From Naegleria gruberi (Eukaryota), in NCBI GenBank assembly GCA_000004985.1, contig GG738856.1: a stretch of 64,000 bases of DNA; one strand, 5' to 3'. Numbering within the stretch: position 1 is the stretch's first letter; every line of letters starts with the position of its first letter. Made by a program: the position numbers and the translations under genes. This document shows, piece by piece, positions 1 through 64,000 of this stretch. Under the pieces are notes generated by a model. That model was not told the DNA's origin. It worked only from the letters and a program-made list of their open reading frames with translations, and ran no database searches.

Positions 1-3000
1 NNNNNNNNNNNNNNNNNNNNNNNNNNNNNNNNNNNNNNNNNNNNNNNNNNNNNNNNNNNNNNNNNNNNNNNNNNNNNNNNNNNNNNNNNNNNNNNNNNNN
101 NNNNNNNNNNNNNNNNNNNNNNNNNNNNNNNNNNNNNNNNNNNNNNNNNNNNNNNNNNNNNNNNNNNNNNNNNNNNNNNNNNNNNNNNNNNNNNNNNNNN
201 NNNNNNNNNNNNNNNNNNNNNNNNNNNNNNNNNNNNNNNNNNNNNNNNNNNNNNNNNNNNNNNNNNNNNNNNNNNNNNNNNNNNNNNNNNNNNNNNNNNN
301 NNNNNNNNNNNNNNNNNNNNNNNNNNNNNNNNNNNNNNNNNNNNNNNNNNNNNNNNNNNNNNNNNNNNNNNNNNNNNNNNNNNNNNNNNNNNNNNNNNNN
401 NNNNNNNNNNNNNNNNNNNNNNNNNNNNNNNNNNNNNNNNNNNNNNNNNNNNNNNNNNNNNNNNNNNNNNNNNNNNNNNNNNNNNNNNNNNNNNNNNNNN
501 NNNNNNNNNNNNNNNNNNNNNNNNNNNNNNNNNNNNNNNNNNNNNNNNNNNNNNNNNNNNNNNNNNNNNNNNNNNNNNNNNNNNNNNNNNNNNNNNNNNN
601 NNNNNNNNNNNNNNNNNNNNNNNNNNNNNNNNNNNNNNNNNNNNNNNNNNNNNNNNNNNNNNNNNNNNNNNNNNNNNNNNNNNNNNNNNNNNNNNNNNNN
701 NNNNNNNNNNNNNNNNNNNNNNNNNNNNNNNNNNNNNNNNNNNNNNNNNNNNNNNNNNNNNNNNNNNNNNNNNNNNNNNNNNNNNNNNNNNNNNNNNNNN
801 NNNNNNNNNNNNNNNNNNNNNNNNNNNNNNNNNNNNNNNNNNNNNNNNNNNNNNNNNNNNNNNNNNNNNNNNNNNNNNNNNNNNNNNNNNNNNNNNNNNN
901 NNNNNNNNNNNNNNNNNNNNNNNNNNNNNNNNNNNNNNNNNNNNNNNNNNNNNNNNNNNNNNNNNNNNNNNNNNNNNNNNNNNNNNNNNNNNNNNNNNNN
1001 NNNNNNNNNNNNNNNNNNNNNNNNNNNNNNNNNNNNNNNNNNNNNNNNNNNNNNNNNNNNNNNNNNNNNNNNNNNNNNNNNNNNNNNNNNNNNNNNNNNN
1101 NNNNNNNNNNNNNNNNNNNNNNNNNNNNNNNNNNNNNNNNNNNNNNNNNNNNNNNNNNNNNNNNNNNNNNNNNNNNNNNNNNNNNNNNNNNNNNNNNNNN
1201 NNNNNNNNNNNNNNNNNNNNNNNNNNNNNNNNNNNNNNNNNNNNNNNNNNNNNNNNNNNNNNNNNNNNNNNNNNNNNNNNNNNNNNNNNNNNNNNNNNNN
1301 NNNNNNNNNNNNNNNNNNNNNNNNNNNNNNNNNNNNNNNNNNNNNNNNNNNNNNNNNNNNNNNNNNNNNNNNNNNNNNNNNNNNNNNNNNNNNNNNNNNN
1401 NNNNNNNNNNNNNNNNNNNNNNNNNNNNNNNNNNNNNNNNNNNNNNNNNNNNNNNNNNNNNNNNNNNNNNNNNNNNNNNNNNNNNNNNNNNNNNNNNNNN
1501 NNNNNNNNNNNNNNNNNNNNNNNNNNNNNNNNNNNNNNNNNNNNNNNNNNNNNNNNNNNNNNNNNNNNNNNNNNNNNNNNNNNNNNNNNNNNNNNNNNNN
1601 NNNNNNNNNNNNNNNNNNNNNNNNNNNNNNNNNNNNNNNNNNNNNNNNNNNNNNNNNNNNNNNNNNNNNNNNNNNNNNNNNNNNNNNNNNNNNNNNNNNN
1701 NNNNNNNNNNNNNNNNNNNNNNNNNNNNNNNNNNNNNNNNNNNNNNNNNNNNNNNNNNNNNNNNNNNNNNNNNNNNNNNNNNNNNNNNNNNNNNNNNNNN
1801 NNNNNNNNNNNNNNNNNNNNNNNNNNNNNNNNNNNNNNNNNNNNNNNNNNNNNNNNNNNNNNNNNNNNNNNNNNNNNNNNNNNNNNNNNNNNNNNNNNNN
1901 NNNNNNNNNNNNNNNNNNNNNNNNNNNNNNNNNNNNNNNNNNNNNNNNNNNNNNNNNNNNNNNNNNNNNNNNNNNNNNNNNNNNNNNNNNNNNNNNNNNN
2001 NNNNNNNNNNNNNNNNNNNNNNNNNNNNNNNNNNNNNNNNNNNNNNNNNNNNNNNNNNNNNNNNNNNNNNNNNNNNNNNNNNNNNNNNNNNNNNNNNNNN
2101 NNNNNNNNNNNNNNNNNNNNNNNNNNNNNNNNNNNNNNNNNNNNNNNNNNNNNNNNNNNNNNNNNNNNNNNNNNNNNNNNNNNNNNNNNNNNNNNNNNNN
2201 NNNNNNNNNNNNNNNNNNNNNNNNNNNNNNNNNNNNNNNNNNNNNNNNNNNNNNNNNNNNNNNNNNNNNNNNNNNNNNNNNNNNNNNNNNNNNNNNNNNN
2301 NNNNNNNNNNNNNNNNNNNNNNNNNNNNNNNNNNNNNNNNNNNNNNNNNNNNNNNNNNNNNNNNNNNNNNNNNNNNNNNNNNNNNNNNNNNNNNNNNNNN
2401 NNNNNNNNNNNNNNNNNNNNNNNNNNNNNNNNNNNNNNNNNNNNNNNNNNNNNNNNNNNNNNNNNNNNNNNNNNNNNNNNNNNNNNNNNNNNNNNNNNNN
2501 NNNNNNNNNNNNNNNNNNNNNNNNNNNNNNNNNNNNNNNNNNNNNNNNNNNNNNNNNNNNNNNNNNNNNNNNNNNNNNNNNNNNNNNNNNNNNNNNNNNN
2601 NNNNNNNNNNNNNNNNNNNNNNNNNNNNNNNNNNNNNNNNNNNNNNNNNNNNNNNNNNNNNNNNNNNNNNNNNNNNNNNNNNNNNNNNNNNNNNNNNNNN
2701 NNNNNNNNNNNNNNNNNNNNNNNNNNNNNNNNNNNNNNNNNNNNNNNNNNNNNNNNNNNNNNNNNNNNNNNNNNNNNNNNNNNNNNNNNNNNNNNNNNNN
2801 NNNNNNNNNNNNNNNNNNNNNNNNNNNNNNNNNNNNNNNNNNNNNNNNNNNNNNNNNNNNNNNNNNNNNNNNNNNNNNNNNNNNNNNNNNNNNNNNNNNN
2901 NNNNNNNNNNNNNNNNNNNNNNNNNNNNNNNNNNNNNNNNNNNNNNNNNNNNNNNNNNNNNNNNNNNNNNNNNNNNNNNNNNNNNNNNNNNNNNNNNNNN

Positions 3001-3600
3001 NNNNNNNNNNNNNNNNNNNNNNNNNNNNNNNNNNNNNNNNNNNNNNNNNNNNNNNNNNNNNNNNNNNNNNNNNNNNNNNNNNNNNNNNNNNNNNNNNNNN
3101 NNNNNNNNNNNNNNNNNNNNNNNNNNNNNNNNNNNNNNNNNNNNNNNNNNNNNNNNNNNNNNNNNNNNNNNNNNNNNNNNNNNNNNNNNNNNNNNNNNNN
3201 NNNNNNNNNNNNNNNNNNNNNNNNNNNNNNNNNNNNNNNNNNNNNNNNNNNNNNNNNNNNNNNNNNNNNNNNNNNNNNNNNNNNNNNNNNNNNNNNNNNN
3301 NNNNNNNNNNNNNNNNNNNNNNNNNNNNNNNNNNNNNNNNNNNNNNNNNNNNNNNNNNNNNNNNNNNNNNNNNNNNNNNNNNNNNNNNNNNNNNNNNNNN
3401 NNNNNNNNNNNNNNNNNNNNNNNNNNNNNNNNNNNNNNNNNNNNNNNNNNNNNNNNNNNNNNNNNNNNNNNNNNNNNNNNNNNNNNNNNNNNNNNNNNNN
3501 NNNNNNNNNNNNNNNNNNNNNNNNNNNNNNNNNNNNNNNNNNNNNNNNNNNNNNNNNNNNNNNNNNNNNNNNNNNNNNNNNNNNNNNNNNNNNNNNNNNN
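1..3600. other. assembly gap (run of N)
   Basis: 3600 consecutive n. It abuts a 99-nt tandem-repeat coding region, so the gap probably reflects unresolved repeat copies. Confidence 0.99.
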
Positions 3601-4230
3601 ATTCATTTGATGCATATACAAGTGCTCTACCATCTTCTCTAACCACTTCCAGCACAACTTGTTTATCATTCTTCCATTCATCAGATGCATGTTCATGTGC
3701 TCTACCATCTTGTTTAACTGCTTCCAGTACTATTTCCATATCATTCTTCAATTCATCTGATGCGTATTCAAGTGCTCGACCATTTTTTTTAACTGCTTCC
3801 AGAACAATTTCATGGTCATTTCTCAATTCATCAGATGCATATCGAAGTGCTGAACCATCTTGTCTAACTACTTCCAGAACAATTTGTTTGTCATTCTTCC
3901 ATTCATCAGATGCATAACCAACTGCCCAACTATCTTGTTTACTAGCCTCCAATACAAATTCCATATCACTCTTCAATTCGTCGGATGCATATCGAAGTGC
4001 ACTACCATTTTTTTTTACAGCCGTTAAAACAATTTGTTTGTCATTTCTCAATTCATTTGATGCGTATTCAAGTGCCTCACCCTCTTGTTTGACAGCTTCC
4101 AGAACAATTTCATGATCATTTCTCAATTCATTTGATGCATATTCAAGTGTTGAACCATCTTGTTTGACAGCTTCCAAAACAACTTCCCTATCATTCTTCA
4201 ATTCATCAGATGCAAAGGTAAGCAAACAGC
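3601..4230. repeat. 99-nt tandem repeat (about 6.4 copies, roughly 80% identity) encoding 33-aa repeats
   Basis: Units of the form ttcatcagatgcat...tcaagtgct...accatcttgtttaactgcttccagaacaatttg recur every 99 nt and continue into the N gap. Confidence 0.85.
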
Positions 4231-4531
4231 CGAGATTTCTAACTACTTCCTTGATGACTTGTTTGTCATTCTTGAATGCATCGGCTACACTCTCGAAATT
4301 GTGAGAGAATTTTTTGAAGTAATCCATCACGAAGGATCTATCGTGCATGAATTCGATTGGAAGAAATCGATCATCCACCCTATCACGATTATCCATCCAT
4401 TTGATCAAATCTGTTTGATAATTGTGGAACTTGTTTAGTAGATTTGAATAACATGTTCCAATTCCGAAATCTATTAACTCAATAATGACAGAACAAGTTT
4501 TGCAGTCATCATTGTGTTGTTGTTGGGACAT
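3601..4531 (-). CDS. DUF4116-like 33-aa tandem-repeat protein, 3'-partial (runs into the gap)
   Basis: Minus-strand translation from the ATG at 4531..4529 gives MSQQQHNDDCKTCSVIIELIDFG..., then at least six 33-aa repeats of the form ALEYASDELKNDxEIVLEAVKQDGR(A). The frame is still open at 3601 where the N run begins. The repeat consensus resembles the DUF4116 family (named from memory, not searched). The plus-strand ORF 4160..4438 in the track is its antisense artefact. Confidence 0.7.
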
Positions 4532-4781
4532 TTTTTCGGATCTTAATTCCAAGTTTCGGCAGGATTACAAAACGAATGAGACCAACGGTCCAGTTCATTA
4601 ACAGGTTTGACTTGTTTGACCATTACATCCACCTTTTCTTGAATCCACCAGACAAGGGAATAAGTTAAATACAAATATTTAAAGTTGGTGCAATTCGAGA
4701 TCTAAAGGAAGTTAATACCGATCAGGTTCCTTTAAATTTTCAAAGTTCAAACTAAACAATTCGAAACTTCACATAAAAAAA

Positions 4782-6263
4782 ATGCCTCATCACAATCCAA
4801 ATAAATACATTAAATTCAACTCTCTAGCAGCCTGCATTCAGGACGACTATTATCCCATTGACGAAAGGGATGCCTATGAAGGATATGAGGACATTGATAG
4901 ATTTCAGGTTTTTAAAAGAATAATTCCTTTCGCCTTGATTCTCTATTCAGAGGAGGAAAAGAAATTTATATTCCAGACAAATTTGAAAGATGTGTGTCCA
5001 CAGAATACATCTCCAAAGTATTTACTTGTTCAACTTCAAGATTATTGCGATTTTAAACTTGCATTGATCAAGTTAGGTCAATTGGGGTTTTTTATGGATC
5101 GATCAAAGTTTATTATTTTGAAATATGTTTCTGAGAGAAGTGGAATATGTAAGAAATTTTATTCTTACCGCTCTTCTTTGCTATCTATTCAGGAATATTC
5201 CAATTCTGGTATTGAGTTATATATTTCTGATTGTGAGAAAATTTCAAAATTGAAAATTGACTTGTGTCAAGAAGATATTCTGAAAACAGAGATCAAATAC
5301 AGCTATTGTATAGGATCATCCTTAATTCCTTATAGACATTGGGCGAGCCATTTCTCATTTGACCACTCTGTTTCATTTTCATCTCAAATTATTAGAAATG
5401 GCCAAAGAGAGAATATTTATTTAGACTTTGATATCTCTCTGTTTCATTACGAAAATGCTACTCAACATATTGAATTTATGTGTGAACACCATTTTGAAAC
5501 CAAATATAGTTTACTAGTCAATCAGGAAAACAATGAAATATTTATAATGAGCTTTCTTCATAATTTCGAATTTCACAAAATGGAATTTTCACCAGATGAT
5601 AATTCATATCAAATGAATCCAGTTCATTTTGAAAGCAATGAGGATTGTAACTTTCGAGATATGTATGCAACCTCGTGTGCCATAACCAATAGCAAGTATT
5701 TGGTTATTATTCATGTGAATAGATGTAACATGAAGAGTGAAACATATCAGGAATTCTTCACTTCTGATGAGGTGAGGTGGATGCTTGTGGATTTGAACTC
5801 ATACAGTGTGAAAAGAGTTTATCCAATTGTTTATAATATTGAAAAGTTAAAGATGCTACAAATTTCCTCTGATGGTTTCCAAAGAGTTGAAAAAAGACCA
5901 CGGACAACCCAACTTTATTTGCAAGATGGTGATTTGAATGGTGGACGTACCGATTCTTCCTTAATTAATCGTACCTCTATTTCTCAAATCCGAATCAATG
6001 ATGGATTTGAACCAGAATTTTCACACCTATTTGCATTCAGACCATTTCAACATAATCCTGAACTATTTCAAGTCCACCTATCAGTTTCCTTAAATACACT
6101 TCATTCCTCATATAGCGACACTAAGATTAATAAGAAAAAGTATGGACACTTCTTTAGATTTTATTTCAAGTTTTCTAATGAAGCCACTTGCATCTTGGAA
6201 AGGTTATTGAAATTTGTAAGAGAAGGTCACTTTTCAGATGTCTCAATATCAATCAAGGAGTGA
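4782..6263 (+). CDS. hypothetical protein (493 aa, single exon, no recognisable domain)
   Basis: A 1.48-kb uninterrupted ORF in AT-rich sequence is statistically unlikely by chance. The start sits in an aaaaaaaATG context and composition is not biased. I could not recognise any motif. Confidence 0.55.
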   Translation: MPHHNPNKYIKFNSLAACIQDDYYPIDERDAYEGYEDIDRFQVFKRIIPFALILYSEEEKKFIFQTNLKDVCPQNTSPKYLLVQLQDYCDFKLALIKLGQLGFFMDRSKFIILKYVSERSGICKKFYSYRSSLLSIQEYSNSGIELYISDCEKISKLKIDLCQEDILKTEIKYSYCIGSSLIPYRHWASHFSFDHSVSFSSQIIRNGQRENIYLDFDISLFHYENATQHIEFMCEHHFETKYSLLVNQENNEIFIMSFLHNFEFHKMEFSPDDNSYQMNPVHFESNEDCNFRDMYATSCAITNSKYLVIIHVNRCNMKSETYQEFFTSDEVRWMLVDLNSYSVKRVYPIVYNIEKLKMLQISSDGFQRVEKRPRTTQLYLQDGDLNGGRTDSSLINRTSISQIRINDGFEPEFSHLFAFRPFQHNPELFQVHLSVSLNTLHSSYSDTKINKKKYGHFFRFYFKFSNEATCILERLLKFVREGHFSDVSISIKE

Positions 6264-6441
6264 TAGACGAGAAAATTCATAATCTATTTCAGGAATGATT
6301 CTTCATCATTACTCTGTGGAGGACTTGATACGAAACAATTCATTTCACTTTTCCTTACCTACACTAATAGATTTTTCATTCAAATTCTTCCTGTTATTAA
6401 TAAATTTGACAGATTTTTATTTTCTTGTTATACCTGCCTTC

Positions 6442-7549
6442 CTAATCTTGAAGTAATCTTCCATAGGTCTTGGCTTGTCTTTGATTGAGGAGTGGGAAAG
6501 CCTCTCTCCACAATCTCATTTGTTCAAAATCAAGTTCAGCAACTAATACGCTAGGTGTATCCCTTGGAGCTTCTTCCAACATCTGAATCATATTTCACAC
6601 ATTCGATTTTAATCATATTTCCAATAATCTATGTTAAACTTACCTTTCCTCCTGGTGCACAAATAAATGAAGACCCATAAAAGAAGAATTCAAATTCTTC
6701 CTTCAATTGAGTATTATTCTTTTCATTATATTCTCTAATTGCCTTGCTGACATTTGGACCAGCACTTTGTTTTCCAACTCTATTAGCAGCAGCAATGAAA
6801 ACTCCATTACAAATAGAATGAGAAACCATCATGGTTTTCCATTGTGGTTGAGTGTCCAAATCTTGATAGAGTGGTTCATTTCCAATACATGTTGGATAGA
6901 GAACCAATTCAGCTCCTTTCAATGCATAAATTCTGGCAAGTTCAGGAAACCACTGATCATAACAAGTTGGCACAGCAATCTTAATTAGACCAGTATCATG
7001 AACTGGATAATCATCATATCCTGCCTCGAAGAAATCAACTTCATTATAAGCAGGTCCTTCAGGAATATGTTGTTTTCTAGTCTTTCCAATCAATTGACCC
7101 TTTTCATTCACAATAATTGAAGTGTTATAATAATTAGTAGTGGAATTGCCTGTTTCATCATTTGTGTGAATAAATTTCTCAAATAAACTTCCAACAATAA
7201 TCACCTTATTGGATATGGCCAATTCACGACAGAATTGCAAAGTTCTCGACAATTGTCCAATCTCTTCATCGTGTCTTGTAGTTACTTGTTCCGAATTTTC
7301 ATTCTTTTCCAAAATAGCAACAGCTTGCATTAAATTCTCAGCTTGATCAAAGGTTTCTGGATTTAATTCCTTGGAGAGATCACCTGGATATCTCATCATG
7401 AACACCTCTTGGAGTAGAATGATTTGTGCATTTGCATTTGCTGCTTGTTTAACTTTATGTGAAATGTCTGATTTCAAGACAGTTAAATCTTCTGTCCAAT
7501 GACATTGAATGACACCTAACTTTACATTGGGACGATTGGAAGCACTCAT
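6442..7549 (-). CDS. carbon-nitrogen hydrolase, N-carbamoylputrescine amidase-like (AguB/NLP1-type), 2 exons
   Basis: Exons 7549..6644 and 6582..6442; intron 6583..6643 (GTAAGT...CAG, 61 nt). The catalytic E-K-C triad contexts are present: LQEVF, TRKQHIPEGPAYNEVDFFEAG, and VPTCYDQWFPELARIYALKGAELVLYPTCIGNEP. FFFYGSSFICAPGGK is also present. The spliced C-terminus VLVAELDFEQMRLWREAF matches the plant/bacterial enzyme tail. Confidence 0.75.
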
Positions 7550-7768
7550 TTCGAAATGAGTTGAGAATTTTTTTATGTTCAGAATTTAGGAGTTTTTATT
7601 GGTGTGGTGAGAATCTTGAGAGATTACAATAAGATATCTGATAGTCGTGGGTAAATTGCTTTATTTGGATTGGTTTCTAATGGAATGGTCACCTCATATA
7701 ATCTTTCTCATTCTATTAAGGATTGGTTCTCAATATAAGTGCAATTTTAAATATTTAATTTGTTGAAT

Positions 7769-8801
7769 TTACTTGGAAATTAGTTCTGAATCGGCTTCTC
7801 TGTTCAATGCTCTCGAAATTTCTATTTGAGAGAGTGAAAAAATATCGGTATCTAGGTGAGGTCGAATGGTTGTCTCTGATTGAGATTTGAAAATGTAAAT
7901 ATTCGTATTATTAAAAACAAAATTGAGAAGGTATTTCTCATGCTCGTCATGTGTTTTCTTTTTGTGGAATACCAATTTGGTTGATGAGCTAGCATCATCT
8001 TGATTCGAAAGAATGATTTGCTTTTTCGAATCGACTGAGTAAGCATCCTTAAGAAGTGCAGTCTTGAGTGGTAATTGATTCGAAAGTAAAACAATATTTT
8101 CCAATTGATCCTTATTTTCCATCAATAAATTGTAATACATTGAAAATGCACAATGTGGCATATAAACAAATGTCTTGTCATTCATTCGTCTCTTACATTC
8201 TTCATTAGTCATAATCCACTCAATCGAATACTTTTCCTTTAGGTAGGTATATAACTTGTTTCTATTTTCCTCATCCATTTTAATTTCAAAAATTGGATCA
8301 TACATGAAACATTGAATATGTTTCTTGTTGATTCATCTTCTCCTTAAGCCTTTCCAATAGAGAAAGTAATACTTTAAATTGTGAAAGTGCAATTTTATCC
8401 GTAACAAAATCTCCAATTCCATAACAAATCACCTGATGAGTAATATATTGATAATTATCATTGATGAAACAATTTAATATAAATTCAGATAATTTCTCTC
8501 TGACTTTTTCCAATTGGCTCTCAAATCGTATTGGATTAAACTCTATTAAATCTATCATCATCTTTCCTCCATGCGTACCCAATGAATTATTTGGATTTTG
8601 TTGTTCTTGTTCTGCTTGAGCCAATACTTTTCGTTTCTTTTTCCATGATGAAGCCATCATGAGAGCTTGTTGAGTATTATTTCCTCTCCTCTGATTGTTA
8701 TTATTATTATTGTTCGATACGATAGTAAATCCTCCATCGAGCATAATTGTCTCATGTGTTGTTGTTGGTTGCTCGGAATTTATGTTTGAATGTTGGCTCA
8801 T
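7769..8801 (-). CDS. SRR1-like protein, reading frame interrupted by an apparent 1-nt frameshift near 8298-8305
   Basis: The upstream ORF carries ICYGIGDF. The downstream ORF carries YDPIF...TFVYMPHCAFSMYYNLLMEN, which are the SRR1-domain motifs in correct order. The two ORFs overlap by 8 nt (atgtatga) in different frames, and no GT..AG intron can join them in frame. Confidence 0.55.
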
Positions 8802-9008
8802 TTTTCTTTCTTTTATATTATTGAATTGTTATTATTTAATAATTCATTCTTTGATCAATTTGAAAGTTGTTATTAAAAGAGACGGAAATTCACAGTTAGC
8901 TAACTGGTGGCTGAACATGTTTTTCTTTTGTAAAATACATTGTCAATATACTATTGAACACTGGAACTCATTCACTTGTTTAAAAATAAACTAAAAAAAC
9001 GAGCAAAA

Positions 9009-9320
9009 ATGAGCCACGCACCAGAAGTTGATATGATGGAAGGTAAGTGATCAAAGCCAAGATTGATGGCAAACTCACACAATCATAATGATCAGATTCT
9101 GACTTTGATCCAGAAATGTTGGATCAAGACGAATTTATTGATCTTGTTGGAGGAGAATCAGGTGAAGCCGGAAAGAACATTCAACAAATTTTGAAGGACT
9201 CTCTAGTGGATAAAGACTTTTATAATGGTATGTACTCGTAATTTGTTAGAGTAGTTATTGACTGTCTTTTCTATTCATCCAGATTTCGATGATGATTTTG
9301 ATGATGAAGACTTGAAATAA
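9009..9320 (+). CDS. small acidic protein (67 aa), 3 exons
   Basis: Exons 9009..9042, 9096..9227 and 9283..9320. Introns 9043..9095 (GTAAGT..CAG) and 9228..9282 (GTATGT..CAG) keep the frame: MSHAPEVDMMED|SDFDPEMLDQDEFIDLVGGESGEAGKNIQQILKDSLVDKDFYN|DFDDDFDDEDLK. No family assignment. Confidence 0.55.
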
Positions 9321-9415
9321 GTCATCAGCAATAGTACTATAACAATTTTTTGTATATAATAATAACAATTTGTACAACATAATACACCACCTAATATTTA
9401 CAAGACTACACGGAT

Positions 9416-10544
9416 CTATTTTTTGGCACCAGGTATGACTGTTCTCTTTGCTTCTGCTCTTCTTTTAGCCTCTGTTGAATAACCATTAGCGAGTTGTTCA
9501 GTCGTTTTCAATTCAATCTTCTGGAGAACCTTCTTTCCTCTAACATTCTCCCAAGGATTCTTTTCCTCTCTTGCAAAATCATCAAGTTCTACTCCTGATT
9601 TTAATTTACTAGTTCATCATGGTCGATCGATTATTATTGTTGGAAAGTGAAAATACTTACATTGCAGCCAATTTGGATGAATTGGAATTTGGTTGAACCA
9701 TCTTGGAATAGTGACCGAATGGTGTAGCATCAAGTTTATCGTATTGTTCTACACCTAGCATGTCTTGTTTTCTCATATTGGATGATACCATCTTGGTTTC
9801 ACCTGGCTTTTTAGTCTTGTATTTAAAGGTATCTTTTGTCAATTCGAAAGGATCGTATTCATCCTCAAGAACAATATCTCTGAATACACCACCATTATTC
9901 TTATGTTTGTGATTGAGCCTATTGAGATATTCTTCAAACTTTAAACGTCTCTTCTTTTTTACTTCTTCAAATGGTAATTTGGCAAGATGTTCATCAATTT
10001 GATTCTGAATTGGATCAAAGACTCTTTCACACCACTCCTCGTAAATTTGTTGTCTCTTTCTCTCATCACCTTCCTCATAGGCAGCTAATTTTTCATTAAT
10101 GTCTTTCAAGAAGGTTTCTCTCTCCTCTAGAATATCATTCCACAACTCTTGAAACTTCTTTTCCGATTCCAGTTGCTTTTTAGACCTGATTTTTGCTGTT
10201 GTATCTTTAATCTTTTGAAAGTAAGCCTCTGTTTGTTGTTTCTTTTCCTCCTTCATAGTTTCCATCCTTGTTGTATTATTCTTGTTGTTTGTGGATGAGG
10301 TACCACTTGATGTTTTCCTTAGGGGAGCACTATTAGTCTTTTCTGGTTTTAATGTTTGGTCCACAGAAGAAGGTTTTTGAGGTGAAGGAATATAAACTTC
10401 TTCATTGGGATCAACATAATCATCAGGATAAACAATTCCATCAATAAGTTCCTTATACAATGTGGCATCATGAACAAAAAGTTGAGGTGATGTTAGTTGT
10501 TGAGGCGAATCGAGGGTTTGTTGTTTCGCCCTTGATGTTTGCAT
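9416..10544 (-). CDS. hypothetical charged coiled-coil protein, 2 exons
   Basis: Exons 10544..9661 and 9608..9416; intron 9609..9660 (GTAAGT...AG, 52 nt). The track ORF stop TAA is actually part of the donor GTAAGT. The spliced tail ...KLAAIKLKSGVELDDFAREEKNPWENVRGKK... stays open to the TAG at 9418..9416. The protein is K/E-rich and predicted coiled-coil. Confidence 0.55.
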
Positions 10545-10706
10545 TTTTATTTGTAGTTGGAATGTCGTTATTAAAGCGCCAAAATCAAAGATTTCAAATT
10601 TTTAAATATATTTATGATTTGGATTTATTGTTCTGTACAGTGAAAATGCTTAGGGGTTTGAAAGATATTTGGGGAGTGAAATTTAAATTGTAAAACCTAG
10701 TTGAAT

Positions 10707-11243
10707 TTAGAATTCTTGAGATGAAGCAGCAGAAGTTTCTTCTGATGACTTCTTACTACTCTTTTTATCACTACCTTTCTTGGCTGTTTGACCAGTTGGC
10801 AACAAGATGCTGTGAATGTTTGGAAGGACACCTCCGGAAGCAATAATAACTTCGGACAAGAGCTTATTCAATTCTTCATCGTTTCTGATAGCCAATTGAA
10901 TGTGTCTTGGGACAATTCTACCCTTCTTGTTATCACGAGCAGCGTTACCTGCAAGTTCGAGAATTTCAGCAGCCAAGTATTCCAAAACAGCAGCCATGTA
11001 AACTGGAGCACCAGCACCAATTCTTTCAGCATATCTACCTTCCTTCAAATATCTAGCCAAACGACCGACTGGGAATTGGAGACCGGCTCTGTTTGATCTA
11101 GATTGTGGCTTGGACTTTGGTCCCTTATGGGCTGGACGAGTACCAATCTTTTTCTTATTCTTCTTGTCCTTTTTGGTAGAAGTCTTGGTTGTGGTTTCTT
11201 CTTGTTCTTCTTCTGGGATGTTCTTTTCTGGTGAGGCTGGCAT
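10707..11243 (-). CDS. H2AX: histone H2A.X variant with an extended N-terminus
   Basis: Canonical H2A core: [77 protein letters not shown]. The C-terminal ...AASSQEF* is the SQ[E/D]-hydrophobic H2A.X motif. About 35 extra N-terminal residues ([32 protein letters not shown]). AATAAA lies about 100 nt downstream and no histone stem-loop was found. Confidence 0.9.
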
Positions 11244-11359
11244 TGTTAATGTTTTAGTTTAATGTTATTTTTTTGTTATTTGATTATTGTCAAGCAAGTG
11301 GAAGCTGATTTAAACGAAGAAAAAACGTAACAATTTTTTTGCGTTGTAATCTCATTTCA

Positions 11360-11369
11360 TTTGGCGCGC
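11360..11369. promoter_or_regulatory. E2F-like site TTTGGCGCGC in the divergent H2A.X/midasin promoter
   Basis: A GC-rich 10-mer in otherwise AT-rich intergenic DNA that matches the TTTSGCGC E2F consensus. It lies about 115 bp upstream of the H2A.X ATG. Confidence 0.4.
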
Positions 11370-12248
11370 ATTAAAAGTGGTTCCAATTAATTTAAATGCA
11401 TTAGTAGAGGATTTGTAACGATATTTTTCGATCCTTCTTGACTGTTACTATTAAGTATGTGAAACAGAAAGTTATTCAACAGCAAGTCAATGAACAAAGA
11501 CAATTTGAAGATAATAACATGTTTATTGGTAATTTCTCATTATTAAATTCCTCTGTTTACCATTGTTGTCAAATTTAATGTATCCGAGGTTGTTGCACCG
11601 TTTGCTCACTCAAAGATTACTTTCAGTGCAAACCTGATTAATTAATTTCAAGATTACTTTCTATCACAGTATCATAGCCACATAACAAAAACATCAATGT
11701 CCTCCAATGAACATTGATAAGATATTATTAATAATACCTCACAGAAAGATGCACACTTCAAGCGCAACACATTTTTGTTGAAGGTGAAAAAGACCAAGAG
11801 AAGATTCGAAAGAGAGAAAAAATAAATCACAGAGAGCCTGGATTTTGCTTCAACCTCTTAACTGAAGAATTATAACAATATTTGAAAGAGACAAAAAAAT
11901 GTTGAAACAATCATCCCTCTCAGCACCGAACCAAGAAAAGACTGCTTTTTCATATAGTCATATCTTGGTTGTGCTCGCTAAAGAATTTCCTTCACTTGAG
12001 AAGGAAGTTACAACATTTCAAAAAAAGGTTTGTTTTTAATGGACAAAGTACATGATGGATAACAAAATGATATTATTGAAAAACAATCATCCGATTATTA
12101 AAATTAGATATCTAACTCTTCCGATACTGACCAATATATTATAAAGGGTATTCAAACATATTTAATATCTTTATTTATTAAACAAGAATATACATACACT
12201 ATTGCTAGAATTTGTAAACCTATTTTACCACTTCTAGTTGCACAAGTA

Positions 12249-15200
12249 ATGGATAAACTGAACAATAACAACAATACAACGGATAGTAATTATGATACTA
12301 TTAATGCCATTACTAAAATTTTACCTTTATATCCTCAATTCAAAACATTCATCAAACAATATTTTAAGGATAGACCATCACTCATAGAATCTATTGTTAA
12401 TAACCATCAAGAAGACAAAATTGATCAAAAACAACTCATAACATTGTTGGAAATTACTTTACGATTATTAATTTTTGCACCATCTGATTTTTGTAAAATG
12501 TGGAATTGGTCACCATTCTTCTCGCTTTTAAAACACAAAAATAAGGATATCAAATCACTAACATCAAAATGTGTTTCAATTATATTGAAATTAGATGACC
12601 AATTTTTCAATTCAAAGATTGATAATTTAAAGACATATGTTTTGGAAGAAATTGAAAGTGAAGAATTAGTCCATTTGGAAAATACTCTTTCTTTCTATGA
12701 TGATACAGAGACTTCAAATATGGAAACAACAACAGAAGAAACAAGAGATAAACTCATCATTTCACACAAATCTGATTCTATGGTAAATGTTTGTGGTGTT
12801 TGGTTACACAAAAATCTTCGTGAAATTAAATCTTCCCAACAAAATATTTCAGCTGATAAGACTAAATTGATTTTCACAAAGACATCACTCGAAAATATGC
12901 GTTCATTGGCATTGGGAGTTGCACAAGAAAATCCTATTATTTTGGAAGGTATTATTGGTTCTGGTAAGACAGCCTACGTAGAAGAATTAGCAAGAATTAC
13001 AGGAAACACAGATCTTATCAAAGTCAATTTGGATGAATCTTTTGATAGTAAGGATTTATTAGGTACATATGTTTGTACTGATGTTCCAGGTGAATTCAGA
13101 TGGCAACCAGGTGCATTGACAAAGGCTGTCATGGAAGGAAGATGGATTCTTATTGAAGATCTTGATTTGGCTCCATTTGATATCATTTCATCGATTATTC
13201 CACTCGTAGAGTCAGGTAATCTTTTCCTTCCATCTAGAGATGAAATTATTCCAGCTTCAACTGGTTTCCAATTGTTTGCAACTCAAAGTCTTGTAGAATC
13301 ACTCAATGGAACAACAACAAGACAACGAGTTCTTCCAATGTCTAACTTGTGGACTAAGGTTAGGGTAAACAAATTACCATCTAAGGAGATTGAACATATT
13401 CTGAAAGTTAAATTCGAATCAATTCAACAATTAATTCCAAAGTTTATTGAAACATATGACGCTTTGAGAAGTGGTCATATTTCGGATGATTCTGAAAAAT
13501 CCGAGAAACAATCATCTGAATCAACACAGTTAAAGAGCTTTGGAAGACTTTTCTCATTCAGAGATTTACTCAAATGGTGCGAGAGAGTTCAACGATTTTA
13601 TGGACAAAAGATTCAAAAGAATCAAAACTATGTTTTAAGTCAAATTAAGAGAGACATTTTCCATGAAGCTATTGATGTATTTTGTGGTATGATTGCCAAA
13701 CATGACATTTATGATTCTGTTGTTGGAACACTTGCTCTTGTGTGGGAAATTTATAATTATGAAGAATATTTAAAGACTTATAAACCACAATTACATGAAG
13801 AAAAGGGAGTGATAACAGTCGGTAGAATTTCCCTAGAAAGAGATGAGAAGAATCTTGGAGAACTTCTTAACAAAAATAGTAACTTTGCTCACACCAAGCA
13901 AAGTTTAAGAATGATGGAAAGAGTTGGTGCCTGTATAAAGATGAACGAACCAATTTTATTGAACGGTGAAACTGGTGTTGGTAAAACTACTGCTGTTCAA
14001 TATTTGGCCAACTTGATGGGTAAAAAACTCCTTGTACATAACTTGAATCAACAAACAGACTCTGCAGATTTTATTGGTGGTTATAAACCAGTTGATTTGA
14101 AAATACTTGCAGCTTCTGTAAAGAGCAATTTTGAACAATTATTTTCAGTTACTTTCCCTTCAAAGGAAAACGAAGTAACATTGAAAAAAGTCAGAGATTT
14201 ATACACAAAGAAGAGCTGGGCTCAATTCATCATGATGTTGAATAAGATAATTGATCTTGCTGATCAAAAACTTTCAAAAGTTGATGAAGTAGTTGATGAA
14301 AAGTTAGAAGAAGTAGATTCAAAGAAGAGAAAGAAGACTCAAGGTTCTTCTTCTGGAACAAAGAAGCAAAAGACTTCTGATAAGACATCAACACTCAAAC
14401 AATATTGGACTAAATTCAAAGAAAGTGTTGACAAATTTAATCAACAACAAATACTTGTACAAAATAGCTTTGCTTTCTCTTTCGTAGAAGGTACCTTGGT
14501 TAAGGCTCTTAAGGAAGGTCATTGGATCTTACTCGACGAAATTAACTTGGCCTCTACAGAAACACTTGAAAGATTGAGCTCTTTATTAGAAGGTGAAGAA
14601 GGAACCTTATTCATTACTGAAAAAGGTGATACTGAACCAATTAAGAGACATCCAAACTTTAGAATTTTTGCTTGTATGAATCCTCCAACTGATATTGGTA
14701 AAAAGAATTTGCCACCTGGTTTGAGAAATAGATTTTCCGAGTTTTATGTTCACGAATTAACTGACAAGGACGACTTGAAGATTGTTGTTTCTAGATATTT
14801 GTCAACTGTACCACATCCACCAGTTGATGATATTGTTAATTTTTATTTGGACGTAAAGAAAAAGTCAGAAGCTGAACTTTCTGATGGTGCTTCCCAAAGA
14901 CCTCATTACAGTTTACGTACCTTGACAAGAAGTTTGGACTATGCCGTTTTTGTTATGAAGGACTATGGTATGGAAAGATCTCTCTATGAAGGTTTCTCTA
15001 TGGGTTTCTTAACCTTATTGAGTTCTGCTTGTTCATCCACAGTTGAAAAGATGATTAGAACTTGTTTCTTCAAACAAAAGAATGTTGATAATTCTCTTAA
15101 GCAAGCTCCAAGTCAACCAGCTAGTGGTGATTTTGTTTTGTTTAAACACTTTTGGTTGCCACAAGGTCAATTCGCACCAGAGCAACCAGCTGATTTTATT

Positions 15201-18200
15201 ATTACTGATACAGTAGAAGAAAACTTGAAGAATCTTGCTAGAGCTATCAAGACTAACAAGTACCCTGTATTACTTCAAGGTCCAACTTCTGCTGGTAAGA
15301 CTAGTATGGTTCAATATCTTGCTAAAATGACTGGTCACAAATTTGTAAGAATTAACAATCACGAAAGTACTGATCTTCAAGAATATTTTGGTTCTTATAT
15401 TACCAACTCTCAAGGAAAACTTGTCTTCCAAGAAGGTATCCTTGTTGAAGCTGTTAGAAATGGATATTGGTTAGTTTTGGACGAATTGAACTTGGCTCCA
15501 TCTGATATTTTAGAAGCTCTTAACAGATTGCTTGACGATAATAGAGAATTGTTCATCCCAGAAACTCAAGAAACTGTCAAACCACATCCACATTTCCAAC
15601 TCTTTGCCACTCAAAACCCTCCAGGTCTTTATGGTGGTAGAAAGGTTTTATCTCGTGCTTTCAGAAACAGATTTTTGGAACTTCACATTGATGAAATTCC
15701 AAGAGGTGAATTAGTGACTATTCTTCACAGAAGATGTCAAATTTCTAACCAACATGCTGAAAAGCTTGTTTCTGTTATGAGAGAACTTCAACAAAGAAGA
15801 CAAAGTAGTAAGATTTTTGCTGGTAAGAGTAATATTACACCAAGAGATTTGTTCAGATGGGCTGAACGTATGAAGGGTGCTGATGAAAAGATTAACTATA
15901 ACCAAAATGCTGCTGAAGAAGGTTTTATGCTTTTGGCAGAAAGACTTCGTAGAGATGAAGAAAAGGATATTGTTAAAGAAATTTTGGAAAAGGTTTTCAA
16001 GACTAAACTTGATCTCGAAAGAATGTACAATCCAAAAGAGCTTGATAACTTACAAGTTGCTGGTAGTACTATTGTTTGGACAAAGACAATGAAGAGAATG
16101 TACGTCCTTGTTGGTAAATGTCTTCAATTCAGTGAGCCTGCATTGCTTGTTGGTGATACTGGTACCGGTAAAACAACTGTTTGTCAAGTTTATGCTGATA
16201 TTTATGAACAACATTTGAGAATTCTCAATTGTCACCAACATACCGAAACAAGCGATATCTTGGGTTCTCTTCGTCCTGTAAGAGGTAGAGAAAAGTTAAA
16301 GATAGAATTAGAAGAATTAATAGAAGAATTTATTACCACAGCTAATACTAAATACTCACTCGATATTAATTTTGGTAACGAAACAAGTATTGGTAAGAAA
16401 GTCAAGAGATTGGAAGATATTTGCAAAAAGCTTGCTAAGGAAAGAAAATTAGCAGAACCTCAAAAGAAAAAGCAAAAGAATGAATTTAAGGAAAAGGAAC
16501 TATTGGAAAAACAATTGATTATAAGAGATATCTATCAAAAATGGAAGGCTCTTTTCACTTGGTATGATGGACCTCTTGTTCAATCAATGAAGAGTGGTGA
16601 AATTTTCCTTATTGACGAAATTTCTTTGGCTGAAGATGCTGTTCTTGAACGTTTGAACAGTGTATTGGAACCTTCAAGAGAATTAACTCTCCCAGAAAGA
16701 GGATCTGAAAAGATCGAAAGTATTGTTGCTCATGATAAGTTTAGAATTTTGGCAACAATGAACCCTGGAGGTGACTTTGGTAAGAGAGAACTTTCTCCTG
16801 CTTTGAGAAATCGTTTCACTGAAATTTATGTTCCAAGTTTGTCTGTTTCTGAAGACTTGGCTATTATTGTTGCAAGCAAATTAGATCAATCAATCAAGAG
16901 TTTTAATACTAGAATGGTTGAATTTGTTCAATTCTTCAAGTCTAAGAGAACTAAGAGATTGTTGAGTGTAAGAGATGTCATTTCATGGGTTCAGTTTATG
17001 AATATGGCTGTTGCTAAACTTGACATGGATGCATATGGTGCCTTTTTACACGGTGTTGACACAGTTATCTTGGAAAGTATTGGTGTAGGTACTGACTCTT
17101 CTGCCAAGAACAGATTATTGCTCAGAAAGGAATGCTTTACTTTCTTACTTGATAAGATTGCTCAAGAAAATGTTTTGAGCACTGAACAACTCGAATATTA
17201 TAGAGATGTTTTCCTCAATGAAAACTACACTGCCATTAGAAGTAACAAGACCAAAGAATCCTCAGAATACTTTGGATATCATCCATTCTATGTTAAATGT
17301 GGTGAAAGTAGTGAAAGAAAGATTGTTTATGCTTTGGATGCTCCAACTACTGGCAGAAATGTCATGAAGGTCCTCAGAGCTATGCAACTCAGAAAGCCAT
17401 TACTTCTCGAAGGTAGTCCTGGTGTAGGAAAAACATCTTTGATTTCTGCTATTGCTAAAGCATCTGGTCACAATATTGTTAGAATTAACTTGAGTGAACA
17501 AACAGATATGATGGACTTGTTAGGTACTGATTTGCCTGTTGAAGGAAGTTCTGGAGGTCAATTCAGATGGTGTGATGGTATCTTCTTGAGAGCTTTACGT
17601 AATGGTGATTGGGTTTTGTTGGATGAATTGAATCTTGCATCTCAATCAGTTCTTGAAGGTTTGAACTCTGTTTTGGATCACCGTGCTGAAATTTATATTC
17701 CTGAAATTAACGAAACTGTTAAATGCCCAGAAGGTTTCCGTATCTTTGCATGCCAAAATCCTTTACAACAAGGTGGTGGTAGAAAGGGTTTACCAAAGTC
17801 ATTCCTCAATCGTTTCACTCAAGTCTATGTTGATGAATTGAGACCAGAAGATTTGACTTTCATCCTTAATTCTATTCATGGTGATATTGGAGAAGAAAAC
17901 ATCAAGTTGATGATTGACTTTAACAGAAAAATGCACAAAGAAACCATGGAGCTCTATCGTTTTGGTAGAAAGGGAAGCCCTTGGGAATTCAACTTGAGAG
18001 ATGTTTTCAGATGGTGTGAATTATTGAAGAAGGAAAGAGAATTGAACAAGGACTGTACCAAACCAATTGATCCAATGAGAATGATCGATTGTATGTACAA
18101 GCAAAGAATGAGAACAGTAGAAGATCGTAAACATGTGGAAAGAGTTTACAAGGAATTGACTGGAAAGGATTTCCCTTGTGAAACTAATCCAACATATACC

Positions 18201-21200
18201 ATCACTCCTGGTGCTGTTCAAATTGGATCTTCTATTTTGTTAAAGAATAGTTCATTTGACGATTCTGATAAGGATAACCATGCCCCAAGTACATCATCAC
18301 AAGATTTGATCTTGTTGCAATCCTTCTTGAACCCACTCGAAAATATTATGAAATGTATTGAAATGAACTATTTGACTATTGTCAATGGTCCATCTGCTTG
18401 TGGTAAAACTTCTATTGTTAGATTGATTGCTCAAATGACAGGAAATATGTTAAGTGAATTCTCTATGAGTAGTTCCACTGATACTGTCGAACTTTTGGGT
18501 GGTTTTGAACAAGTAGATCCTATTCAAAAAGTTAGAAAGATTGCCAGTTTTATTAAGATTAAGATTGATGAACTCGCCAGAATTGCATTCTTAAATGATG
18601 AAAATCTTAGATTCGATGCTCTTAAGTTGTTGTATAACCAATGGACAACTTATGATGCAACTGCTAAGAAGGATGCTTCATTCTCTGGTATTGAACAATT
18701 GAAGAGTATGTGTGAAACTCTATTCGATAACTTGGAATATCAAAGTGATGAAAAGCAAGCTATTATTCAACAATTGGATAATTTAAGTAAGCTTTTGGAA
18801 ATGGGTGTTAAAGGAAGATTTGAATGGAACGATGGTGTTTTGATTCGTTCTTTGGAAGCTGGTAACTGGATTCTCATTGACAATGTTAACTTCTGTAATC
18901 CAACCGTCCTTGACAGATTGAATTCTCTCTTGGAACCTGAAGGTGTTTTGGTTGTGAATGAAAGAGGTTTGGTTGATGGAGAAATCCGTATTGTTAAACC
19001 ACATCCACACTTTAGAATTTTCATGGTTATGGATCCAAAATATGGTGAAATTTCTAGAGCTATGAGAAACAGAGGTATTGAAATCTCAATGTTCCCAATT
19101 ACTATTCCTTCACAAGATGCTTTTACTCTCTTGGCTAATAATGGTGTACCATCTGCACATTTGTGTAATGTTCTCATGGACTATCACGCTAAATTCACTC
19201 AAAAGATCTTTTTACCAGAAGAAGATCGTCCAACTATTCGTGACTTGTTGAGATGTGCTGAAGTATTCAACTCTGAAGTTAAGCAAGGTTTGAACATTAC
19301 AAATGCTTTCAAGGCTGCTATTTCTTGTGTTTACATTAGAAGTAGATGTTCTTCAAAGTCAGCTGTCGATATTGCTGAAAGTGAATTAGAGGAATGTGCC
19401 AAGCAATTACCAAGAAATGATCATGGATTCCCATCAACATTTGTTGCTGCTAATGCATTCAAGTGCGACAAATCTTTGTTCAGAACAGTTTTTAGACAAT
19501 CTGCCAGATTGTATGATATTATCAGAAATTATCTTAGTCTCAAAGTTGCTGAATCAAATGATCATAATGATAGCACAAAGAAACTTCTTGATTCACTTAA
19601 ATGGAAGATTCTTGTTACTGATTTACCACCTCATTTCTTGCAAACAAATGATGTAGAAAAAACTATCATTTCAGCTGATGTTATGGATACATCTTCAACA
19701 TCAAACTTGATTAATGATATGCAATATGCTTTGGAATACTTTATTGATGTTTCCTCATTCAAAGATATTGATATTAGAGTAATTTGGTTGCAAAGATTAC
19801 TTACTCTTTGTAAATCTGATAAGATTCTTGAAGAATTGTTAACAAAGGGTATTGAATTGTTGAATACGAGAAAGGGTTGTGAAGTTTCAAAGAAAATTCA
19901 AAAGATATTCAAGAATATGCAACAAACAGTCACTCAAAGATTCTCTGAGATTATTGCTTCTCAACCAATGAACTTGAAATATAGCGAGCAATTGTTTGCT
20001 AGACTCCAATATTTGGGATTGATTAACGAACAGGATAATTATGTTTTTGATGCTGCAACTATTTTAACATCTCAACAAAAACGTAAATACGAAGAACAAC
20101 AAAGTATTGCTGTTGAATTCCAAGGTACTATTGTTGAAAATAAGTCTTCATTGCTTCATCAATCATATTATTACCATCTCAATCCAAAACACAGAAGTAC
20201 AGCACCAAACAGAGTTGTTGTACATCTTTATACTTTATTTGTTCAAATTGATGAGCTTGTTGATGCCATTATGAATTCTAAAGTTGACGAATCTGTTTGT
20301 AGTTTGGATGATATTAGTGGCATGTTGAGATGTAGAGACAAGTTGTGGTTCTATTTATCTCATACTGCTGAGCTTTCTGAAGAGTTCTTTATTTATTGGA
20401 ACTGGTTAGCCAAAGAATTCTTAAAGGTTAAAGTCAAGAAGCCTGCCACTTCTGGAAAGAAGAAGAATATTTCTGAAACACCATATGGACTCTATGAACA
20501 ATTATGCACATTCATGGGTGAAATTGATGGTTTGGTTATTAGCAACTTTAACAGTGTTGGAAAGAAGAATACTTTATACAAGAATTGTGGTAAACCTACC
20601 ATTTCTCTTTCAGTTGAATTGAAGGAAATCGAAGATACTATTACTAATTATCTTTCAGTTAATACCTCTTCAAATACTGAATCTAAGGAATTGAAGCAGT
20701 TGGTTTATAATGCTATGAGTACTGTCAAGTTACTTCAACAAGAACCTAATCATCCAGACCAAGAAAAGCTTCTTCAATATGTTAGAACTGTTCCAGAGCT
20801 CTTAGAAAAGGCTAAACCAAAGGAGCAAGAAATTTCTGAAGACGTTTACACACCATACAAGGAATTGGCTACCAAGTCAGAACAAGAACTTGTTATGGAT
20901 AAGATCTTCCGTGATATTGCTGAATTTACTGCTCCTGACAAGAAGCACATCAATGCTGCTTCTTTGCACTCCACACAAGCAATTTCTCCATTGTTTGACT
21001 ATAAGAGTATGCATCATGAAATGAATGTAGTAACTTTGCTTTCAAAGATTGGCTACATTCTTAAACGTCTTGATGCTTCTTCAGATGTTAAGGAAATTAA
21101 GCGTTTATTGTCAACAGCTGTTGCAAAGGGAAGACATTTGATTGACTTTATCTTGCAAAACTGTTCTCGTGGTCCACTTGATCTCGTTCCATATCAATTA

Positions 21201-24200
21201 TTGTTATGGAGAATTTCTAACTTGGAAACAAACTCTGCTGATGAAATTAAGAAGATTGCCTTAGGCATTCCTTCATTGCTTCACTTTGTATGGATTTACT
21301 GGAATGAAAGAGTTTGGGAAAATACCTACAATACATCCATGTTTGAAAATTCTGATTCTACTGAAACTCCAGTTTCGAGAGATGATCTTGCTGGTCCAAA
21401 CAGATTATTCCAAGATGTTAACTCTGTGCACATTTTGAAATTGTTGAGTGGTTGGGAAAATATTCCTATTCGTTCAAGACATATCAAGATTGACCAACTT
21501 AAGAAGGTCGTACAATTCATTTGTACAAATGTTGATAATGTACAATCTGAAGAAGTAGATTGGAATAATCTTGTTTATTTGTATTGTGATACTTTGTTGA
21601 GTTTCAAGAAGAGCTTCCCAGAAGCATCTTTCCAACTCTTGTTAGATATTACTGATTCTTTGTGTGCAACTAAACAAGCTTCCGTCCAAGATCTTACTAA
21701 GATTATTGAATCATCAAATGATGGAAGATTGAAGGCTAAGAAAAATGATATCATTTCTGTTTGCAATCTCATTTGCACAAGAGATGAAGATAAGAATAAG
21801 GATTTGATGAATCGTGGTTTGGCTTGGTTAAAGTTGGGTGAAACTAGAATGAATTTGTTCATTCCAGCCAATTCTTTGGATCCAACTTTGAAGTATGCAA
21901 TTTATGATAAGCATCTCAAGGAAGATATTCAAGTTCTTCAAGGAAAACTTGAAATTATGACTTCTATTGAGCGTTTCATTAGCGGAAGTGGTAGAAATAT
22001 CATTTCTGACAAGATTGAAAAGGATATTACAAATATTCAATCAATTGTTGATAAGATAACTCCAAAGGTTATTAACAGACCAACTAATATTTCATTCATT
22101 GATATGTATCGTGAAATGAAGAGTTTGGCTGACCAACATGAAGTTATCAAGAACTTGTCTAATAGTTTGATAAAGTTCTTTGAAAGTGATAATGATGACA
22201 AGCAAGATATGGTTGCTGAACTTATCAATAAGGAAGAATCCTATCAAGCAAACAGCCACTCTCACATTAAATCAAAGATCTTGAAGAATTCGTTTGGTTT
22301 TGAAGATTTGGCATTGCCATTTGCTTCATCTGCTTATCATATCAAGTACGGTTTGAGATTATTATGTTATGGTTCACTTGCTAAGAAGGATGAGTCTGAA
22401 CAAAATACTGTCAATCAAATTTTGAACCATCTTCTCTCCTTCCCATCTTGTAACTCGGTTCAAACTATTGAAGATGATTTGGCTATCGTTCAACAATGGC
22501 TCAAGTCTATTGAAAACTCTGCCAATACACAATCCAAGTGTAAGCAATATGAAACAGCTACCAAGGTTTTGCGTGTCTTGATGTCCAGATGTTTGTTGAT
22601 TACAGTTTCTCAAACTTCCAGCCAAGACAATACAATCCATAACCTCCAATTATTGAACCAAGTTTTCGTAATGTACTCTAACTTGTTCGAATCTGTTGAA
22701 GATGAACTTGAAAAGAAGAAGGCTGAAGAAGACAACTTCTACAAGTACAAGGAAAGAAAGACAACAATCGAAACTGAAGAAGAAATTTTGGAAGAAGAAA
22801 TGGAAACCATGTTCCCAACTTATAGCGAAGATTATTCTCAATTCAATGCACCAACCGAGGAAAAGAATATTATGAATTTGTCAGAGAAGAAGGAATCCTT
22901 GATATCTGAAAAGTCACTCTTGGAAAGAGTTAACAAGGTTATTCATGATGAAAGAGAAATTGACTACTTGGTTCGTACTCACAAGGATATCTTCTCCTTC
23001 ATCTCTTCCTCTAGTCAACTTAGACCTGTTGATACTATTGACACTATTAGAAATAAGATGTTTGACGAATCCTTTAATGTAGCTGTTCATATCATTAACA
23101 CACTCAACGGAAAATACCAAATTGATATGACTTCTTCAGGATATCTTCCACTTGTTCTTTTCGGAAGTAGAGCATTGAATAATCTCTGGGTTAAGGTTGA
23201 TAATTCAAAGGAAGCTAAACTCAAGGCATACAGTGAAGTTTACACTGAACCAAATATTCCAGAAATTACTCTTGCTTTCAGCACTCTCTTCAGTATGCTT
23301 CAAAGATTGAACTTCTTGATCAAGAAGTACAGTACTGAAGAACAAAAGGGTCACCCAATCCTTGTAGAAATGGTCAAGATTATTGAACATATTCTCAATC
23401 AACCAATTACTAGTCCAATCATTAAGATTCTTACTGGTCTTGAATTAGTATTAATCAAAGCTGGTGAATGGGAAGAATATCTTACAGCTCATGTAAATTC
23501 TTTGAAGGATGAAATTAGAAAATTATCTGGTCTCATTATTAGATGGAGAAGAATGGAATTAGAAAACTGGAAGGGTATTTATGATTTGAAGAATAGAGAA
23601 TACAAGAACAAATCTATTAATTGGTGGTTCAGATTCTACAATATGATTTGTAATAGTAGTTTCAAGATGGAAGAACTCACCAAGATCATTGAAGACTTCT
23701 TTGGTATTTGTGATGACTTTATCAGAACATCAACCATTGGTGACTTTGAATATCGTCTTGGATTGTTGAATAACTTCTATCAACATTTAGCTGCAGAAAT
23801 TGAAAGAAAGTATTCTGATGATGTAGAAGTTAGAACTAAGATTAGAGATATTATTTTCAATTTGCACAAGTATTATTCTCAATTCTCCGGTAAGCTTGAA
23901 GAAAGACTTGACCAAGAAAAGCAACCTTTGGAAACTAAACTCAGAGACTTTATCACTCTCACTAAATGGGAAGATGTAAATATTGATGCCATCAGATTCA
24001 CAACTAAGAAGTCTAGAAGAGCCCTTGCTAAATTCTCTAAAGGTTTTGGTGAAGTTCTCGTCAAACCAGCTAGAGATTTGTGGGACAAGTATGATGAACT
24101 TGCTGCTGCTTCTGAAATTATCCAAGAATCTGAGAAGAAGCCTAAGAGAAAGAGCAAGAATAAGAAGATCAAGAAGAGAAAGAATAAGAAGTTTATTGCT

Positions 24201-27200
24201 GATGAACCAGACGACATTATTCAACAAACTATGAACAGAGGCAAGAATCTTATCAAGAGCCACGAATTTAAGAATTGTCTTTCATATACCAAAAAGGAAA
24301 AGGAATTGCTTTCTGTTATTGAAAAGGAATTTATGGAAGATTCCAAGAATGTTGTAGATAGACTTCCAGTTATTTATGAATTGGTTGGAAAGAACTTTGA
24401 AAACTTGATCATCAAGAGTGCTGTTCCAAAGGAATTTGATGCTGTAACAAGCAATATTGAAGATTTTAGTGTTGAAATTATTGAACAAACCCAACTTCTC
24501 AACAAGGAAAATTCTCCAAAGAGTATGAAATTGAGAGCTCTCGTTACTTTGTTGACAGAACTTAAGGAAATGGGCATTTCCTACTTGAAGAAGAGTGTTG
24601 GATCTGAAACTGCTATTGACAAGATTTTCCAAATTCCAGATGTTGGATTCTCATTGAATAACCTCACTTCAAATGATGTTCAAGAAGTTTTCAAGAAGGC
24701 TGATGACTATTACTTTAAGAACATTTTCAGTGTTCAAAACTTTAAACTCACCTTTGAAGGCGAAGTTTCTGGTGATATCAAGTCTCAACAAACCAAGATG
24801 AGAGGTTATCCAGACAATTTGTTCTTCCTCACAATGAAACACAGAAGAATCTTGGGTACTATTGAAGCAAGCCAAAAAGCTAATAAGTCTTTCCTTTCAA
24901 CCTTGAAACATTTGAAGCAAAGCTTTGAAAATGAAAAGGATGAAGGTGTTATCATTTCACAAAGCAAGGCTAGAGAATTGTTGAATGTACAATCAGGATA
25001 TGTCTTTAGACTCTATGAATTGGTTGCCCAAATCACTTCTCTATACACAGCTCTCTCAAAGCATGATAGTGCTTATGATAAACCTTTGAAGACTATTGAA
25101 GATGCCAAGAGTATCATTGATAGAAGCGTCGATCTTTTAGAAAGAATTATGAATAGAACTCAACTCTTCAGTACTAAGGATTTGAAGGAGCTTTCCGAAA
25201 ATCTCGAGACTTTGCAAAACGCTAGAGGTATTCTCAACAAGTTTGTTTCTGAAACCTCTGATCTTCCAAAATCAAAGGAATTGATTAGTCTTGTTGAAGA
25301 GTTTGATCAAGTCAAAACTACCTATGAATCAATTGTTGCAGAAGAAGCCAGTAATAACAAGTTTGATTTGGCTTCTATTTCATCATTTGCCAAGCTTTAC
25401 AAGCATGCTGTCAAGTCTATTCAATTGACTATCCAAGATTTGGTAAAGGCTTGCTCTGAAGAACAAGTTCAATATGAAGAAACTATGAAATCAGCCTCTG
25501 AAGAACTCAAGAATAGAAAGAAGGAAGATGATGAAGAAGATGACACTTACTCTGCTTCTTACTTGAGCAAGAATAACTCCATTCAAAGACTTGAAGAATT
25601 TATTGATAGATGTCATGGAGTTATCACTACTGGTTTGGCCAAGATTAACAAGGACATTTCTGGAATGATTGAATTCATCGTTGACAATAGTAAGAATTCT
25701 CAAAACATTACAAACAGTCTTACAGAATTGTTGAGTAACTTAGCTCCATTATTGCAAAGATTGGATGGTGTTGTTGATACCCTCAAGATTCCTCTTGTTT
25801 ATTATCACAAGAGTATTTCCAAACTCACTTATGTTCTCCTCAATATCTTCTCAACTTTGTGCAAGCAAGGTTTCTGTGGTAAGGATGACGAAGAACAAGG
25901 TGAAGGAGAAAGTGATGGTGTTGACTTTAGTTCTGGTACTGGTATGGACGATGGTGAAGGTATCAATGATATTGGTGATCAAATTGACAATGAAGATCAA
26001 TTATTGAACGAAAAGGATAAGCAACAACAAGAAGGTAATAAGGACCTTGAAAAGAACGATAATGCTATCGAAATGGACGGAGACTTTGAAGCTGAAAAGC
26101 AAGAAGTTGACGAACAAGAGGATGATGAGGAACAAGATCAAGATGAAGAACAAGATGAAAATAAGGAAATGGGTGAAATAGATGAAGATGATCCAAATAA
26201 GGAACAACTTGATGAAAAACTCTGGGACGAAAATGAAAATGACAGAGATGACAAGACTGAAGAAGGTTCCGATAAGAATGACAATCCTCAACAACAAGAT
26301 AGCGAACTTCAAGCGCAAGAAAATGAAAATGATGATCATCAACAAGATAATAGAAAGGACAAGCAAAAGAAGGATGACAAGCCAATGGAATACGAAGAAG
26401 ATGAAGAAGCTGTTGAACAAGAAGAATTCGAAGATAATATGGATGATAAATTCAATGATGAATTCCAAGACCAAGATAAGGATGGTGAAGATCAAGATGG
26501 AAAAGACAATGATCAACAAATGGATGATTTGGAAATTTCTGAAGATGAACAAGAAGGCGATGAAGAAAATCAAAATGAACAAGAAGGTGATGAAGAAAAC
26601 AAGGATGGTGAAGATAAGGAAGAAGGAGACAATGAAGATGCTGACGGTGATGAAGACTTGAAGAAGAAGAAGGATGAAGAAATTGATGAACAAGTTGACA
26701 CCGAAGATATCGCTCCAGAAGACCAAAATATTAGTGGACAAGATGAAGACAATCAAGATGCTATCGATCCAAACTTGGAATCTGAAAACAAACAAGAAAA
26801 GGACGAAGATGGCAATGATGACGAAGATGGTGAAAAGGAAAATGAACAAGAAGAGGAAGAAAAGGCCCATACTGCAGAGGAAGAAGCTGATTCTAAGGAT
26901 CTCAAAGAAACTCCATTTGGTGTTAAACAAACTGCTGGTAAAGCTTCTGATATTAAGGAAGATTCAGCTGAAAATGAACAAAGACAAGAAAAGAAGAATA
27001 ACAATGCTGAAGAAAGTGGTAAAGACACCAATAAGAATGAAATGGGTGAAAGTATGGATCAAGGTACTGATAATAATGCTGACCAAGAGCCAGAATCCGG
27101 CCAAATGCAAATGGATCCAAATCCTCTCAGAAGCTTGGGTGATGCCATGAAGAATTGGAAGAAGAAGCTCAACCTCGTCGAGAGAAACAAACAAGAAAAT

Positions 27201-28598
27201 GAAAAGAACAAGCAAGATGAAGGTGAAAAGAGCGAAGCTTTTGAGTTTGTTGAAGAAAATGATGCCGATAAGGACCAACAAGAAAATCAAATCTTGTCTA
27301 ATGCCACCGAAGAACAATCTAAGGAGTTCCCAGCAATGGAAGATGGCGAAGAGGATGATGAAGATGAAGAAATGACTGAAGAAAAGAAGAAGGATGAATT
27401 TGGTGAGGAAAAGAAGAAGGACGAAAAGGAAGGTAATAATGCCGACTCAAAGCCAAGTATTTCATCCAAGTTGGATAAGAAATTAGAACAAGACGAAGAC
27501 GAGGATGAAGATATGGAAGATATTCAATTTGAACCTTCAAATAAGAAGGTAGATTTTGTCCAAACCAACTTTGAAAGTACTATCCACACCAAGACTGAAG
27601 CTTTAGAAGAAGAAATTGAGACTGAAGAACCAGAAATTAAACCATTAAGTATGGATGACATTAAGATGATGAGAGAAGAGCTTGAATCATCTCTCAACGA
27701 ATGGAGAAATAATGAAGAAAATGTAAACAATAGTAAGGAAATTTGGAAGAAGTTTGATATTTTGACATCAAGCTTGTCTCAAGAATTGTGCGAACAATTA
27801 AGATTGATTCTTGAACCAACTTTGGCTACTAAACTCAAGGGTGACTACAAGACTGGTAAAAGAATTAACATGAAGAAGATTATTCCTTATATTGCCAGTC
27901 AATTTAGAAAGGATAAGATTTGGCTTAGAAGAACAAAACCAAATAAGAGAGATTACCAAATTCTTTTGGCTATCGATGATTCCAAGTCTATGAATGATAA
28001 CCATGCTGGTCAAATGGCTTGTGAAGCTTTAACATTGATTTCTAGAGCCATGTCACAACTTGAAGTAGGTCAATTAGGTGTTGTTAGCTTTGGTGAAAAG
28101 ATGAAATTGTTACATCCTTTCGAGAAACCATTCACTGATGAAACCGGTGCTGAAATCCTCTCTCAATTCACATTCAAACAAAATCAAACTCAAATTGTTA
28201 ACTTCCTGTCAGATACCATTCAACTTATGGAAAATTACAAGTCTATGGAATTCTCTAACAATAGCGAACAATATCAATTGGCATTTATTATTTCAGATGG
28301 TAGAATGTTAGAAAGAGATAGAATTGTTAAATTGGTCAGAGAAGGACAGGAAAAGAAGATTCTTTTCGTTTTCATTTTGATTGATAATCCAAATCCAAAG
28401 GATTCTATTCTCAATGTAAAGAGTATCAACTCTACTTCAGATCCAAAACAACCATTAACATTTAGTTATTATATTGAAAAGTTCCCATTCCCATTCTACA
28501 TAATTTTGAGAGACATTCAAACTTTACCTGAAGTCTTGGCCGATGCTCTTCGTCAATACTTTGAATTAATCAATCTCACTGCTAATGAACAAGTTTAA
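12249..28598 (+). CDS. MDN1: midasin (MDN1/Rea1), 5449 aa, single 16.35-kb exon
   Basis: Six AAA P-loops in order: GIIGSGKT (12948..12971), GETGVGKT (13965..13988), GPTSAGKT (15279..15302), GDTGTGKT (16152..16175), GSPGVGKT (17412..17435), GPSACGKT (18387..18410). About 560 aa of D/E-rich linker follow. The C-terminal VWA/MIDAS domain has LLAIDDSKSM (DxSxS at 27975..27989), and the tail EFPFPFYIILRDIQTLPEVLADALRQYFEL matches the conserved midasin C-terminus. A short upstream exon is possible (see findings). Confidence 0.95.
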   Translation: MDKLNNNNNTTDSNYDTINAITKILPLYPQFKTFIKQYFKDRPSLIESIVNNHQEDKIDQKQLITLLEITLRLLIFAPSDFCKMWNWSPFFSLLKHKNKDIKSLTSKCVSIILKLDDQFFNSKIDNLKTYVLEEIESEELVHLENTLSFYDDTETSNMETTTEETRDKLIISHKSDSMVNVCGVWLHKNLREIKSSQQNISADKTKLIFTKTSLENMRSLALGVAQENPIILEGIIGSGKTAYVEELARITGNTDLIKVNLDESFDSKDLLGTYVCTDVPGEFRWQPGALTKAVMEGRWILIEDLDLAPFDIISSIIPLVESGNLFLPSRDEIIPASTGFQLFATQSLVESLNGTTTRQRVLPMSNLWTKVRVNKLPSKEIEHILKVKFESIQQLIPKFIETYDALRSGHISDDSEKSEKQSSESTQLKSFGRLFSFRDLLKWCERVQRFYGQKIQKNQNYVLSQIKRDIFHEAIDVFCGMIAKHDIYDSVVGTLALVWEIYNYEEYLKTYKPQLHEEKGVITVGRISLERDEKNLGELLNKNSNFAHTKQSLRMMERVGACIKMNEPILLNGETGVGKTTAVQYLANLMGKKLLVHNLNQQTDSADFIGGYKPVDLKILAASVKSNFEQLFSVTFPSKENEVTLKKVRDLYTKKSWAQFIMMLNKIIDLADQKLSKVDEVVDEKLEEVDSKKRKKTQGSSSGTKKQKTSDKTSTLKQYWTKFKESVDKFNQQQILVQNSFAFSFVEGTLVKALKEGHWILLDEINLASTETLERLSSLLEGEEGTLFITEKGDTEPIKRHPNFRIFACMNPPTDIGKKNLPPGLRNRFSEFYVHELTDKDDLKIVVSRYLSTVPHPPVDDIVNFYLDVKKKSEAELSDGASQRPHYSLRTLTRSLDYAVFVMKDYGMERSLYEGFSMGFLTLLSSACSSTVEKMIRTCFFKQKNVDNSLKQAPSQPASGDFVLFKHFWLPQGQFAPEQPADFIITDTVEENLKNLARAIKTNKYPVLLQGPTSAGKTSMVQYLAKMTGHKFVRINNHESTDLQEYFGSYITNSQGKLVFQEGILVEAVRNGYWLVLDELNLAPSDILEALNRLLDDNRELFIPETQETVKPHPHFQLFATQNPPGLYGGRKVLSRAFRNRFLELHIDEIPRGELVTILHRRCQISNQHAEKLVSVMRELQQRRQSSKIFAGKSNITPRDLFRWAERMKGADEKINYNQNAAEEGFMLLAERLRRDEEKDIVKEILEKVFKTKLDLERMYNPKELDNLQVAGSTIVWTKTMKRMYVLVGKCLQFSEPALLVGDTGTGKTTVCQVYADIYEQHLRILNCHQHTETSDILGSLRPVRGREKLKIELEELIEEFITTANTKYSLDINFGNETSIGKKVKRLEDICKKLAKERKLAEPQKKKQKNEFKEKELLEKQLIIRDIYQKWKALFTWYDGPLVQSMKSGEIFLIDEISLAEDAVLERLNSVLEPSRELTLPERGSEKIESIVAHDKFRILATMNPGGDFGKRELSPALRNRFTEIYVPSLSVSEDLAIIVASKLDQSIKSFNTRMVEFVQFFKSKRTKRLLSVRDVISWVQFMNMAVAKLDMDAYGAFLHGVDTVILESIGVGTDSSAKNRLLLRKECFTFLLDKIAQENVLSTEQLEYYRDVFLNENYTAIRSNKTKESSEYFGYHPFYVKCGESSERKIVYALDAPTTGRNVMKVLRAMQLRKPLLLEGSPGVGKTSLISAIAKASGHNIVRINLSEQTDMMDLLGTDLPVEGSSGGQFRWCDGIFLRALRNGDWVLLDELNLASQSVLEGLNSVLDHRAEIYIPEINETVKCPEGFRIFACQNPLQQGGGRKGLPKSFLNRFTQVYVDELRPEDLTFILNSIHGDIGEENIKLMIDFNRKMHKETMELYRFGRKGSPWEFNLRDVFRWCELLKKERELNKDCTKPIDPMRMIDCMYKQRMRTVEDRKHVERVYKELTGKDFPCETNPTYTITPGAVQIGSSILLKNSSFDDSDKDNHAPSTSSQDLILLQSFLNPLENIMKCIEMNYLTIVNGPSACGKTSIVRLIAQMTGNMLSEFSMSSSTDTVELLGGFEQVDPIQKVRKIASFIKIKIDELARIAFLNDENLRFDALKLLYNQWTTYDATAKKDASFSGIEQLKSMCETLFDNLEYQSDEKQAIIQQLDNLSKLLEMGVKGRFEWNDGVLIRSLEAGNWILIDNVNFCNPTVLDRLNSLLEPEGVLVVNERGLVDGEIRIVKPHPHFRIFMVMDPKYGEISRAMRNRGIEISMFPITIPSQDAFTLLANNGVPSAHLCNVLMDYHAKFTQKIFLPEEDRPTIRDLLRCAEVFNSEVKQGLNITNAFKAAISCVYIRSRCSSKSAVDIAESELEECAKQLPRNDHGFPSTFVAANAFKCDKSLFRTVFRQSARLYDIIRNYLSLKVAESNDHNDSTKKLLDSLKWKILVTDLPPHFLQTNDVEKTIISADVMDTSSTSNLINDMQYALEYFIDVSSFKDIDIRVIWLQRLLTLCKSDKILEELLTKGIELLNTRKGCEVSKKIQKIFKNMQQTVTQRFSEIIASQPMNLKYSEQLFARLQYLGLINEQDNYVFDAATILTSQQKRKYEEQQSIAVEFQGTIVENKSSLLHQSYYYHLNPKHRSTAPNRVVVHLYTLFVQIDELVDAIMNSKVDESVCSLDDISGMLRCRDKLWFYLSHTAELSEEFFIYWNWLAKEFLKVKVKKPATSGKKKNISETPYGLYEQLCTFMGEIDGLVISNFNSVGKKNTLYKNCGKPTISLSVELKEIEDTITNYLSVNTSSNTESKELKQLVYNAMSTVKLLQQEPNHPDQEKLLQYVRTVPELLEKAKPKEQEISEDVYTPYKELATKSEQELVMDKIFRDIAEFTAPDKKHINAASLHSTQAISPLFDYKSMHHEMNVVTLLSKIGYILKRLDASSDVKEIKRLLSTAVAKGRHLIDFILQNCSRGPLDLVPYQLLLWRISNLETNSADEIKKIALGIPSLLHFVWIYWNERVWENTYNTSMFENSDSTETPVSRDDLAGPNRLFQDVNSVHILKLLSGWENIPIRSRHIKIDQLKKVVQFICTNVDNVQSEEVDWNNLVYLYCDTLLSFKKSFPEASFQLLLDITDSLCATKQASVQDLTKIIESSNDGRLKAKKNDIISVCNLICTRDEDKNKDLMNRGLAWLKLGETRMNLFIPANSLDPTLKYAIYDKHLKEDIQVLQGKLEIMTSIERFISGSGRNIISDKIEKDITNIQSIVDKITPKVINRPTNISFIDMYREMKSLADQHEVIKNLSNSLIKFFESDNDDKQDMVAELINKEESYQANSHSHIKSKILKNSFGFEDLALPFASSAYHIKYGLRLLCYGSLAKKDESEQNTVNQILNHLLSFPSCNSVQTIEDDLAIVQQWLKSIENSANTQSKCKQYETATKVLRVLMSRCLLITVSQTSSQDNTIHNLQLLNQVFVMYSNLFESVEDELEKKKAEEDNFYKYKERKTTIETEEEILEEEMETMFPTYSEDYSQFNAPTEEKNIMNLSEKKESLISEKSLLERVNKVIHDEREIDYLVRTHKDIFSFISSSSQLRPVDTIDTIRNKMFDESFNVAVHIINTLNGKYQIDMTSSGYLPLVLFGSRALNNLWVKVDNSKEAKLKAYSEVYTEPNIPEITLAFSTLFSMLQRLNFLIKKYSTEEQKGHPILVEMVKIIEHILNQPITSPIIKILTGLELVLIKAGEWEEYLTAHVNSLKDEIRKLSGLIIRWRRMELENWKGIYDLKNREYKNKSINWWFRFYNMICNSSFKMEELTKIIEDFFGICDDFIRTSTIGDFEYRLGLLNNFYQHLAAEIERKYSDDVEVRTKIRDIIFNLHKYYSQFSGKLEERLDQEKQPLETKLRDFITLTKWEDVNIDAIRFTTKKSRRALAKFSKGFGEVLVKPARDLWDKYDELAAASEIIQESEKKPKRKSKNKKIKKRKNKKFIADEPDDIIQQTMNRGKNLIKSHEFKNCLSYTKKEKELLSVIEKEFMEDSKNVVDRLPVIYELVGKNFENLIIKSAVPKEFDAVTSNIEDFSVEIIEQTQLLNKENSPKSMKLRALVTLLTELKEMGISYLKKSVGSETAIDKIFQIPDVGFSLNNLTSNDVQEVFKKADDYYFKNIFSVQNFKLTFEGEVSGDIKSQQTKMRGYPDNLFFLTMKHRRILGTIEASQKANKSFLSTLKHLKQSFENEKDEGVIISQSKARELLNVQSGYVFRLYELVAQITSLYTALSKHDSAYDKPLKTIEDAKSIIDRSVDLLERIMNRTQLFSTKDLKELSENLETLQNARGILNKFVSETSDLPKSKELISLVEEFDQVKTTYESIVAEEASNNKFDLASISSFAKLYKHAVKSIQLTIQDLVKACSEEQVQYEETMKSASEELKNRKKEDDEEDDTYSASYLSKNNSIQRLEEFIDRCHGVITTGLAKINKDISGMIEFIVDNSKNSQNITNSLTELLSNLAPLLQRLDGVVDTLKIPLVYYHKSISKLTYVLLNIFSTLCKQGFCGKDDEEQGEGESDGVDFSSGTGMDDGEGINDIGDQIDNEDQLLNEKDKQQQEGNKDLEKNDNAIEMDGDFEAEKQEVDEQEDDEEQDQDEEQDENKEMGEIDEDDPNKEQLDEKLWDENENDRDDKTEEGSDKNDNPQQQDSELQAQENENDDHQQDNRKDKQKKDDKPMEYEEDEEAVEQEEFEDNMDDKFNDEFQDQDKDGEDQDGKDNDQQMDDLEISEDEQEGDEENQNEQEGDEENKDGEDKEEGDNEDADGDEDLKKKKDEEIDEQVDTEDIAPEDQNISGQDEDNQDAIDPNLESENKQEKDEDGNDDEDGEKENEQEEEEKAHTAEEEADSKDLKETPFGVKQTAGKASDIKEDSAENEQRQEKKNNNAEESGKDTNKNEMGESMDQGTDNNADQEPESGQMQMDPNPLRSLGDAMKNWKKKLNLVERNKQENEKNKQDEGEKSEAFEFVEENDADKDQQENQILSNATEEQSKEFPAMEDGEEDDEDEEMTEEKKKDEFGEEKKKDEKEGNNADSKPSISSKLDKKLEQDEDEDEDMEDIQFEPSNKKVDFVQTNFESTIHTKTEALEEEIETEEPEIKPLSMDDIKMMREELESSLNEWRNNEENVNNSKEIWKKFDILTSSLSQELCEQLRLILEPTLATKLKGDYKTGKRINMKKIIPYIASQFRKDKIWLRRTKPNKRDYQILLAIDDSKSMNDNHAGQMACEALTLISRAMSQLEVGQLGVVSFGEKMKLLHPFEKPFTDETGAEILSQFTFKQNQTQIVNFLSDTIQLMENYKSMEFSNNSEQYQLAFIISDGRMLERDRIVKLVREGQEKKILFVFILIDNPNPKDSILNVKSINSTSDPKQPLTFSYYIEKFPFPFYIILRDIQTLPEVLADALRQYFELINLTANEQV
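25870..27540 (+). repeat. low-complexity D/E/K-rich linker inside the midasin CDS
   Basis: GAA/GAT/AAG-dominated sequence. It generates the long F/I/L-rich and S-rich antisense ORFs in the six-frame track (for example 26001..26930 minus). Confidence 0.9.
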
Positions 28599-28603
28599 AT
28601 AAA

Positions 28604-29599
28604 TCACTCGTTATCAGATAAAAGATCATCTTCATAAAAGCATCCTCGTTCTCTTATTTCATCCACTTTGAGATTTGGAAGAGAATTTCTCAAATATGTG
28701 GCAACATTATGATCAATATTGTTAATGCAAATAGATTGTAACAGCTGTAGTGATACTAATTGTCTTGCAGCACCATCACCAATGTCGGATGCCCAAACAG
28801 AGAGACAGGTTAGTTGTGTCATCGCTTGACTAATATACTCTGCTCCTAGATCTCCAATACTATTACAGTCCATATTTAATGATTTCAAACCAGTCAATTT
28901 ACAAATAAGTTTTGTTCCTTCAGAGTCAATGTGGTTTGTTCCAATATTTAATTCTGTCAATTGAGTTAATTTACAAATTGCTTCACAATCTTTATCATTC
29001 AAATCATTTTCTTCAACAATCAATGTCCTTAACTTGTCCAAAGTAACAAGGTGTTCCAAATCTGGAGAATTGTTTCTTTTCTTTCTAGAATAAAATTTAA
29101 AAACTGAAGAAATGTTCAACGTTTGAAGGTTTTTCAAAGAACCTATCAAATAAAATCCATTTTCTTGAACAAATCTCGTATTACCACTCACATCTAGATA
29201 GGTCAATTGATTGTGAATTACCTTACATAGATACTTCATTCCTGGATCGCTTGAAATATCAATTGTTCTATGCAAAGAAATTCCCTTAATATTCGAAACA
29301 TAGGTAGAACTTCTATTATCATCCTTCAAAACTTGTAAAAATTTCAACCATGATGATTTTGTATTAAATTTAACATCAAAACTAAATAAACTATTTCCAA
29401 TTTTAAAAAATCTTTTCGAAATTAAAAAACAATTTTGGATAATCATTTTACTCTCTAAAAAAGTCAAAACTTCAAAGCAAATATCCTTTGAAAACTTAAA
29501 AGAGTGATTAGTTGTTATATTGCTGATCGGAATCTGTTTGAATTTTTTATCTGGAATTTCGTCAAGATCAGAATGATCATCTGTTTCCTTTCGTTTCAT
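28604..29599 (-). CDS. F-box-like / RNI-type leucine-rich-repeat protein
   Basis: N-terminal ICFEVLTFLESKMIIQNCFLISKRFFKIG is F-box-like. Multiple LRRs follow, such as LTQLTELNIGTNHIDSEGTKLICKLTGLKSLNMDCNSIGDLGAEYISQAMTQLTCLSVWASDIGDGAARQL. Its stop codon lies 5 bp from the midasin stop (convergent). Confidence 0.65.
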   Translation of the reverse strand: MKRKETDDHSDLDEIPDKKFKQIPISNITTNHSFKFSKDICFEVLTFLESKMIIQNCFLISKRFFKIGNSLFSFDVKFNTKSSWLKFLQVLKDDNRSSTYVSNIKGISLHRTIDISSDPGMKYLCKVIHNQLTYLDVSGNTRFVQENGFYLIGSLKNLQTLNISSVFKFYSRKKRNNSPDLEHLVTLDKLRTLIVEENDLNDKDCEAICKLTQLTELNIGTNHIDSEGTKLICKLTGLKSLNMDCNSIGDLGAEYISQAMTQLTCLSVWASDIGDGAARQLVSLQLLQSICINNIDHNVATYLRNSLPNLKVDEIRERGCFYEDDLLSDNE

Positions 29600-29813
29600 T
29601 TTTTCTGTTTCGTTTGAAGTTGGTGAAGAAAAGCATTCACAAACACAAATTAATCAACCATCTTCGAAGAGAGAAGAGAGGCTATGTATGTGATATCAAT
29701 ATCTGACTTTCTGATGTTATTAAGAGATAGGCATATTAGTATTTTACAATTTCTAGTTCTTGAAAGAATGGAGGAGGAGCTTACATTAAAATACACAATT
29801 GGTTTATGAGGAA

Positions 29814-30560
29814 CTATTTTTCTTCCCTTGGTGGTCTTTCAACTACCTTAATCTTTGTAATGAGAATTTCCTCATTTACTGGATAAATATTTTCACACTG
29901 TTGACAAATTTCCTTACTCATTCCACCTTTTACAGCCATTCTTTCCACAAAGTCGTGAATCTTCATCTTTTTAATGTGTTTTTCCACTGTTTGGTGCATG
30001 ACAGTTCGAATCTTTTTGATTTGTGACTTGTTGGCATAGGATGTCTTTTTCAATTGAAGAGTTCGTGCTCTTGTTGTTGCACTCATGAAAATTCTCACTT
30101 GATATCCATCTAAACTCTTATAAACTTGATTGAGTGTAATGAGTGTGTGAAATTTGTGTGGAATTGAAGCTAATTTTTCTTTGGTCAATCGAAACCCATT
30201 AAAATCAGCTTCAGCATGTCCTCTTTCCGAAATTGTGTAAATTTTCAAATTAATTACATTGTAATCAAGATCAGACTTGACTGACATGATATCTGGGGCA
30301 AAAGTTTCAATCGAACGATTCAAAACCTTTTCATGAGTTGGTAATTTTGAGGCAGTTTTACCTATTGCTCTGGTGACTGGTGTGAATATTAGAGGAAAAT
30401 CCAGAGTTGAGTTTGGTAATTTAGGTGTTGAAATTGATGCATATTCATCATGTTTCGTCTTGGAATATTCGAAATAGGGAGATTTGACAAGGAATGTAGT
30501 TTTGAAATAGAATGGGTCGATACAACGACGACGTTTTTGTTTGCTTTTACCTACTACCAT
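29814..30560 (-). CDS. ribosomal protein eS1 (S3a)-like, divergent
   Basis: Start MVVGKSKQKRRRCIDPFYFK resembles MAVGKNKR...VVDPFSKK. ...KKTSYANKSQIKKIRTVMHQTV resembles KTSYAQ..Q.RQIRKKM. ...CQQCENIYPVNEEILITKIKVV resembles CQSIYPL.DVFVRKVKML. The track ORF begins 26 codons upstream; the ATG at 30560 matches the eS1 N-terminus. The central region is far more divergent than is usual for eS1. Confidence 0.6.
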   Translation of the reverse strand: MVVGKSKQKRRRCIDPFYFKTTFLVKSPYFEYSKTKHDEYASISTPKLPNSTLDFPLIFTPVTRAIGKTASKLPTHEKVLNRSIETFAPDIMSVKSDLDYNVINLKIYTISERGHAEADFNGFRLTKEKLASIPHKFHTLITLNQVYKSLDGYQVRIFMSATTRARTLQLKKTSYANKSQIKKIRTVMHQTVEKHIKKMKIHDFVERMAVKGGMSKEICQQCENIYPVNEEILITKIKVVERPPREEK

Positions 30561-30739
30561 ATTTTTTTTTCTTTTGTTTGAAATTAAGAAATTGAAAGTT
30601 ATTTTTGTAATGTTGAATTCAATTCCATAATTTACCACTTCAAAAACCTAACTTCCAATGTTTACTACCATGCTAGTTTCCTCCTGTCCTGATGTGGCCA
30701 AGGTTATGAAATATAAAGCAATTGGAAATGCTTTCTGAA

Positions 30740-31867
30740 TTATTTATTCAAATACTTAACTTCCTGAGTCAATTTACAAGTGTAATGATGAGCAGATTGA
30801 TAAGACTCATATTTAGTCCACCCACTCAATTTAAACTTGTAATATCCAACATCTATCACACCCGTGTAATTACATCCGTAAACACTTGAGGTTTCTGCCA
30901 AAATCTGAATCCCATAATTGCCATATTTGCTGTTTGATCCTACCAGTCCAATTAAAGAGCTATCTGTTGCTATCGTATGGTTATTGTAATACCACCTACA
31001 GCGATATCTATCGGATAAGGTATCAGCTCTAAAGAATATTCCAAATCCAACCCTTCTAACACTTTTATCCGAATTTGTTGAGTTTCCAGATTTAAGATTT
31101 TCAAAATGTTTGGCCAAATCTGAAGGCATGCACAGTTTGTAAATATGTTTCAAATTCTTTGGAATAACTCCACAACTCTCTGCAAAATGGCTCACATCAA
31201 ATATAAAGGCATGTTCACTATTATCCATTTTTCCAATTACAATATATCTATCAAGTGATTCCTTTTCCTCATTGAAATAATTAGTTTTCAGCTTGAAGTA
31301 AACTTGATGATTATCATGATCGATAATCGTTATAAGAGAATTGATAATTTCCTCTTCATTCTTCAATGCATAATTTGTGAATTTGCTCAGCTCTGAAATT
31401 GAATTACTATAATTGAAACAAATCTCAATTCTTAAAGTATCAATAGGCATGCATTTCTCTGGAAACAATACCTTGTCCTTCTCGACAGAACAAGGTCTTG
31501 CTACTTGACCAACCACCAATGGTTGCGAATCTTGACACGTGAAGGTCACATTAAACATGGCATTTTCTCCTGTATTAATTTCCTTGCACATATCCATCAC
31601 ATTCTTTACTCGATCATAAATATCACTTGATCTAGTAGGCATTCCAATGTTTTCTCGTGAATTTTTCTTTTTAAATTGCATGGTAGGAATGTCAAGTTTC
31701 AATTTAATTAAATCTTTCAACATGGATGTGAATGATTCCGAATGTTGATATGAATTTTCCACTTTTCTTGATGATGGTCTTGNNNNNNNNNNNNNNNNNN
31801 NNNNNNNNNNNNNNNNNNNNNNNNNNNNNNNNTTGGATGATACTTTGGAGTTAAATAGAACTCTCAT
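30740..31867 (-). CDS. hypothetical protein (contains an assembly gap; N-terminus uncertain)
   Basis: A 375-codon ORF spans the 50-N gap at 31783..31832. No recognisable motif. Confidence 0.4.
   Translation of the reverse strand: MRVLFNSKVSSXXXXXXXXXXXXXXXXXXRPSSRKVENSYQHSESFTSMLKDLIKLKLDIPTMQFKKKNSRENIGMPTRSSDIYDRVKNVMDMCKEINTGENAMFNVTFTCQDSQPLVVGQVARPCSVEKDKVLFPEKCMPIDTLRIEICFNYSNSISELSKFTNYALKNEEEIINSLITIIDHDNHQVYFKLKTNYFNEEKESLDRYIVIGKMDNSEHAFIFDVSHFAESCGVIPKNLKHIYKLCMPSDLAKHFENLKSGNSTNSDKSVRRVGFGIFFRADTLSDRYRCRWYYNNHTIATDSSLIGLVGSNSKYGNYGIQILAETSSVYGCNYTGVIDVGYYKFKLSGWTKYESYQSAHHYTCKLTQEVKYLNK
31783..31832. other. assembly gap (50 N) plus a single n at 31891
   Basis: A 50-N run is the usual placeholder for a gap of unknown size. 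Confidence 0.95.
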
Positions 31868-32164
31868 GAATTCGCTCAGCGAAAGATATTNGTGTGTACC
31901 CTTTTTTCAAAATTAATACATGATAAATTATCTTTCAACCATGTATTACATGAACTATAGTTTCAATATTGTAATATTTATTATTTTTTAATTTAATAAA
32001 ATATTTAATGGTTTCACAATTTTGTAAACTCTCTTCCATTTTCTAAAACAGTTCGAACTGTTATGGAACAGTTTACAATGTGCTTCAAATGAAATGAAAT
32101 CAGACAGAGAAATTGGCAGCTGTAAGAAAGGATGGTGAATGATCCATTAATTTTATTAAATAGT

Positions 32165-35100
32165 TCATATCCAACTTTCATTAAGAGAATATCTTCCAAG
32201 AGTTGAATAATTATCAGATATTGAATCAGTAATAGTTGATGATGTGAATTTAGATGTATCAAAAGGTCCAAGCGTATCACTGTAGCTTGATGTAGAGCTG
32301 TTCAAATAGTCATCACTATCCTCATATCTCTTCTGAACATACGAGAATCCATTACTTGAATCTGATGTGTAAAAAGTGGACATGCTTTGTTCAGATGATA
32401 GAAAGCTATCTTCGCTATCTGTTCCATCTGAAGACATGGACATTTTAAATGAAACCACTTTGCCAGTTATTGACCTTTTTAGCATTTCAAGTTTCAACAT
32501 TTTTTCAATGTCGTTTTCATTAAGTGTTGCAAACACTTTATCTCTCTTCAATTCAACATAATCATACTTTTGTTCAGGTTGAACTGGTTCGTAAATAATC
32601 TCTTCCTCTTCATAGAAGGATGATTGAGAATCTGAATATGTAACAGCTTCTGATGAAGAATAGTTAGAATTGGTCAAAGTAGATTTCTTAGGATTGGTAG
32701 TAGAAGTAGTGGTTGTAAAACTAGTTTGAATATTCTGTGATTGGGTTTGCTTTGGTAATTGTGGAGCAATATGAAAGAAACTGGAAGGATTATACTGTAC
32801 AAATAAATTCTTTGAATTTGTTTCGGTTGTTGTTGAAATGGTTATTGGTGGTGGTTCAGTTTGTACACCAGAAATGGATTTAGTAAATTCATTTGTTTGA
32901 ACTGAGCTAGATTCTACTTTTGGAATTTCATTGAAAGTTTGTGTTGTAATGTTATATTGTTGAGCTTTTGTCTCTGTTGTTATTGAAATTGGAGTTATAG
33001 CCTCTGACATATTATCAGAGAGAATAAAGAACGTGGAATGGGGTAATCCCAGTTTTGGTTGAAAATCTTCAATGATAGGAGTTGTGGGTATTTTATCCAA
33101 ATGCTCCTCCTCTGTTTGTGTTTCAGTGGTTCCAAGTGAAGTAATTTTAGCAGTTTCCACAATTTTCAATTCCTTTTCCTTTGGTAAAATAATTTCCTTG
33201 TCTTTGGAAATATTGGCTTTGTGAGGAATAAACTCAATTTCTTTACATCCGTCATCAATAATTCTGTTTTTCACTAATGATCGATCATTCAATAAGAGTC
33301 TAAACACAAGTTCATAAATTTTCTCCAAATCAAATTCATCATAATCAATCTCAGTAAGTTCACGCACTGAATTGTGTAAGTCAAATATTGGTTGCTTTGA
33401 TTTGATATATTCAATTAAAAGGTCCTCTGTTATATTGTATATAATTTCATCATCACAGGATAAATCATTATTATAGCAAAATGAAAATAGTTCTGCACAC
33501 AATGCCCCTCCTTTAATGGACATAAACCTTTCATCATTTGTTACATGTAAATCTTCTCCTGAATCTTGTTGGCCTAATGAACTGTTCAAATAATCTCCAA
33601 TAATGTTCATGGAAATATGCTTAATTACTCTTTCTATCAAACAATTAGCATATTCTTCAAAGATTAAATCCATATTCTTTTGCTTTTTAACATAATTTGA
33701 CAAATAATGTTGACTTTTTTCATCTGTTTTGATTAATCTGTTAGAATAATGAGATGTAAAACAAATACCATCAAAATCTTCGCACTCATTAAGTTTTGGA
33801 ATTTGATGAGAAGATTTCTTTGGAAGCATTTCTCTAATTAATCTTTCCTTTTCAAACCTAGATAGTTCTTTTTCAACTTTCACATCAATACCATTTTGAA
33901 AGGACATTGCTGAACTGTCCTTTGTTGTCCAGCTCGCATTGTAACTTTCAATCTTTTCCTCCAATGAAATTTGAGCGTTGGAAGGTGGTACACTTATTGT
34001 GGAATTATCAGTAGAAGGTAATTCCGTTTGTATTTCAACCTCGTGAAGAGAAACATCTTTAGGAACTTCCGTTTGAACAGATTGGGCCTCCATTTTTGGC
34101 GTAGGTGCTGTAGGCTCAGCGGTTTGCTCATGAATTCTTGTTTCTGGTGTCATCTCCTTTAAGTTTTGGGGTTTTACAGTCTTTTTGTTCATTACTGAGA
34201 ATTTTAGTAAACTCTCAGAAAATCCTGGATACAACTTTAAAATTTCTTTGCTTGATAGATCAGTTTTTGATAGCACAATTGGTTTTGGTGGAAGGTTTTC
34301 AATTTTAACCTTTTCATCTATTGAAATTGAAAATTTTGGTTGCTCAATTAAAACAGTGTCGAGATTCAAGTTCTTCGAGAAATCTATAGATTTTCCAACT
34401 AGTTCATCAATTAAATATTTTTGCTCGTTTTGGTAAAAGTCTAAATTATCCATTGGCGAGCTATCATCCCACTTTTTAAAAATCATATATCAAAATTCAA
34501 ATAAATACTTACAGATGGATATTTGAAAATGGATGGATGTTTTTTTGACACTTCATTATGGATATCATCTATTGTTAGCTCAGCTGTTTTGGAATCTAAA
34601 TCAAACAAGGGTCTTCTTGTTTGTCTGTGGGTTCTCGAAGTACCTGTAAAAACCTTAAAATCCCTTTTAGAGTCATTTTTAAGTTGTGAAGTCTTCTTTT
34701 CAATCATTTCAAGCTTTTTACCTAGATCTTCAATTTGTTTCATTTGCTTGGACATGAGCGTTTGAGATTTCTTTTGATCTTCACTTAACTGTTTCCCAAA
34801 TCTAGAAGTAATATCCGATGTGACCTTCTGCAATTTGTCAAATTGTTTGTAAAATGTTTTTAAATCTAATCCCATCCGTGTCATTGAATTGTTTACAGTG
34901 TTAGTGACTTGACTAGCAGTTTTTACAAGAATATTGTCATACTCCTTTTCTTTTTGTTGTAACAGTTTTTCCAACATTTTTTGGAATGAGGAGAGTTTCA
35001 ACTCACTCTCCTTAACTGCATTTTCAATTTCATTTCTGAATGAAGAAATTCGTTCAATATTTTTTTCAGTAATTCTATTCTCTTTATCGAGTGGTCTATT

Positions 35101-35973
35101 CTCTTCAATCTTGACAGCGTATTCCCTTAGAGGCTCTTGAATTTCTTCTTGCTTTTTTAAATTTACATTATTATCCAATCTTCTTCCAACCACTTTTGAT
35201 TTTTCGGGTAGATCTTCTCTTTTTCTTTGTTTGTTTTGATTGATTTCTTGTTTCGGAAATTTGATATTCCTTTGTGAGTCTTTTTTTGGAGGTTCTTGCT
35301 CAATATCCTTTTTTTGAGGAGAGGCTTTGGCCATATAAGTATAAAGGGCTTCTGGTATCTTTAAATCCTTTTTTTCCTCTTCAACTTTTTTTGATTTTGG
35401 TAAATCGCTTATCATTCCATAATCTCTTTTCCTATGAAATTTCATATATTCCGTAAAATCCATATGAGTGGTTACTTTTGGAGGTGCAATTTCATATCCT
35501 CTTAAATTTTGAGAAATTGCTAAATTTTGTACTCCAGATTTTGCTAATGAATATAGATCTGGTCCGATAACAGGAACAAGATCATCCGTAACCTTAGTTG
35601 TTTCATCCTCTTGCTCAAATTTGACTTTGGGATGTGATGGAAGAGGAATAATATTTTGTGGTGGTGTGTTTTTGATTATTTGTACATCAGAAACAGTTGG
35701 TTTCTCTGTATCATTAGGGACATTATTTTCTACATTTTGGATAGGGTTGGCTGCCGTATATCCTCCACTAGTTCTCTTTAGGAATGGTTTGATTGGTTTT
35801 TGAAATTCGTCATTATCCGACTGTGAATCTATTGAAGAAATTGGTGAATAAATAGGTTTTTGGATTTTTTGTCTCTTATCAATAACGTTGATAGAATTTC
35901 TTAAGGAACCTCCTCCATGGGATGATGAAAGATCCGATATGGTCCAAGTATCGGAATCATCAAGAGAAGCCAT
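32165..35973 (-). CDS. hypothetical large protein: N-terminal coiled-coil, long S/T/P-rich low-complexity region, 2 exons
   Basis: Exons 35973..34513 and 34471..32165; intron 34472..34512 (GTAAGT...AAAAAG, 41 nt). The join is in frame: ...SIFKYPS|WDDSSPMDNLDFYQ... The two track ORFs 34483..35973 and 32165..34486 are the two exons. The middle is mucin-like, T/S-rich. Confidence 0.5.
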
Positions 35974-36405
35974 TTTTTTTTGATTCTAAAAAACTGTAAT
36001 ACAAAGTTATAAATAGTACTTCCTTAATAATTAGATTTTTTGACATGATAACAACTACTTTTGATCAGCTGTTAAAATTCAGCTGAATGGGATCTTTCAT
36101 TGAGGAACGAACTCTAGAATGTATCCACTAAATAATTACAAAATGATGAGTCACTGCAGGTTCAAAAAGAAATATTTCATCAACTACTACTAATATATCA
36201 GTACTAATATAAAAACTAAATTCACCAACTAAACTGAAGTAACAGATGAATCAAATGATAAAAATTAACACAAATATGTCAATATATTTAATTCTGAAAA
36301 AGGAAAAGATTATAATGGTAATTTCAGGAAATACTGTAAGCTAATAGAGTGAGACATTATCAAAAATCTCTTTATTCTAGCATGCTAGAATGGAAAAATT
36401 ACAAA

Positions 36406-37952
36406 TTAATCTCGCAAATTTAATGTTACATCTCTTCCTTGAACGAAAACTTTAGAAATATTTCTGTCATCTCCATTGAAAATAAATCTGCTAAAGTTTT
36501 CTTTAAGTTTCTTCTCTTCCATTTCATGGGCAGGAACACTTGTAAAAACATCACTGTACAAATCATTGAATGAATCGATACTTCCTTCTTTAACATCGAC
36601 ATCAATGATTAAGGCATCAAAGCTTTTACCTTCTACAAAGTTACCGACCTTGCTTTCGATATTCAAAGCTTCAGCACCTCCAACTGTGGCAATGTAGAAT
36701 GCTTCATCAATAGTAATTGGTACTGTATCTTCGGTTGCGTCTGTTTCATTTCTGATATGGTCAGTACTGGCAGAGGCAGTAGCAATAAGAGTATTTCTAA
36801 TAGAATTGAACATGGATGAAGAATATCCTCCAGAAATATCAGTACCCATACTAACTTTAACACCTCTATTAATTAATTTTCTGACATTCAACACACCGCT
36901 GCACAATGAAAAGTTGCTGAGTGGACAGTGGGCAATAGTCGATCTTCTTTCTTTGATCAATTCGATTTCTGAATCAGTCAAATAAACACCATGAGCCAAA
37001 ATTGTCTTTTCATTTAACAATCCAACCTTATCATAAACCTCTGCATAACTAGTATTGGAAGGGAAGAGTTCTGAAACCAATTTAACTTCTCCAGTATTTT
37101 CTGAAATGTGTGATTGAATTGGTACATCATTATATTCATTGTAAATTTCAGCCAAACCCTTCATCATTTCCTCAGAGCATGAAACTGCAAACTGTTCAAT
37201 AACAATCAATAATTTTCAGCTTGAATTCAAAATAACAATAACTTACTCTTGGTGTAAGAATTGGTTTGACCATATTGAAGTGTTTCATTTGTTCCATGAA
37301 TTTTCTCACATCATCAATACCTTGATGTGTTTCTTCACAATAATATTCAGGAGCAAATCTATCCATACTCACTTTTCCTACATCTATTAGTAGTAAATAA
37401 TATGCACATAAAAATCAACATGTGTTGATACTCCTTTAAATAACTGCTACTGATTAGATACTTACAAGCTCTCTGACCAATTTCTTCAATGATTTTAGCT
37501 AACAAAATTGTTGCGTCATTGTGAATTGTGCCAAAATAAACACTTGTTGTTGTTCCGTTCATCAAGGAACGACGAACGCATGAAGTGTAAACACGAATAG
37601 CAATTTGCAAATCTTTAAATTTACTTTCAACAGGGAATGTGTATGTATTTAACCATTCAAGGAGTGGCATATCTAGTCCGAGACCACAATTGAAATATTG
37701 TGGAGCATGAGCGTGAGTATCAATCATACCTGGAATAACAATTTGAGAAGGTTTCAAGGTAATTCTGTCATATTCCTTCCATTGCGTTTCCAACAATGCG
37801 GAGTCATCATTTTGCTTCATATCCAACACTCTTTCAATTGTACCATCATTTCCAACAATAATTGCTCCTTTTGAACAATAACGCAAGCATTTTGCTGAAA
37901 GCTTGTCCAATGCATGAACAAATGGTCCAATCACAATCAATCCTTTTTTCAT
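36406..37952 (-). CDS. guanine deaminase (amidohydrolase superfamily), 3 exons
   Basis: Exons 37952..37466, 37383..37247 and 37191..36406; introns 37384..37465 (82 nt) and 37192..37246 (55 nt), both GTAAGT..AG. Motifs: PGMIDTHAHAPQYF...PLLEWLNTYTFPVE...NGTTTSVYFGTIH...GQRA|YVGKVSMDR...ILTPR|FAVSCSEEMM...HISENTGEV...AHCPLSNFSLCSGVLNV...SMGTDISGG. These are collinear with animal/bacterial guanine deaminases. Confidence 0.85.
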
Positions 37953-38128
37953 TTTTTTCTATTATTCTAAAACTTTGCCACTGCCATTCTGGGGTCGCGT
38001 ATTTTCTTCAAGCAGGAGAGATCTGTAAATTTGCGCCACATCATTTGTGGAGTTGGGGAAAAGGTCCATGAGGTAAATTGTATTAGCTGTTTCTTCTTGT
38101 ATGTGTGGTGTTGTTTTCTCTTAATGAT

Positions 38129-38791
38129 TTAAAAATCATAATTGTGGTGGTCTTCGTTGTGGTTTTCCTTGGAGAGTTGAATATAGGTTCTCTCAGCAAG
38201 CTCAGTAGCATCAGTATAGTGTTTGTAAGGTTCCAAATCACTTACTACGGAAATTGAATCACCTGACCATTTGCCAACCTTGTCTTGAATGCAGGAAATC
38301 ATGGCATTGAGGGCTCCTGGAAGTGGTGCACGGAATTTGGATCTAGAAATGTACTGCTTTTTGGTGTGATTGAGCAAGTACTTTCCTTCATCAAAGTAAA
38401 TAGCAGGTGCGTGCACTTTAATGCCCTTCATTCTCTTCTTTAAAAACTCGAATGGAGAACCGTCTTCCTTCAACAAACTTTTCAACTCTTGTTCTACCTT
38501 GCCAGCTTCCTTCTCCAATTCTACAGGATCGAGAGGTGTTGTAGCTGCTCTCTTCTTTCCAGACTTGAAACTTTGAACAAGACCAGGAATAACTAACTTT
38601 CCAGCGATATCATCATCAGCATATTCTCCAACAATTGCCAAACGATCACCCTTCCAATCACCTCCATTTTCTAACAATTCCATAATATCACTCACGTGCA
38701 TACCTTGATAAGAGATTGGATCCACAGATCTTCCTAAAGTTTTACAGCACAAGCCCTTTGAAAAGTTGACAAAAACAAAATGTTGAACCAT
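38129..38791 (-). CDS. hypothetical protein (220 aa)
   Basis: Uninterrupted ORF with no recognisable motif. Confidence 0.4.
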   Translation of the reverse strand: MVQHFVFVNFSKGLCCKTLGRSVDPISYQGMHVSDIMELLENGGDWKGDRLAIVGEYADDDIAGKLVIPGLVQSFKSGKKRAATTPLDPVELEKEAGKVEQELKSLLKEDGSPFEFLKKRMKGIKVHAPAIYFDEGKYLLNHTKKQYISRSKFRAPLPGALNAMISCIQDKVGKWSGDSISVVSDLEPYKHYTDATELAERTYIQLSKENHNEDHHNYDF

Positions 38792-39786
38792 CTTGGATAA
38801 TTTCTAATTATTTGCTTCTTGAATAGTGTAATAACGTTATTAAATATTACTTGTATACAATGTGATCAATCGGAATGAATATTCTTCCTTCAATAAATTT
38901 CTTCTTCTTCGGTAATTAATAGTGATACAATTCAACAATTTTTCTACCGAATATTCTTCAGTACTGTTGTTTTGAAATAAAGTAGTTTAAATGGACTCTA
39001 GTACTCTATTGATGCTCTCGAATCACACAATAAGAAGGATAAATTTATACCAAATGTATTGTTGTTGTGTATTGGCTCAAGTTTTCAGTAAACTTTTTTT
39101 TAAATGGAAATTTCGCTGAGTTTTATTGAGGTTGGTACCAATACGCCAAATTGTTCACTCCTTCAAACAAAATAAGTCTTTTCGATTGTCTATCTCCCGC
39201 CCAACAACAGAATTGTTTACCTTCATTCAACATTGTGTTGGTTTTGCCTTGGTGCCACAATGCATAGTGAACCGAAAGTGTTTTGCCCAAAAACGCACCA
39301 TATTTTGGATTTGGCTGTAATGAAACTTGTGGACTGTGAAGGTACGGGTTGAATACTTAATGTGCATAGGAGTTGGAGATTACAATGAAAAATACTACCT
39401 CGTGAAATTAGCGCAGTGAGTGGAAGTGCACGGACTTGAAAACACAGGATAATTAGAAGGATAATAAGTCAATCAAAACTTGCTTAAATGTCCACTGTAG
39501 AATGTAATAGAAAGATGCTAAGGAATTAAGATGGTCATTGTCTAAATTTATCAAAATTTAAGCAATTTTTTGATTCAATATTGAATATTTAGAGTAAATC
39601 AACACACTTCTTCGCGTTTTATTGGAAATGAAACATTTTTGAGCTAATTGCAACTTTACAGCTTTTAACCCAGTGTGAGATATAATATCTACCTTTGAGA
39701 GATATTAATCTCTACTACCTTCACGTCGCAAGAACTTCAAAGTATTTCTAATCAAAAAAAACAAATCACCTTATCAACACCAAGCA

Positions 39787-40227
39787 ATGTACTCTGAAGA
39801 ATCACTCGATAGGAATACACCTCTAGCAGCTTGTTCTCTTGCCTTTAAGGTACAATTTAATCTGCAGAAAGATAAAGGTGTGGAGAATATTATTCGTCTC
39901 TCCACAAGAGGTCCTTCCACCATTAAGGTTGTTAAAGATTTACAAATAGAAATTGTTTCGGAGGAAATTGAGAGAGCCCTGAGAAAGCTATGTTATGAAG
40001 CTACTATTAGTATTCATCATCGTGGTGTCATTGAAGAGTTGGAGAGAAATGAGAATGGAAAGGTGAAAAGATTTAAAGCTGTGATGAGCACATTCACTTT
40101 GGGAGGTGGTTTTGTTGAGGTTGATTTGGAGAAGGGAAGTGTTTTGGTGACTGTGAATGGATTATTGAGTGATAGATCTGTATTTGAAGTGATTGAAGGT
40201 GAAATTATTGAAACATTGTGTTGTTGA
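39787..40227 (+). CDS. hypothetical small protein ending in -LCC
   Basis: A 146-aa ORF. The C-terminal CC could be a prenylation-type motif. The second half has a loose beta-alpha-beta pattern. No confident family. Confidence 0.35.
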   Translation: MYSEESLDRNTPLAACSLAFKVQFNLQKDKGVENIIRLSTRGPSTIKVVKDLQIEIVSEEIERALRKLCYEATISIHHRGVIEELERNENGKVKRFKAVMSTFTLGGGFVEVDLEKGSVLVTVNGLLSDRSVFEVIEGEIIETLCC

Positions 40228-40316
40228 GAAATAATACCAACCCAAACTCAAACTCATTTAATAATATAAAACATTGATGATCCAAATTTAGTTCCTTAGA
40301 AATTGTAAACTTGACT

Positions 40317-41063
40317 TTAATAACTCCATTTGAAATATCCTCCAAAATATTTAGCAATAGATTTCATCAATTGGTGATACTTTTCATCAAATCTCTTCAA
40401 AAATAAAATTGTATTCACAACAGGAGATTCTTTTGGATTAAAAGCTGGTAAAATCTCAATAACATGTTCTCTATTTTCAACTCCATCAGTCATGAGATAG
40501 ATGGCAGTTTCATTTCTTGGATTTGATTTAAATAGAGTCAATGCGCTTCTCAATCCAAATTTAATATCAGTATGTCCATCAATACTTTTCCAGCCAGTGT
40601 GTTGTTTCAACCAATTAATTGCTGAGAGAGCTCCTTTACTTTTTCCATCAGTTACAATTGGTCCAAATGTTGAAACGATTGGTCTGACTTTGTCACTAAA
40701 CAATTGAATGTAAATCACTTGATTAGTTTTAAATTGATCCATTTCTAATAATGCATTTTCAATTGTACGAATCACCAAATCGATTCTTCTTGTTGGTGGA
40801 CTAAAGAATACTAATTCATTCATGGATGCAGAAATATCAATGGAAAAGAGGACATTCTTAGCAGTGGGATGACAAAGTGATTTTTCGTATCTTTCTTCAA
40901 ATAAACATCCTGGATTTGGAGAATCAGATAATTGTTCAAATGTTTCGATGGAAAGTTTATCTGCCAAATCGTCAAATAAATCGTATTTTTCAATACTTCT
41001 TGATGAGCAGGTGATGAAGGCGGTGAGGAGAAGCACCACGAGAATGGTGGTAAATTGACGCAT
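40317..41063 (-). CDS. secreted von Willebrand factor A (VWA) domain protein
   Basis: N-terminal signal peptide MRQFTTILVVLLLTAFITCSS. MIDAS DxSxS in VLFSIDISASM. VWA-typical IYLMTDG. Confidence 0.65.
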   Translation of the reverse strand: MRQFTTILVVLLLTAFITCSSRSIEKYDLFDDLADKLSIETFEQLSDSPNPGCLFEERYEKSLCHPTAKNVLFSIDISASMNELVFFSPPTRRIDLVIRTIENALLEMDQFKTNQVIYIQLFSDKVRPIVSTFGPIVTDGKSKGALSAINWLKQHTGWKSIDGHTDIKFGLRSALTLFKSNPRNETAIYLMTDGVENREHVIEILPAFNPKESPVVNTILFLKRFDEKYHQLMKSIAKYFGGYFKWSY

Positions 41064-41303
41064 TTTTTTTGTATTGGAAAGAACTTGAATAACAAGTTTA
41101 AACTAGAAGTATCATTACAACACATATTGCATCTCGATTGACTTGAAACTCTTATAAAAAGCTATTGAATAACATGTAAACTTTAAATGATTTGTTTTTT
41201 AAATATTAAAATGAAACAAATTGGTAGCCCGTCGGAAATTTGTGATCTTGAGCCTCAATTAAAAAAAAAGAAAATTGAAAGGCTTGATGATGAATGAGTT
41301 CGG

Positions 41304-42908
41304 TTGGTGTTTCTTGATGGCTTGGAAAAACATTACACTCATTCATTACTTCGGAATAAACTTTGTACTCCAACAGCACTTTGTTTAAAAGGAGCAAAGC
41401 TGCTCTGTCTGAGGGAGTATGAATTGGAGCATGGTATTGGTAGGAATGTCGAAATTTATCACAAAAAACGATGGATTATTTCATATTTTGATAGGGAATT
41501 CCGAGTTTTTGATCTTGATACTGGAAAATGTCTTTACAGGATTGCCTGTACTGGAGTTTGCACATGTATGTGTATTGTTGAGAGTGAGGATAATTCAAAG
41601 GATGTAATGTATTTGTTTCACTCTAACAATTGTCACTTACTGAAAGTTGAGCTCGATGCCGACAATAATTTTCCAATTTTACAGGAAACAGAAACGAAAA
41701 TTATTTTTGGAATTACATTCAACAAATCTAAAAACGAGGTTATAGTTTTAGGACAAGATAGAGTTGTAGTGTATGATGGAGACAACTTGCTTTTCAAATA
41801 TGAACAATTATACATGGAACCAACCTTGGCCATTCATTATGATCACAGTACTGACGAATTATGTACCTTTTCATTTGAAAGCAATAATTATTACTTGAGG
41901 AAGTATTATGGAAACTCACTTGGGTTTTCCAAATGTCATGAAATTGTTTCTTTTGAAATTGGTGATGTAGAACCAATATTTGGCTGGAAACCCCATAATT
42001 TCTTGGTTTTTTACAGTAATACCGACCATGAGTTACTATTGTGTGATAGCTCAAATTTCTCATTGGTAGCAAAAGTAGATGGATATAAATTGGATAGCTT
42101 AGCTTTTGACAGAGTAACAAATACTATATTTTCATTCAGTCATAACAAAGTTTCTCAATTAGAACTGCTACTAGAAACCTTCGTATATGATATGCCTTTG
42201 AGTAGAGAAATTTATGGAAATCTATTTTGTCTTCAATCAAAGTTCCCAAAAACATTCTTTATTTCAAATGATGTTCCCTTGGTAGTGAGTTATCTCAGGA
42301 ATATCAGATTGCCAAGGTTACACAAATTTAAACATAAGGAATTTAGGGACGAGTCAGTAATTTCTGAGATTTATGATATGAACACTGAAGAGGTTATTAA
42401 AATAAGAGCGGATTCGAGTGTATATGACTTGGTTAAGTTTTCACCTTTCGAATTTAGAAGCAAAAATCTACATTACAAATACTTTAAAAGGTTTCCTAAT
42501 GACAAGATGTTTGTGATAGGGACTAACTTTGATGATACCTTTTACATCGCTGTTTTACTTTCAGAATTGAAAGAGTATGGGCAGTGGCTTGACGATTTTC
42601 CGATCCATATTGTTTCACGTAAGGACGAATCAGTTGTAAAATGCAAGCTTTCTGATTTTATTAAAACTTTAAAAACAGAGATCTATGTCATGCTCCATTA
42701 TCCAGACAGAGACGAAGGATCAACAGGGTACGAGTTCAAGATCAACACAGAAAAGCTTTATTTCAAACTGGGTAAAGAGGGTTGCATGGACCCAGAGACT
42801 GGAAAGCTTAATTCTAACATGTTATCAGAAAGCTATCGCAATATAGTTATTCATTCAGGCTTTGAAACCATACTGAGGATTGCTAAAATTCATTTAAAAG
42901 ACCAATGA
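41304..42908 (+). CDS. hypothetical protein (about 530 aa); true start unresolved
   Basis: The track start at 41304 is a TTG, not an ATG, and no in-frame ATG lies upstream. The first in-frame ATGs are about 90 codons in, so there is either an upstream exon or an internal start. No domain recognised. Confidence 0.45.
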   Translation: MVFLDGLEKHYTHSLLRNKLCTPTALCLKGAKLLCLREYELEHGIGRNVEIYHKKRWIISYFDREFRVFDLDTGKCLYRIACTGVCTCMCIVESEDNSKDVMYLFHSNNCHLLKVELDADNNFPILQETETKIIFGITFNKSKNEVIVLGQDRVVVYDGDNLLFKYEQLYMEPTLAIHYDHSTDELCTFSFESNNYYLRKYYGNSLGFSKCHEIVSFEIGDVEPIFGWKPHNFLVFYSNTDHELLLCDSSNFSLVAKVDGYKLDSLAFDRVTNTIFSFSHNKVSQLELLLETFVYDMPLSREIYGNLFCLQSKFPKTFFISNDVPLVVSYLRNIRLPRLHKFKHKEFRDESVISEIYDMNTEEVIKIRADSSVYDLVKFSPFEFRSKNLHYKYFKRFPNDKMFVIGTNFDDTFYIAVLLSELKEYGQWLDDFPIHIVSRKDESVVKCKLSDFIKTLKTEIYVMLHYPDRDEGSTGYEFKINTEKLYFKLGKEGCMDPETGKLNSNMLSESYRNIVIHSGFETILRIAKIHLKDQ

Positions 42909-43251
42909 TCCATATTCATGGTTACAATTATTTATTGGCTGATCTGGTGACGCTTGCCTTTGGCAGACAGTTGTTTAGTTTTACTGATGAAGATTTTGAT
43001 TATGGAGATAGTATTTTTGAATGTTAATGCTTTGACTTATGAACAAAATGAGCTATGTGAAAACCTTACATCCTATTAATTCTTTCTTTGAATTTTTCAT
43101 ATTCAGACCCAATCTTTCTTTGGGTGTTTCAATGTTAATTGTTCTCTAAATTCAAACAATGGAAGATGATTCAATACATGATTGAAGACATTTAATAGTA
43201 AAAAGGTGTGACTGTGAACTCAATTTTTGACTCAACTTTGAGAAAACTATT

Positions 43252-44572
43252 TCAGTTGTGGAAAGAAGAGTAACATTCAATTGTTGTTGCGAGTTGCTCT
43301 CTGGCTTCGTAGAACCCATCTTCTTCAAAACCACCATCTCCCACAATCCAGTGAACGAAAGCTCTCTTACTATACATCAAATCAAATTGTTTCAGAAGGT
43401 TTTCAAGATAGCTTGTGATAGAGGTAGTATTGTTGGCAATGTGCATTACATTTGAAAAGTTGAAAGACTCTGGGTAGACATTCTCTGGCCCCTTGTTTGA
43501 TATTTGATATTGGGCTTTTTCTGTCTCATTTGAAAATTTCCAATCAGTTTTGAGTTTTTCTGAAAGTAAGCTTGTGTGATTCTTTGAAAAATCGCCTCTC
43601 ATTGCTATATTCATTGCTATGGTAACACCATTATTGGCCATATTCATTGAGGTATTTCTTGAAAAGATATCCTTTATGCTCAATTCAGTCATGGATGTAT
43701 CTTGCAAGTTTACAAAACTATTGCATATTATGTTGGCATTATATGAAATAGGAAGAGTTTCACACACATCACGTAAACTTCCTTCATTTGAATCTAATCT
43801 GAGATGTTAATGTTGAAATGTTTTGTGAAATCAGATGGTTCATTTCCTTAAAGTTTGGATTCTTTATACCACTCTCCACGCACGCATTTGATAGAGCATA
43901 ATTATCATACGAAAATATAGATTGTACATTATCATGAATATAATGCAAGGCAATAACTGCATTGTATGGCTCCAATATTGATGTAGAATAGGTTTCCGTT
44001 GGAAAAATTGAAAAGCATGACTTGATCATAGTGTCAACAATATCGTGCCCATATTTACTTACCATTGGAAGTTGAAATTCATGGGCCAAATCATAGATAA
44101 GAGAAGAGGTCGATCCAGATCCAGTTCCTCCACCAAGAGAATGAGTAACCAGTACAGTCCCCATCGAATCACAATTTTCCACCATTTTCCTCACTCTCTC
44201 CTTAACATAGTCCCACATTTCTCCACTCATGATGTGATATCCTTTTCCAAAATTTGATGAAGCATCATAATCTGCATAATCAATAGGGGAAACTATATTT
44301 TCTTCCTTAAATTGAGATTGAGATCTTGATGATGCCTTGGTCAGTCTCTGTATTTGTGAGTCTGTATCAAAGAATAAACATCGAGCATGATAAACATTCT
44401 CCATTCTGATAGACTCATCATATAAACATGATAGATTATTAATGCTATTGTTTTGTTGGCCAGGGTCAAGGGAACAAGAAGGTAATTTGTGTTCTTTGGC
44501 AAATAAATTCCAAAGATCAATTCCGATCTCACACCCACAATTGCCAAAATGAAGAAAGATCAATTCTTTCAT
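43252..44572 (-). CDS. divergent tubulin-superfamily protein, frame interrupted by an apparent 1-nt indel near 43787-43789
   Basis: N-terminus MKELIFLHFGNCGCEIGIDLWNLFAKEH is tubulin-like. Signature VTHSLGGGTGSGSTSSLIYDL. C-terminus ...QFDLMYSKRAFVHWIVGDGGFEEDGFYEAREQ. Far more divergent than alpha, beta or gamma tubulins (possibly a delta/epsilon/zeta-type). The two track ORFs 43784..44572 and 43252..43767 join as ...TSQIRF|(N)EGSLRDVCETLP (compare tubulin SLRFDGALNVDL) only if one nucleotide in the run ttcaaatg is skipped. Confidence 0.65.
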
Positions 44573-44632
44573 TTTTTTTAATATAATTGATAATTCAATT
44601 TTAATACTACTATTATGTTAACATTTACAATT

Positions 44633-46444
44633 TTACTTTTTTTGTGTTCTAAACAACTCTCTGTACGATAAAATCTTTTTCTTTGAGAAATTTCTAATGC
44701 CAAAACTCTTCTTGATGAGTTGACGACAATCAAACATCTTTTGTGAACTATCTTTGAGAAGCATAAAAGCTGCTTGGAAGTCATTACACTTCATTAGTTC
44801 CTTTTCGAGCAGTGTAAGATAGGTCATACCAATACGATATAAAATCTTGTACTTTTCATGAATAAAGCAATCCCAAATTCTCAATGCCGTTTCTACTGGG
44901 AATGATGTCAAATAGAGGCAGAGGAACCAATTTGGAGAAACCATAATAAATAAATTAGACTCCAGTTTCACCAGATGGTTTGTTACCTTGGGTATTCTAT
45001 CTAAACAAAGATGTTGCAAAACAAATGATTCAGAATAAACACCTTCCATACTTGAATCATACAAATCTGGTGGCATGTAACGATCTATAATTCTATCAAG
45101 TGTGAAAAATGCTTGTTGCACATTCATTCCTACCACTAACATTATACCAGCCAGGAAGTTCATTGATTGACAATATCCAACCTTTGGATTATGTAATGAG
45201 TACAAATAGAGAACATTTCTCAAAGCAATTTGATTGTGTGGATCTTTAAAGAATGGATGAGTTGGGAATGTTCTATCAACATCCTTACAAATGCAAACGA
45301 AATTCTTATCCTTTTCTCTTTCATCAATAGGAATAGCGAGTGCCTTTTCTTTCAAGTTATCAAAAATATCTTTGTGTGTTAAATATTGATAGTTTGCTCC
45401 ACTAAATAATTAATATCCACTACTACTGATCATCAATAACACACTTACCTAATAATATACCACATTACTGCTCTGTATTCCATAGGAATTCCCTTTCTTA
45501 CTAATTTTTTAAAATCATTGGATTCTTCAATAAAGTGGAAAATACGTTGTTGTTCATATTCCTCTAAGGTTGTAAATCCCTTAGCTCCGATATTGTGCTT
45601 TTGAATAAATTCTTGCCATCTCTTTCTTTGACTTTCAATTTTCTTTGCATTAAAATCCTTATGTTTTTCAAATAATTCCTTCATATCTCTGACATTTCCA
45701 TCATCATCAGAGAGATCAAATCCATAATTTTCAAGATACTTTTTACTAACATCAACAGGTTTTGCTTCCATAATTTCCAAATCTAATGTTTTTGTAGCAA
45801 TACCAATTGTTCCTGAAGAATCTTTACGAACAAAATCAACCTGTTCAACATCAACTTGTATCTGAGCAACAGCAACAGCAGAAGTAACACCTACATTACC
45901 AGCAGCAACACCATCACCTACAGAAGAAGAAGAAGTCGATGGTGCATTGTTTGTTGTTTCATCCATTTTTTCAAGGCTTTTTTCGTTCTTTCCGTTGCTA
46001 CTGTTGATGTTATTAGCTGTTGATGAACTATGATTGTTATTGTCCTTGTTGGTATCATCCTCTTCATCATCATCAGAGGAGGAGGAGGACATGAGATGGA
46101 ATGGATCATCGTCCTCTTCATCCAATTTAAAGGTTCCATCAATGATATTTTGTTTGTACTTTTCAAAATCCTTGTCGGTGATGAGATTTTGTTTGTGATA
46201 GTTGGAGAGGAGATCTAATTGTTCCTTTTGCTCTTTGGATAGTCCTATTGTTGTTATTGTTATTGTTGTTATTTGTTGATGTTATGATTGTTATTGTTGT
46301 TCATCAATGTTGAAATGAAAAAATTGGTTAATAATTGTTGTTGATTGGTGACTTACCAAAGTGCTCTACTGGGTTGGGCTAGGTAACAATGTTAGTTGTG
46401 ATGATTTTTCTCATGTAATCACTTACCACGTCAGATGAAATCAT
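44633..46444 (-). CDS. TBC-domain Rab GTPase-activating protein, 4 exons
   Basis: Exons 46444..46427, 46378..46357, 46244..45449 and 45401..44633. Introns 46379..46426, 46245..46356 and 45402..45448 are all GTAAGT..AG. The two 5' micro-exons are inferred only from canonical splice signals plus frame. TBC motifs: RKGIPMEYRAVMWYII|SGA (RxxxW), IPIDEREKDKNFVCICKDVDRTFP (IxxDxxR arginine finger) and VGYCQSMNFLAG (YxQ glutamine finger). The track ORF 45445..46125 begins at a TTG. Confidence 0.7.
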
Positions 46445-46673
46445 TTTTTTCACAATAAATTTTCAATCACTTGACAGATAACGTTTGGTTGACAAATAAT
46501 ACCGCAGACAGAAGAATGAACAAAATAAAACCATGATTATTAAGAAGTACTCGACAAATAAGATATCAAACGGTTGCATCGCGATTTTTGGCTCTTGTTT
46601 AAGAAAGTCCTCGAAAAAAGTTGTCAATTACTACTAGAAACTTGTAAGTTGTAAACTCAATTATTGTTAAATT

Positions 46674-48050
46674 TTAATGGAGAATCAACATGCTGGCAAC
46701 AAATACTGCCAAAGCAATTGCTGAAATGAAATTGAAGGAGCCAGAATTTACAGAGCTTGCTGGTTGAATTGGAGTCAATTGAACTTGTTCAACATATGGA
46801 ACAATGTCAACATCCATATCTAAACCTTGGAAAGAAGAAGTGACAACATAGTTGGCATCTGCAAAGTTTTGGTTCATGCATTTGTAGTATTGAGCGAGTT
46901 GTCTTGCACATTTTCCTTTGAAAAGAGTTGATTCAGTATCAATGAAAGTTCTCTTATCATTGGTCAACTTGAATGGCCTTACAAGTCCATATTGATTCCA
47001 CAAACAAGCATCAAAATTGATTCTGAAACCTTCACAAGTAGTCTTCATGCAGGATCCTGATGAAGTGGAGGTAATATTAGATCCTGGGCATAGGCAATAG
47101 TCAACTTCAAGTGACATTTCATTAACAGTGTTATATGAAGGAACACAATCTGTAGAAACTTTACAAGATTTTGAAATCGATGCACAAACGGTATTATTAC
47201 AATAACCACTGAAGCATTCATCATTGGCAGAACATGTCTTTCCATTTAGGACGCTATTTCTTCTGACACATTGATTATTTCTGCACATCATGAGCTTAAC
47301 TCCACTTGGTCCACATTCATTATCACTGACACAATACTCACCTGCAGCTGCAAGCTTGGATTGACAAGTGGATGCTACAGCAGAGGCTGAGGTTTTTCTA
47401 CAGATGCCAACACATGTTTTGTCGCTAGTACATGTCTCACCAATATTCAATGTGGCCACACATTGGTTTGTACTACAAATCAATCCACTTCCACAGACAG
47501 ATAATTTTCCATCCTCAATCATTGAACAATTTGCACCAACAGCAGTCTTGGTGTTTGTGGCCATACAAACAGAATTGTAACAGGTTGAATCAGCTACACA
47601 AGTTGAAATTGTGTAATTGTTAGTTTGCTTAAAGCATACTCCACCAACTGGGAGAGTTTGTTCAACAGTCATAACTCTACACTTTCCAGCATAACAAACT
47701 GAAGGCATGGATCCAGTTAAAACACACTCCGAGTCAGAAATACAATTATCGCCTGTATATCTAGCTTCGGATACACAAATTCCATTTCTACAAGCCATTA
47801 CACTCAAGATGCAGTCAGAGCTCTTAGAACATTGTGTTCCTCTCTTTTGTGTAAAGATATCCGAAATTTTCTTACAAGAGTTGGAATTGAAAACACTTCC
47901 TATTAAACACTTATTACCAGTCTTTCCGTAGAGTGCAATATTATCATCAGAGGCAAAGAATGAGGTACAGCTTTGAGCATTAAGGAAACCCACAAGAGCC
48001 AATGAGCAAATCAACAATAATAAGGTGGCACCAGAAGAGATGTTTTGCAT
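46674..48050 (-). CDS. secreted cysteine-rich repeat protein with a GPI-anchor-like C-terminus
   Basis: Signal peptide MQNISSGATLLLLICSLALVGFLNA. About 60 Cys arranged in repeated C-x(2-4)-D/N-x-EC...C...GKC modules. C-terminal S/N-rich omega region followed by a hydrophobic tail, SGSFNFISAIALAVFVASMLILH. Confidence 0.6.
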   Translation of the reverse strand: MQNISSGATLLLLICSLALVGFLNAQSCTSFFASDDNIALYGKTGNKCLIGSVFNSNSCKKISDIFTQKRGTQCSKSSDCILSVMACRNGICVSEARYTGDNCISDSECVLTGSMPSVCYAGKCRVMTVEQTLPVGGVCFKQTNNYTISTCVADSTCYNSVCMATNTKTAVGANCSMIEDGKLSVCGSGLICSTNQCVATLNIGETCTSDKTCVGICRKTSASAVASTCQSKLAAAGEYCVSDNECGPSGVKLMMCRNNQCVRRNSVLNGKTCSANDECFSGYCNNTVCASISKSCKVSTDCVPSYNTVNEMSLEVDYCLCPGSNITSTSSGSCMKTTCEGFRINFDACLWNQYGLVRPFKLTNDKRTFIDTESTLFKGKCARQLAQYYKCMNQNFADANYVVTSSFQGLDMDVDIVPYVEQVQLTPIQPASSVNSGSFNFISAIALAVFVASMLILH

Positions 48051-48310
48051 TTTTTATAAACAGAAAGCACATCCATGTTGAGTTTTGCTTGTCTATTAAG
48101 GATGAATCCTTTTAGCACACACTTTTGGATACACCTATATTAGTTGACCAAATGTAACTATTGAAGGGAGTGAAAGATAGTTTATCAAATCTCCAATAAT
48201 AAACCTCGTATGTTTGGTTGATGAACTTTTATCAGCCATTTATTGGTTCATAGAACAGTAAACAATTTCTTTCAATTCAATCAAAACACTTTTTAAAAAA
48301 AACATACAAG

Positions 48311-49468
48311 ATGCCAAGAGAAGTTTATGAAGGAGAAGGTGGTGCCTCATTCGGTGGAGATGAAGCTGATACAGGAGATTTTGATAAGGGAAGATGGCTG
48401 GATAGTGTATTATTTGATATGAACATTGATCCAATGATTGAATTGGGAGAGAGTGAACATCCGAATACAAGCTTATTTGATGATCATTCTGATATTTTGG
48501 AAAAGATCAAGGATCAAAACGCCTTTAGAGTTGCTCCATACTCTGGAACACCAATGCCAAAGGTTAATCCTGAGAGTGGTGTGTTACTCTCTGGAAAATA
48601 TGCTGAAGAAGACTTGAAGGTTTCCTTCAATCCAAGTTTGTTTGATATTTGCAAATTTACATTCTTCCTTAGAGTATTTGTTGATGCTGAATCAGAAAAC
48701 GTTGTAACCTTTGGAGAATCATACAGATGGTTGGGTTTATTCAAGAATAGACTTACTTTCAATAATCAAGATCAAGCTGTGCAAATCAATGCCATTATGG
48801 ATAATGCATGGAATGAAGTCATGTTGAGCTTTTCTTATGATCAGGATTCAAACTCGGGAAATTGTTTATTGATTGTAAATGGAAAGGAATATGATGCTCC
48901 TTTGAAAGAACCTCTTAGTATTCTCAGTGCAGGAGAAAGAACAATTAGCTTTGATAGTGGATTCTCCTTTGTAAATTATTCAAATGCAAGATGTTTTAAG
49001 GGAATTGTTGGAAGTGCAATCATGCTCAACCAACCATGTACAAGCTTCTCAGAATTGAAGCAAGTTGGTGACTTCTTGCTCGCCAATCACAAGAAGCCAG
49101 TAGATTCTTATGCATCAGCAAAGGATGTCAAGATTGATGTTGCAGAACCTGTTCACATTGAATCTGAAGACGAGTATAATAAGATTGTGAAAAAGAATAG
49201 ATTGCTTGTTCTTGACTTTTTTGCTACATGGTGTTGCCCTTGTACATCAATTGCTCCTAAATTTACTCAATTGGCAAACAAGTATAAGGATGCTGTTTTT
49301 GTAAAAGTTGATGTTGACCAACAACCTTCAATCATGTCAAGATATGAAGTGAACTGTATGCCAACATTCGTCTTTATTAAAGATGGAGCAGTAATAGATA
49401 GATTGGAAGGTGCTGACTCCAAGACTCTTGAATCCAAAGTTAAATCATTGGTAGAGCTTTTACAATAA
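48311..49468 (+). CDS. thioredoxin-domain protein with an N-terminal 270-aa domain of unknown type
   Basis: C-terminal 105 aa is a thioredoxin fold: LLVLDFFATWCCPCTSIAPKF...VFVKVDVDQQP...CMPTFVFIKDGAV. The active site reads WCCPC rather than WCGPC. The N-terminal domain is unrecognised. Confidence 0.65.
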   Translation: MPREVYEGEGGASFGGDEADTGDFDKGRWLDSVLFDMNIDPMIELGESEHPNTSLFDDHSDILEKIKDQNAFRVAPYSGTPMPKVNPESGVLLSGKYAEEDLKVSFNPSLFDICKFTFFLRVFVDAESENVVTFGESYRWLGLFKNRLTFNNQDQAVQINAIMDNAWNEVMLSFSYDQDSNSGNCLLIVNGKEYDAPLKEPLSILSAGERTISFDSGFSFVNYSNARCFKGIVGSAIMLNQPCTSFSELKQVGDFLLANHKKPVDSYASAKDVKIDVAEPVHIESEDEYNKIVKKNRLLVLDFFATWCCPCTSIAPKFTQLANKYKDAVFVKVDVDQQPSIMSRYEVNCMPTFVFIKDGAVIDRLEGADSKTLESKVKSLVELLQ

Positions 49469-49613
49469 ATTAATAACTACTAAATAATTCAACTTCTTTT
49501 ACTATTATGCTTTCTTTAAAAGAAAGTTTTCAAATCGTTTCGATCTTATCAGAAAGAATTTGTCTTTGTCATTTAATTACAAATTTAAGTGTTTATTCAC
49601 TTAAGAATAAACA

Positions 49614-51911
49614 TTAATTTAATTGGAAACTTCTGCTCAATATTTCTTCTTCTCGCAAGTGTTGTTTGAATTCCGCCAGCTTGTTTCTCAAACTTTTGAT
49701 GGCTTGAATCTTTCTAACCAAAATACAATCTAAGCTTGTTACATATTTGTCTATTGTTGATTGAGGTTGATCAACATCGTTCAGTAATTCCATTTCTTGT
49801 TTCATTAATTCCATAATGTCATCAATATGTTCTCTGTGTTGGGCAATAACCTCTTCTTCCTCGTCTAAAATCTTACTGATTAGTTCTTCGTGAGCTCTCT
49901 CAAGTTCTGCCTCTCCTACATCTTGGAAGTGAGGAGGTAAAACAACTTCATTATTTTCTTGCATAATATCGGCATCATCAAAATCTTCATCATCTAAATC
50001 TTCGTCCACAATGTTATCAGAAGTCTCATAGTCTTGTTTATCATAATCCTTAATATCATATTCTTGCTTATCATAGTCATCCATTTGCATATCATCATCT
50101 TCAACTTGATAATTATCAACTTGATAGTTATTATTCACTCTCATTTGGTTATTGATATTTTGATTAATGTTCATATTTTCGAACACTGGTTGTTGGGGTT
50201 GAGGAGTAGGAGTGAGATCTTGCCTTGGTTTAGCGGCAGCTTTACCATTTCCACTTCTGAGTTCTTTAACTCTGTCAGCATATCTCAATGTATTCAAACT
50301 GTGTTCGCACGAATTAGAAGATGGTGAGGCATTAGCAATCATTACAGTCTTGGAGTTTCCTATAAAAGAATCTTTCAATACTTCTGTCAGTTTGCTTCCT
50401 CTGAATGGAACGTGACTCTTACCACGATCCAAAGATCTAATACATTCCTTAAGTGCCAACAAACTCTTATTGATATCAGCACCTTCCAACCTTGTTTGCT
50501 TGTCACTGTTCTTTGTATCAGCACCTCGTTCAGAACCAGCAAGATCTATGAATGAGAATTTACCATATGGCTTATCATTGTACTTTAAAACAATTTGTAA
50601 TATAGCATGGGAACGTGAGGAGTCAGAGTTAGCACCAGTTGAACCAGTAGCTCTGATGGAAAGACCTGTATCTATCATACCCATCAAATCTTCTACACTA
50701 TTTACACTATTTTCTGTCAATCCGCAAATACTGACCATATTCTTAGCATCTTCACGAGCAAATACCTTCTTTCTATTATTCAACAAATCAAATAATTTAC
50801 CACCATAAATTTCATAAAAACTGATCCAAACACTCAATTCTGACGAGAGTCTTTGAAAAATGTCACTAGCAGCAAGTAAATATAAACCCTTTTGTCCATT
50901 TTTACCCATCATGGTAAATGTTTTACCACTTCCTGTTTGTCCATAAGCGAAACAAGTGGCTTTACCCTTATTGAAAATGTGATCAACAAGTGGTCTAGCA
51001 GTCTTATTATAAATTTCAACGTTATCACAATATTCATCAAATATTTCATCAAAACAGAATTGATGTTTTTCTACAAATTTTGTAAGATCGACTTTTTGTT
51101 TAGGTTCGTGTATAATTAACTCGTTATCATTTACAACTTCCAAAATATCAGTTTCACCTCTATTCTTTTCGTTATCATTAAGAGGTCTTTTACGAACAGC
51201 AACTACAATATTTGATCTTTGTCTTTTGCCAGCTGCTGGTGGTTGAGCTTGTTGCTTATTAATGATATTATTATTATTGATAATGTTATTGTTGTTGCTA
51301 ACAACATTAACCATTGGTTTACGAGGTTGTTCTTGTACAACAGGAGTTGATTTCACTGGATTCCTTACTACTTTTGGTTGAGCATTATTTTGTTGCATAA
51401 TTTGTTGGAGTGATTGTACTTTTGGAGCTTGGAATTGAGGTTGAGAAGATGCTGGTCTCTTATTGACCACATTATTATTGTTAACTTGATGGACTTCAAA
51501 GGCATCGAAATTGGTATCGTTATTGTTACCCATATTATTCACGGCAGCATCCCAATCATAGAGTGATTCTTCGGCATTGCCATAATTTTCTTTCTCATCA
51601 TCAACAAATGCCTGTGCTTTAGGATTCAAATCTAAAGCAGGACATCTATTGAGTGCCATTTGTTCATTCTCAAAATTTCCACCTGATGATGAAGATGATA
51701 TATTTTTCTTGGCCACTTGTATTAGTTCAAAGAATTTTCTTCTATCTCCTCCGTTGGATACACCAATTTTATTGGCGACATCTTGTACTGATAGCTGTGC
51801 AATAGCTTCAATACTGGTTACTCCGTTTAATTTTAATTGAGAGTAGTAATGATCGAGTGAAGCCTTCTCGAGATATTTAAACAATACAGAAGAGGCGCTC
51901 TCTGAAGGCAT
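49614..51911 (-). CDS. kinesin-13 with an N-terminal SAM domain (KIF24-like)
   Basis: The central motor has the kinesin-13 KVD loop ([24 protein letters not shown]) and the P-loop [21 protein letters not shown] and [11 protein letters not shown] are present, and the motor is internal, which is typical of kinesin-13. The N-terminal 70 aa ([56 protein letters not shown]) fit a SAM domain, as in centriolar KIF24 (from memory). Confidence 0.8.
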
Positions 51912-51961
51912 AATGATGTTACTTCAATTTTTTTTTAATATTTAGAATTTGGAGGTTTAAA

Positions 51962-51974
51962 TTTTGGCGCCAAC
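51962..51974. promoter_or_regulatory. E2F-like palindromic site TTTTGGCGCCAAC, about 50 bp upstream of the kinesin-13 ATG
   Basis: The same 12-mer TTTTGGCGCCAA recurs at 62922..62933. Its GC-rich palindromic core matches the TTTSSCGCSAAA E2F consensus. Confidence 0.45.
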
Positions 51975-52141
51975 TTGTTTTGTAACGTTGTATTGAATTG
52001 CCCCGCCTAAAATAATTCATTGAGCATCGAAATAGATTCTTCATTATCTGTATTATCTCAGTAGGCCAATTCATGAAATTGGAAGAATTTTTCAATGTGG
52101 TTTTATTTACAGGTGTCCTAGAGGTGTGTTATTCGTTTGAT

Positions 52142-53294
52142 TTACTTTTGCAATTTGCTCAATGCAACACCTACTGTGAAACCACTGGCAAGCATTGATG
52201 CTACACCAATCATTCCACCAAAACTCAAATTAGCCATTTGGGATAAACCTTGTCCAGAAGTGCAACCATGTCCAGCTCTTGCACCAAAGAGTAATAAGAA
52301 ACCAGATGCTATAGCCCAGCACTTTTCCTTATTACTGAGCTTCTTTGGTTCAGCACGAGTACCAGCAAGATAGGAGGAAAAATAACTTCCTCCAACAATG
52401 CTCAAATCAGAAATCAATTGCCACAAATATTTAGCACTCTTTGAGATTGTGAATCTTTCAAAGTACTCTTGCTCAACTGGCAAGTATCTAGTAATAAATG
52501 TTACTGCAGTAACAAATGCGGACGAAGTTCCCAACGTAGTTTTACAAATTAGATTAACTGGTACTTGGAGAGCTCCCAAAGCAAGACCAGAATAAATTGG
52601 GTGCCATTGTCTTCTCTTGAGGAGACACTTTTCAGTACTGATGAGATCAGTCTCTGGAGTTGGAAAGAGCTTTTCCAAAGTACAAGCAATACCAACAAGC
52701 ATTGTACCTACTGGCAATGCAATGCTCCACATTGGTTTACCAAGAAGTCCATGAAGAGTATTGAATGATCCTGGAACTTCTGTGGATTCCAATAAACTGT
52801 TAACAGTAGGATTATTGATCACAATTCCATAGACAGTAGCTCCAATAATACCACCCAACAAAGTATATAAAGAAGATGGTACACCTTCACCAGCTTGGGC
52901 CAAAACTATTAATTTCCAAATCAAAATCAGCATTCCAAAAAAAGAGAACTGTTAAATCACATACTCACAAAAAATAGTAATACTAACCTGTACCAGGACA
53001 TGCACCTCCTAGAGCCATTCCAACACCCATAATAGCACCTCCAGAGATTGTACTTCTGAGATTAATATTAATTGGGGAGAGTGTTGCAACACCCATCAAA
53101 TCCAACAAACCCAAAGAAATTGTACTTGCTCCCGAAGCAGACAAGAAGGTCTTCATCATGGACCAACTTTTTAGAGCCATTTGGTTCTTAATATTTTCAG
53201 GAGAGGACATTCTACTCTTTTGCAAAATTATACCAAAAGCAAGACCTTCTGGAATACCAACACTGATGGCAGCAGTACAACTTGGACTAGACAT
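52142..53294 (-). CDS. YeeE/YedE-family (sulfur-transport domain) membrane protein-like, 2 exons
   Basis: Exons 53294..52988 and 52948..52142; intron 52949..52987 (GTTAGT...CAG, 39 nt). The join is in frame: ...GGACPGTG|VLFFGMLILIW... Polytopic and hydrophobic. Two copies of the family hallmark G-x-x-x-G-x-C-x-x-G, near the end of each half (GMALGGACPGTG and GARAGHGCTSGQG). Confidence 0.55.
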
Positions 53295-53757
53295 TTTTTA
53301 TCTTTTTGCTTAAAATTGTTTTTGTGTGGTTGTTTGAGCATTTATCTGAAAAAGAGACTGTCAAGTTTTCTTTGGTCCGTTTTAAATGTTCGTCGCAAAC
53401 ATGATGTTGATAATGACCATGATTGGCCATGTCCATAGCGGCGAATTAAGGAACACTCGAGAGGACTAGGATTGAAAACACAGTGTAGTAGGTACAACAT
53501 TAGAGGTGAAGTTTAGAGATGTATCTTTTGTTGTATCGATTAAGATTTAAGTTCATTCTCGTTATTAGTTACTAACATACAAGTTAATAAGAAAACAATG
53601 TGAATACACCTTCGGAAGTATCATCACTACAAAATATTTGATTGGATGACAAATGTTGTAGAGAAATGGATGATGCAATCCATACAAGTTGAAAAGAACA
53701 AGTAAATTCAACGGTTTCCTATTTTTTTATTATTTAAATATTTATTATTTAAAAAAA

Positions 53758-56280
53758 ATGAATCAATCGCCTAATCATCTTCTTCAACACTTTAACGATT
53801 TGGATGCCGAATTTCATCAGGCGGATAAAGATAGGGACAATATTTTGATTCCACCTGAAGCTAAGGTTTATTTTGACCAATTTGCTCTTCCTCTTCCTGT
53901 GATGAAATTTATTTGGGGATCTTCAAAAACAACTCCAGCACCTGGCTTGACTCTTGATGAATTTAAACATGCCATGCAAATGATCCGTCAAGAACTTATG
54001 AATCCTGGAAGTCTTCCTATTAATCAAGGTGGACCAAATTTCCAACCACCACAACAACAAGGTTTTGATTACAGTATCAGATCAGAAGATCGCGATACTT
54101 ATGAAACCAATTTTTCCAATTTGGCTAGAGGAAAATATACAATTTCTTATGATGAATGTATGAATTTCTTCTCCAAAGCAGGTCTTCCTAATGATATTGT
54201 AAATACAATTTTCCAATTGGCTGATTTTGAAAAGAACAGAGTTTTGGACAAGGAAGAATTTGTGATTGCTATGCACTTGTTGAGATTAAAGAGAAAGATG
54301 CCAAATATGCCAATTCCTAACCAATTACCACCTGTTTTAATTCCTCCATCTAAAGCTAATGTTACACCAACAAGTTTGTCTGCTAGTCCAAGTTTGAGAC
54401 CAAGAAGTGAATCAACAACTAGCATGGATAGTATTAATGCCCCACCAACACTTGTTTCTTCATCAGGAACTCTTGGATTTAACAACATGTCTGGTGGTTT
54501 AACTCCTTTGAATAATTTTGGAAATAATATGATGATGGGAGGTCCACCACCTTTGAATAATTTTGGAGGTCCAAACATGATGGGAGGAGGTTCAAATCAA
54601 ATCAATGTTGGTCCTGTTAGAGATATGGAAAATCAAATTAACAGAGTTCTCGATGAAACCAGAATGTTAAATCAACAATCCTTCCCACTCAGACAATCTG
54701 TTGAACAAAATGATCTCAGATTAAACGGTCTCCGAGAAAGAAAGGCTGATTTGGAAAATGATTTAAACCAAGTTCGTCAAGAATTTGAAAGTTTAAAGAT
54801 GCAAAATCAAGCTAAGGTTGAAGAAATCAATTCTCTTGAAGCTCAATGCTATACTTTCGAACAAGAAAGAATGGAATTCCAAAACCAAATTCAAAGAGTT
54901 AGACAAGAATCCATGCGTCTCGAACAACTCTTTGAAAGAGCTCAACTCTCTTTCCAAAGTGCAAGTGGTGTTGTTGATGCATTGAAAAGTGAATTGGAAC
55001 AAGGTGTTAACGAACTCATTCACCATAAAGATGAATTATTCAGGTTGAAGAACTCAACAGACCAAGGAGATGAACAAACACACATGATTGAACAAGAAAT
55101 TAATAATGCCAAGAACGAATTAATGATGGTTAAACAACAATTGATGGAAGCTAGACAAGCCAACGAAGAATTACAATTGAAGATCCGTGGTTTGCAAGTT
55201 CAAAAGCAAGATGTTGAACAAACAACTTTCCAAACCAAAACCGAATTGAGCAATCTCGTTTCCCAAAATGATGATCTTAAGAATCAATTGATTAGAGTTC
55301 AAACCGAATTTGAAAGCCAAAAGCAAAAAGGTGTTCCAAGCGCTAAGCTTGTCAAGCTCGCATCTTTTGTTAAACAAATCCAAGAATATATTCAAAGCTT
55401 TGATTCTGCTCTCCAAGAAGAATTCCCAAATGATACACCTTTGCAACTCAAGCAAGTCTCACCTATCAGCACAACAGTACCTATTACAAAGGCCAGTTCT
55501 GGATTTGGAGGTTTTGATAACGACGACTTTGGTTTTGATAACAAAAATGGTAATAAGGGAGGCTTTGGCAATGACGATTTCGGTTTCAATGTTCCACCTC
55601 CAGTTGTCACTGCAAACACTACCAAGGTTCCAACACCATCTTCTAAACCAGTAACTCCAAGCACTGGATTTGTTAATACTGTTCCAACTGTCAAAGCCCA
55701 AAGTCCAAGCTTTGAGCAACCAAAGACCAATACTGGATTTGGAGGTTTTGATAACGACGATTTTGGATTTGACAACAAGTCAGGAAATACTGGGTTTGAT
55801 GCTGATTTCAGTTTTGGTAACGACTTTGGCAAACCTGCTACTACTTCCCAACCACCAAAGGCAAGTTCAGGATTCGTTAATGACGATTTCGGATTTGATG
55901 CCAAGCCAGCCACATCTCAACCACCAAAAGCCAACCCTGGATTTGGAGGTTTTGAAAATGATGACTTTGGTTTCGATAGCAATAATGGTAATAAGGGTAG
56001 TTTTGATACAGATTTCGGATTTGAAGCTGATTTCAACAAGCCAGCCACAACTCAACCAGCCACCACTAAGCCAGCTGCTACTCAACCAGCTCAAGCAACT
56101 GGTTTTGATGATTTTGGTTTTGATAACAATACTAACACAACATCTGGTGGGTTTGATGATTTTGGATTTGACAACAATGCTACTAAATCCACTTCTGATC
56201 CTTGGTCTGATTTCTCAGCATCAAACTCTACAATCACAAAGGAAGCTGCTCAAGATGATTGGGCTTCTAGTGGTTGGTAA
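53758..56280 (+). CDS. EH-domain endocytic scaffold (Eps15/Ede1-like): 2 EH domains, coiled-coil, C-terminal D[DN]FGFD repeat array
   Basis: EH1 is FDQFALPLPVMKFIWGSSKTTPAPGLTLDEFKHAMQMI. EH2 is YETNFSNLARGKYTISYDECMNFFSKAGLPNDIVNTIFQLADFEKNRVLDKEEFVIAMHLL. About 230 aa of Q/E-rich heptad coiled-coil follow, then about 8 DDFGFD-type repeats and a terminal DPWSDF. The real start is probably the ATG at 53758 (aaaaaaaATG); the track ORF starts 23 codons earlier. Confidence 0.75.
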   Translation: MNQSPNHLLQHFNDLDAEFHQADKDRDNILIPPEAKVYFDQFALPLPVMKFIWGSSKTTPAPGLTLDEFKHAMQMIRQELMNPGSLPINQGGPNFQPPQQQGFDYSIRSEDRDTYETNFSNLARGKYTISYDECMNFFSKAGLPNDIVNTIFQLADFEKNRVLDKEEFVIAMHLLRLKRKMPNMPIPNQLPPVLIPPSKANVTPTSLSASPSLRPRSESTTSMDSINAPPTLVSSSGTLGFNNMSGGLTPLNNFGNNMMMGGPPPLNNFGGPNMMGGGSNQINVGPVRDMENQINRVLDETRMLNQQSFPLRQSVEQNDLRLNGLRERKADLENDLNQVRQEFESLKMQNQAKVEEINSLEAQCYTFEQERMEFQNQIQRVRQESMRLEQLFERAQLSFQSASGVVDALKSELEQGVNELIHHKDELFRLKNSTDQGDEQTHMIEQEINNAKNELMMVKQQLMEARQANEELQLKIRGLQVQKQDVEQTTFQTKTELSNLVSQNDDLKNQLIRVQTEFESQKQKGVPSAKLVKLASFVKQIQEYIQSFDSALQEEFPNDTPLQLKQVSPISTTVPITKASSGFGGFDNDDFGFDNKNGNKGGFGNDDFGFNVPPPVVTANTTKVPTPSSKPVTPSTGFVNTVPTVKAQSPSFEQPKTNTGFGGFDNDDFGFDNKSGNTGFDADFSFGNDFGKPATTSQPPKASSGFVNDDFGFDAKPATSQPPKANPGFGGFENDDFGFDSNNGNKGSFDTDFGFEADFNKPATTQPATTKPAATQPAQATGFDDFGFDNNTNTTSGGFDDFGFDNNATKSTSDPWSDFSASNSTITKEAAQDDWASSGW
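55495..56190 (+). repeat. coding tandem array of G-F-G-G-F-D-N-D-D-F-G-F-D-N-K-x-G-N motifs
   Basis: At least eight DDFGFD / FGFD units separated by G/N/T-rich spacers, with nucleotide-level similarity between units. Confidence 0.8.
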
Positions 56281-56314
56281 TTTTCCTAATTTATTGTAAT
56301 TAAAACATGTAATC

Positions 56315-57222
56315 TTAATCAAAAATTTTTGGGTTTTGCAATCTTTTTTTGAGTTGAGGATTTCTTTCAACTAGAGCGCCTAATTTGAAAACCTCTTTTT
56401 GAGCTAGGCTTTGTCCACTTTGATAGAATTCGTCTGGACTGACATGGTTGTGCACAAACCTTCTTTTCTTGTAGCAGTCAATGGATGCCACAGGTGTATT
56501 ACACAATAAACATTTCAGTTCCTTGTCTTGATCGTAAGCCTGATGAGAATACCTCTCAAAACATTCGTGACACATTGCCAAATGCCTTCTCAATGGTGAA
56601 TCATTTGAATTTTTTGAAAAACAACTTACCTGCAAGGATTGAAAATAATATCAGCATCGTCACTAAAGCAAATGCAACAACTTTTCCCATTAGTTATCAC
56701 ATCTGGTTGTTTGTCATTGGAATGATTCGATCCGATCACCATTGAAAGAGTGCTTAAGAACTCATTCACCTTTTTTCGAATAAAACTCAGTTGAGTTTTG
56801 TTATACCTATCCGATAATTGTTTCGGATTATAGTCCAACAATTGGAAATCATTTACATGAATCATATGGATTGATTCTCTCGCACCATTGATATATCCAT
56901 CCTGATAAATTACTTTACTCTTTAAATAATCCTTGTAATAAAACAACAATCTCCGAATCAAAGCACAAACTAAGTATAATACAAAAAATCCCTGATCTCG
57001 CTTATAATAATTTACAATATAATAACAAATGAAAAATCCATCACTCTCGTATAATATTAATCCCCACCACAATAATCTACAAATTATAAAAGGAATACTC
57101 AGAATTTGAAAAAATTCAGGAGTTTTCCCAACAATAAACAATGGAATGAAAGGATGTATCAGTGCCAAATATCCATACGTTTCATAATCGTCTAAGTAAT
57201 TCCCATCTCCAAGTGTAAACAT
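56315..57222 (-). CDS. multi-pass transmembrane RING (C3HC4) E3 ubiquitin ligase, 2 exons
   Basis: Exons 57222..56630 and 56588..56315; intron 56589..56629 (GTAAGT..GAG, 41 nt). The join is in frame: ...CCICFSDDADIIFNPC|RRHLAMCHECFERYSHQAYDQDKELKCLLCNTPV, giving C-x2-C...C-x2-H-x3-C-x2-C...C-x2-C. The N-terminal half has several hydrophobic segments. Confidence 0.65.
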
Positions 57223-57372
57223 TTTTTTGGCTTGCTATTTTGAAGAATTTGATAAAAATAGTTGTGATTTGTTTTACATCAAGACAATTAATGCAAAATT
57301 AATAAACAACCATCAATTCCTGGATTAATTGAACAAGTATTGCCGAGCCAAATAATCTAGTGATGGATGTGT

Positions 57373-57765
57373 TTATTCCATTGTCAAGATGTGTTTATGA
57401 GTACCAGTGGTTGCTTCGGAATCGACAACTACAACATTCAGGACTATACTTTCATTCTTCATGGAACACATTCCCTTATCACTACAAACATACAATCTAC
57501 AATCAATAGTGACAGTAACAGGTGTGGATGATGTCTTGTGTCCATTCAATTGAATATCAATTTTAGTAGCAGCTCCGAGCTTTCCTGTGGCTGGTGATGA
57601 GATGGAAACAATGCTTTCATCACTGGATTTAATATTGAAACTGTTAGGAGCATCCTTATTCAAGTGGATTCCATTTTGTTCCTGGAATGAAATGGTATAC
57701 TTTCCTCCTGCAGAGGCACTGATTTGAAATTCTGATGGGATTTGGATTGTCTTACTTCCGAACAT
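57373..57765 (-). CDS. hypothetical small protein (130 aa), possibly beta-sandwich
   Basis: ORF only. Alternating polar/hydrophobic strands. No family assignment. Confidence 0.35.
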   Translation of the reverse strand: MFGSKTIQIPSEFQISASAGGKYTISFQEQNGIHLNKDAPNSFNIKSSDESIVSISSPATGKLGAATKIDIQLNGHKTSSTPVTVTIDCRLYVCSDKGMCSMKNESIVLNVVVVDSEATTGTHKHILTME

Positions 57766-57910
57766 TTTTTTTGATTGAGTTTTTCATATTTCTATTATAA
57801 TTAATATGTCATTGTAAAGAATATATGAAGAGTTATAAAATTAGGCGAAATTAGTGACCTCTATTTTCTTTTTCTTTTGGTGCGAATATTGTAAATTAGT
57901 GCCATTTCAA

Positions 57911-58657
57911 TTATCGTTTCAATAATTGAAATAACTTTCTCAAAATCCAAAAGATTCCTAATAAGCTAACATATGGAAATATGTATTGCATAAATTCCCT
58001 ACTTATTGCAGTGGAAGAATCTTTTCTCTGTTTTGATTTAGCAAATTGTTTAGTTTTCTCAGATTTTGTTGATGAATTAGTGAAAAAGTAATCAAACATT
58101 TCAGAAAACCACTCATTCAATGAAAATTGCGAAACAAACTTCTTGTAATCAGTCATGAACTGTTTTTCCTTCTGATGAAAAGATTTGTACTCGCTCATTA
58201 ATTTAAGGACTGATTCATGCTCATCCTTTGTCAAATTATTCATTATCCAATCATACAAATGTGGATATCGACTCCAAGAAAAATTAGGAAATGCTCTATA
58301 ATATTCAATTAAATCACCCGATGTAAGAGTTTCATTATTTTCACTTTGTGATTTGATAATTATTAATTCATTTCCAGAAATTAAGAATTGCTTCTTGTTC
58401 GGAAATAAAACTAACTCTCCACTTTTAATGTACTCTATCGGATCGATGCTGTTCTCATAAAAAGGCTTTGTCATCCTCCCTCTCGATAAATCAATCCGAA
58501 TTAAATCGTCATTTGAATAATTAAACGTTCCGAATGTTGTTGTTTGATTTTTCAACTTTTCATCCCTCTCCTCCGAGTTTATTGATTTTATCTTCTCTTC
58601 TTCCTGTGATAATTGATATTGCAACTTGCAGATATCAGCAAGGCTCAGTTGCGTCAT
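57911..58657 (-). CDS. hypothetical tail-anchored membrane protein (248 aa)
   Basis: A single C-terminal hydrophobic segment, YIFPYVSLLGIFWILRKLF, followed by basic residues. No domain recognised. Confidence 0.4.
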   Translation of the reverse strand: MTQLSLADICKLQYQLSQEEEKIKSINSEERDEKLKNQTTTFGTFNYSNDDLIRIDLSRGRMTKPFYENSIDPIEYIKSGELVLFPNKKQFLISGNELIIIKSQSENNETLTSGDLIEYYRAFPNFSWSRYPHLYDWIMNNLTKDEHESVLKLMSEYKSFHQKEKQFMTDYKKFVSQFSLNEWFSEMFDYFFTNSSTKSEKTKQFAKSKQRKDSSTAISREFMQYIFPYVSLLGIFWILRKLFQLLKR

Positions 58658-58993
58658 TTTTTTTACTGTAAATTAATCCTAAAATCATTGATAATTGGCA
58701 TGAAATTCAAAGTCTATTATCACTACTTGTTGGTAAAGCACACAGAAAATATTACTCATGTTCTCTTAATTCAAGATAATACCTCATGATCCTATTGGGA
58801 TCAGCTACACTGAAATAAAATTTTTTACTGTAAATTGAAATATTTTACAAAATAATTGAAAAATCTACTTTACAATATCATTGATCAATCCAAACATCCA
58901 ATCCAATGCCTCAGTCCACGTTTATTCAGGTAAGGAATTTGAGAAAACAATAATCTGTCACTTGTAATTTCCACATGATTATAATTAAAAAAA

Positions 58994-60741
58994 ATGTCAA
59001 CACCTCCACCTTCCTTCCATCACCATACAAGTCGATACGAAGTTGAAGATGGTTATGTAAATGATGGACTAAACTATTATCATAACGATGAGACATCACA
59101 TAACCATGCGGAAAGTGAAGGTGAATTATCATCCAATTTTTCACATCAAAATTTCTTCCAAACTCCAAATCAACCACAATCACAACAACAATCACAACAA
59201 CAAGAGGATTACTTTTATCCACAACAACAATATTATCCACCTTCTTCTCCTTATTCGTATCAGATTAGACATGCCACATCAACGAATTCTTCACAACAGT
59301 CAACCGAGTCTTTTTTTACATTCATTAATAGATATGAAAAAGATGAAGCAAGAGAGGCTGAAGAACAAGAATCGAAGGGAAAATCAGAAAATGTTTCGGA
59401 TAAAAATCAATTAAATTCTGTTTCGGAAACAAAGGATGATATTTCAATATTGTTGAGAATTTATTCGAGGAGATTTACACCAGAATGTGTTGGGCGTATA
59501 GTTTCGTTTCTTCCAGTTTCTGTGTCATCATTAGTCAGTAAATCCTATCAATTGGGTAAGTTTTTAATTATTTCGAATATATTATTAACTGTTTGTTAGT
59601 TTTTGATGTCACCCATTATAAATCCCTCTATCAATTTGGGTACAATCACTATTATTCGAAACAGAGTGAACACATTTACAAACGTGTCAATGCAACATGG
59701 AAAGAAACTCTATTAGAAATGTACAAGATGCAATTCAGAGAAAAGGAACAAATTTTGTCGAGTAAATTTCCTCATCCCTCTGTAAAACTCACTCAAAATT
59801 TTATGGGATTTGTCAACTCTGAAGATTTATTTAATTTAAAGATTAAGAATGATTTTGAAAATAGAAAATTGAGATTTACAATGATCACCTATGAAAAGTA
59901 TAATACATCTGATATGTTCAAGCTCTTTACAAAGAATAATCAGAACAAAATTTTATTGGATGACAATCTCTCTGTAGAATACGAAATGAATGTAAGTTTG
60001 AAATTATAATTTTCAGTTGACCAAGAATGATTTGTTCAGTATGTTGGATATTTATTACCTGGATCACATGATTTTTCCAATTTTGAAAGTGCAGATGCAA
60101 TTATTTTAACATACAGCGTCATTGATTTTAATTTATTTTACACAATGTCATCGTGGATCAATTTATTGGAAACAATAGCTCCAGATGTTCCTGTAATTTT
60201 ACTTGGCACTCATGCTAACTATAGAAAAGATTCCCATATCATGTCAAAATTGAGAAAGAAGGAACGTTATGTCATGAGATTTATGGAATGTATTGAACTT
60301 GCCAAGAGATTTAATATTCTCTCATATTTGGAAATGGATGCCTGTAACTATGTTGGATATGAAAAGGAGATTTCATCTTGTGAAGAGGAAGAAAAGCATC
60401 ATATTGAACCAAATCAATCCAATCATTCAGAAAATATAATCAATGAAGAATCAGTGCCTTCTCAACAATCAACAACTAATAATGAATCTCAAATCTTATA
60501 TGATGATGACGATGTTCCAATAGAGACAATCATTGATATTTCATCAGAACAAGTACTTACTCCATTTATTGAACTACCAGATAACATCTCCAACCAAATT
60601 CATCAAACTCTAATTGCATCTTCCAAGGCAGCCATTCATTTTGCTCATGTAAATAATGAAATTTCTATCAGAAACTTTTGGAAAGGAACAACCTCTTTCT
60701 ACAGTGAATGTATGCCTTCAAGAAAGTGTTCCATCCAATAA
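58994..60741 (+). CDS. Rho-like pseudoGTPase with an N-terminal Q/P/S-rich disordered region, 3 exons
   Basis: Exons 58994..59555, 59600..59991 and 60040..60741; introns 59556..59599 and 59992..60039, both GTAAGT..AG. The three track ORFs are these exons. Exons 2-3 align to the Rho GTPase fold (DAIILTYSVIDFNLFYTMSSWINLLETIAPDVPVILLGTHANYRKDSH versus [49 protein letters not shown]), but the catalytic motifs are degenerate. The P-loop is absent (KLRFTMITYEKYNTS), DTAGQE is replaced by LPGSHD, NKxD by THAN, and SAK by DAC. Confidence 0.6.
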
Positions 60742-60862
60742 AGATTTCAATTTTGCCTTCTCTCAACCTTGCCTCCCAATAATATTGAGGTATTTAAAAA
60801 GGAATTTGTAAAGCCAAAATTCGTTCCGAAAATAATTTTTCTCTTTAAAAAAAAAATTTAAA

Positions 60863-61125
60863 ATGCCAGGTAAAGAAGGTGGTAAAGTCAAACCAGTACG
60901 TATTTTGTAGTTCTTTTTTGAAATGCTCACTAATAACCAACTATAATTTGTATGATGAAAATTATTAAAATAATAACAAATATTGATAACGGAAAATAGT
61001 TGAAGAAGCCAAAGAAGGACGACTCTGTTATGGATGAATCTGATGTTGCTTTCAAGCAAAAGCAAAAGGAAGAAGCCAAGGCTCTCGAAAAGGCTAAACA
61101 AGAATTGGCCAAGAAGAAGAAATAA
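60863..61125 (+). CDS. TMA7: TMA7 (translation machinery-associated protein 7) homolog, 2 exons
   Basis: Exons 60863..60895 and 61000..61125; intron 60896..60999 (GTACGT...AG, 104 nt). The product MPGKEGGKVKP|LKKPKKDDSVMDESDVAFKQKQKEEAKALEKAKQELAKKKK resembles MSGREGGKKKPLKQPKK...AFKQKQKEEQKKLE. The six-frame track missed it because of the intron. Confidence 0.8.
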
Positions 61126-61337
61126 ATTATCTTCCTTTTTGAACACCAACGAAATTATATCTGTGCTGAAACATCATATCTTGGCAATTTCTCTTGCCCT
61201 ACATCATCACAAAATAAATTTTCTAGTAGATAAATTTAAATTTAATTAGTGTTGTAACGTTATTGAAATTTAAAACCGGCTTATACAAAACAAGGGAACA
61301 TGACAACAACTTACACACGCAAGTTCATAACAAAAAA

Positions 61338-62909
61338 ATGTATTATTACTTTGGTGCAATTCCAATTTGCATTGTGAAGGATTTTGAATTGATGAATAAG
61401 AAATTCGTCAATCATGCTAATCATCAACAAGCTGACAAACTGATGAGTCCATTGGTAGCTTGTTGGAAATATCATTCCGCATGTTTTTCCTCTTTAATTA
61501 GCAAGGAATTGGATGCTCAGGGAAGATTAGTTCGAATGTTCTTTTACAATTTGGAGCAACAGATGAATGCAATCTCTTTTCAATTGTGTTTATTGGATGA
61601 AGATGAAAGGCCAGTGAATAGATTTGATTCTTTCTATCTGCCCCAGCTCATAGCAAGAAGTGTCTATTGTATCTGTACTAGACTTCATTCATCATTAACA
61701 GAGTGCAATTTGGAGTCTTCTTTCCAGGATGTTTCAGAACAATTTGGAAAGGTAGTCGAGTTTTTGGTTGGTGGAATGGAACATGTAAGGAGTACGAAGG
61801 GATTTGATGAATGTGTAAGAAGGTTGACAATTCTAATTGTTAGTAATGAGTGTAATGCAGAGTTTAAACAAGCTCTCTTGTTGATTTACTTATCTTGCTT
61901 ATGTGATAGATATGTAGATATTGAGGTGAAGAGTGAATATCCATTAATTACTTACACCAATGAGTTGGCCAGATTGATTTCTTATCCGATTGACTCGAAT
62001 AGAATTGTGGAATTTGTTTCAAATGATTTTTATAAGAATTTTGAAATTACAAAAGATACTCAACTTGAACATATTTTGGATGATTTTGAAAATGAGGAAA
62101 CATTGGAAAATAACCTTATTGCTTTTACACAATATTCATATTTTGAGAAGACTGTTTTTGCTCCTCAATTAAGACAATTGAGTTTTCCATTCTTGAAGCA
62201 GACACCTTTCGGTGATTGCCAAGAGTTGAATCTTTTTGAGATGTTTATCAACAATTTTATATTTAATCATCAAACTAAAAAGTATGATCTTTCATTGCTT
62301 CCAGATAATGTCAATTTCAATAAGGAAATTGAAAGACTTTTATTGGACTATGATTTAGATCCTAAACATGTAAATTGCCTTTCTTTTAGATCCAGATATC
62401 ACACAATTTTACAAGGAAAACCAGAGGTCTTTCAATATGTTAATGCAAGCTTTTTAACTGAACCAGAAAAAGATTACGAAGTGGATGTGTCAGCCTTCAA
62501 TATCCTTGCATATTGTGAGTGGCTATTTGGTATTTCATTAGAAAAGAAGGCTCCACTCAACAAATTCCTCAATTTCGATTCCTATCTCGAATTAAGAAAA
62601 TCAAAACAGGATAATTCCTGTTCCATCTCCTATGAGGATATCACCATATTGAAACAAGCTAGATTGAGATTTTGTTTGGAAAAAGGATTCAAGAAGGAAA
62701 AGAAACAACTTGAATTGGCTTTCAAAGAACTTTCTGCCAAGTTGACCACAAAGGATAGATCAATAGAAATCAAAATGGACAGAACAACAAAACAAAATCA
62801 CAACCTAATCATTGCCAAGTATCATTCTCTCAACAACAATAATTTATCATATGAAATAATAGCAGATCAATATGGAGCTCATGTAGCCACTTACCGAAAT
62901 GCAAAATAA
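61338..62909 (+). CDS. hypothetical protein (about 523 aa)
   Basis: Long ORF. The track start at 61263 is a TTG; the first ATG, in a caaaaaaATG context, is at 61338. No domain recognised. Confidence 0.5.
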   Translation: MYYYFGAIPICIVKDFELMNKKFVNHANHQQADKLMSPLVACWKYHSACFSSLISKELDAQGRLVRMFFYNLEQQMNAISFQLCLLDEDERPVNRFDSFYLPQLIARSVYCICTRLHSSLTECNLESSFQDVSEQFGKVVEFLVGGMEHVRSTKGFDECVRRLTILIVSNECNAEFKQALLLIYLSCLCDRYVDIEVKSEYPLITYTNELARLISYPIDSNRIVEFVSNDFYKNFEITKDTQLEHILDDFENEETLENNLIAFTQYSYFEKTVFAPQLRQLSFPFLKQTPFGDCQELNLFEMFINNFIFNHQTKKYDLSLLPDNVNFNKEIERLLLDYDLDPKHVNCLSFRSRYHTILQGKPEVFQYVNASFLTEPEKDYEVDVSAFNILAYCEWLFGISLEKKAPLNKFLNFDSYLELRKSKQDNSCSISYEDITILKQARLRFCLEKGFKKEKKQLELAFKELSAKLTTKDRSIEIKMDRTTKQNHNLIIAKYHSLNNNNLSYEIIADQYGAHVATYRNAK

Positions 62910-62920
62910 AGTCTTAAAAC

Positions 62921-62939
62921 TTTTTGGCGCCAATTTTGG
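62921..62939. promoter_or_regulatory. E2F-like palindromic site TTTTTGGCGCCAATTTTGG in the 52-bp spacer upstream of the 62962 gene
   Basis: Same core TTTTGGCGCCAA as at 51962..51973. It lies 12 bp after the upstream stop codon and 23 bp before the next ATG. Confidence 0.45.
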
Positions 62940-62961
62940 TGGTTTTTCAACTTTAAAAAAA

Positions 62962-63975
62962 ATGAGCGAAGAACCACAAGAAATCCACGCAGAGAAACGA
63001 TCGAGGAGAGCAAGAAGAGTACCACGGAATAAAACACAACAGGATGCAGCAATAGGTCTTGATGAGTCTGTTATTATTGATGAGACCAATCAATCTATAA
63101 TTGCAACAACTGTAGAATCGGAGAAAGAGGAACAAACAAATAATAATCAATCAATTATTGTACAACAACAAGAAAGTCAAACTAAATCTTCAGAGAATGT
63201 GCTCACCACAACTAAATTATTATCAATAGAGAAGATTTATAAAATAGTTAGGAGCAAGATTGAAAGTTCTAATACATCATCTGATGATAATGATAATTCA
63301 AAGTTTGTTTTGACATTGACTGAGAATCAAATCAAATTACGTCTAAACATTGCAAAGGAGAGGAAATTAGCCTCATTACCAGAGGCTGTTGTCAATAAGA
63401 TTTGTGACATTTTCTCAATTGCTGTTTGTTATTTGTGGAAAGTGGAGGAAAAACAAAACTTTTTACTGAATTGTTTTGGATCTTCATACATGTTGGCTCT
63501 TCGTGAAATATTAATGAAATTTTACATTCCTCTGAAAGATGATCCAATGTCAAATCAAACCCTTCGATTTCTTGTACCTGAGGAAGTGAAAGATTATGAA
63601 AAGCTTGACAAGATCTTGGAAGAGCAAGAAAAAGTTATTTCAGCAATGAATACAAGCAAAACTACTTCTGAAAAGAAAGAGAGTGACGTTGATTCATCTC
63701 TCTATGAGCTCATTCAGAAACACCAAGAAAGATACCAAAACAGGCAGAGTAAATTCCTTACAGGGCTAGCAAACCCAGAAAATTTCCTTAAAGATGCCGA
63801 CCTATTCAGACAACAAAGAATCAAAAAGTCTGAAGCACAGAGAAAGCAAAGAAAAGCTATGCTTGATAGAAAGAAGTTAGCACATTCAAGCACAATCAAA
63901 GCTGAATCACTTCCAGATAATAGATTTACAGCTGGTATTAAGGTTAAGAGCAAGAAAAAGAAAACCAAGAAATAA
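62962..63975 (+). CDS. hypothetical basic/charged protein (337 aa), possibly cell-cycle regulated
   Basis: Starts at aaaaaaaATG 62962; the track ORF begins 21 codons upstream, inside the previous gene. Basic N-terminus (KRSRRARRVPRNK) and a K/R/E-rich C-terminal coiled-coil. No family assignment. Confidence 0.5.
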   Translation: MSEEPQEIHAEKRSRRARRVPRNKTQQDAAIGLDESVIIDETNQSIIATTVESEKEEQTNNNQSIIVQQQESQTKSSENVLTTTKLLSIEKIYKIVRSKIESSNTSSDDNDNSKFVLTLTENQIKLRLNIAKERKLASLPEAVVNKICDIFSIAVCYLWKVEEKQNFLLNCFGSSYMLALREILMKFYIPLKDDPMSNQTLRFLVPEEVKDYEKLDKILEEQEKVISAMNTSKTTSEKKESDVDSSLYELIQKHQERYQNRQSKFLTGLANPENFLKDADLFRQQRIKKSEAQRKQRKAMLDRKKLAHSSTIKAESLPDNRFTAGIKVKSKKKKTKK

Positions 63976-64000
63976 AGATAATTTGTAAATTATTCATTAT

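What the first reader, a model, noticed from the sequence alone, without database searches (positions are those of the whole stretch)
58994..60741. Rho-fold pseudoGTPase: P-loop, switch II, NKxD and SAK motifs all degenerate
Exons 2-3 align along the Rho G domain, including the diagnostic W...P.VP.ILLG...R.D.H block. Every nucleotide-contacting motif is replaced: GxxxxGKT becomes TYEKYNTS, DTAGQE becomes LPGSHD, NKxD becomes THAN, and SAK becomes DAC. It is fused to a 180-aa Q/P/S-rich N-terminus. The gene was split across three ORFs in the track and is joined by two canonical short introns. It is probably a non-nucleotide-binding scaffold derived from a Rho/Rab ancestor.
Basis: partly seen in the sequence, partly recalled or inferred. 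Interest (0 to 1): 0.5.

Follow-up and report, generated by a model that had tools for sequence, protein, structure and literature searches.

The report
Lipid-anchored dead Rho GTPase of Naegleria
This Naegleria gruberi gene encodes a conserved relative of the Rho family of molecular switches that has lost every GTP-binding motif but keeps its membrane-anchor signal. It is a modestly interesting addition to the known "pseudoGTPases" and is already listed in a published catalogue simply as "Rac".

Summary
Window 58994-60741 (+) is a three-exon gene of Naegleria gruberi with GTAAGT..AG introns of 44 and 48 nt. It encodes a 551-aa protein.

- **Motif loss.** No GxxxxGK[ST], DxxG, [NT]KxD or SA[KL] occurs in the G region of any of four orthologues. 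The replacement residues are invariant, and exon 2 has dN/dS 0.085. The gene is therefore constrained, not decaying.
- **Weaker point.** The exact G1 and G3 residue equivalences rest only on a moderate-confidence model.
  - An invariant CaaX box (CSIQ/CTLQ).
  - A conserved helical domain of about 110 aa with weak F-box likeness.
  - The gene is already catalogued as "Rac" (XP_002679688.1; N. fowleri Rac38) in Herman et al. 2021, whose corrected model skips exon 2.

Best reading: a prenylated, nucleotide-free (class i) Rho-derived interaction module, possibly a receptor subunit of an SCF-type ubiquitin ligase. It is a new member of a known kind, of moderate interest.

The parts
58994..59555 (+). 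Exon 1 (aa 1-187 plus the first base of codon 188). Contains the low-complexity N-terminus and the start of the conserved helical domain.
   Evidence: ATG at 58994; the next bases, 59556-59561, are the donor GTAAGT. Collinear with the orthologues.
59312..59335 (+). Conserved short motif FFTFINRY (aa 107-114) inside the otherwise unconserved N-terminus. The orthologues have LFQFINQY, LFSYINEY and LFTFINEY, each followed by acidic residues.
   Evidence: Alignments. Predicted as a helix, at low confidence. Function unknown.
59556..59599 (+). Intron 1, 44 nt, GTAAGT...TTAG, phase 1.
   Evidence: Same position and phase in the metagenome orthologue L001 (37 nt). 55% identity to L003, against 78% in exon 2.
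59456..59628 (+). F-box-like segment (aa about 155-197, LLRIYSRRFTPECVGRIVSFLPVSVSSLVSKSYQLVFDVTHYK), interrupted by intron 1.
   Evidence: Sub-threshold Pfam F-box and F-box-like hits, for one orthologue fragment only (E 0.007, 16.6-16.7 bits). hhalign scores of 23.4 and 27.1 exceed all column-shuffled controls. Tentative.
59600..59991 (+). Exon 2 (aa 188-318). Contains the rest of the helical domain and the N-terminal half of the Rho-like domain (strand 1 to strand 3).
   Evidence: dN/dS 0.085 against L003. 50-52% identical to the orthologues. Omitted from the published corrected model of XP_002679688.1.
59629..59823 (+). Conserved helical linker (aa 198-262). Invariant residues include W221, REKE 234-237 and KFPH 243-246.
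   Evidence: 34% invariant columns among four orthologues. Predicted as long helices (low confidence). No Pfam or PDB sequence match.
59824..60360 (+). Rho-like pseudo-G domain (aa 263-425), interrupted by intron 2.
59887..59910 (+). TYEKYNTS (aa 284-291), at the position of the P-loop (G1) between predicted strand 1 and helix 1.
   Evidence: Placement from AlphaFold secondary structure of the orthologues. No Walker A anywhere in the G region. The segment is 62% invariant. The equivalence is not supported by sequence alignment.
59992..60039 (+). Intron 2, 48 nt, GTAAGT...TCAG, phase 0.
   Evidence: Same position in L001 (38 nt) and in L003.
60040..60741 (+). Exon 3 (aa 319-551 plus the stop TAA at 60739-60741).
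   Evidence: Includes the 198-aa ORF 60145-60741. A 99%-identical strain variant of that ORF was recovered as P0004.
60046..60078 (+). GYLLPGSHDFS (aa 321-331), after predicted strand 3, at the position of DxxG and switch II (G3).
   Evidence: No DxxG in any register. HMMER alignments to Rho proteins place D57 of DTAG at G321 +/- 3 residues. Segment 64% invariant.
60208..60219 (+). THAN (aa 375-378) in place of the G4 motif [NT]KxD.
   Evidence: Lies inside the confident alignment to Rac1 TKLD. GTHA is invariant in four orthologues.
60223..60267 (+). Rho insert region (aa 380-394, RKDSHIMSKLRKKER).
   Evidence: Aligns without gaps to the Rac1 insert. Predicted helical in the orthologue model.
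60337..60345 (+). DAC (aa 418-420) in place of the G5 motif SA[KL].
   Evidence: Confident alignment of EMDAC to Rac1 ECSAL. The orthologues have DAF and DSA.
60361..60576 (+). Acidic, low-complexity insert (aa 426-497), variable in length.
   Evidence: 1% invariant columns. Only about 30 aa in the metagenome orthologue.
60577..60705 (+). C-terminal helices (aa 498-540). The first (ISNQIHQTLIASSKAAIHF) is a candidate for helix 5 of the G domain, displaced by the insert.
   Evidence: Predicted helices with pLDDT about 57-64. S502, Q504 and A515 are invariant. The helix-5 role is an inference; sequence alignment could not test it.
60706..60738 (+). Tail EC.PS.KC..Q, ending in the CaaX box CSIQ (aa 548-551, nt 60727-60738), with a second invariant Cys (C542).
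   Evidence: CSIQ, CTLQ, CTLQ and CSIQ in four orthologues. The tail is 64% invariant.

Best explanation
The locus is a functional three-exon gene of Naegleria gruberi. Its product is a Rho-derived pseudoGTPase.

**Architecture.**
- A disordered N-terminus of about 150 aa.
- A conserved helical domain of about 110 aa, whose first part resembles an F-box.
- A complete Rho-type G fold, Rho insert included.
- A variable acidic insert, two C-terminal helices and a CaaX box.

**Shown.** All four nucleotide-contacting motifs that can be read from sequence (G1, G3, G4, G5) are replaced. The replacement residues are themselves invariant across the family.

**Inferred.**
- The domain no longer binds or hydrolyses GTP (class i pseudoGTPase). 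It works as a constitutive protein-interaction surface rather than a switch.
- The CaaX box ends in Q, so the anchor is most likely farnesyl. With the invariant upstream Cys, it tethers the protein to a membrane.

**More speculative.** The F-box-like segment recruits Skp1/cullin. The protein would then be a membrane-bound substrate receptor or regulator of an SCF-type ubiquitin ligase. This would resemble RhoBTB with Cul3 and the F-box-GTPase fusions already described in Naegleria.
For: **Real, constrained gene.**
- In-frame splicing with consensus sites.
- Collinear orthologues in N. lovaniensis and N. fowleri, and on metagenome contigs from two further species.
- Intron positions conserved.
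- dN/dS of 0.085 for exon 2 and 0.073 for the start of exon 3.

**Rho origin.**
- Pfam Ras above its cut-off.
- The best PDB sequence matches (all 60 rows listed, of 165) are Rac, Rho or TC10.
- hhalign 99.1%, E 1.5e-18.
- In a search of 1.84 billion representative proteins, the family members are followed by matches from E 2.6e-7, each to the C-terminal half of the G domain. Those read are Rho-like GTPases.

**Motif loss with constraint.**
- No Walker A, DxxG, NKxD or SAK in the G region of four orthologues.
- The G1- and G3-equivalent segments are 62-64% invariant, against 1-7% in the inserts.

**Membrane anchor.**
- CaaX is invariant and the tail is 64% invariant.
- Other Naegleria Rac proteins in Table S8 also end in C-a-a-Q.

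**Ubiquitin-ligase link.**
- Herman et al. [quoted passage not shown]
- The family's N-terminal domain aligns in register to 12 such Naegleria F-boxes: hhalign score 27.1, P 6.5e-5, with a shuffled-control maximum of 16.8.
- It also aligns to a set of classical F-boxes: score 23.4, control maximum 19.2.
- One orthologue has LPQDLVIHILTYL and gives sub-threshold Pfam F-box hits.
Against: - Nucleotide binding was not measured. Loss is inferred from motifs only.
- The N-terminal half of the G domain is not aligned confidently by any sequence method. It is modelled at pLDDT 51-77 only.
Its alignment contained Rho fragments for the C-terminal half, so that half resembles Rho partly by construction.
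- The F-box evidence is weak.
  - Three of four family members give no Pfam F-box hit even at E 10.
  - A profile search of PDB sequences found no F-box protein.
  - hhalign probabilities are only 36-64%.
  - The canonical LP and the helix-3 Trp are mostly absent.
  - Herman et al. did not flag an F-box for this gene or for N. fowleri Rac38.
- The G domain shows no special affinity to the F-box-Rac paralogues.
- No expression data were available.
Confidence: 0.7

Rival explanations
1. A membrane-tethered decoy or scaffold with no ubiquitin-ligase role. The nucleotide-free Rho-like surface binds Rho regulators or effectors (GEF, GAP, GDI, kinases) or other partners. The N-terminal helical domain is a family-specific interaction or autoinhibitory module, not an F-box.
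For: - The Pfam F-box models fail for three of four members, and a profile search of PDB sequences finds nothing.
- Herman et al. did not annotate an F-box here.
- The G domain does not cluster with the F-box-Rac paralogues in HMM scores.
- Class i pseudoGTPases such as AAGAB act through protein-protein interfaces (PMC12490416).
Against: The in-register hhalign matches to two independent F-box alignments exceed all shuffled controls. The fusion of an F-box to a Rho domain with a CaaX box is a recurrent Naegleria architecture.
Confidence: 0.25
2. The domain still binds a nucleotide or another small ligand or metal in a non-canonical way. The invariant Tyr, Glu, Lys, His and Asp residues that replace the G motifs (YEKY, PGSHD, THA, EMD) would form the site, so it is a re-tooled rather than empty pocket.
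For: - The replacement residues are as conserved as the structural core (62-64% invariant). This suggests a functional site rather than mere filling.
- In THAN, the Asn replaces the base-specificity Asp. From general knowledge, the same Asp-to-Asn change in Ras (D119N) and EF-Tu (D138N) shifts specificity to xanthine nucleotides.
Against: No glycine-rich loop, and no Lys/Ser-Thr pair in the P-loop register, remains to hold phosphates and Mg2+.
Confidence: 0.12
3. Only the C-terminal half (strand 4 to strand 6) is Rho-derived. Residues 263-330 are an unrelated segment, so the protein does not contain a complete G fold.
For: Sequence and profile methods align only Rac1 residues 72-168 with confidence. 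Three different registers for the N-terminal half came from different programs.
Against: - AlphaFold gave the canonical order (strand 1, helix 1, strand 2, strand 3, helix 2, strand 4) in two runs, for two orthologues, even though no Rho sequence covered that half in either alignment.
- The length from the domain start to strand 4 fits a G domain.
Confidence: 0.1
4. A decaying paralogue or pseudogene in the very large Naegleria Rho family. The motif loss would reflect relaxed selection.
For: N. gruberi has more than 80 Rho genes, with signs of birth-and-death evolution in the GTPase families (PMC8296547, Supplementary Material 4).
Against: - The reading frame is intact in five species.
- dN/dS is 0.07-0.09.
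- Intron positions are conserved.
- The degenerate motifs are identical between lineages that are only 43% identical overall.
Confidence: 0.02

Closest known systems
Canonical Rho-family GTPases (Rac1, RhoA, Cdc42); Naegleria 'Rac' paralogues
   Same: - G fold with the Rho insert.
- The block W..E....P..P.ILVGT..DLR.D.
- A C-terminal CaaX box.
- Already catalogued as 'Rac' (XP_002679688.1) and as N. fowleri Rac38 in PMC8296547 Table S8.
   Different: - G1, G3, G4 and G5 are all replaced.
- The switch I and switch II regions are shorter.
- An insert of about 70 aa follows strand 6.
- An N-terminal extension of about 260 aa.
Class i pseudoGTPases (AAGAB psGD, CENP-M, p190RhoGAP pG1/pG2)
   Same: - G fold retained with the G motifs lost.
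- Conserved in evolution.
- Expected to act through protein-protein contacts (PMC12490416, PMC5593906).
   Different: - This protein is clearly derived from within the Rho family, and Rho sequence similarity is still detectable.
- It keeps a prenylation signal.
- Nucleotide binding is untested here.
RhoBTB (atypical Rho domain fused to BTB domains, a Cul3 adaptor), also present in Naegleria
   Same: An atypical Rho-like domain in a multidomain protein linked to cullin-RING ubiquitin ligases. This is an analogy of architecture (PMC8296547, Supplementary Material 4).
   Different: - No BTB domain (Pfam).
- The extra domain is N-terminal here and only F-box-like.
- RhoBTB lacks a CaaX box (general knowledge).
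- The Naegleria RhoBTB sequences shown in Table S8 still carry GxGK-type P-loops.
Naegleria F-box-Rac fusion proteins (e.g. XP_002678060.1, ACER01000078.1, ACER01000821.1 models in PMC8296547 Table S8)
   Same: The order N-terminal F-box, helical linker of about 100-150 aa, Rho domain, C-a-a-Q/M box. The family's N-terminal segment aligns in register with their F-boxes.
   Different: - Most of those paralogues keep GDGAxGKT, DTAGQE and TKxD.
- Their F-boxes pass domain searches.
- There is no closer sequence affinity in the G domain.
Rnd1-3 and RhoH (Rho-family pseudoGTPases that bind GTP but do not hydrolyse it)
   Same: Rho-family members that do not cycle as switches and are farnesylated (general knowledge). 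Rnd1 appears among the Foldseek matches.
   Different: Those proteins keep the P-loop, NKxD and SAK motifs and stay GTP-bound. Here the binding motifs themselves are gone.

Membership tests
Rho family of small GTPases | Ras-superfamily G-domain fold (six-stranded sheet, five helices) | tested here: met
Rho family of small GTPases | Rho insert between strand 5 and helix 4 | tested here: met
Rho family of small GTPases | G1 P-loop GxxxxGK[ST] | tested here: not met
   Absent from the G region of all four orthologues. The position is occupied by the invariant ITYEKY.T.
Rho family of small GTPases | G3 DxxG / switch II with the catalytic Gln | tested here: not met
   No DxxG in the G region in any register. 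The segment reads GYL.P..HDFS.
Rho family of small GTPases | G4 [NT]KxD | tested here: not met
   THAN (THAS in the metagenome orthologue) sits at the confidently aligned position of Rac1 TKLD.
Rho family of small GTPases | G5 SA[KL] | tested here: not met
   DAC, DAF or DSA at the aligned position of Rac1 SAL.
Rho family of small GTPases | C-terminal CaaX prenylation box | tested here: met
   CSIQ, CTLQ, CTLQ and CSIQ. Prenylation itself was not tested.
Rho family of small GTPases | Guanine-nucleotide binding and hydrolysis | not testable with these tools
   Needs a biochemical assay.
Class i pseudoGTPase | G fold retained, with no nucleotide binding and no catalysis (definition as used in PMC12490416) | tested here: inconclusive
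   The fold is met by prediction, and all binding motifs are lost. Absence of binding is inferred, not measured.
Class i pseudoGTPase | Evolutionary maintenance, i.e. not a pseudogene | tested here: met
   dN/dS 0.085, five species, conserved introns.
F-box proteins (SCF substrate receptors) | F-box domain recognised by PF00646 or PF12937 at the gathering threshold | tested here: not met
   No hit for the N. gruberi, N. lovaniensis or metagenome sequences at E up to 10. One orthologue fragment scores 16.6-16.7 bits, against cut-offs of 20.5 and 24.3.
F-box proteins (SCF substrate receptors) | Profile-level similarity to F-box alignments | tested here: inconclusive
   hhalign probabilities of 36% and 64%. 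Scores of 23.4 and 27.1 against shuffled-control maxima of 19.2 and 16.8. One of the two reference alignments was written from memory.
F-box proteins (SCF substrate receptors) | Binding to Skp1 | not testable with these tools
   Needs a pull-down or a complex prediction.
RhoBTB | Tandem BTB domains C-terminal to the Rho domain | tested here: not met
   No BTB hit in Pfam at E up to 10.

The most novel reading that the evidence does not exclude
A farnesylated F-box protein whose substrate-recognition module is a nucleotide-free Rho fold. This would be another independent marriage of an atypical small-GTPase domain with a cullin-RING ligase, after RhoBTB-Cul3 and Rab40-Cul5. Here the switch has been abolished entirely. 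The former nucleotide pocket is lined by invariant Tyr, Glu, Lys, His and Asp residues, and would have been re-used as a binding site for a substrate, metal or other ligand at a membrane.
Probability: 0.2. Interest if true: 0.55.

Novelty: new member of a known kind. Interest (0 to 1): 0.35.

Why it matters
- **A gap in the known pseudoGTPases.** To my knowledge, the Rho-family members called pseudoGTPases (Rnd1-3, RhoH) still bind GTP. A Rho-derived domain that has lost all binding motifs but is kept under strong selection, with its lipid anchor, would be a natural test case. It would show what a G fold can do without nucleotide, and which Rho surfaces are used when switching is gone.
- **Relevance to Naegleria.** The genus has a very large Rho family and many GTPase-F-box fusions of unknown role. 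This family is shared with the pathogen N. fowleri (Rac38).
- **Annotation.** The three-exon model restores 138 residues missing from the published corrected N. gruberi model. These include half of the G domain.
- **Limits.** It is one lineage-restricted paralogue, and its function is unknown.

Tried and rejected
I modelled the orthologues instead.
2. The first AlphaFold run, with 5 alignment rows, gave pLDDT 36. Only its secondary-structure order was used.
3. MAFFT alignments that included full-length Rho proteins scattered their N-terminal halves and misplaced the exon-1 fragments. Those rows were dropped for the second model.
4. Three alternative registers for the N-terminal half of the G domain were considered:
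   - P-loop at TYEKYNT;
   - switch I at TYEKY with DxxG at DDNL;
   - P-loop at NDFENRK.
   
   Sequence methods cannot decide between them. AlphaFold favours the first.
5. A profile search of PDB sequences with the N-terminal domain found nothing relevant.
6. A word-indexed search of 5.8 billion proteins with the family profile added no new full-length members.
7. Searching with the N-terminal domain at a permissive E-value was not possible, because the limit is 10.
8. The afdb50 fold library was unavailable.
9. The bacterial promoter/terminator scan is irrelevant to this eukaryote.
10. Testing whether the first C-terminal helix is helix 5 by hhalign, after removing the insert, was uninformative.
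11. My early impression that the gene is unannotated in N. gruberi was wrong. It is XP_002679688.1.
Full report
**Source.** An ORF elsewhere in the window (46677-48050, minus strand) is identical to Naegleria gruberi XP_002679829.1. The window is therefore N. gruberi nuclear DNA (GC 32%). Bacterial-style ORF lists split its genes at introns.

**Gene structure.**
- The three ORFs at 58994-59599, 59593-60009 and 60145-60741 join through two introns, 59556-59599 (44 nt) and 59992-60039 (48 nt). Both start GTAAGT and end AG. The result is a 1656-nt reading frame of 551 codons plus a stop.
- The spliced protein aligns end to end, across both junctions, with N. lovaniensis C9374_000632 (542 aa) and an N. 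fowleri protein (547 aa) at 41-43% identity.
- A search of 1.84 billion representative proteins with the family profile found only fragments of the same family, then matches from E 2.6e-7 to the C-terminal half of the G domain; those I read are Rho-like GTPases.
- Two of those fragments lie on one JGI metagenome contig (L001). From it I rebuilt a fourth orthologue of 440 aa. Its introns of 37 and 38 nt sit at exactly the same codon positions and phases.
- A 939-nt contig from another Naegleria species (L003) covers exon 2 and both introns. Exon 2 is 78% identical at the DNA level with one in-frame indel, while the introns are about 55% identical. Exon 2 has dN/dS 0.085. Exon 2 is therefore coding.
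- This matters because the manually corrected model of this gene (XP_002679688.1) in Herman et al. 2021 joins ...VSVSSL directly to YVGYLLPG. That skips exon 2 and, with it, half of the G domain (PMC8296547 Table S8).

**Rho homology.**
- Pfam's Ras family matches residues 333-429 (25.8 bits, E 8.9e-6, cut-off 21.6).
- The 60 best PDB sequence matches listed (of 165) are Rac1/2, RhoA/C or TC10 (best E 3.4e-6). They align without gaps through the Rho-specific insert.
- A profile of the four orthologues against a small Rho alignment gives hhalign probability 99.1%, E 1.5e-18.
- All of these align only Rac1 residues about 72-168, that is strand 4 to strand 6. The N-terminal half has alignment confidence near zero, and different programs proposed three different registers.

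**Structure.**
- With five alignment rows the model was poor (pLDDT 36).
- For the second run I added nine Rho fragments that cover only the C-terminal half. The N. lovaniensis model then reached pLDDT 80-91 for residues 321-410, 77 for strand 1, and 51-59 for the rest of the N-terminal half.
- Both runs gave the same canonical order of secondary-structure elements. The sequences below are from the second model (N. lovaniensis P0001):

| Element | Sequence |
|---|---|
| Strand 1 | KYKFTVIT |
| Loop | YEKYN |
| Helix 1 | TKDILTEFNK |
| Strand 2 | SIL |
| Strand 3 | TVQYEMNFV |
| Helix 2 | FSLFAE |
| Strand 4 | AIILTYN |
| Helix 3 | NLFYTLSSWINLLEMV |
| Strand 5 | VILVGT |
| Insert helices | ANLRK, SHILSQLKD |
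| Helix 4 | AMDCVQLAKR |
| Strand 6 | SYFE |

- Foldseek against the PDB returned only Rho-family chains in the top 50: E 2e-9 to 4e-8, 152-167 aligned columns, TM 0.57-0.68 on the target.
- The fold is therefore a whole Rho-type G domain, with two caveats. It is a predicted model of an orthologue, and the C-terminal half was helped by Rho rows in the alignment.

**Motifs.**
- In the confidently aligned half, [NT]KxD is THAN (THAS in the metagenome orthologue). SA[KL] is DAC, DAF or DSA.
- No GxxxxGK[ST] and no DxxG exists in the G region of any of the four orthologues.
- Its placement of DTAGQE at LPGSHD is within about three residues of the HMMER alignments to several Rho proteins. That equivalence cannot be fixed more precisely.
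- The replacement residues are not drifting. Among four sequences that are only about 43% identical overall, invariant columns are distributed as follows:

| Segment | Invariant columns |
|---|---|
| G1-equivalent | 62% |
| G3-equivalent | 64% |
| G4-equivalent | 53% |
| Acidic insert | 1% |
| Rho insert | 7% |

- This pattern, together with dN/dS below 0.1, excludes a decaying pseudogene.

- *Membrane anchor.* All orthologues end in a CaaX box (CSIQ or CTLQ), inside an invariant tail EC.PS.KC..Q.
  - From general knowledge, X = Q favours farnesylation, as in PDE6-alpha CCIQ.
  - The upstream invariant Cys is a candidate palmitoylation site.
- *N-terminal extension.* It is not only low complexity.
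  - After about 150 poorly conserved residues comes a conserved helical domain (aa about 150-262; 32-34% invariant columns).
  - Within those first 150 residues there is one conserved short motif, [LF]F.[FY]IN.Y followed by acidic residues.
- *F-box likeness.* The first part of the helical domain, R[RL]..[DE].V..I.S[FY]LP[VL]S..[ST]L.[SC]K.[FY], resembles an F-box.
  - Pfam F-box models hit only one orthologue fragment (LPQDLVIHILTYL), and below threshold (E 0.007).
  - A profile search of PDB sequences found nothing.
  - hhalign against nine classical F-boxes, written from memory, scored 23.4 (P 3.7e-4, probability 36%). All 150 column shuffles scored lower (maximum 19.2).
  - hhalign against twelve F-boxes of Naegleria GTPase fusion proteins, taken from the supplement of Herman et al., scored 27.1 (P 6.5e-5, probability 64%; shuffle maximum 16.8).
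  - Both alignments are in the expected register.

**Literature.** Herman et al. 2021 (PMC8296547, Supplementary Material 4 and Table S8) catalogued the Ras-superfamily genes of N. gruberi and N. fowleri.
- They report more than 80 and nearly 50 Rho genes, respectively.
[quoted passage not shown] They suggest GTPase-dependent ubiquitination.
- This gene is in their table as 'Rac' (XP_002679688.1, corrected model). Its N. fowleri one-to-one orthologue is Rac38, 'Rho family GTPase'. Neither carries a note about an F-box or degenerate motifs.
- The gene is therefore known and filed under Rho. In the library available to me, its pseudoGTPase character, the complete exon structure and the possible F-box are not described.

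**Interpretation.**
- *Shown.* This is a conserved, intact, selected gene. It is Rho-derived and has a predicted complete Rho fold. All sequence-readable nucleotide-binding motifs are absent. It retains a CaaX box.
- *Inferred.* It does not bind GTP, which would make it class i in the sense used in PMC12490416. It is farnesylated and membrane-bound, and acts as a constitutive interaction module.
- *Speculative* (I put it at about one in three). The N-terminal domain is a divergent F-box. The protein would then be a membrane-anchored SCF receptor or regulator, analogous in logic to RhoBTB-Cul3.
- *Rivals.* A scaffold or decoy without a ligase link; a re-tooled ligand or metal pocket; a partial G fold only; a pseudogene (rejected).

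**Verdict.** The finding is a new member of a known kind: a pseudoGTPase, here derived from inside the Rho family, in a lineage already known for exuberant GTPase diversification. The gene is restricted to Naegleria and close relatives as far as the databases show. Interest is moderate.

Noticed in passing
window 58994-60741, compared with PMC8296547 Table S8: The published 'manually corrected' protein for XP_002679688.1 joins ...FLPVSVSSL directly to YVGYLLPG. It therefore omits residues 181-318, which are the last seven codons of exon 1 plus all of exon 2. Exon 2 is under strong purifying selection (dN/dS 0.085) and is present in the N. fowleri and N. lovaniensis proteins. The protein searches did not return any N. 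gruberi record for this gene.
   Followed up: yes
window 59312-59335 (aa 107-114): A short conserved motif, [LF]F.[FY]IN.Y followed by acidic residues, sits in an otherwise unconserved, disordered N-terminus. It is present in all orthologues, including the fragment P0008 and the contig L003. It fits the core aromatic-x-x-aliphatic pattern of Atg8-interacting motifs, but that is only a resemblance.
   Followed up: no
window 60864-61130 (+): A small two-exon gene for a TMA7 homologue (MPGKEGGKVKP|LKKPKKDD...) lies immediately downstream. Pfam TMA7 gives E 3.9e-14. Its intron is roughly 60894-60999.
   Followed up: partly
window 12249-28598 (+): An uninterrupted 5449-codon ORF encodes a midasin (MDN1/Rea1) homologue: six AAA_5 units and the midasin AAA lid domains (AAA_5 E 3e-121).
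   Followed up: partly
L001 1-5605 (JGI metagenome 3300002220 contig MLSBCLC_10058470): A 7.3-kb environmental contig (GC 37%) carries a complete orthologue. The orthologue is about 43% identical to each Naegleria protein and has 37-38-nt introns. The contig apparently comes from an uncultured heterolobosean. A RING-finger (zf-C3HC4_3) gene lies upstream, on the opposite strand.
   Followed up: partly
proteins P0010, P0014, P0033 (hits): Several of the best non-family hits are proteins with two tandem Rho-like domains. One of the two domains has a degenerate or missing P-loop. Their origin is unknown. They suggest that partial loss of G motifs in Rho paralogues is not rare in environmental eukaryotes.
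   Followed up: no
window aa 495-515 compared with aa 160-180: MAFFT repeatedly aligned the F-box-like segment (FTPECVGRIVSFLPVS) with the C-terminal helix (ELPDNISNQIHQTLIAS; MPPELSQQIYHIIRGS in the orthologues). Both have an LP-x-E/D...I...L pattern. This may be coincidental.
   Followed up: no
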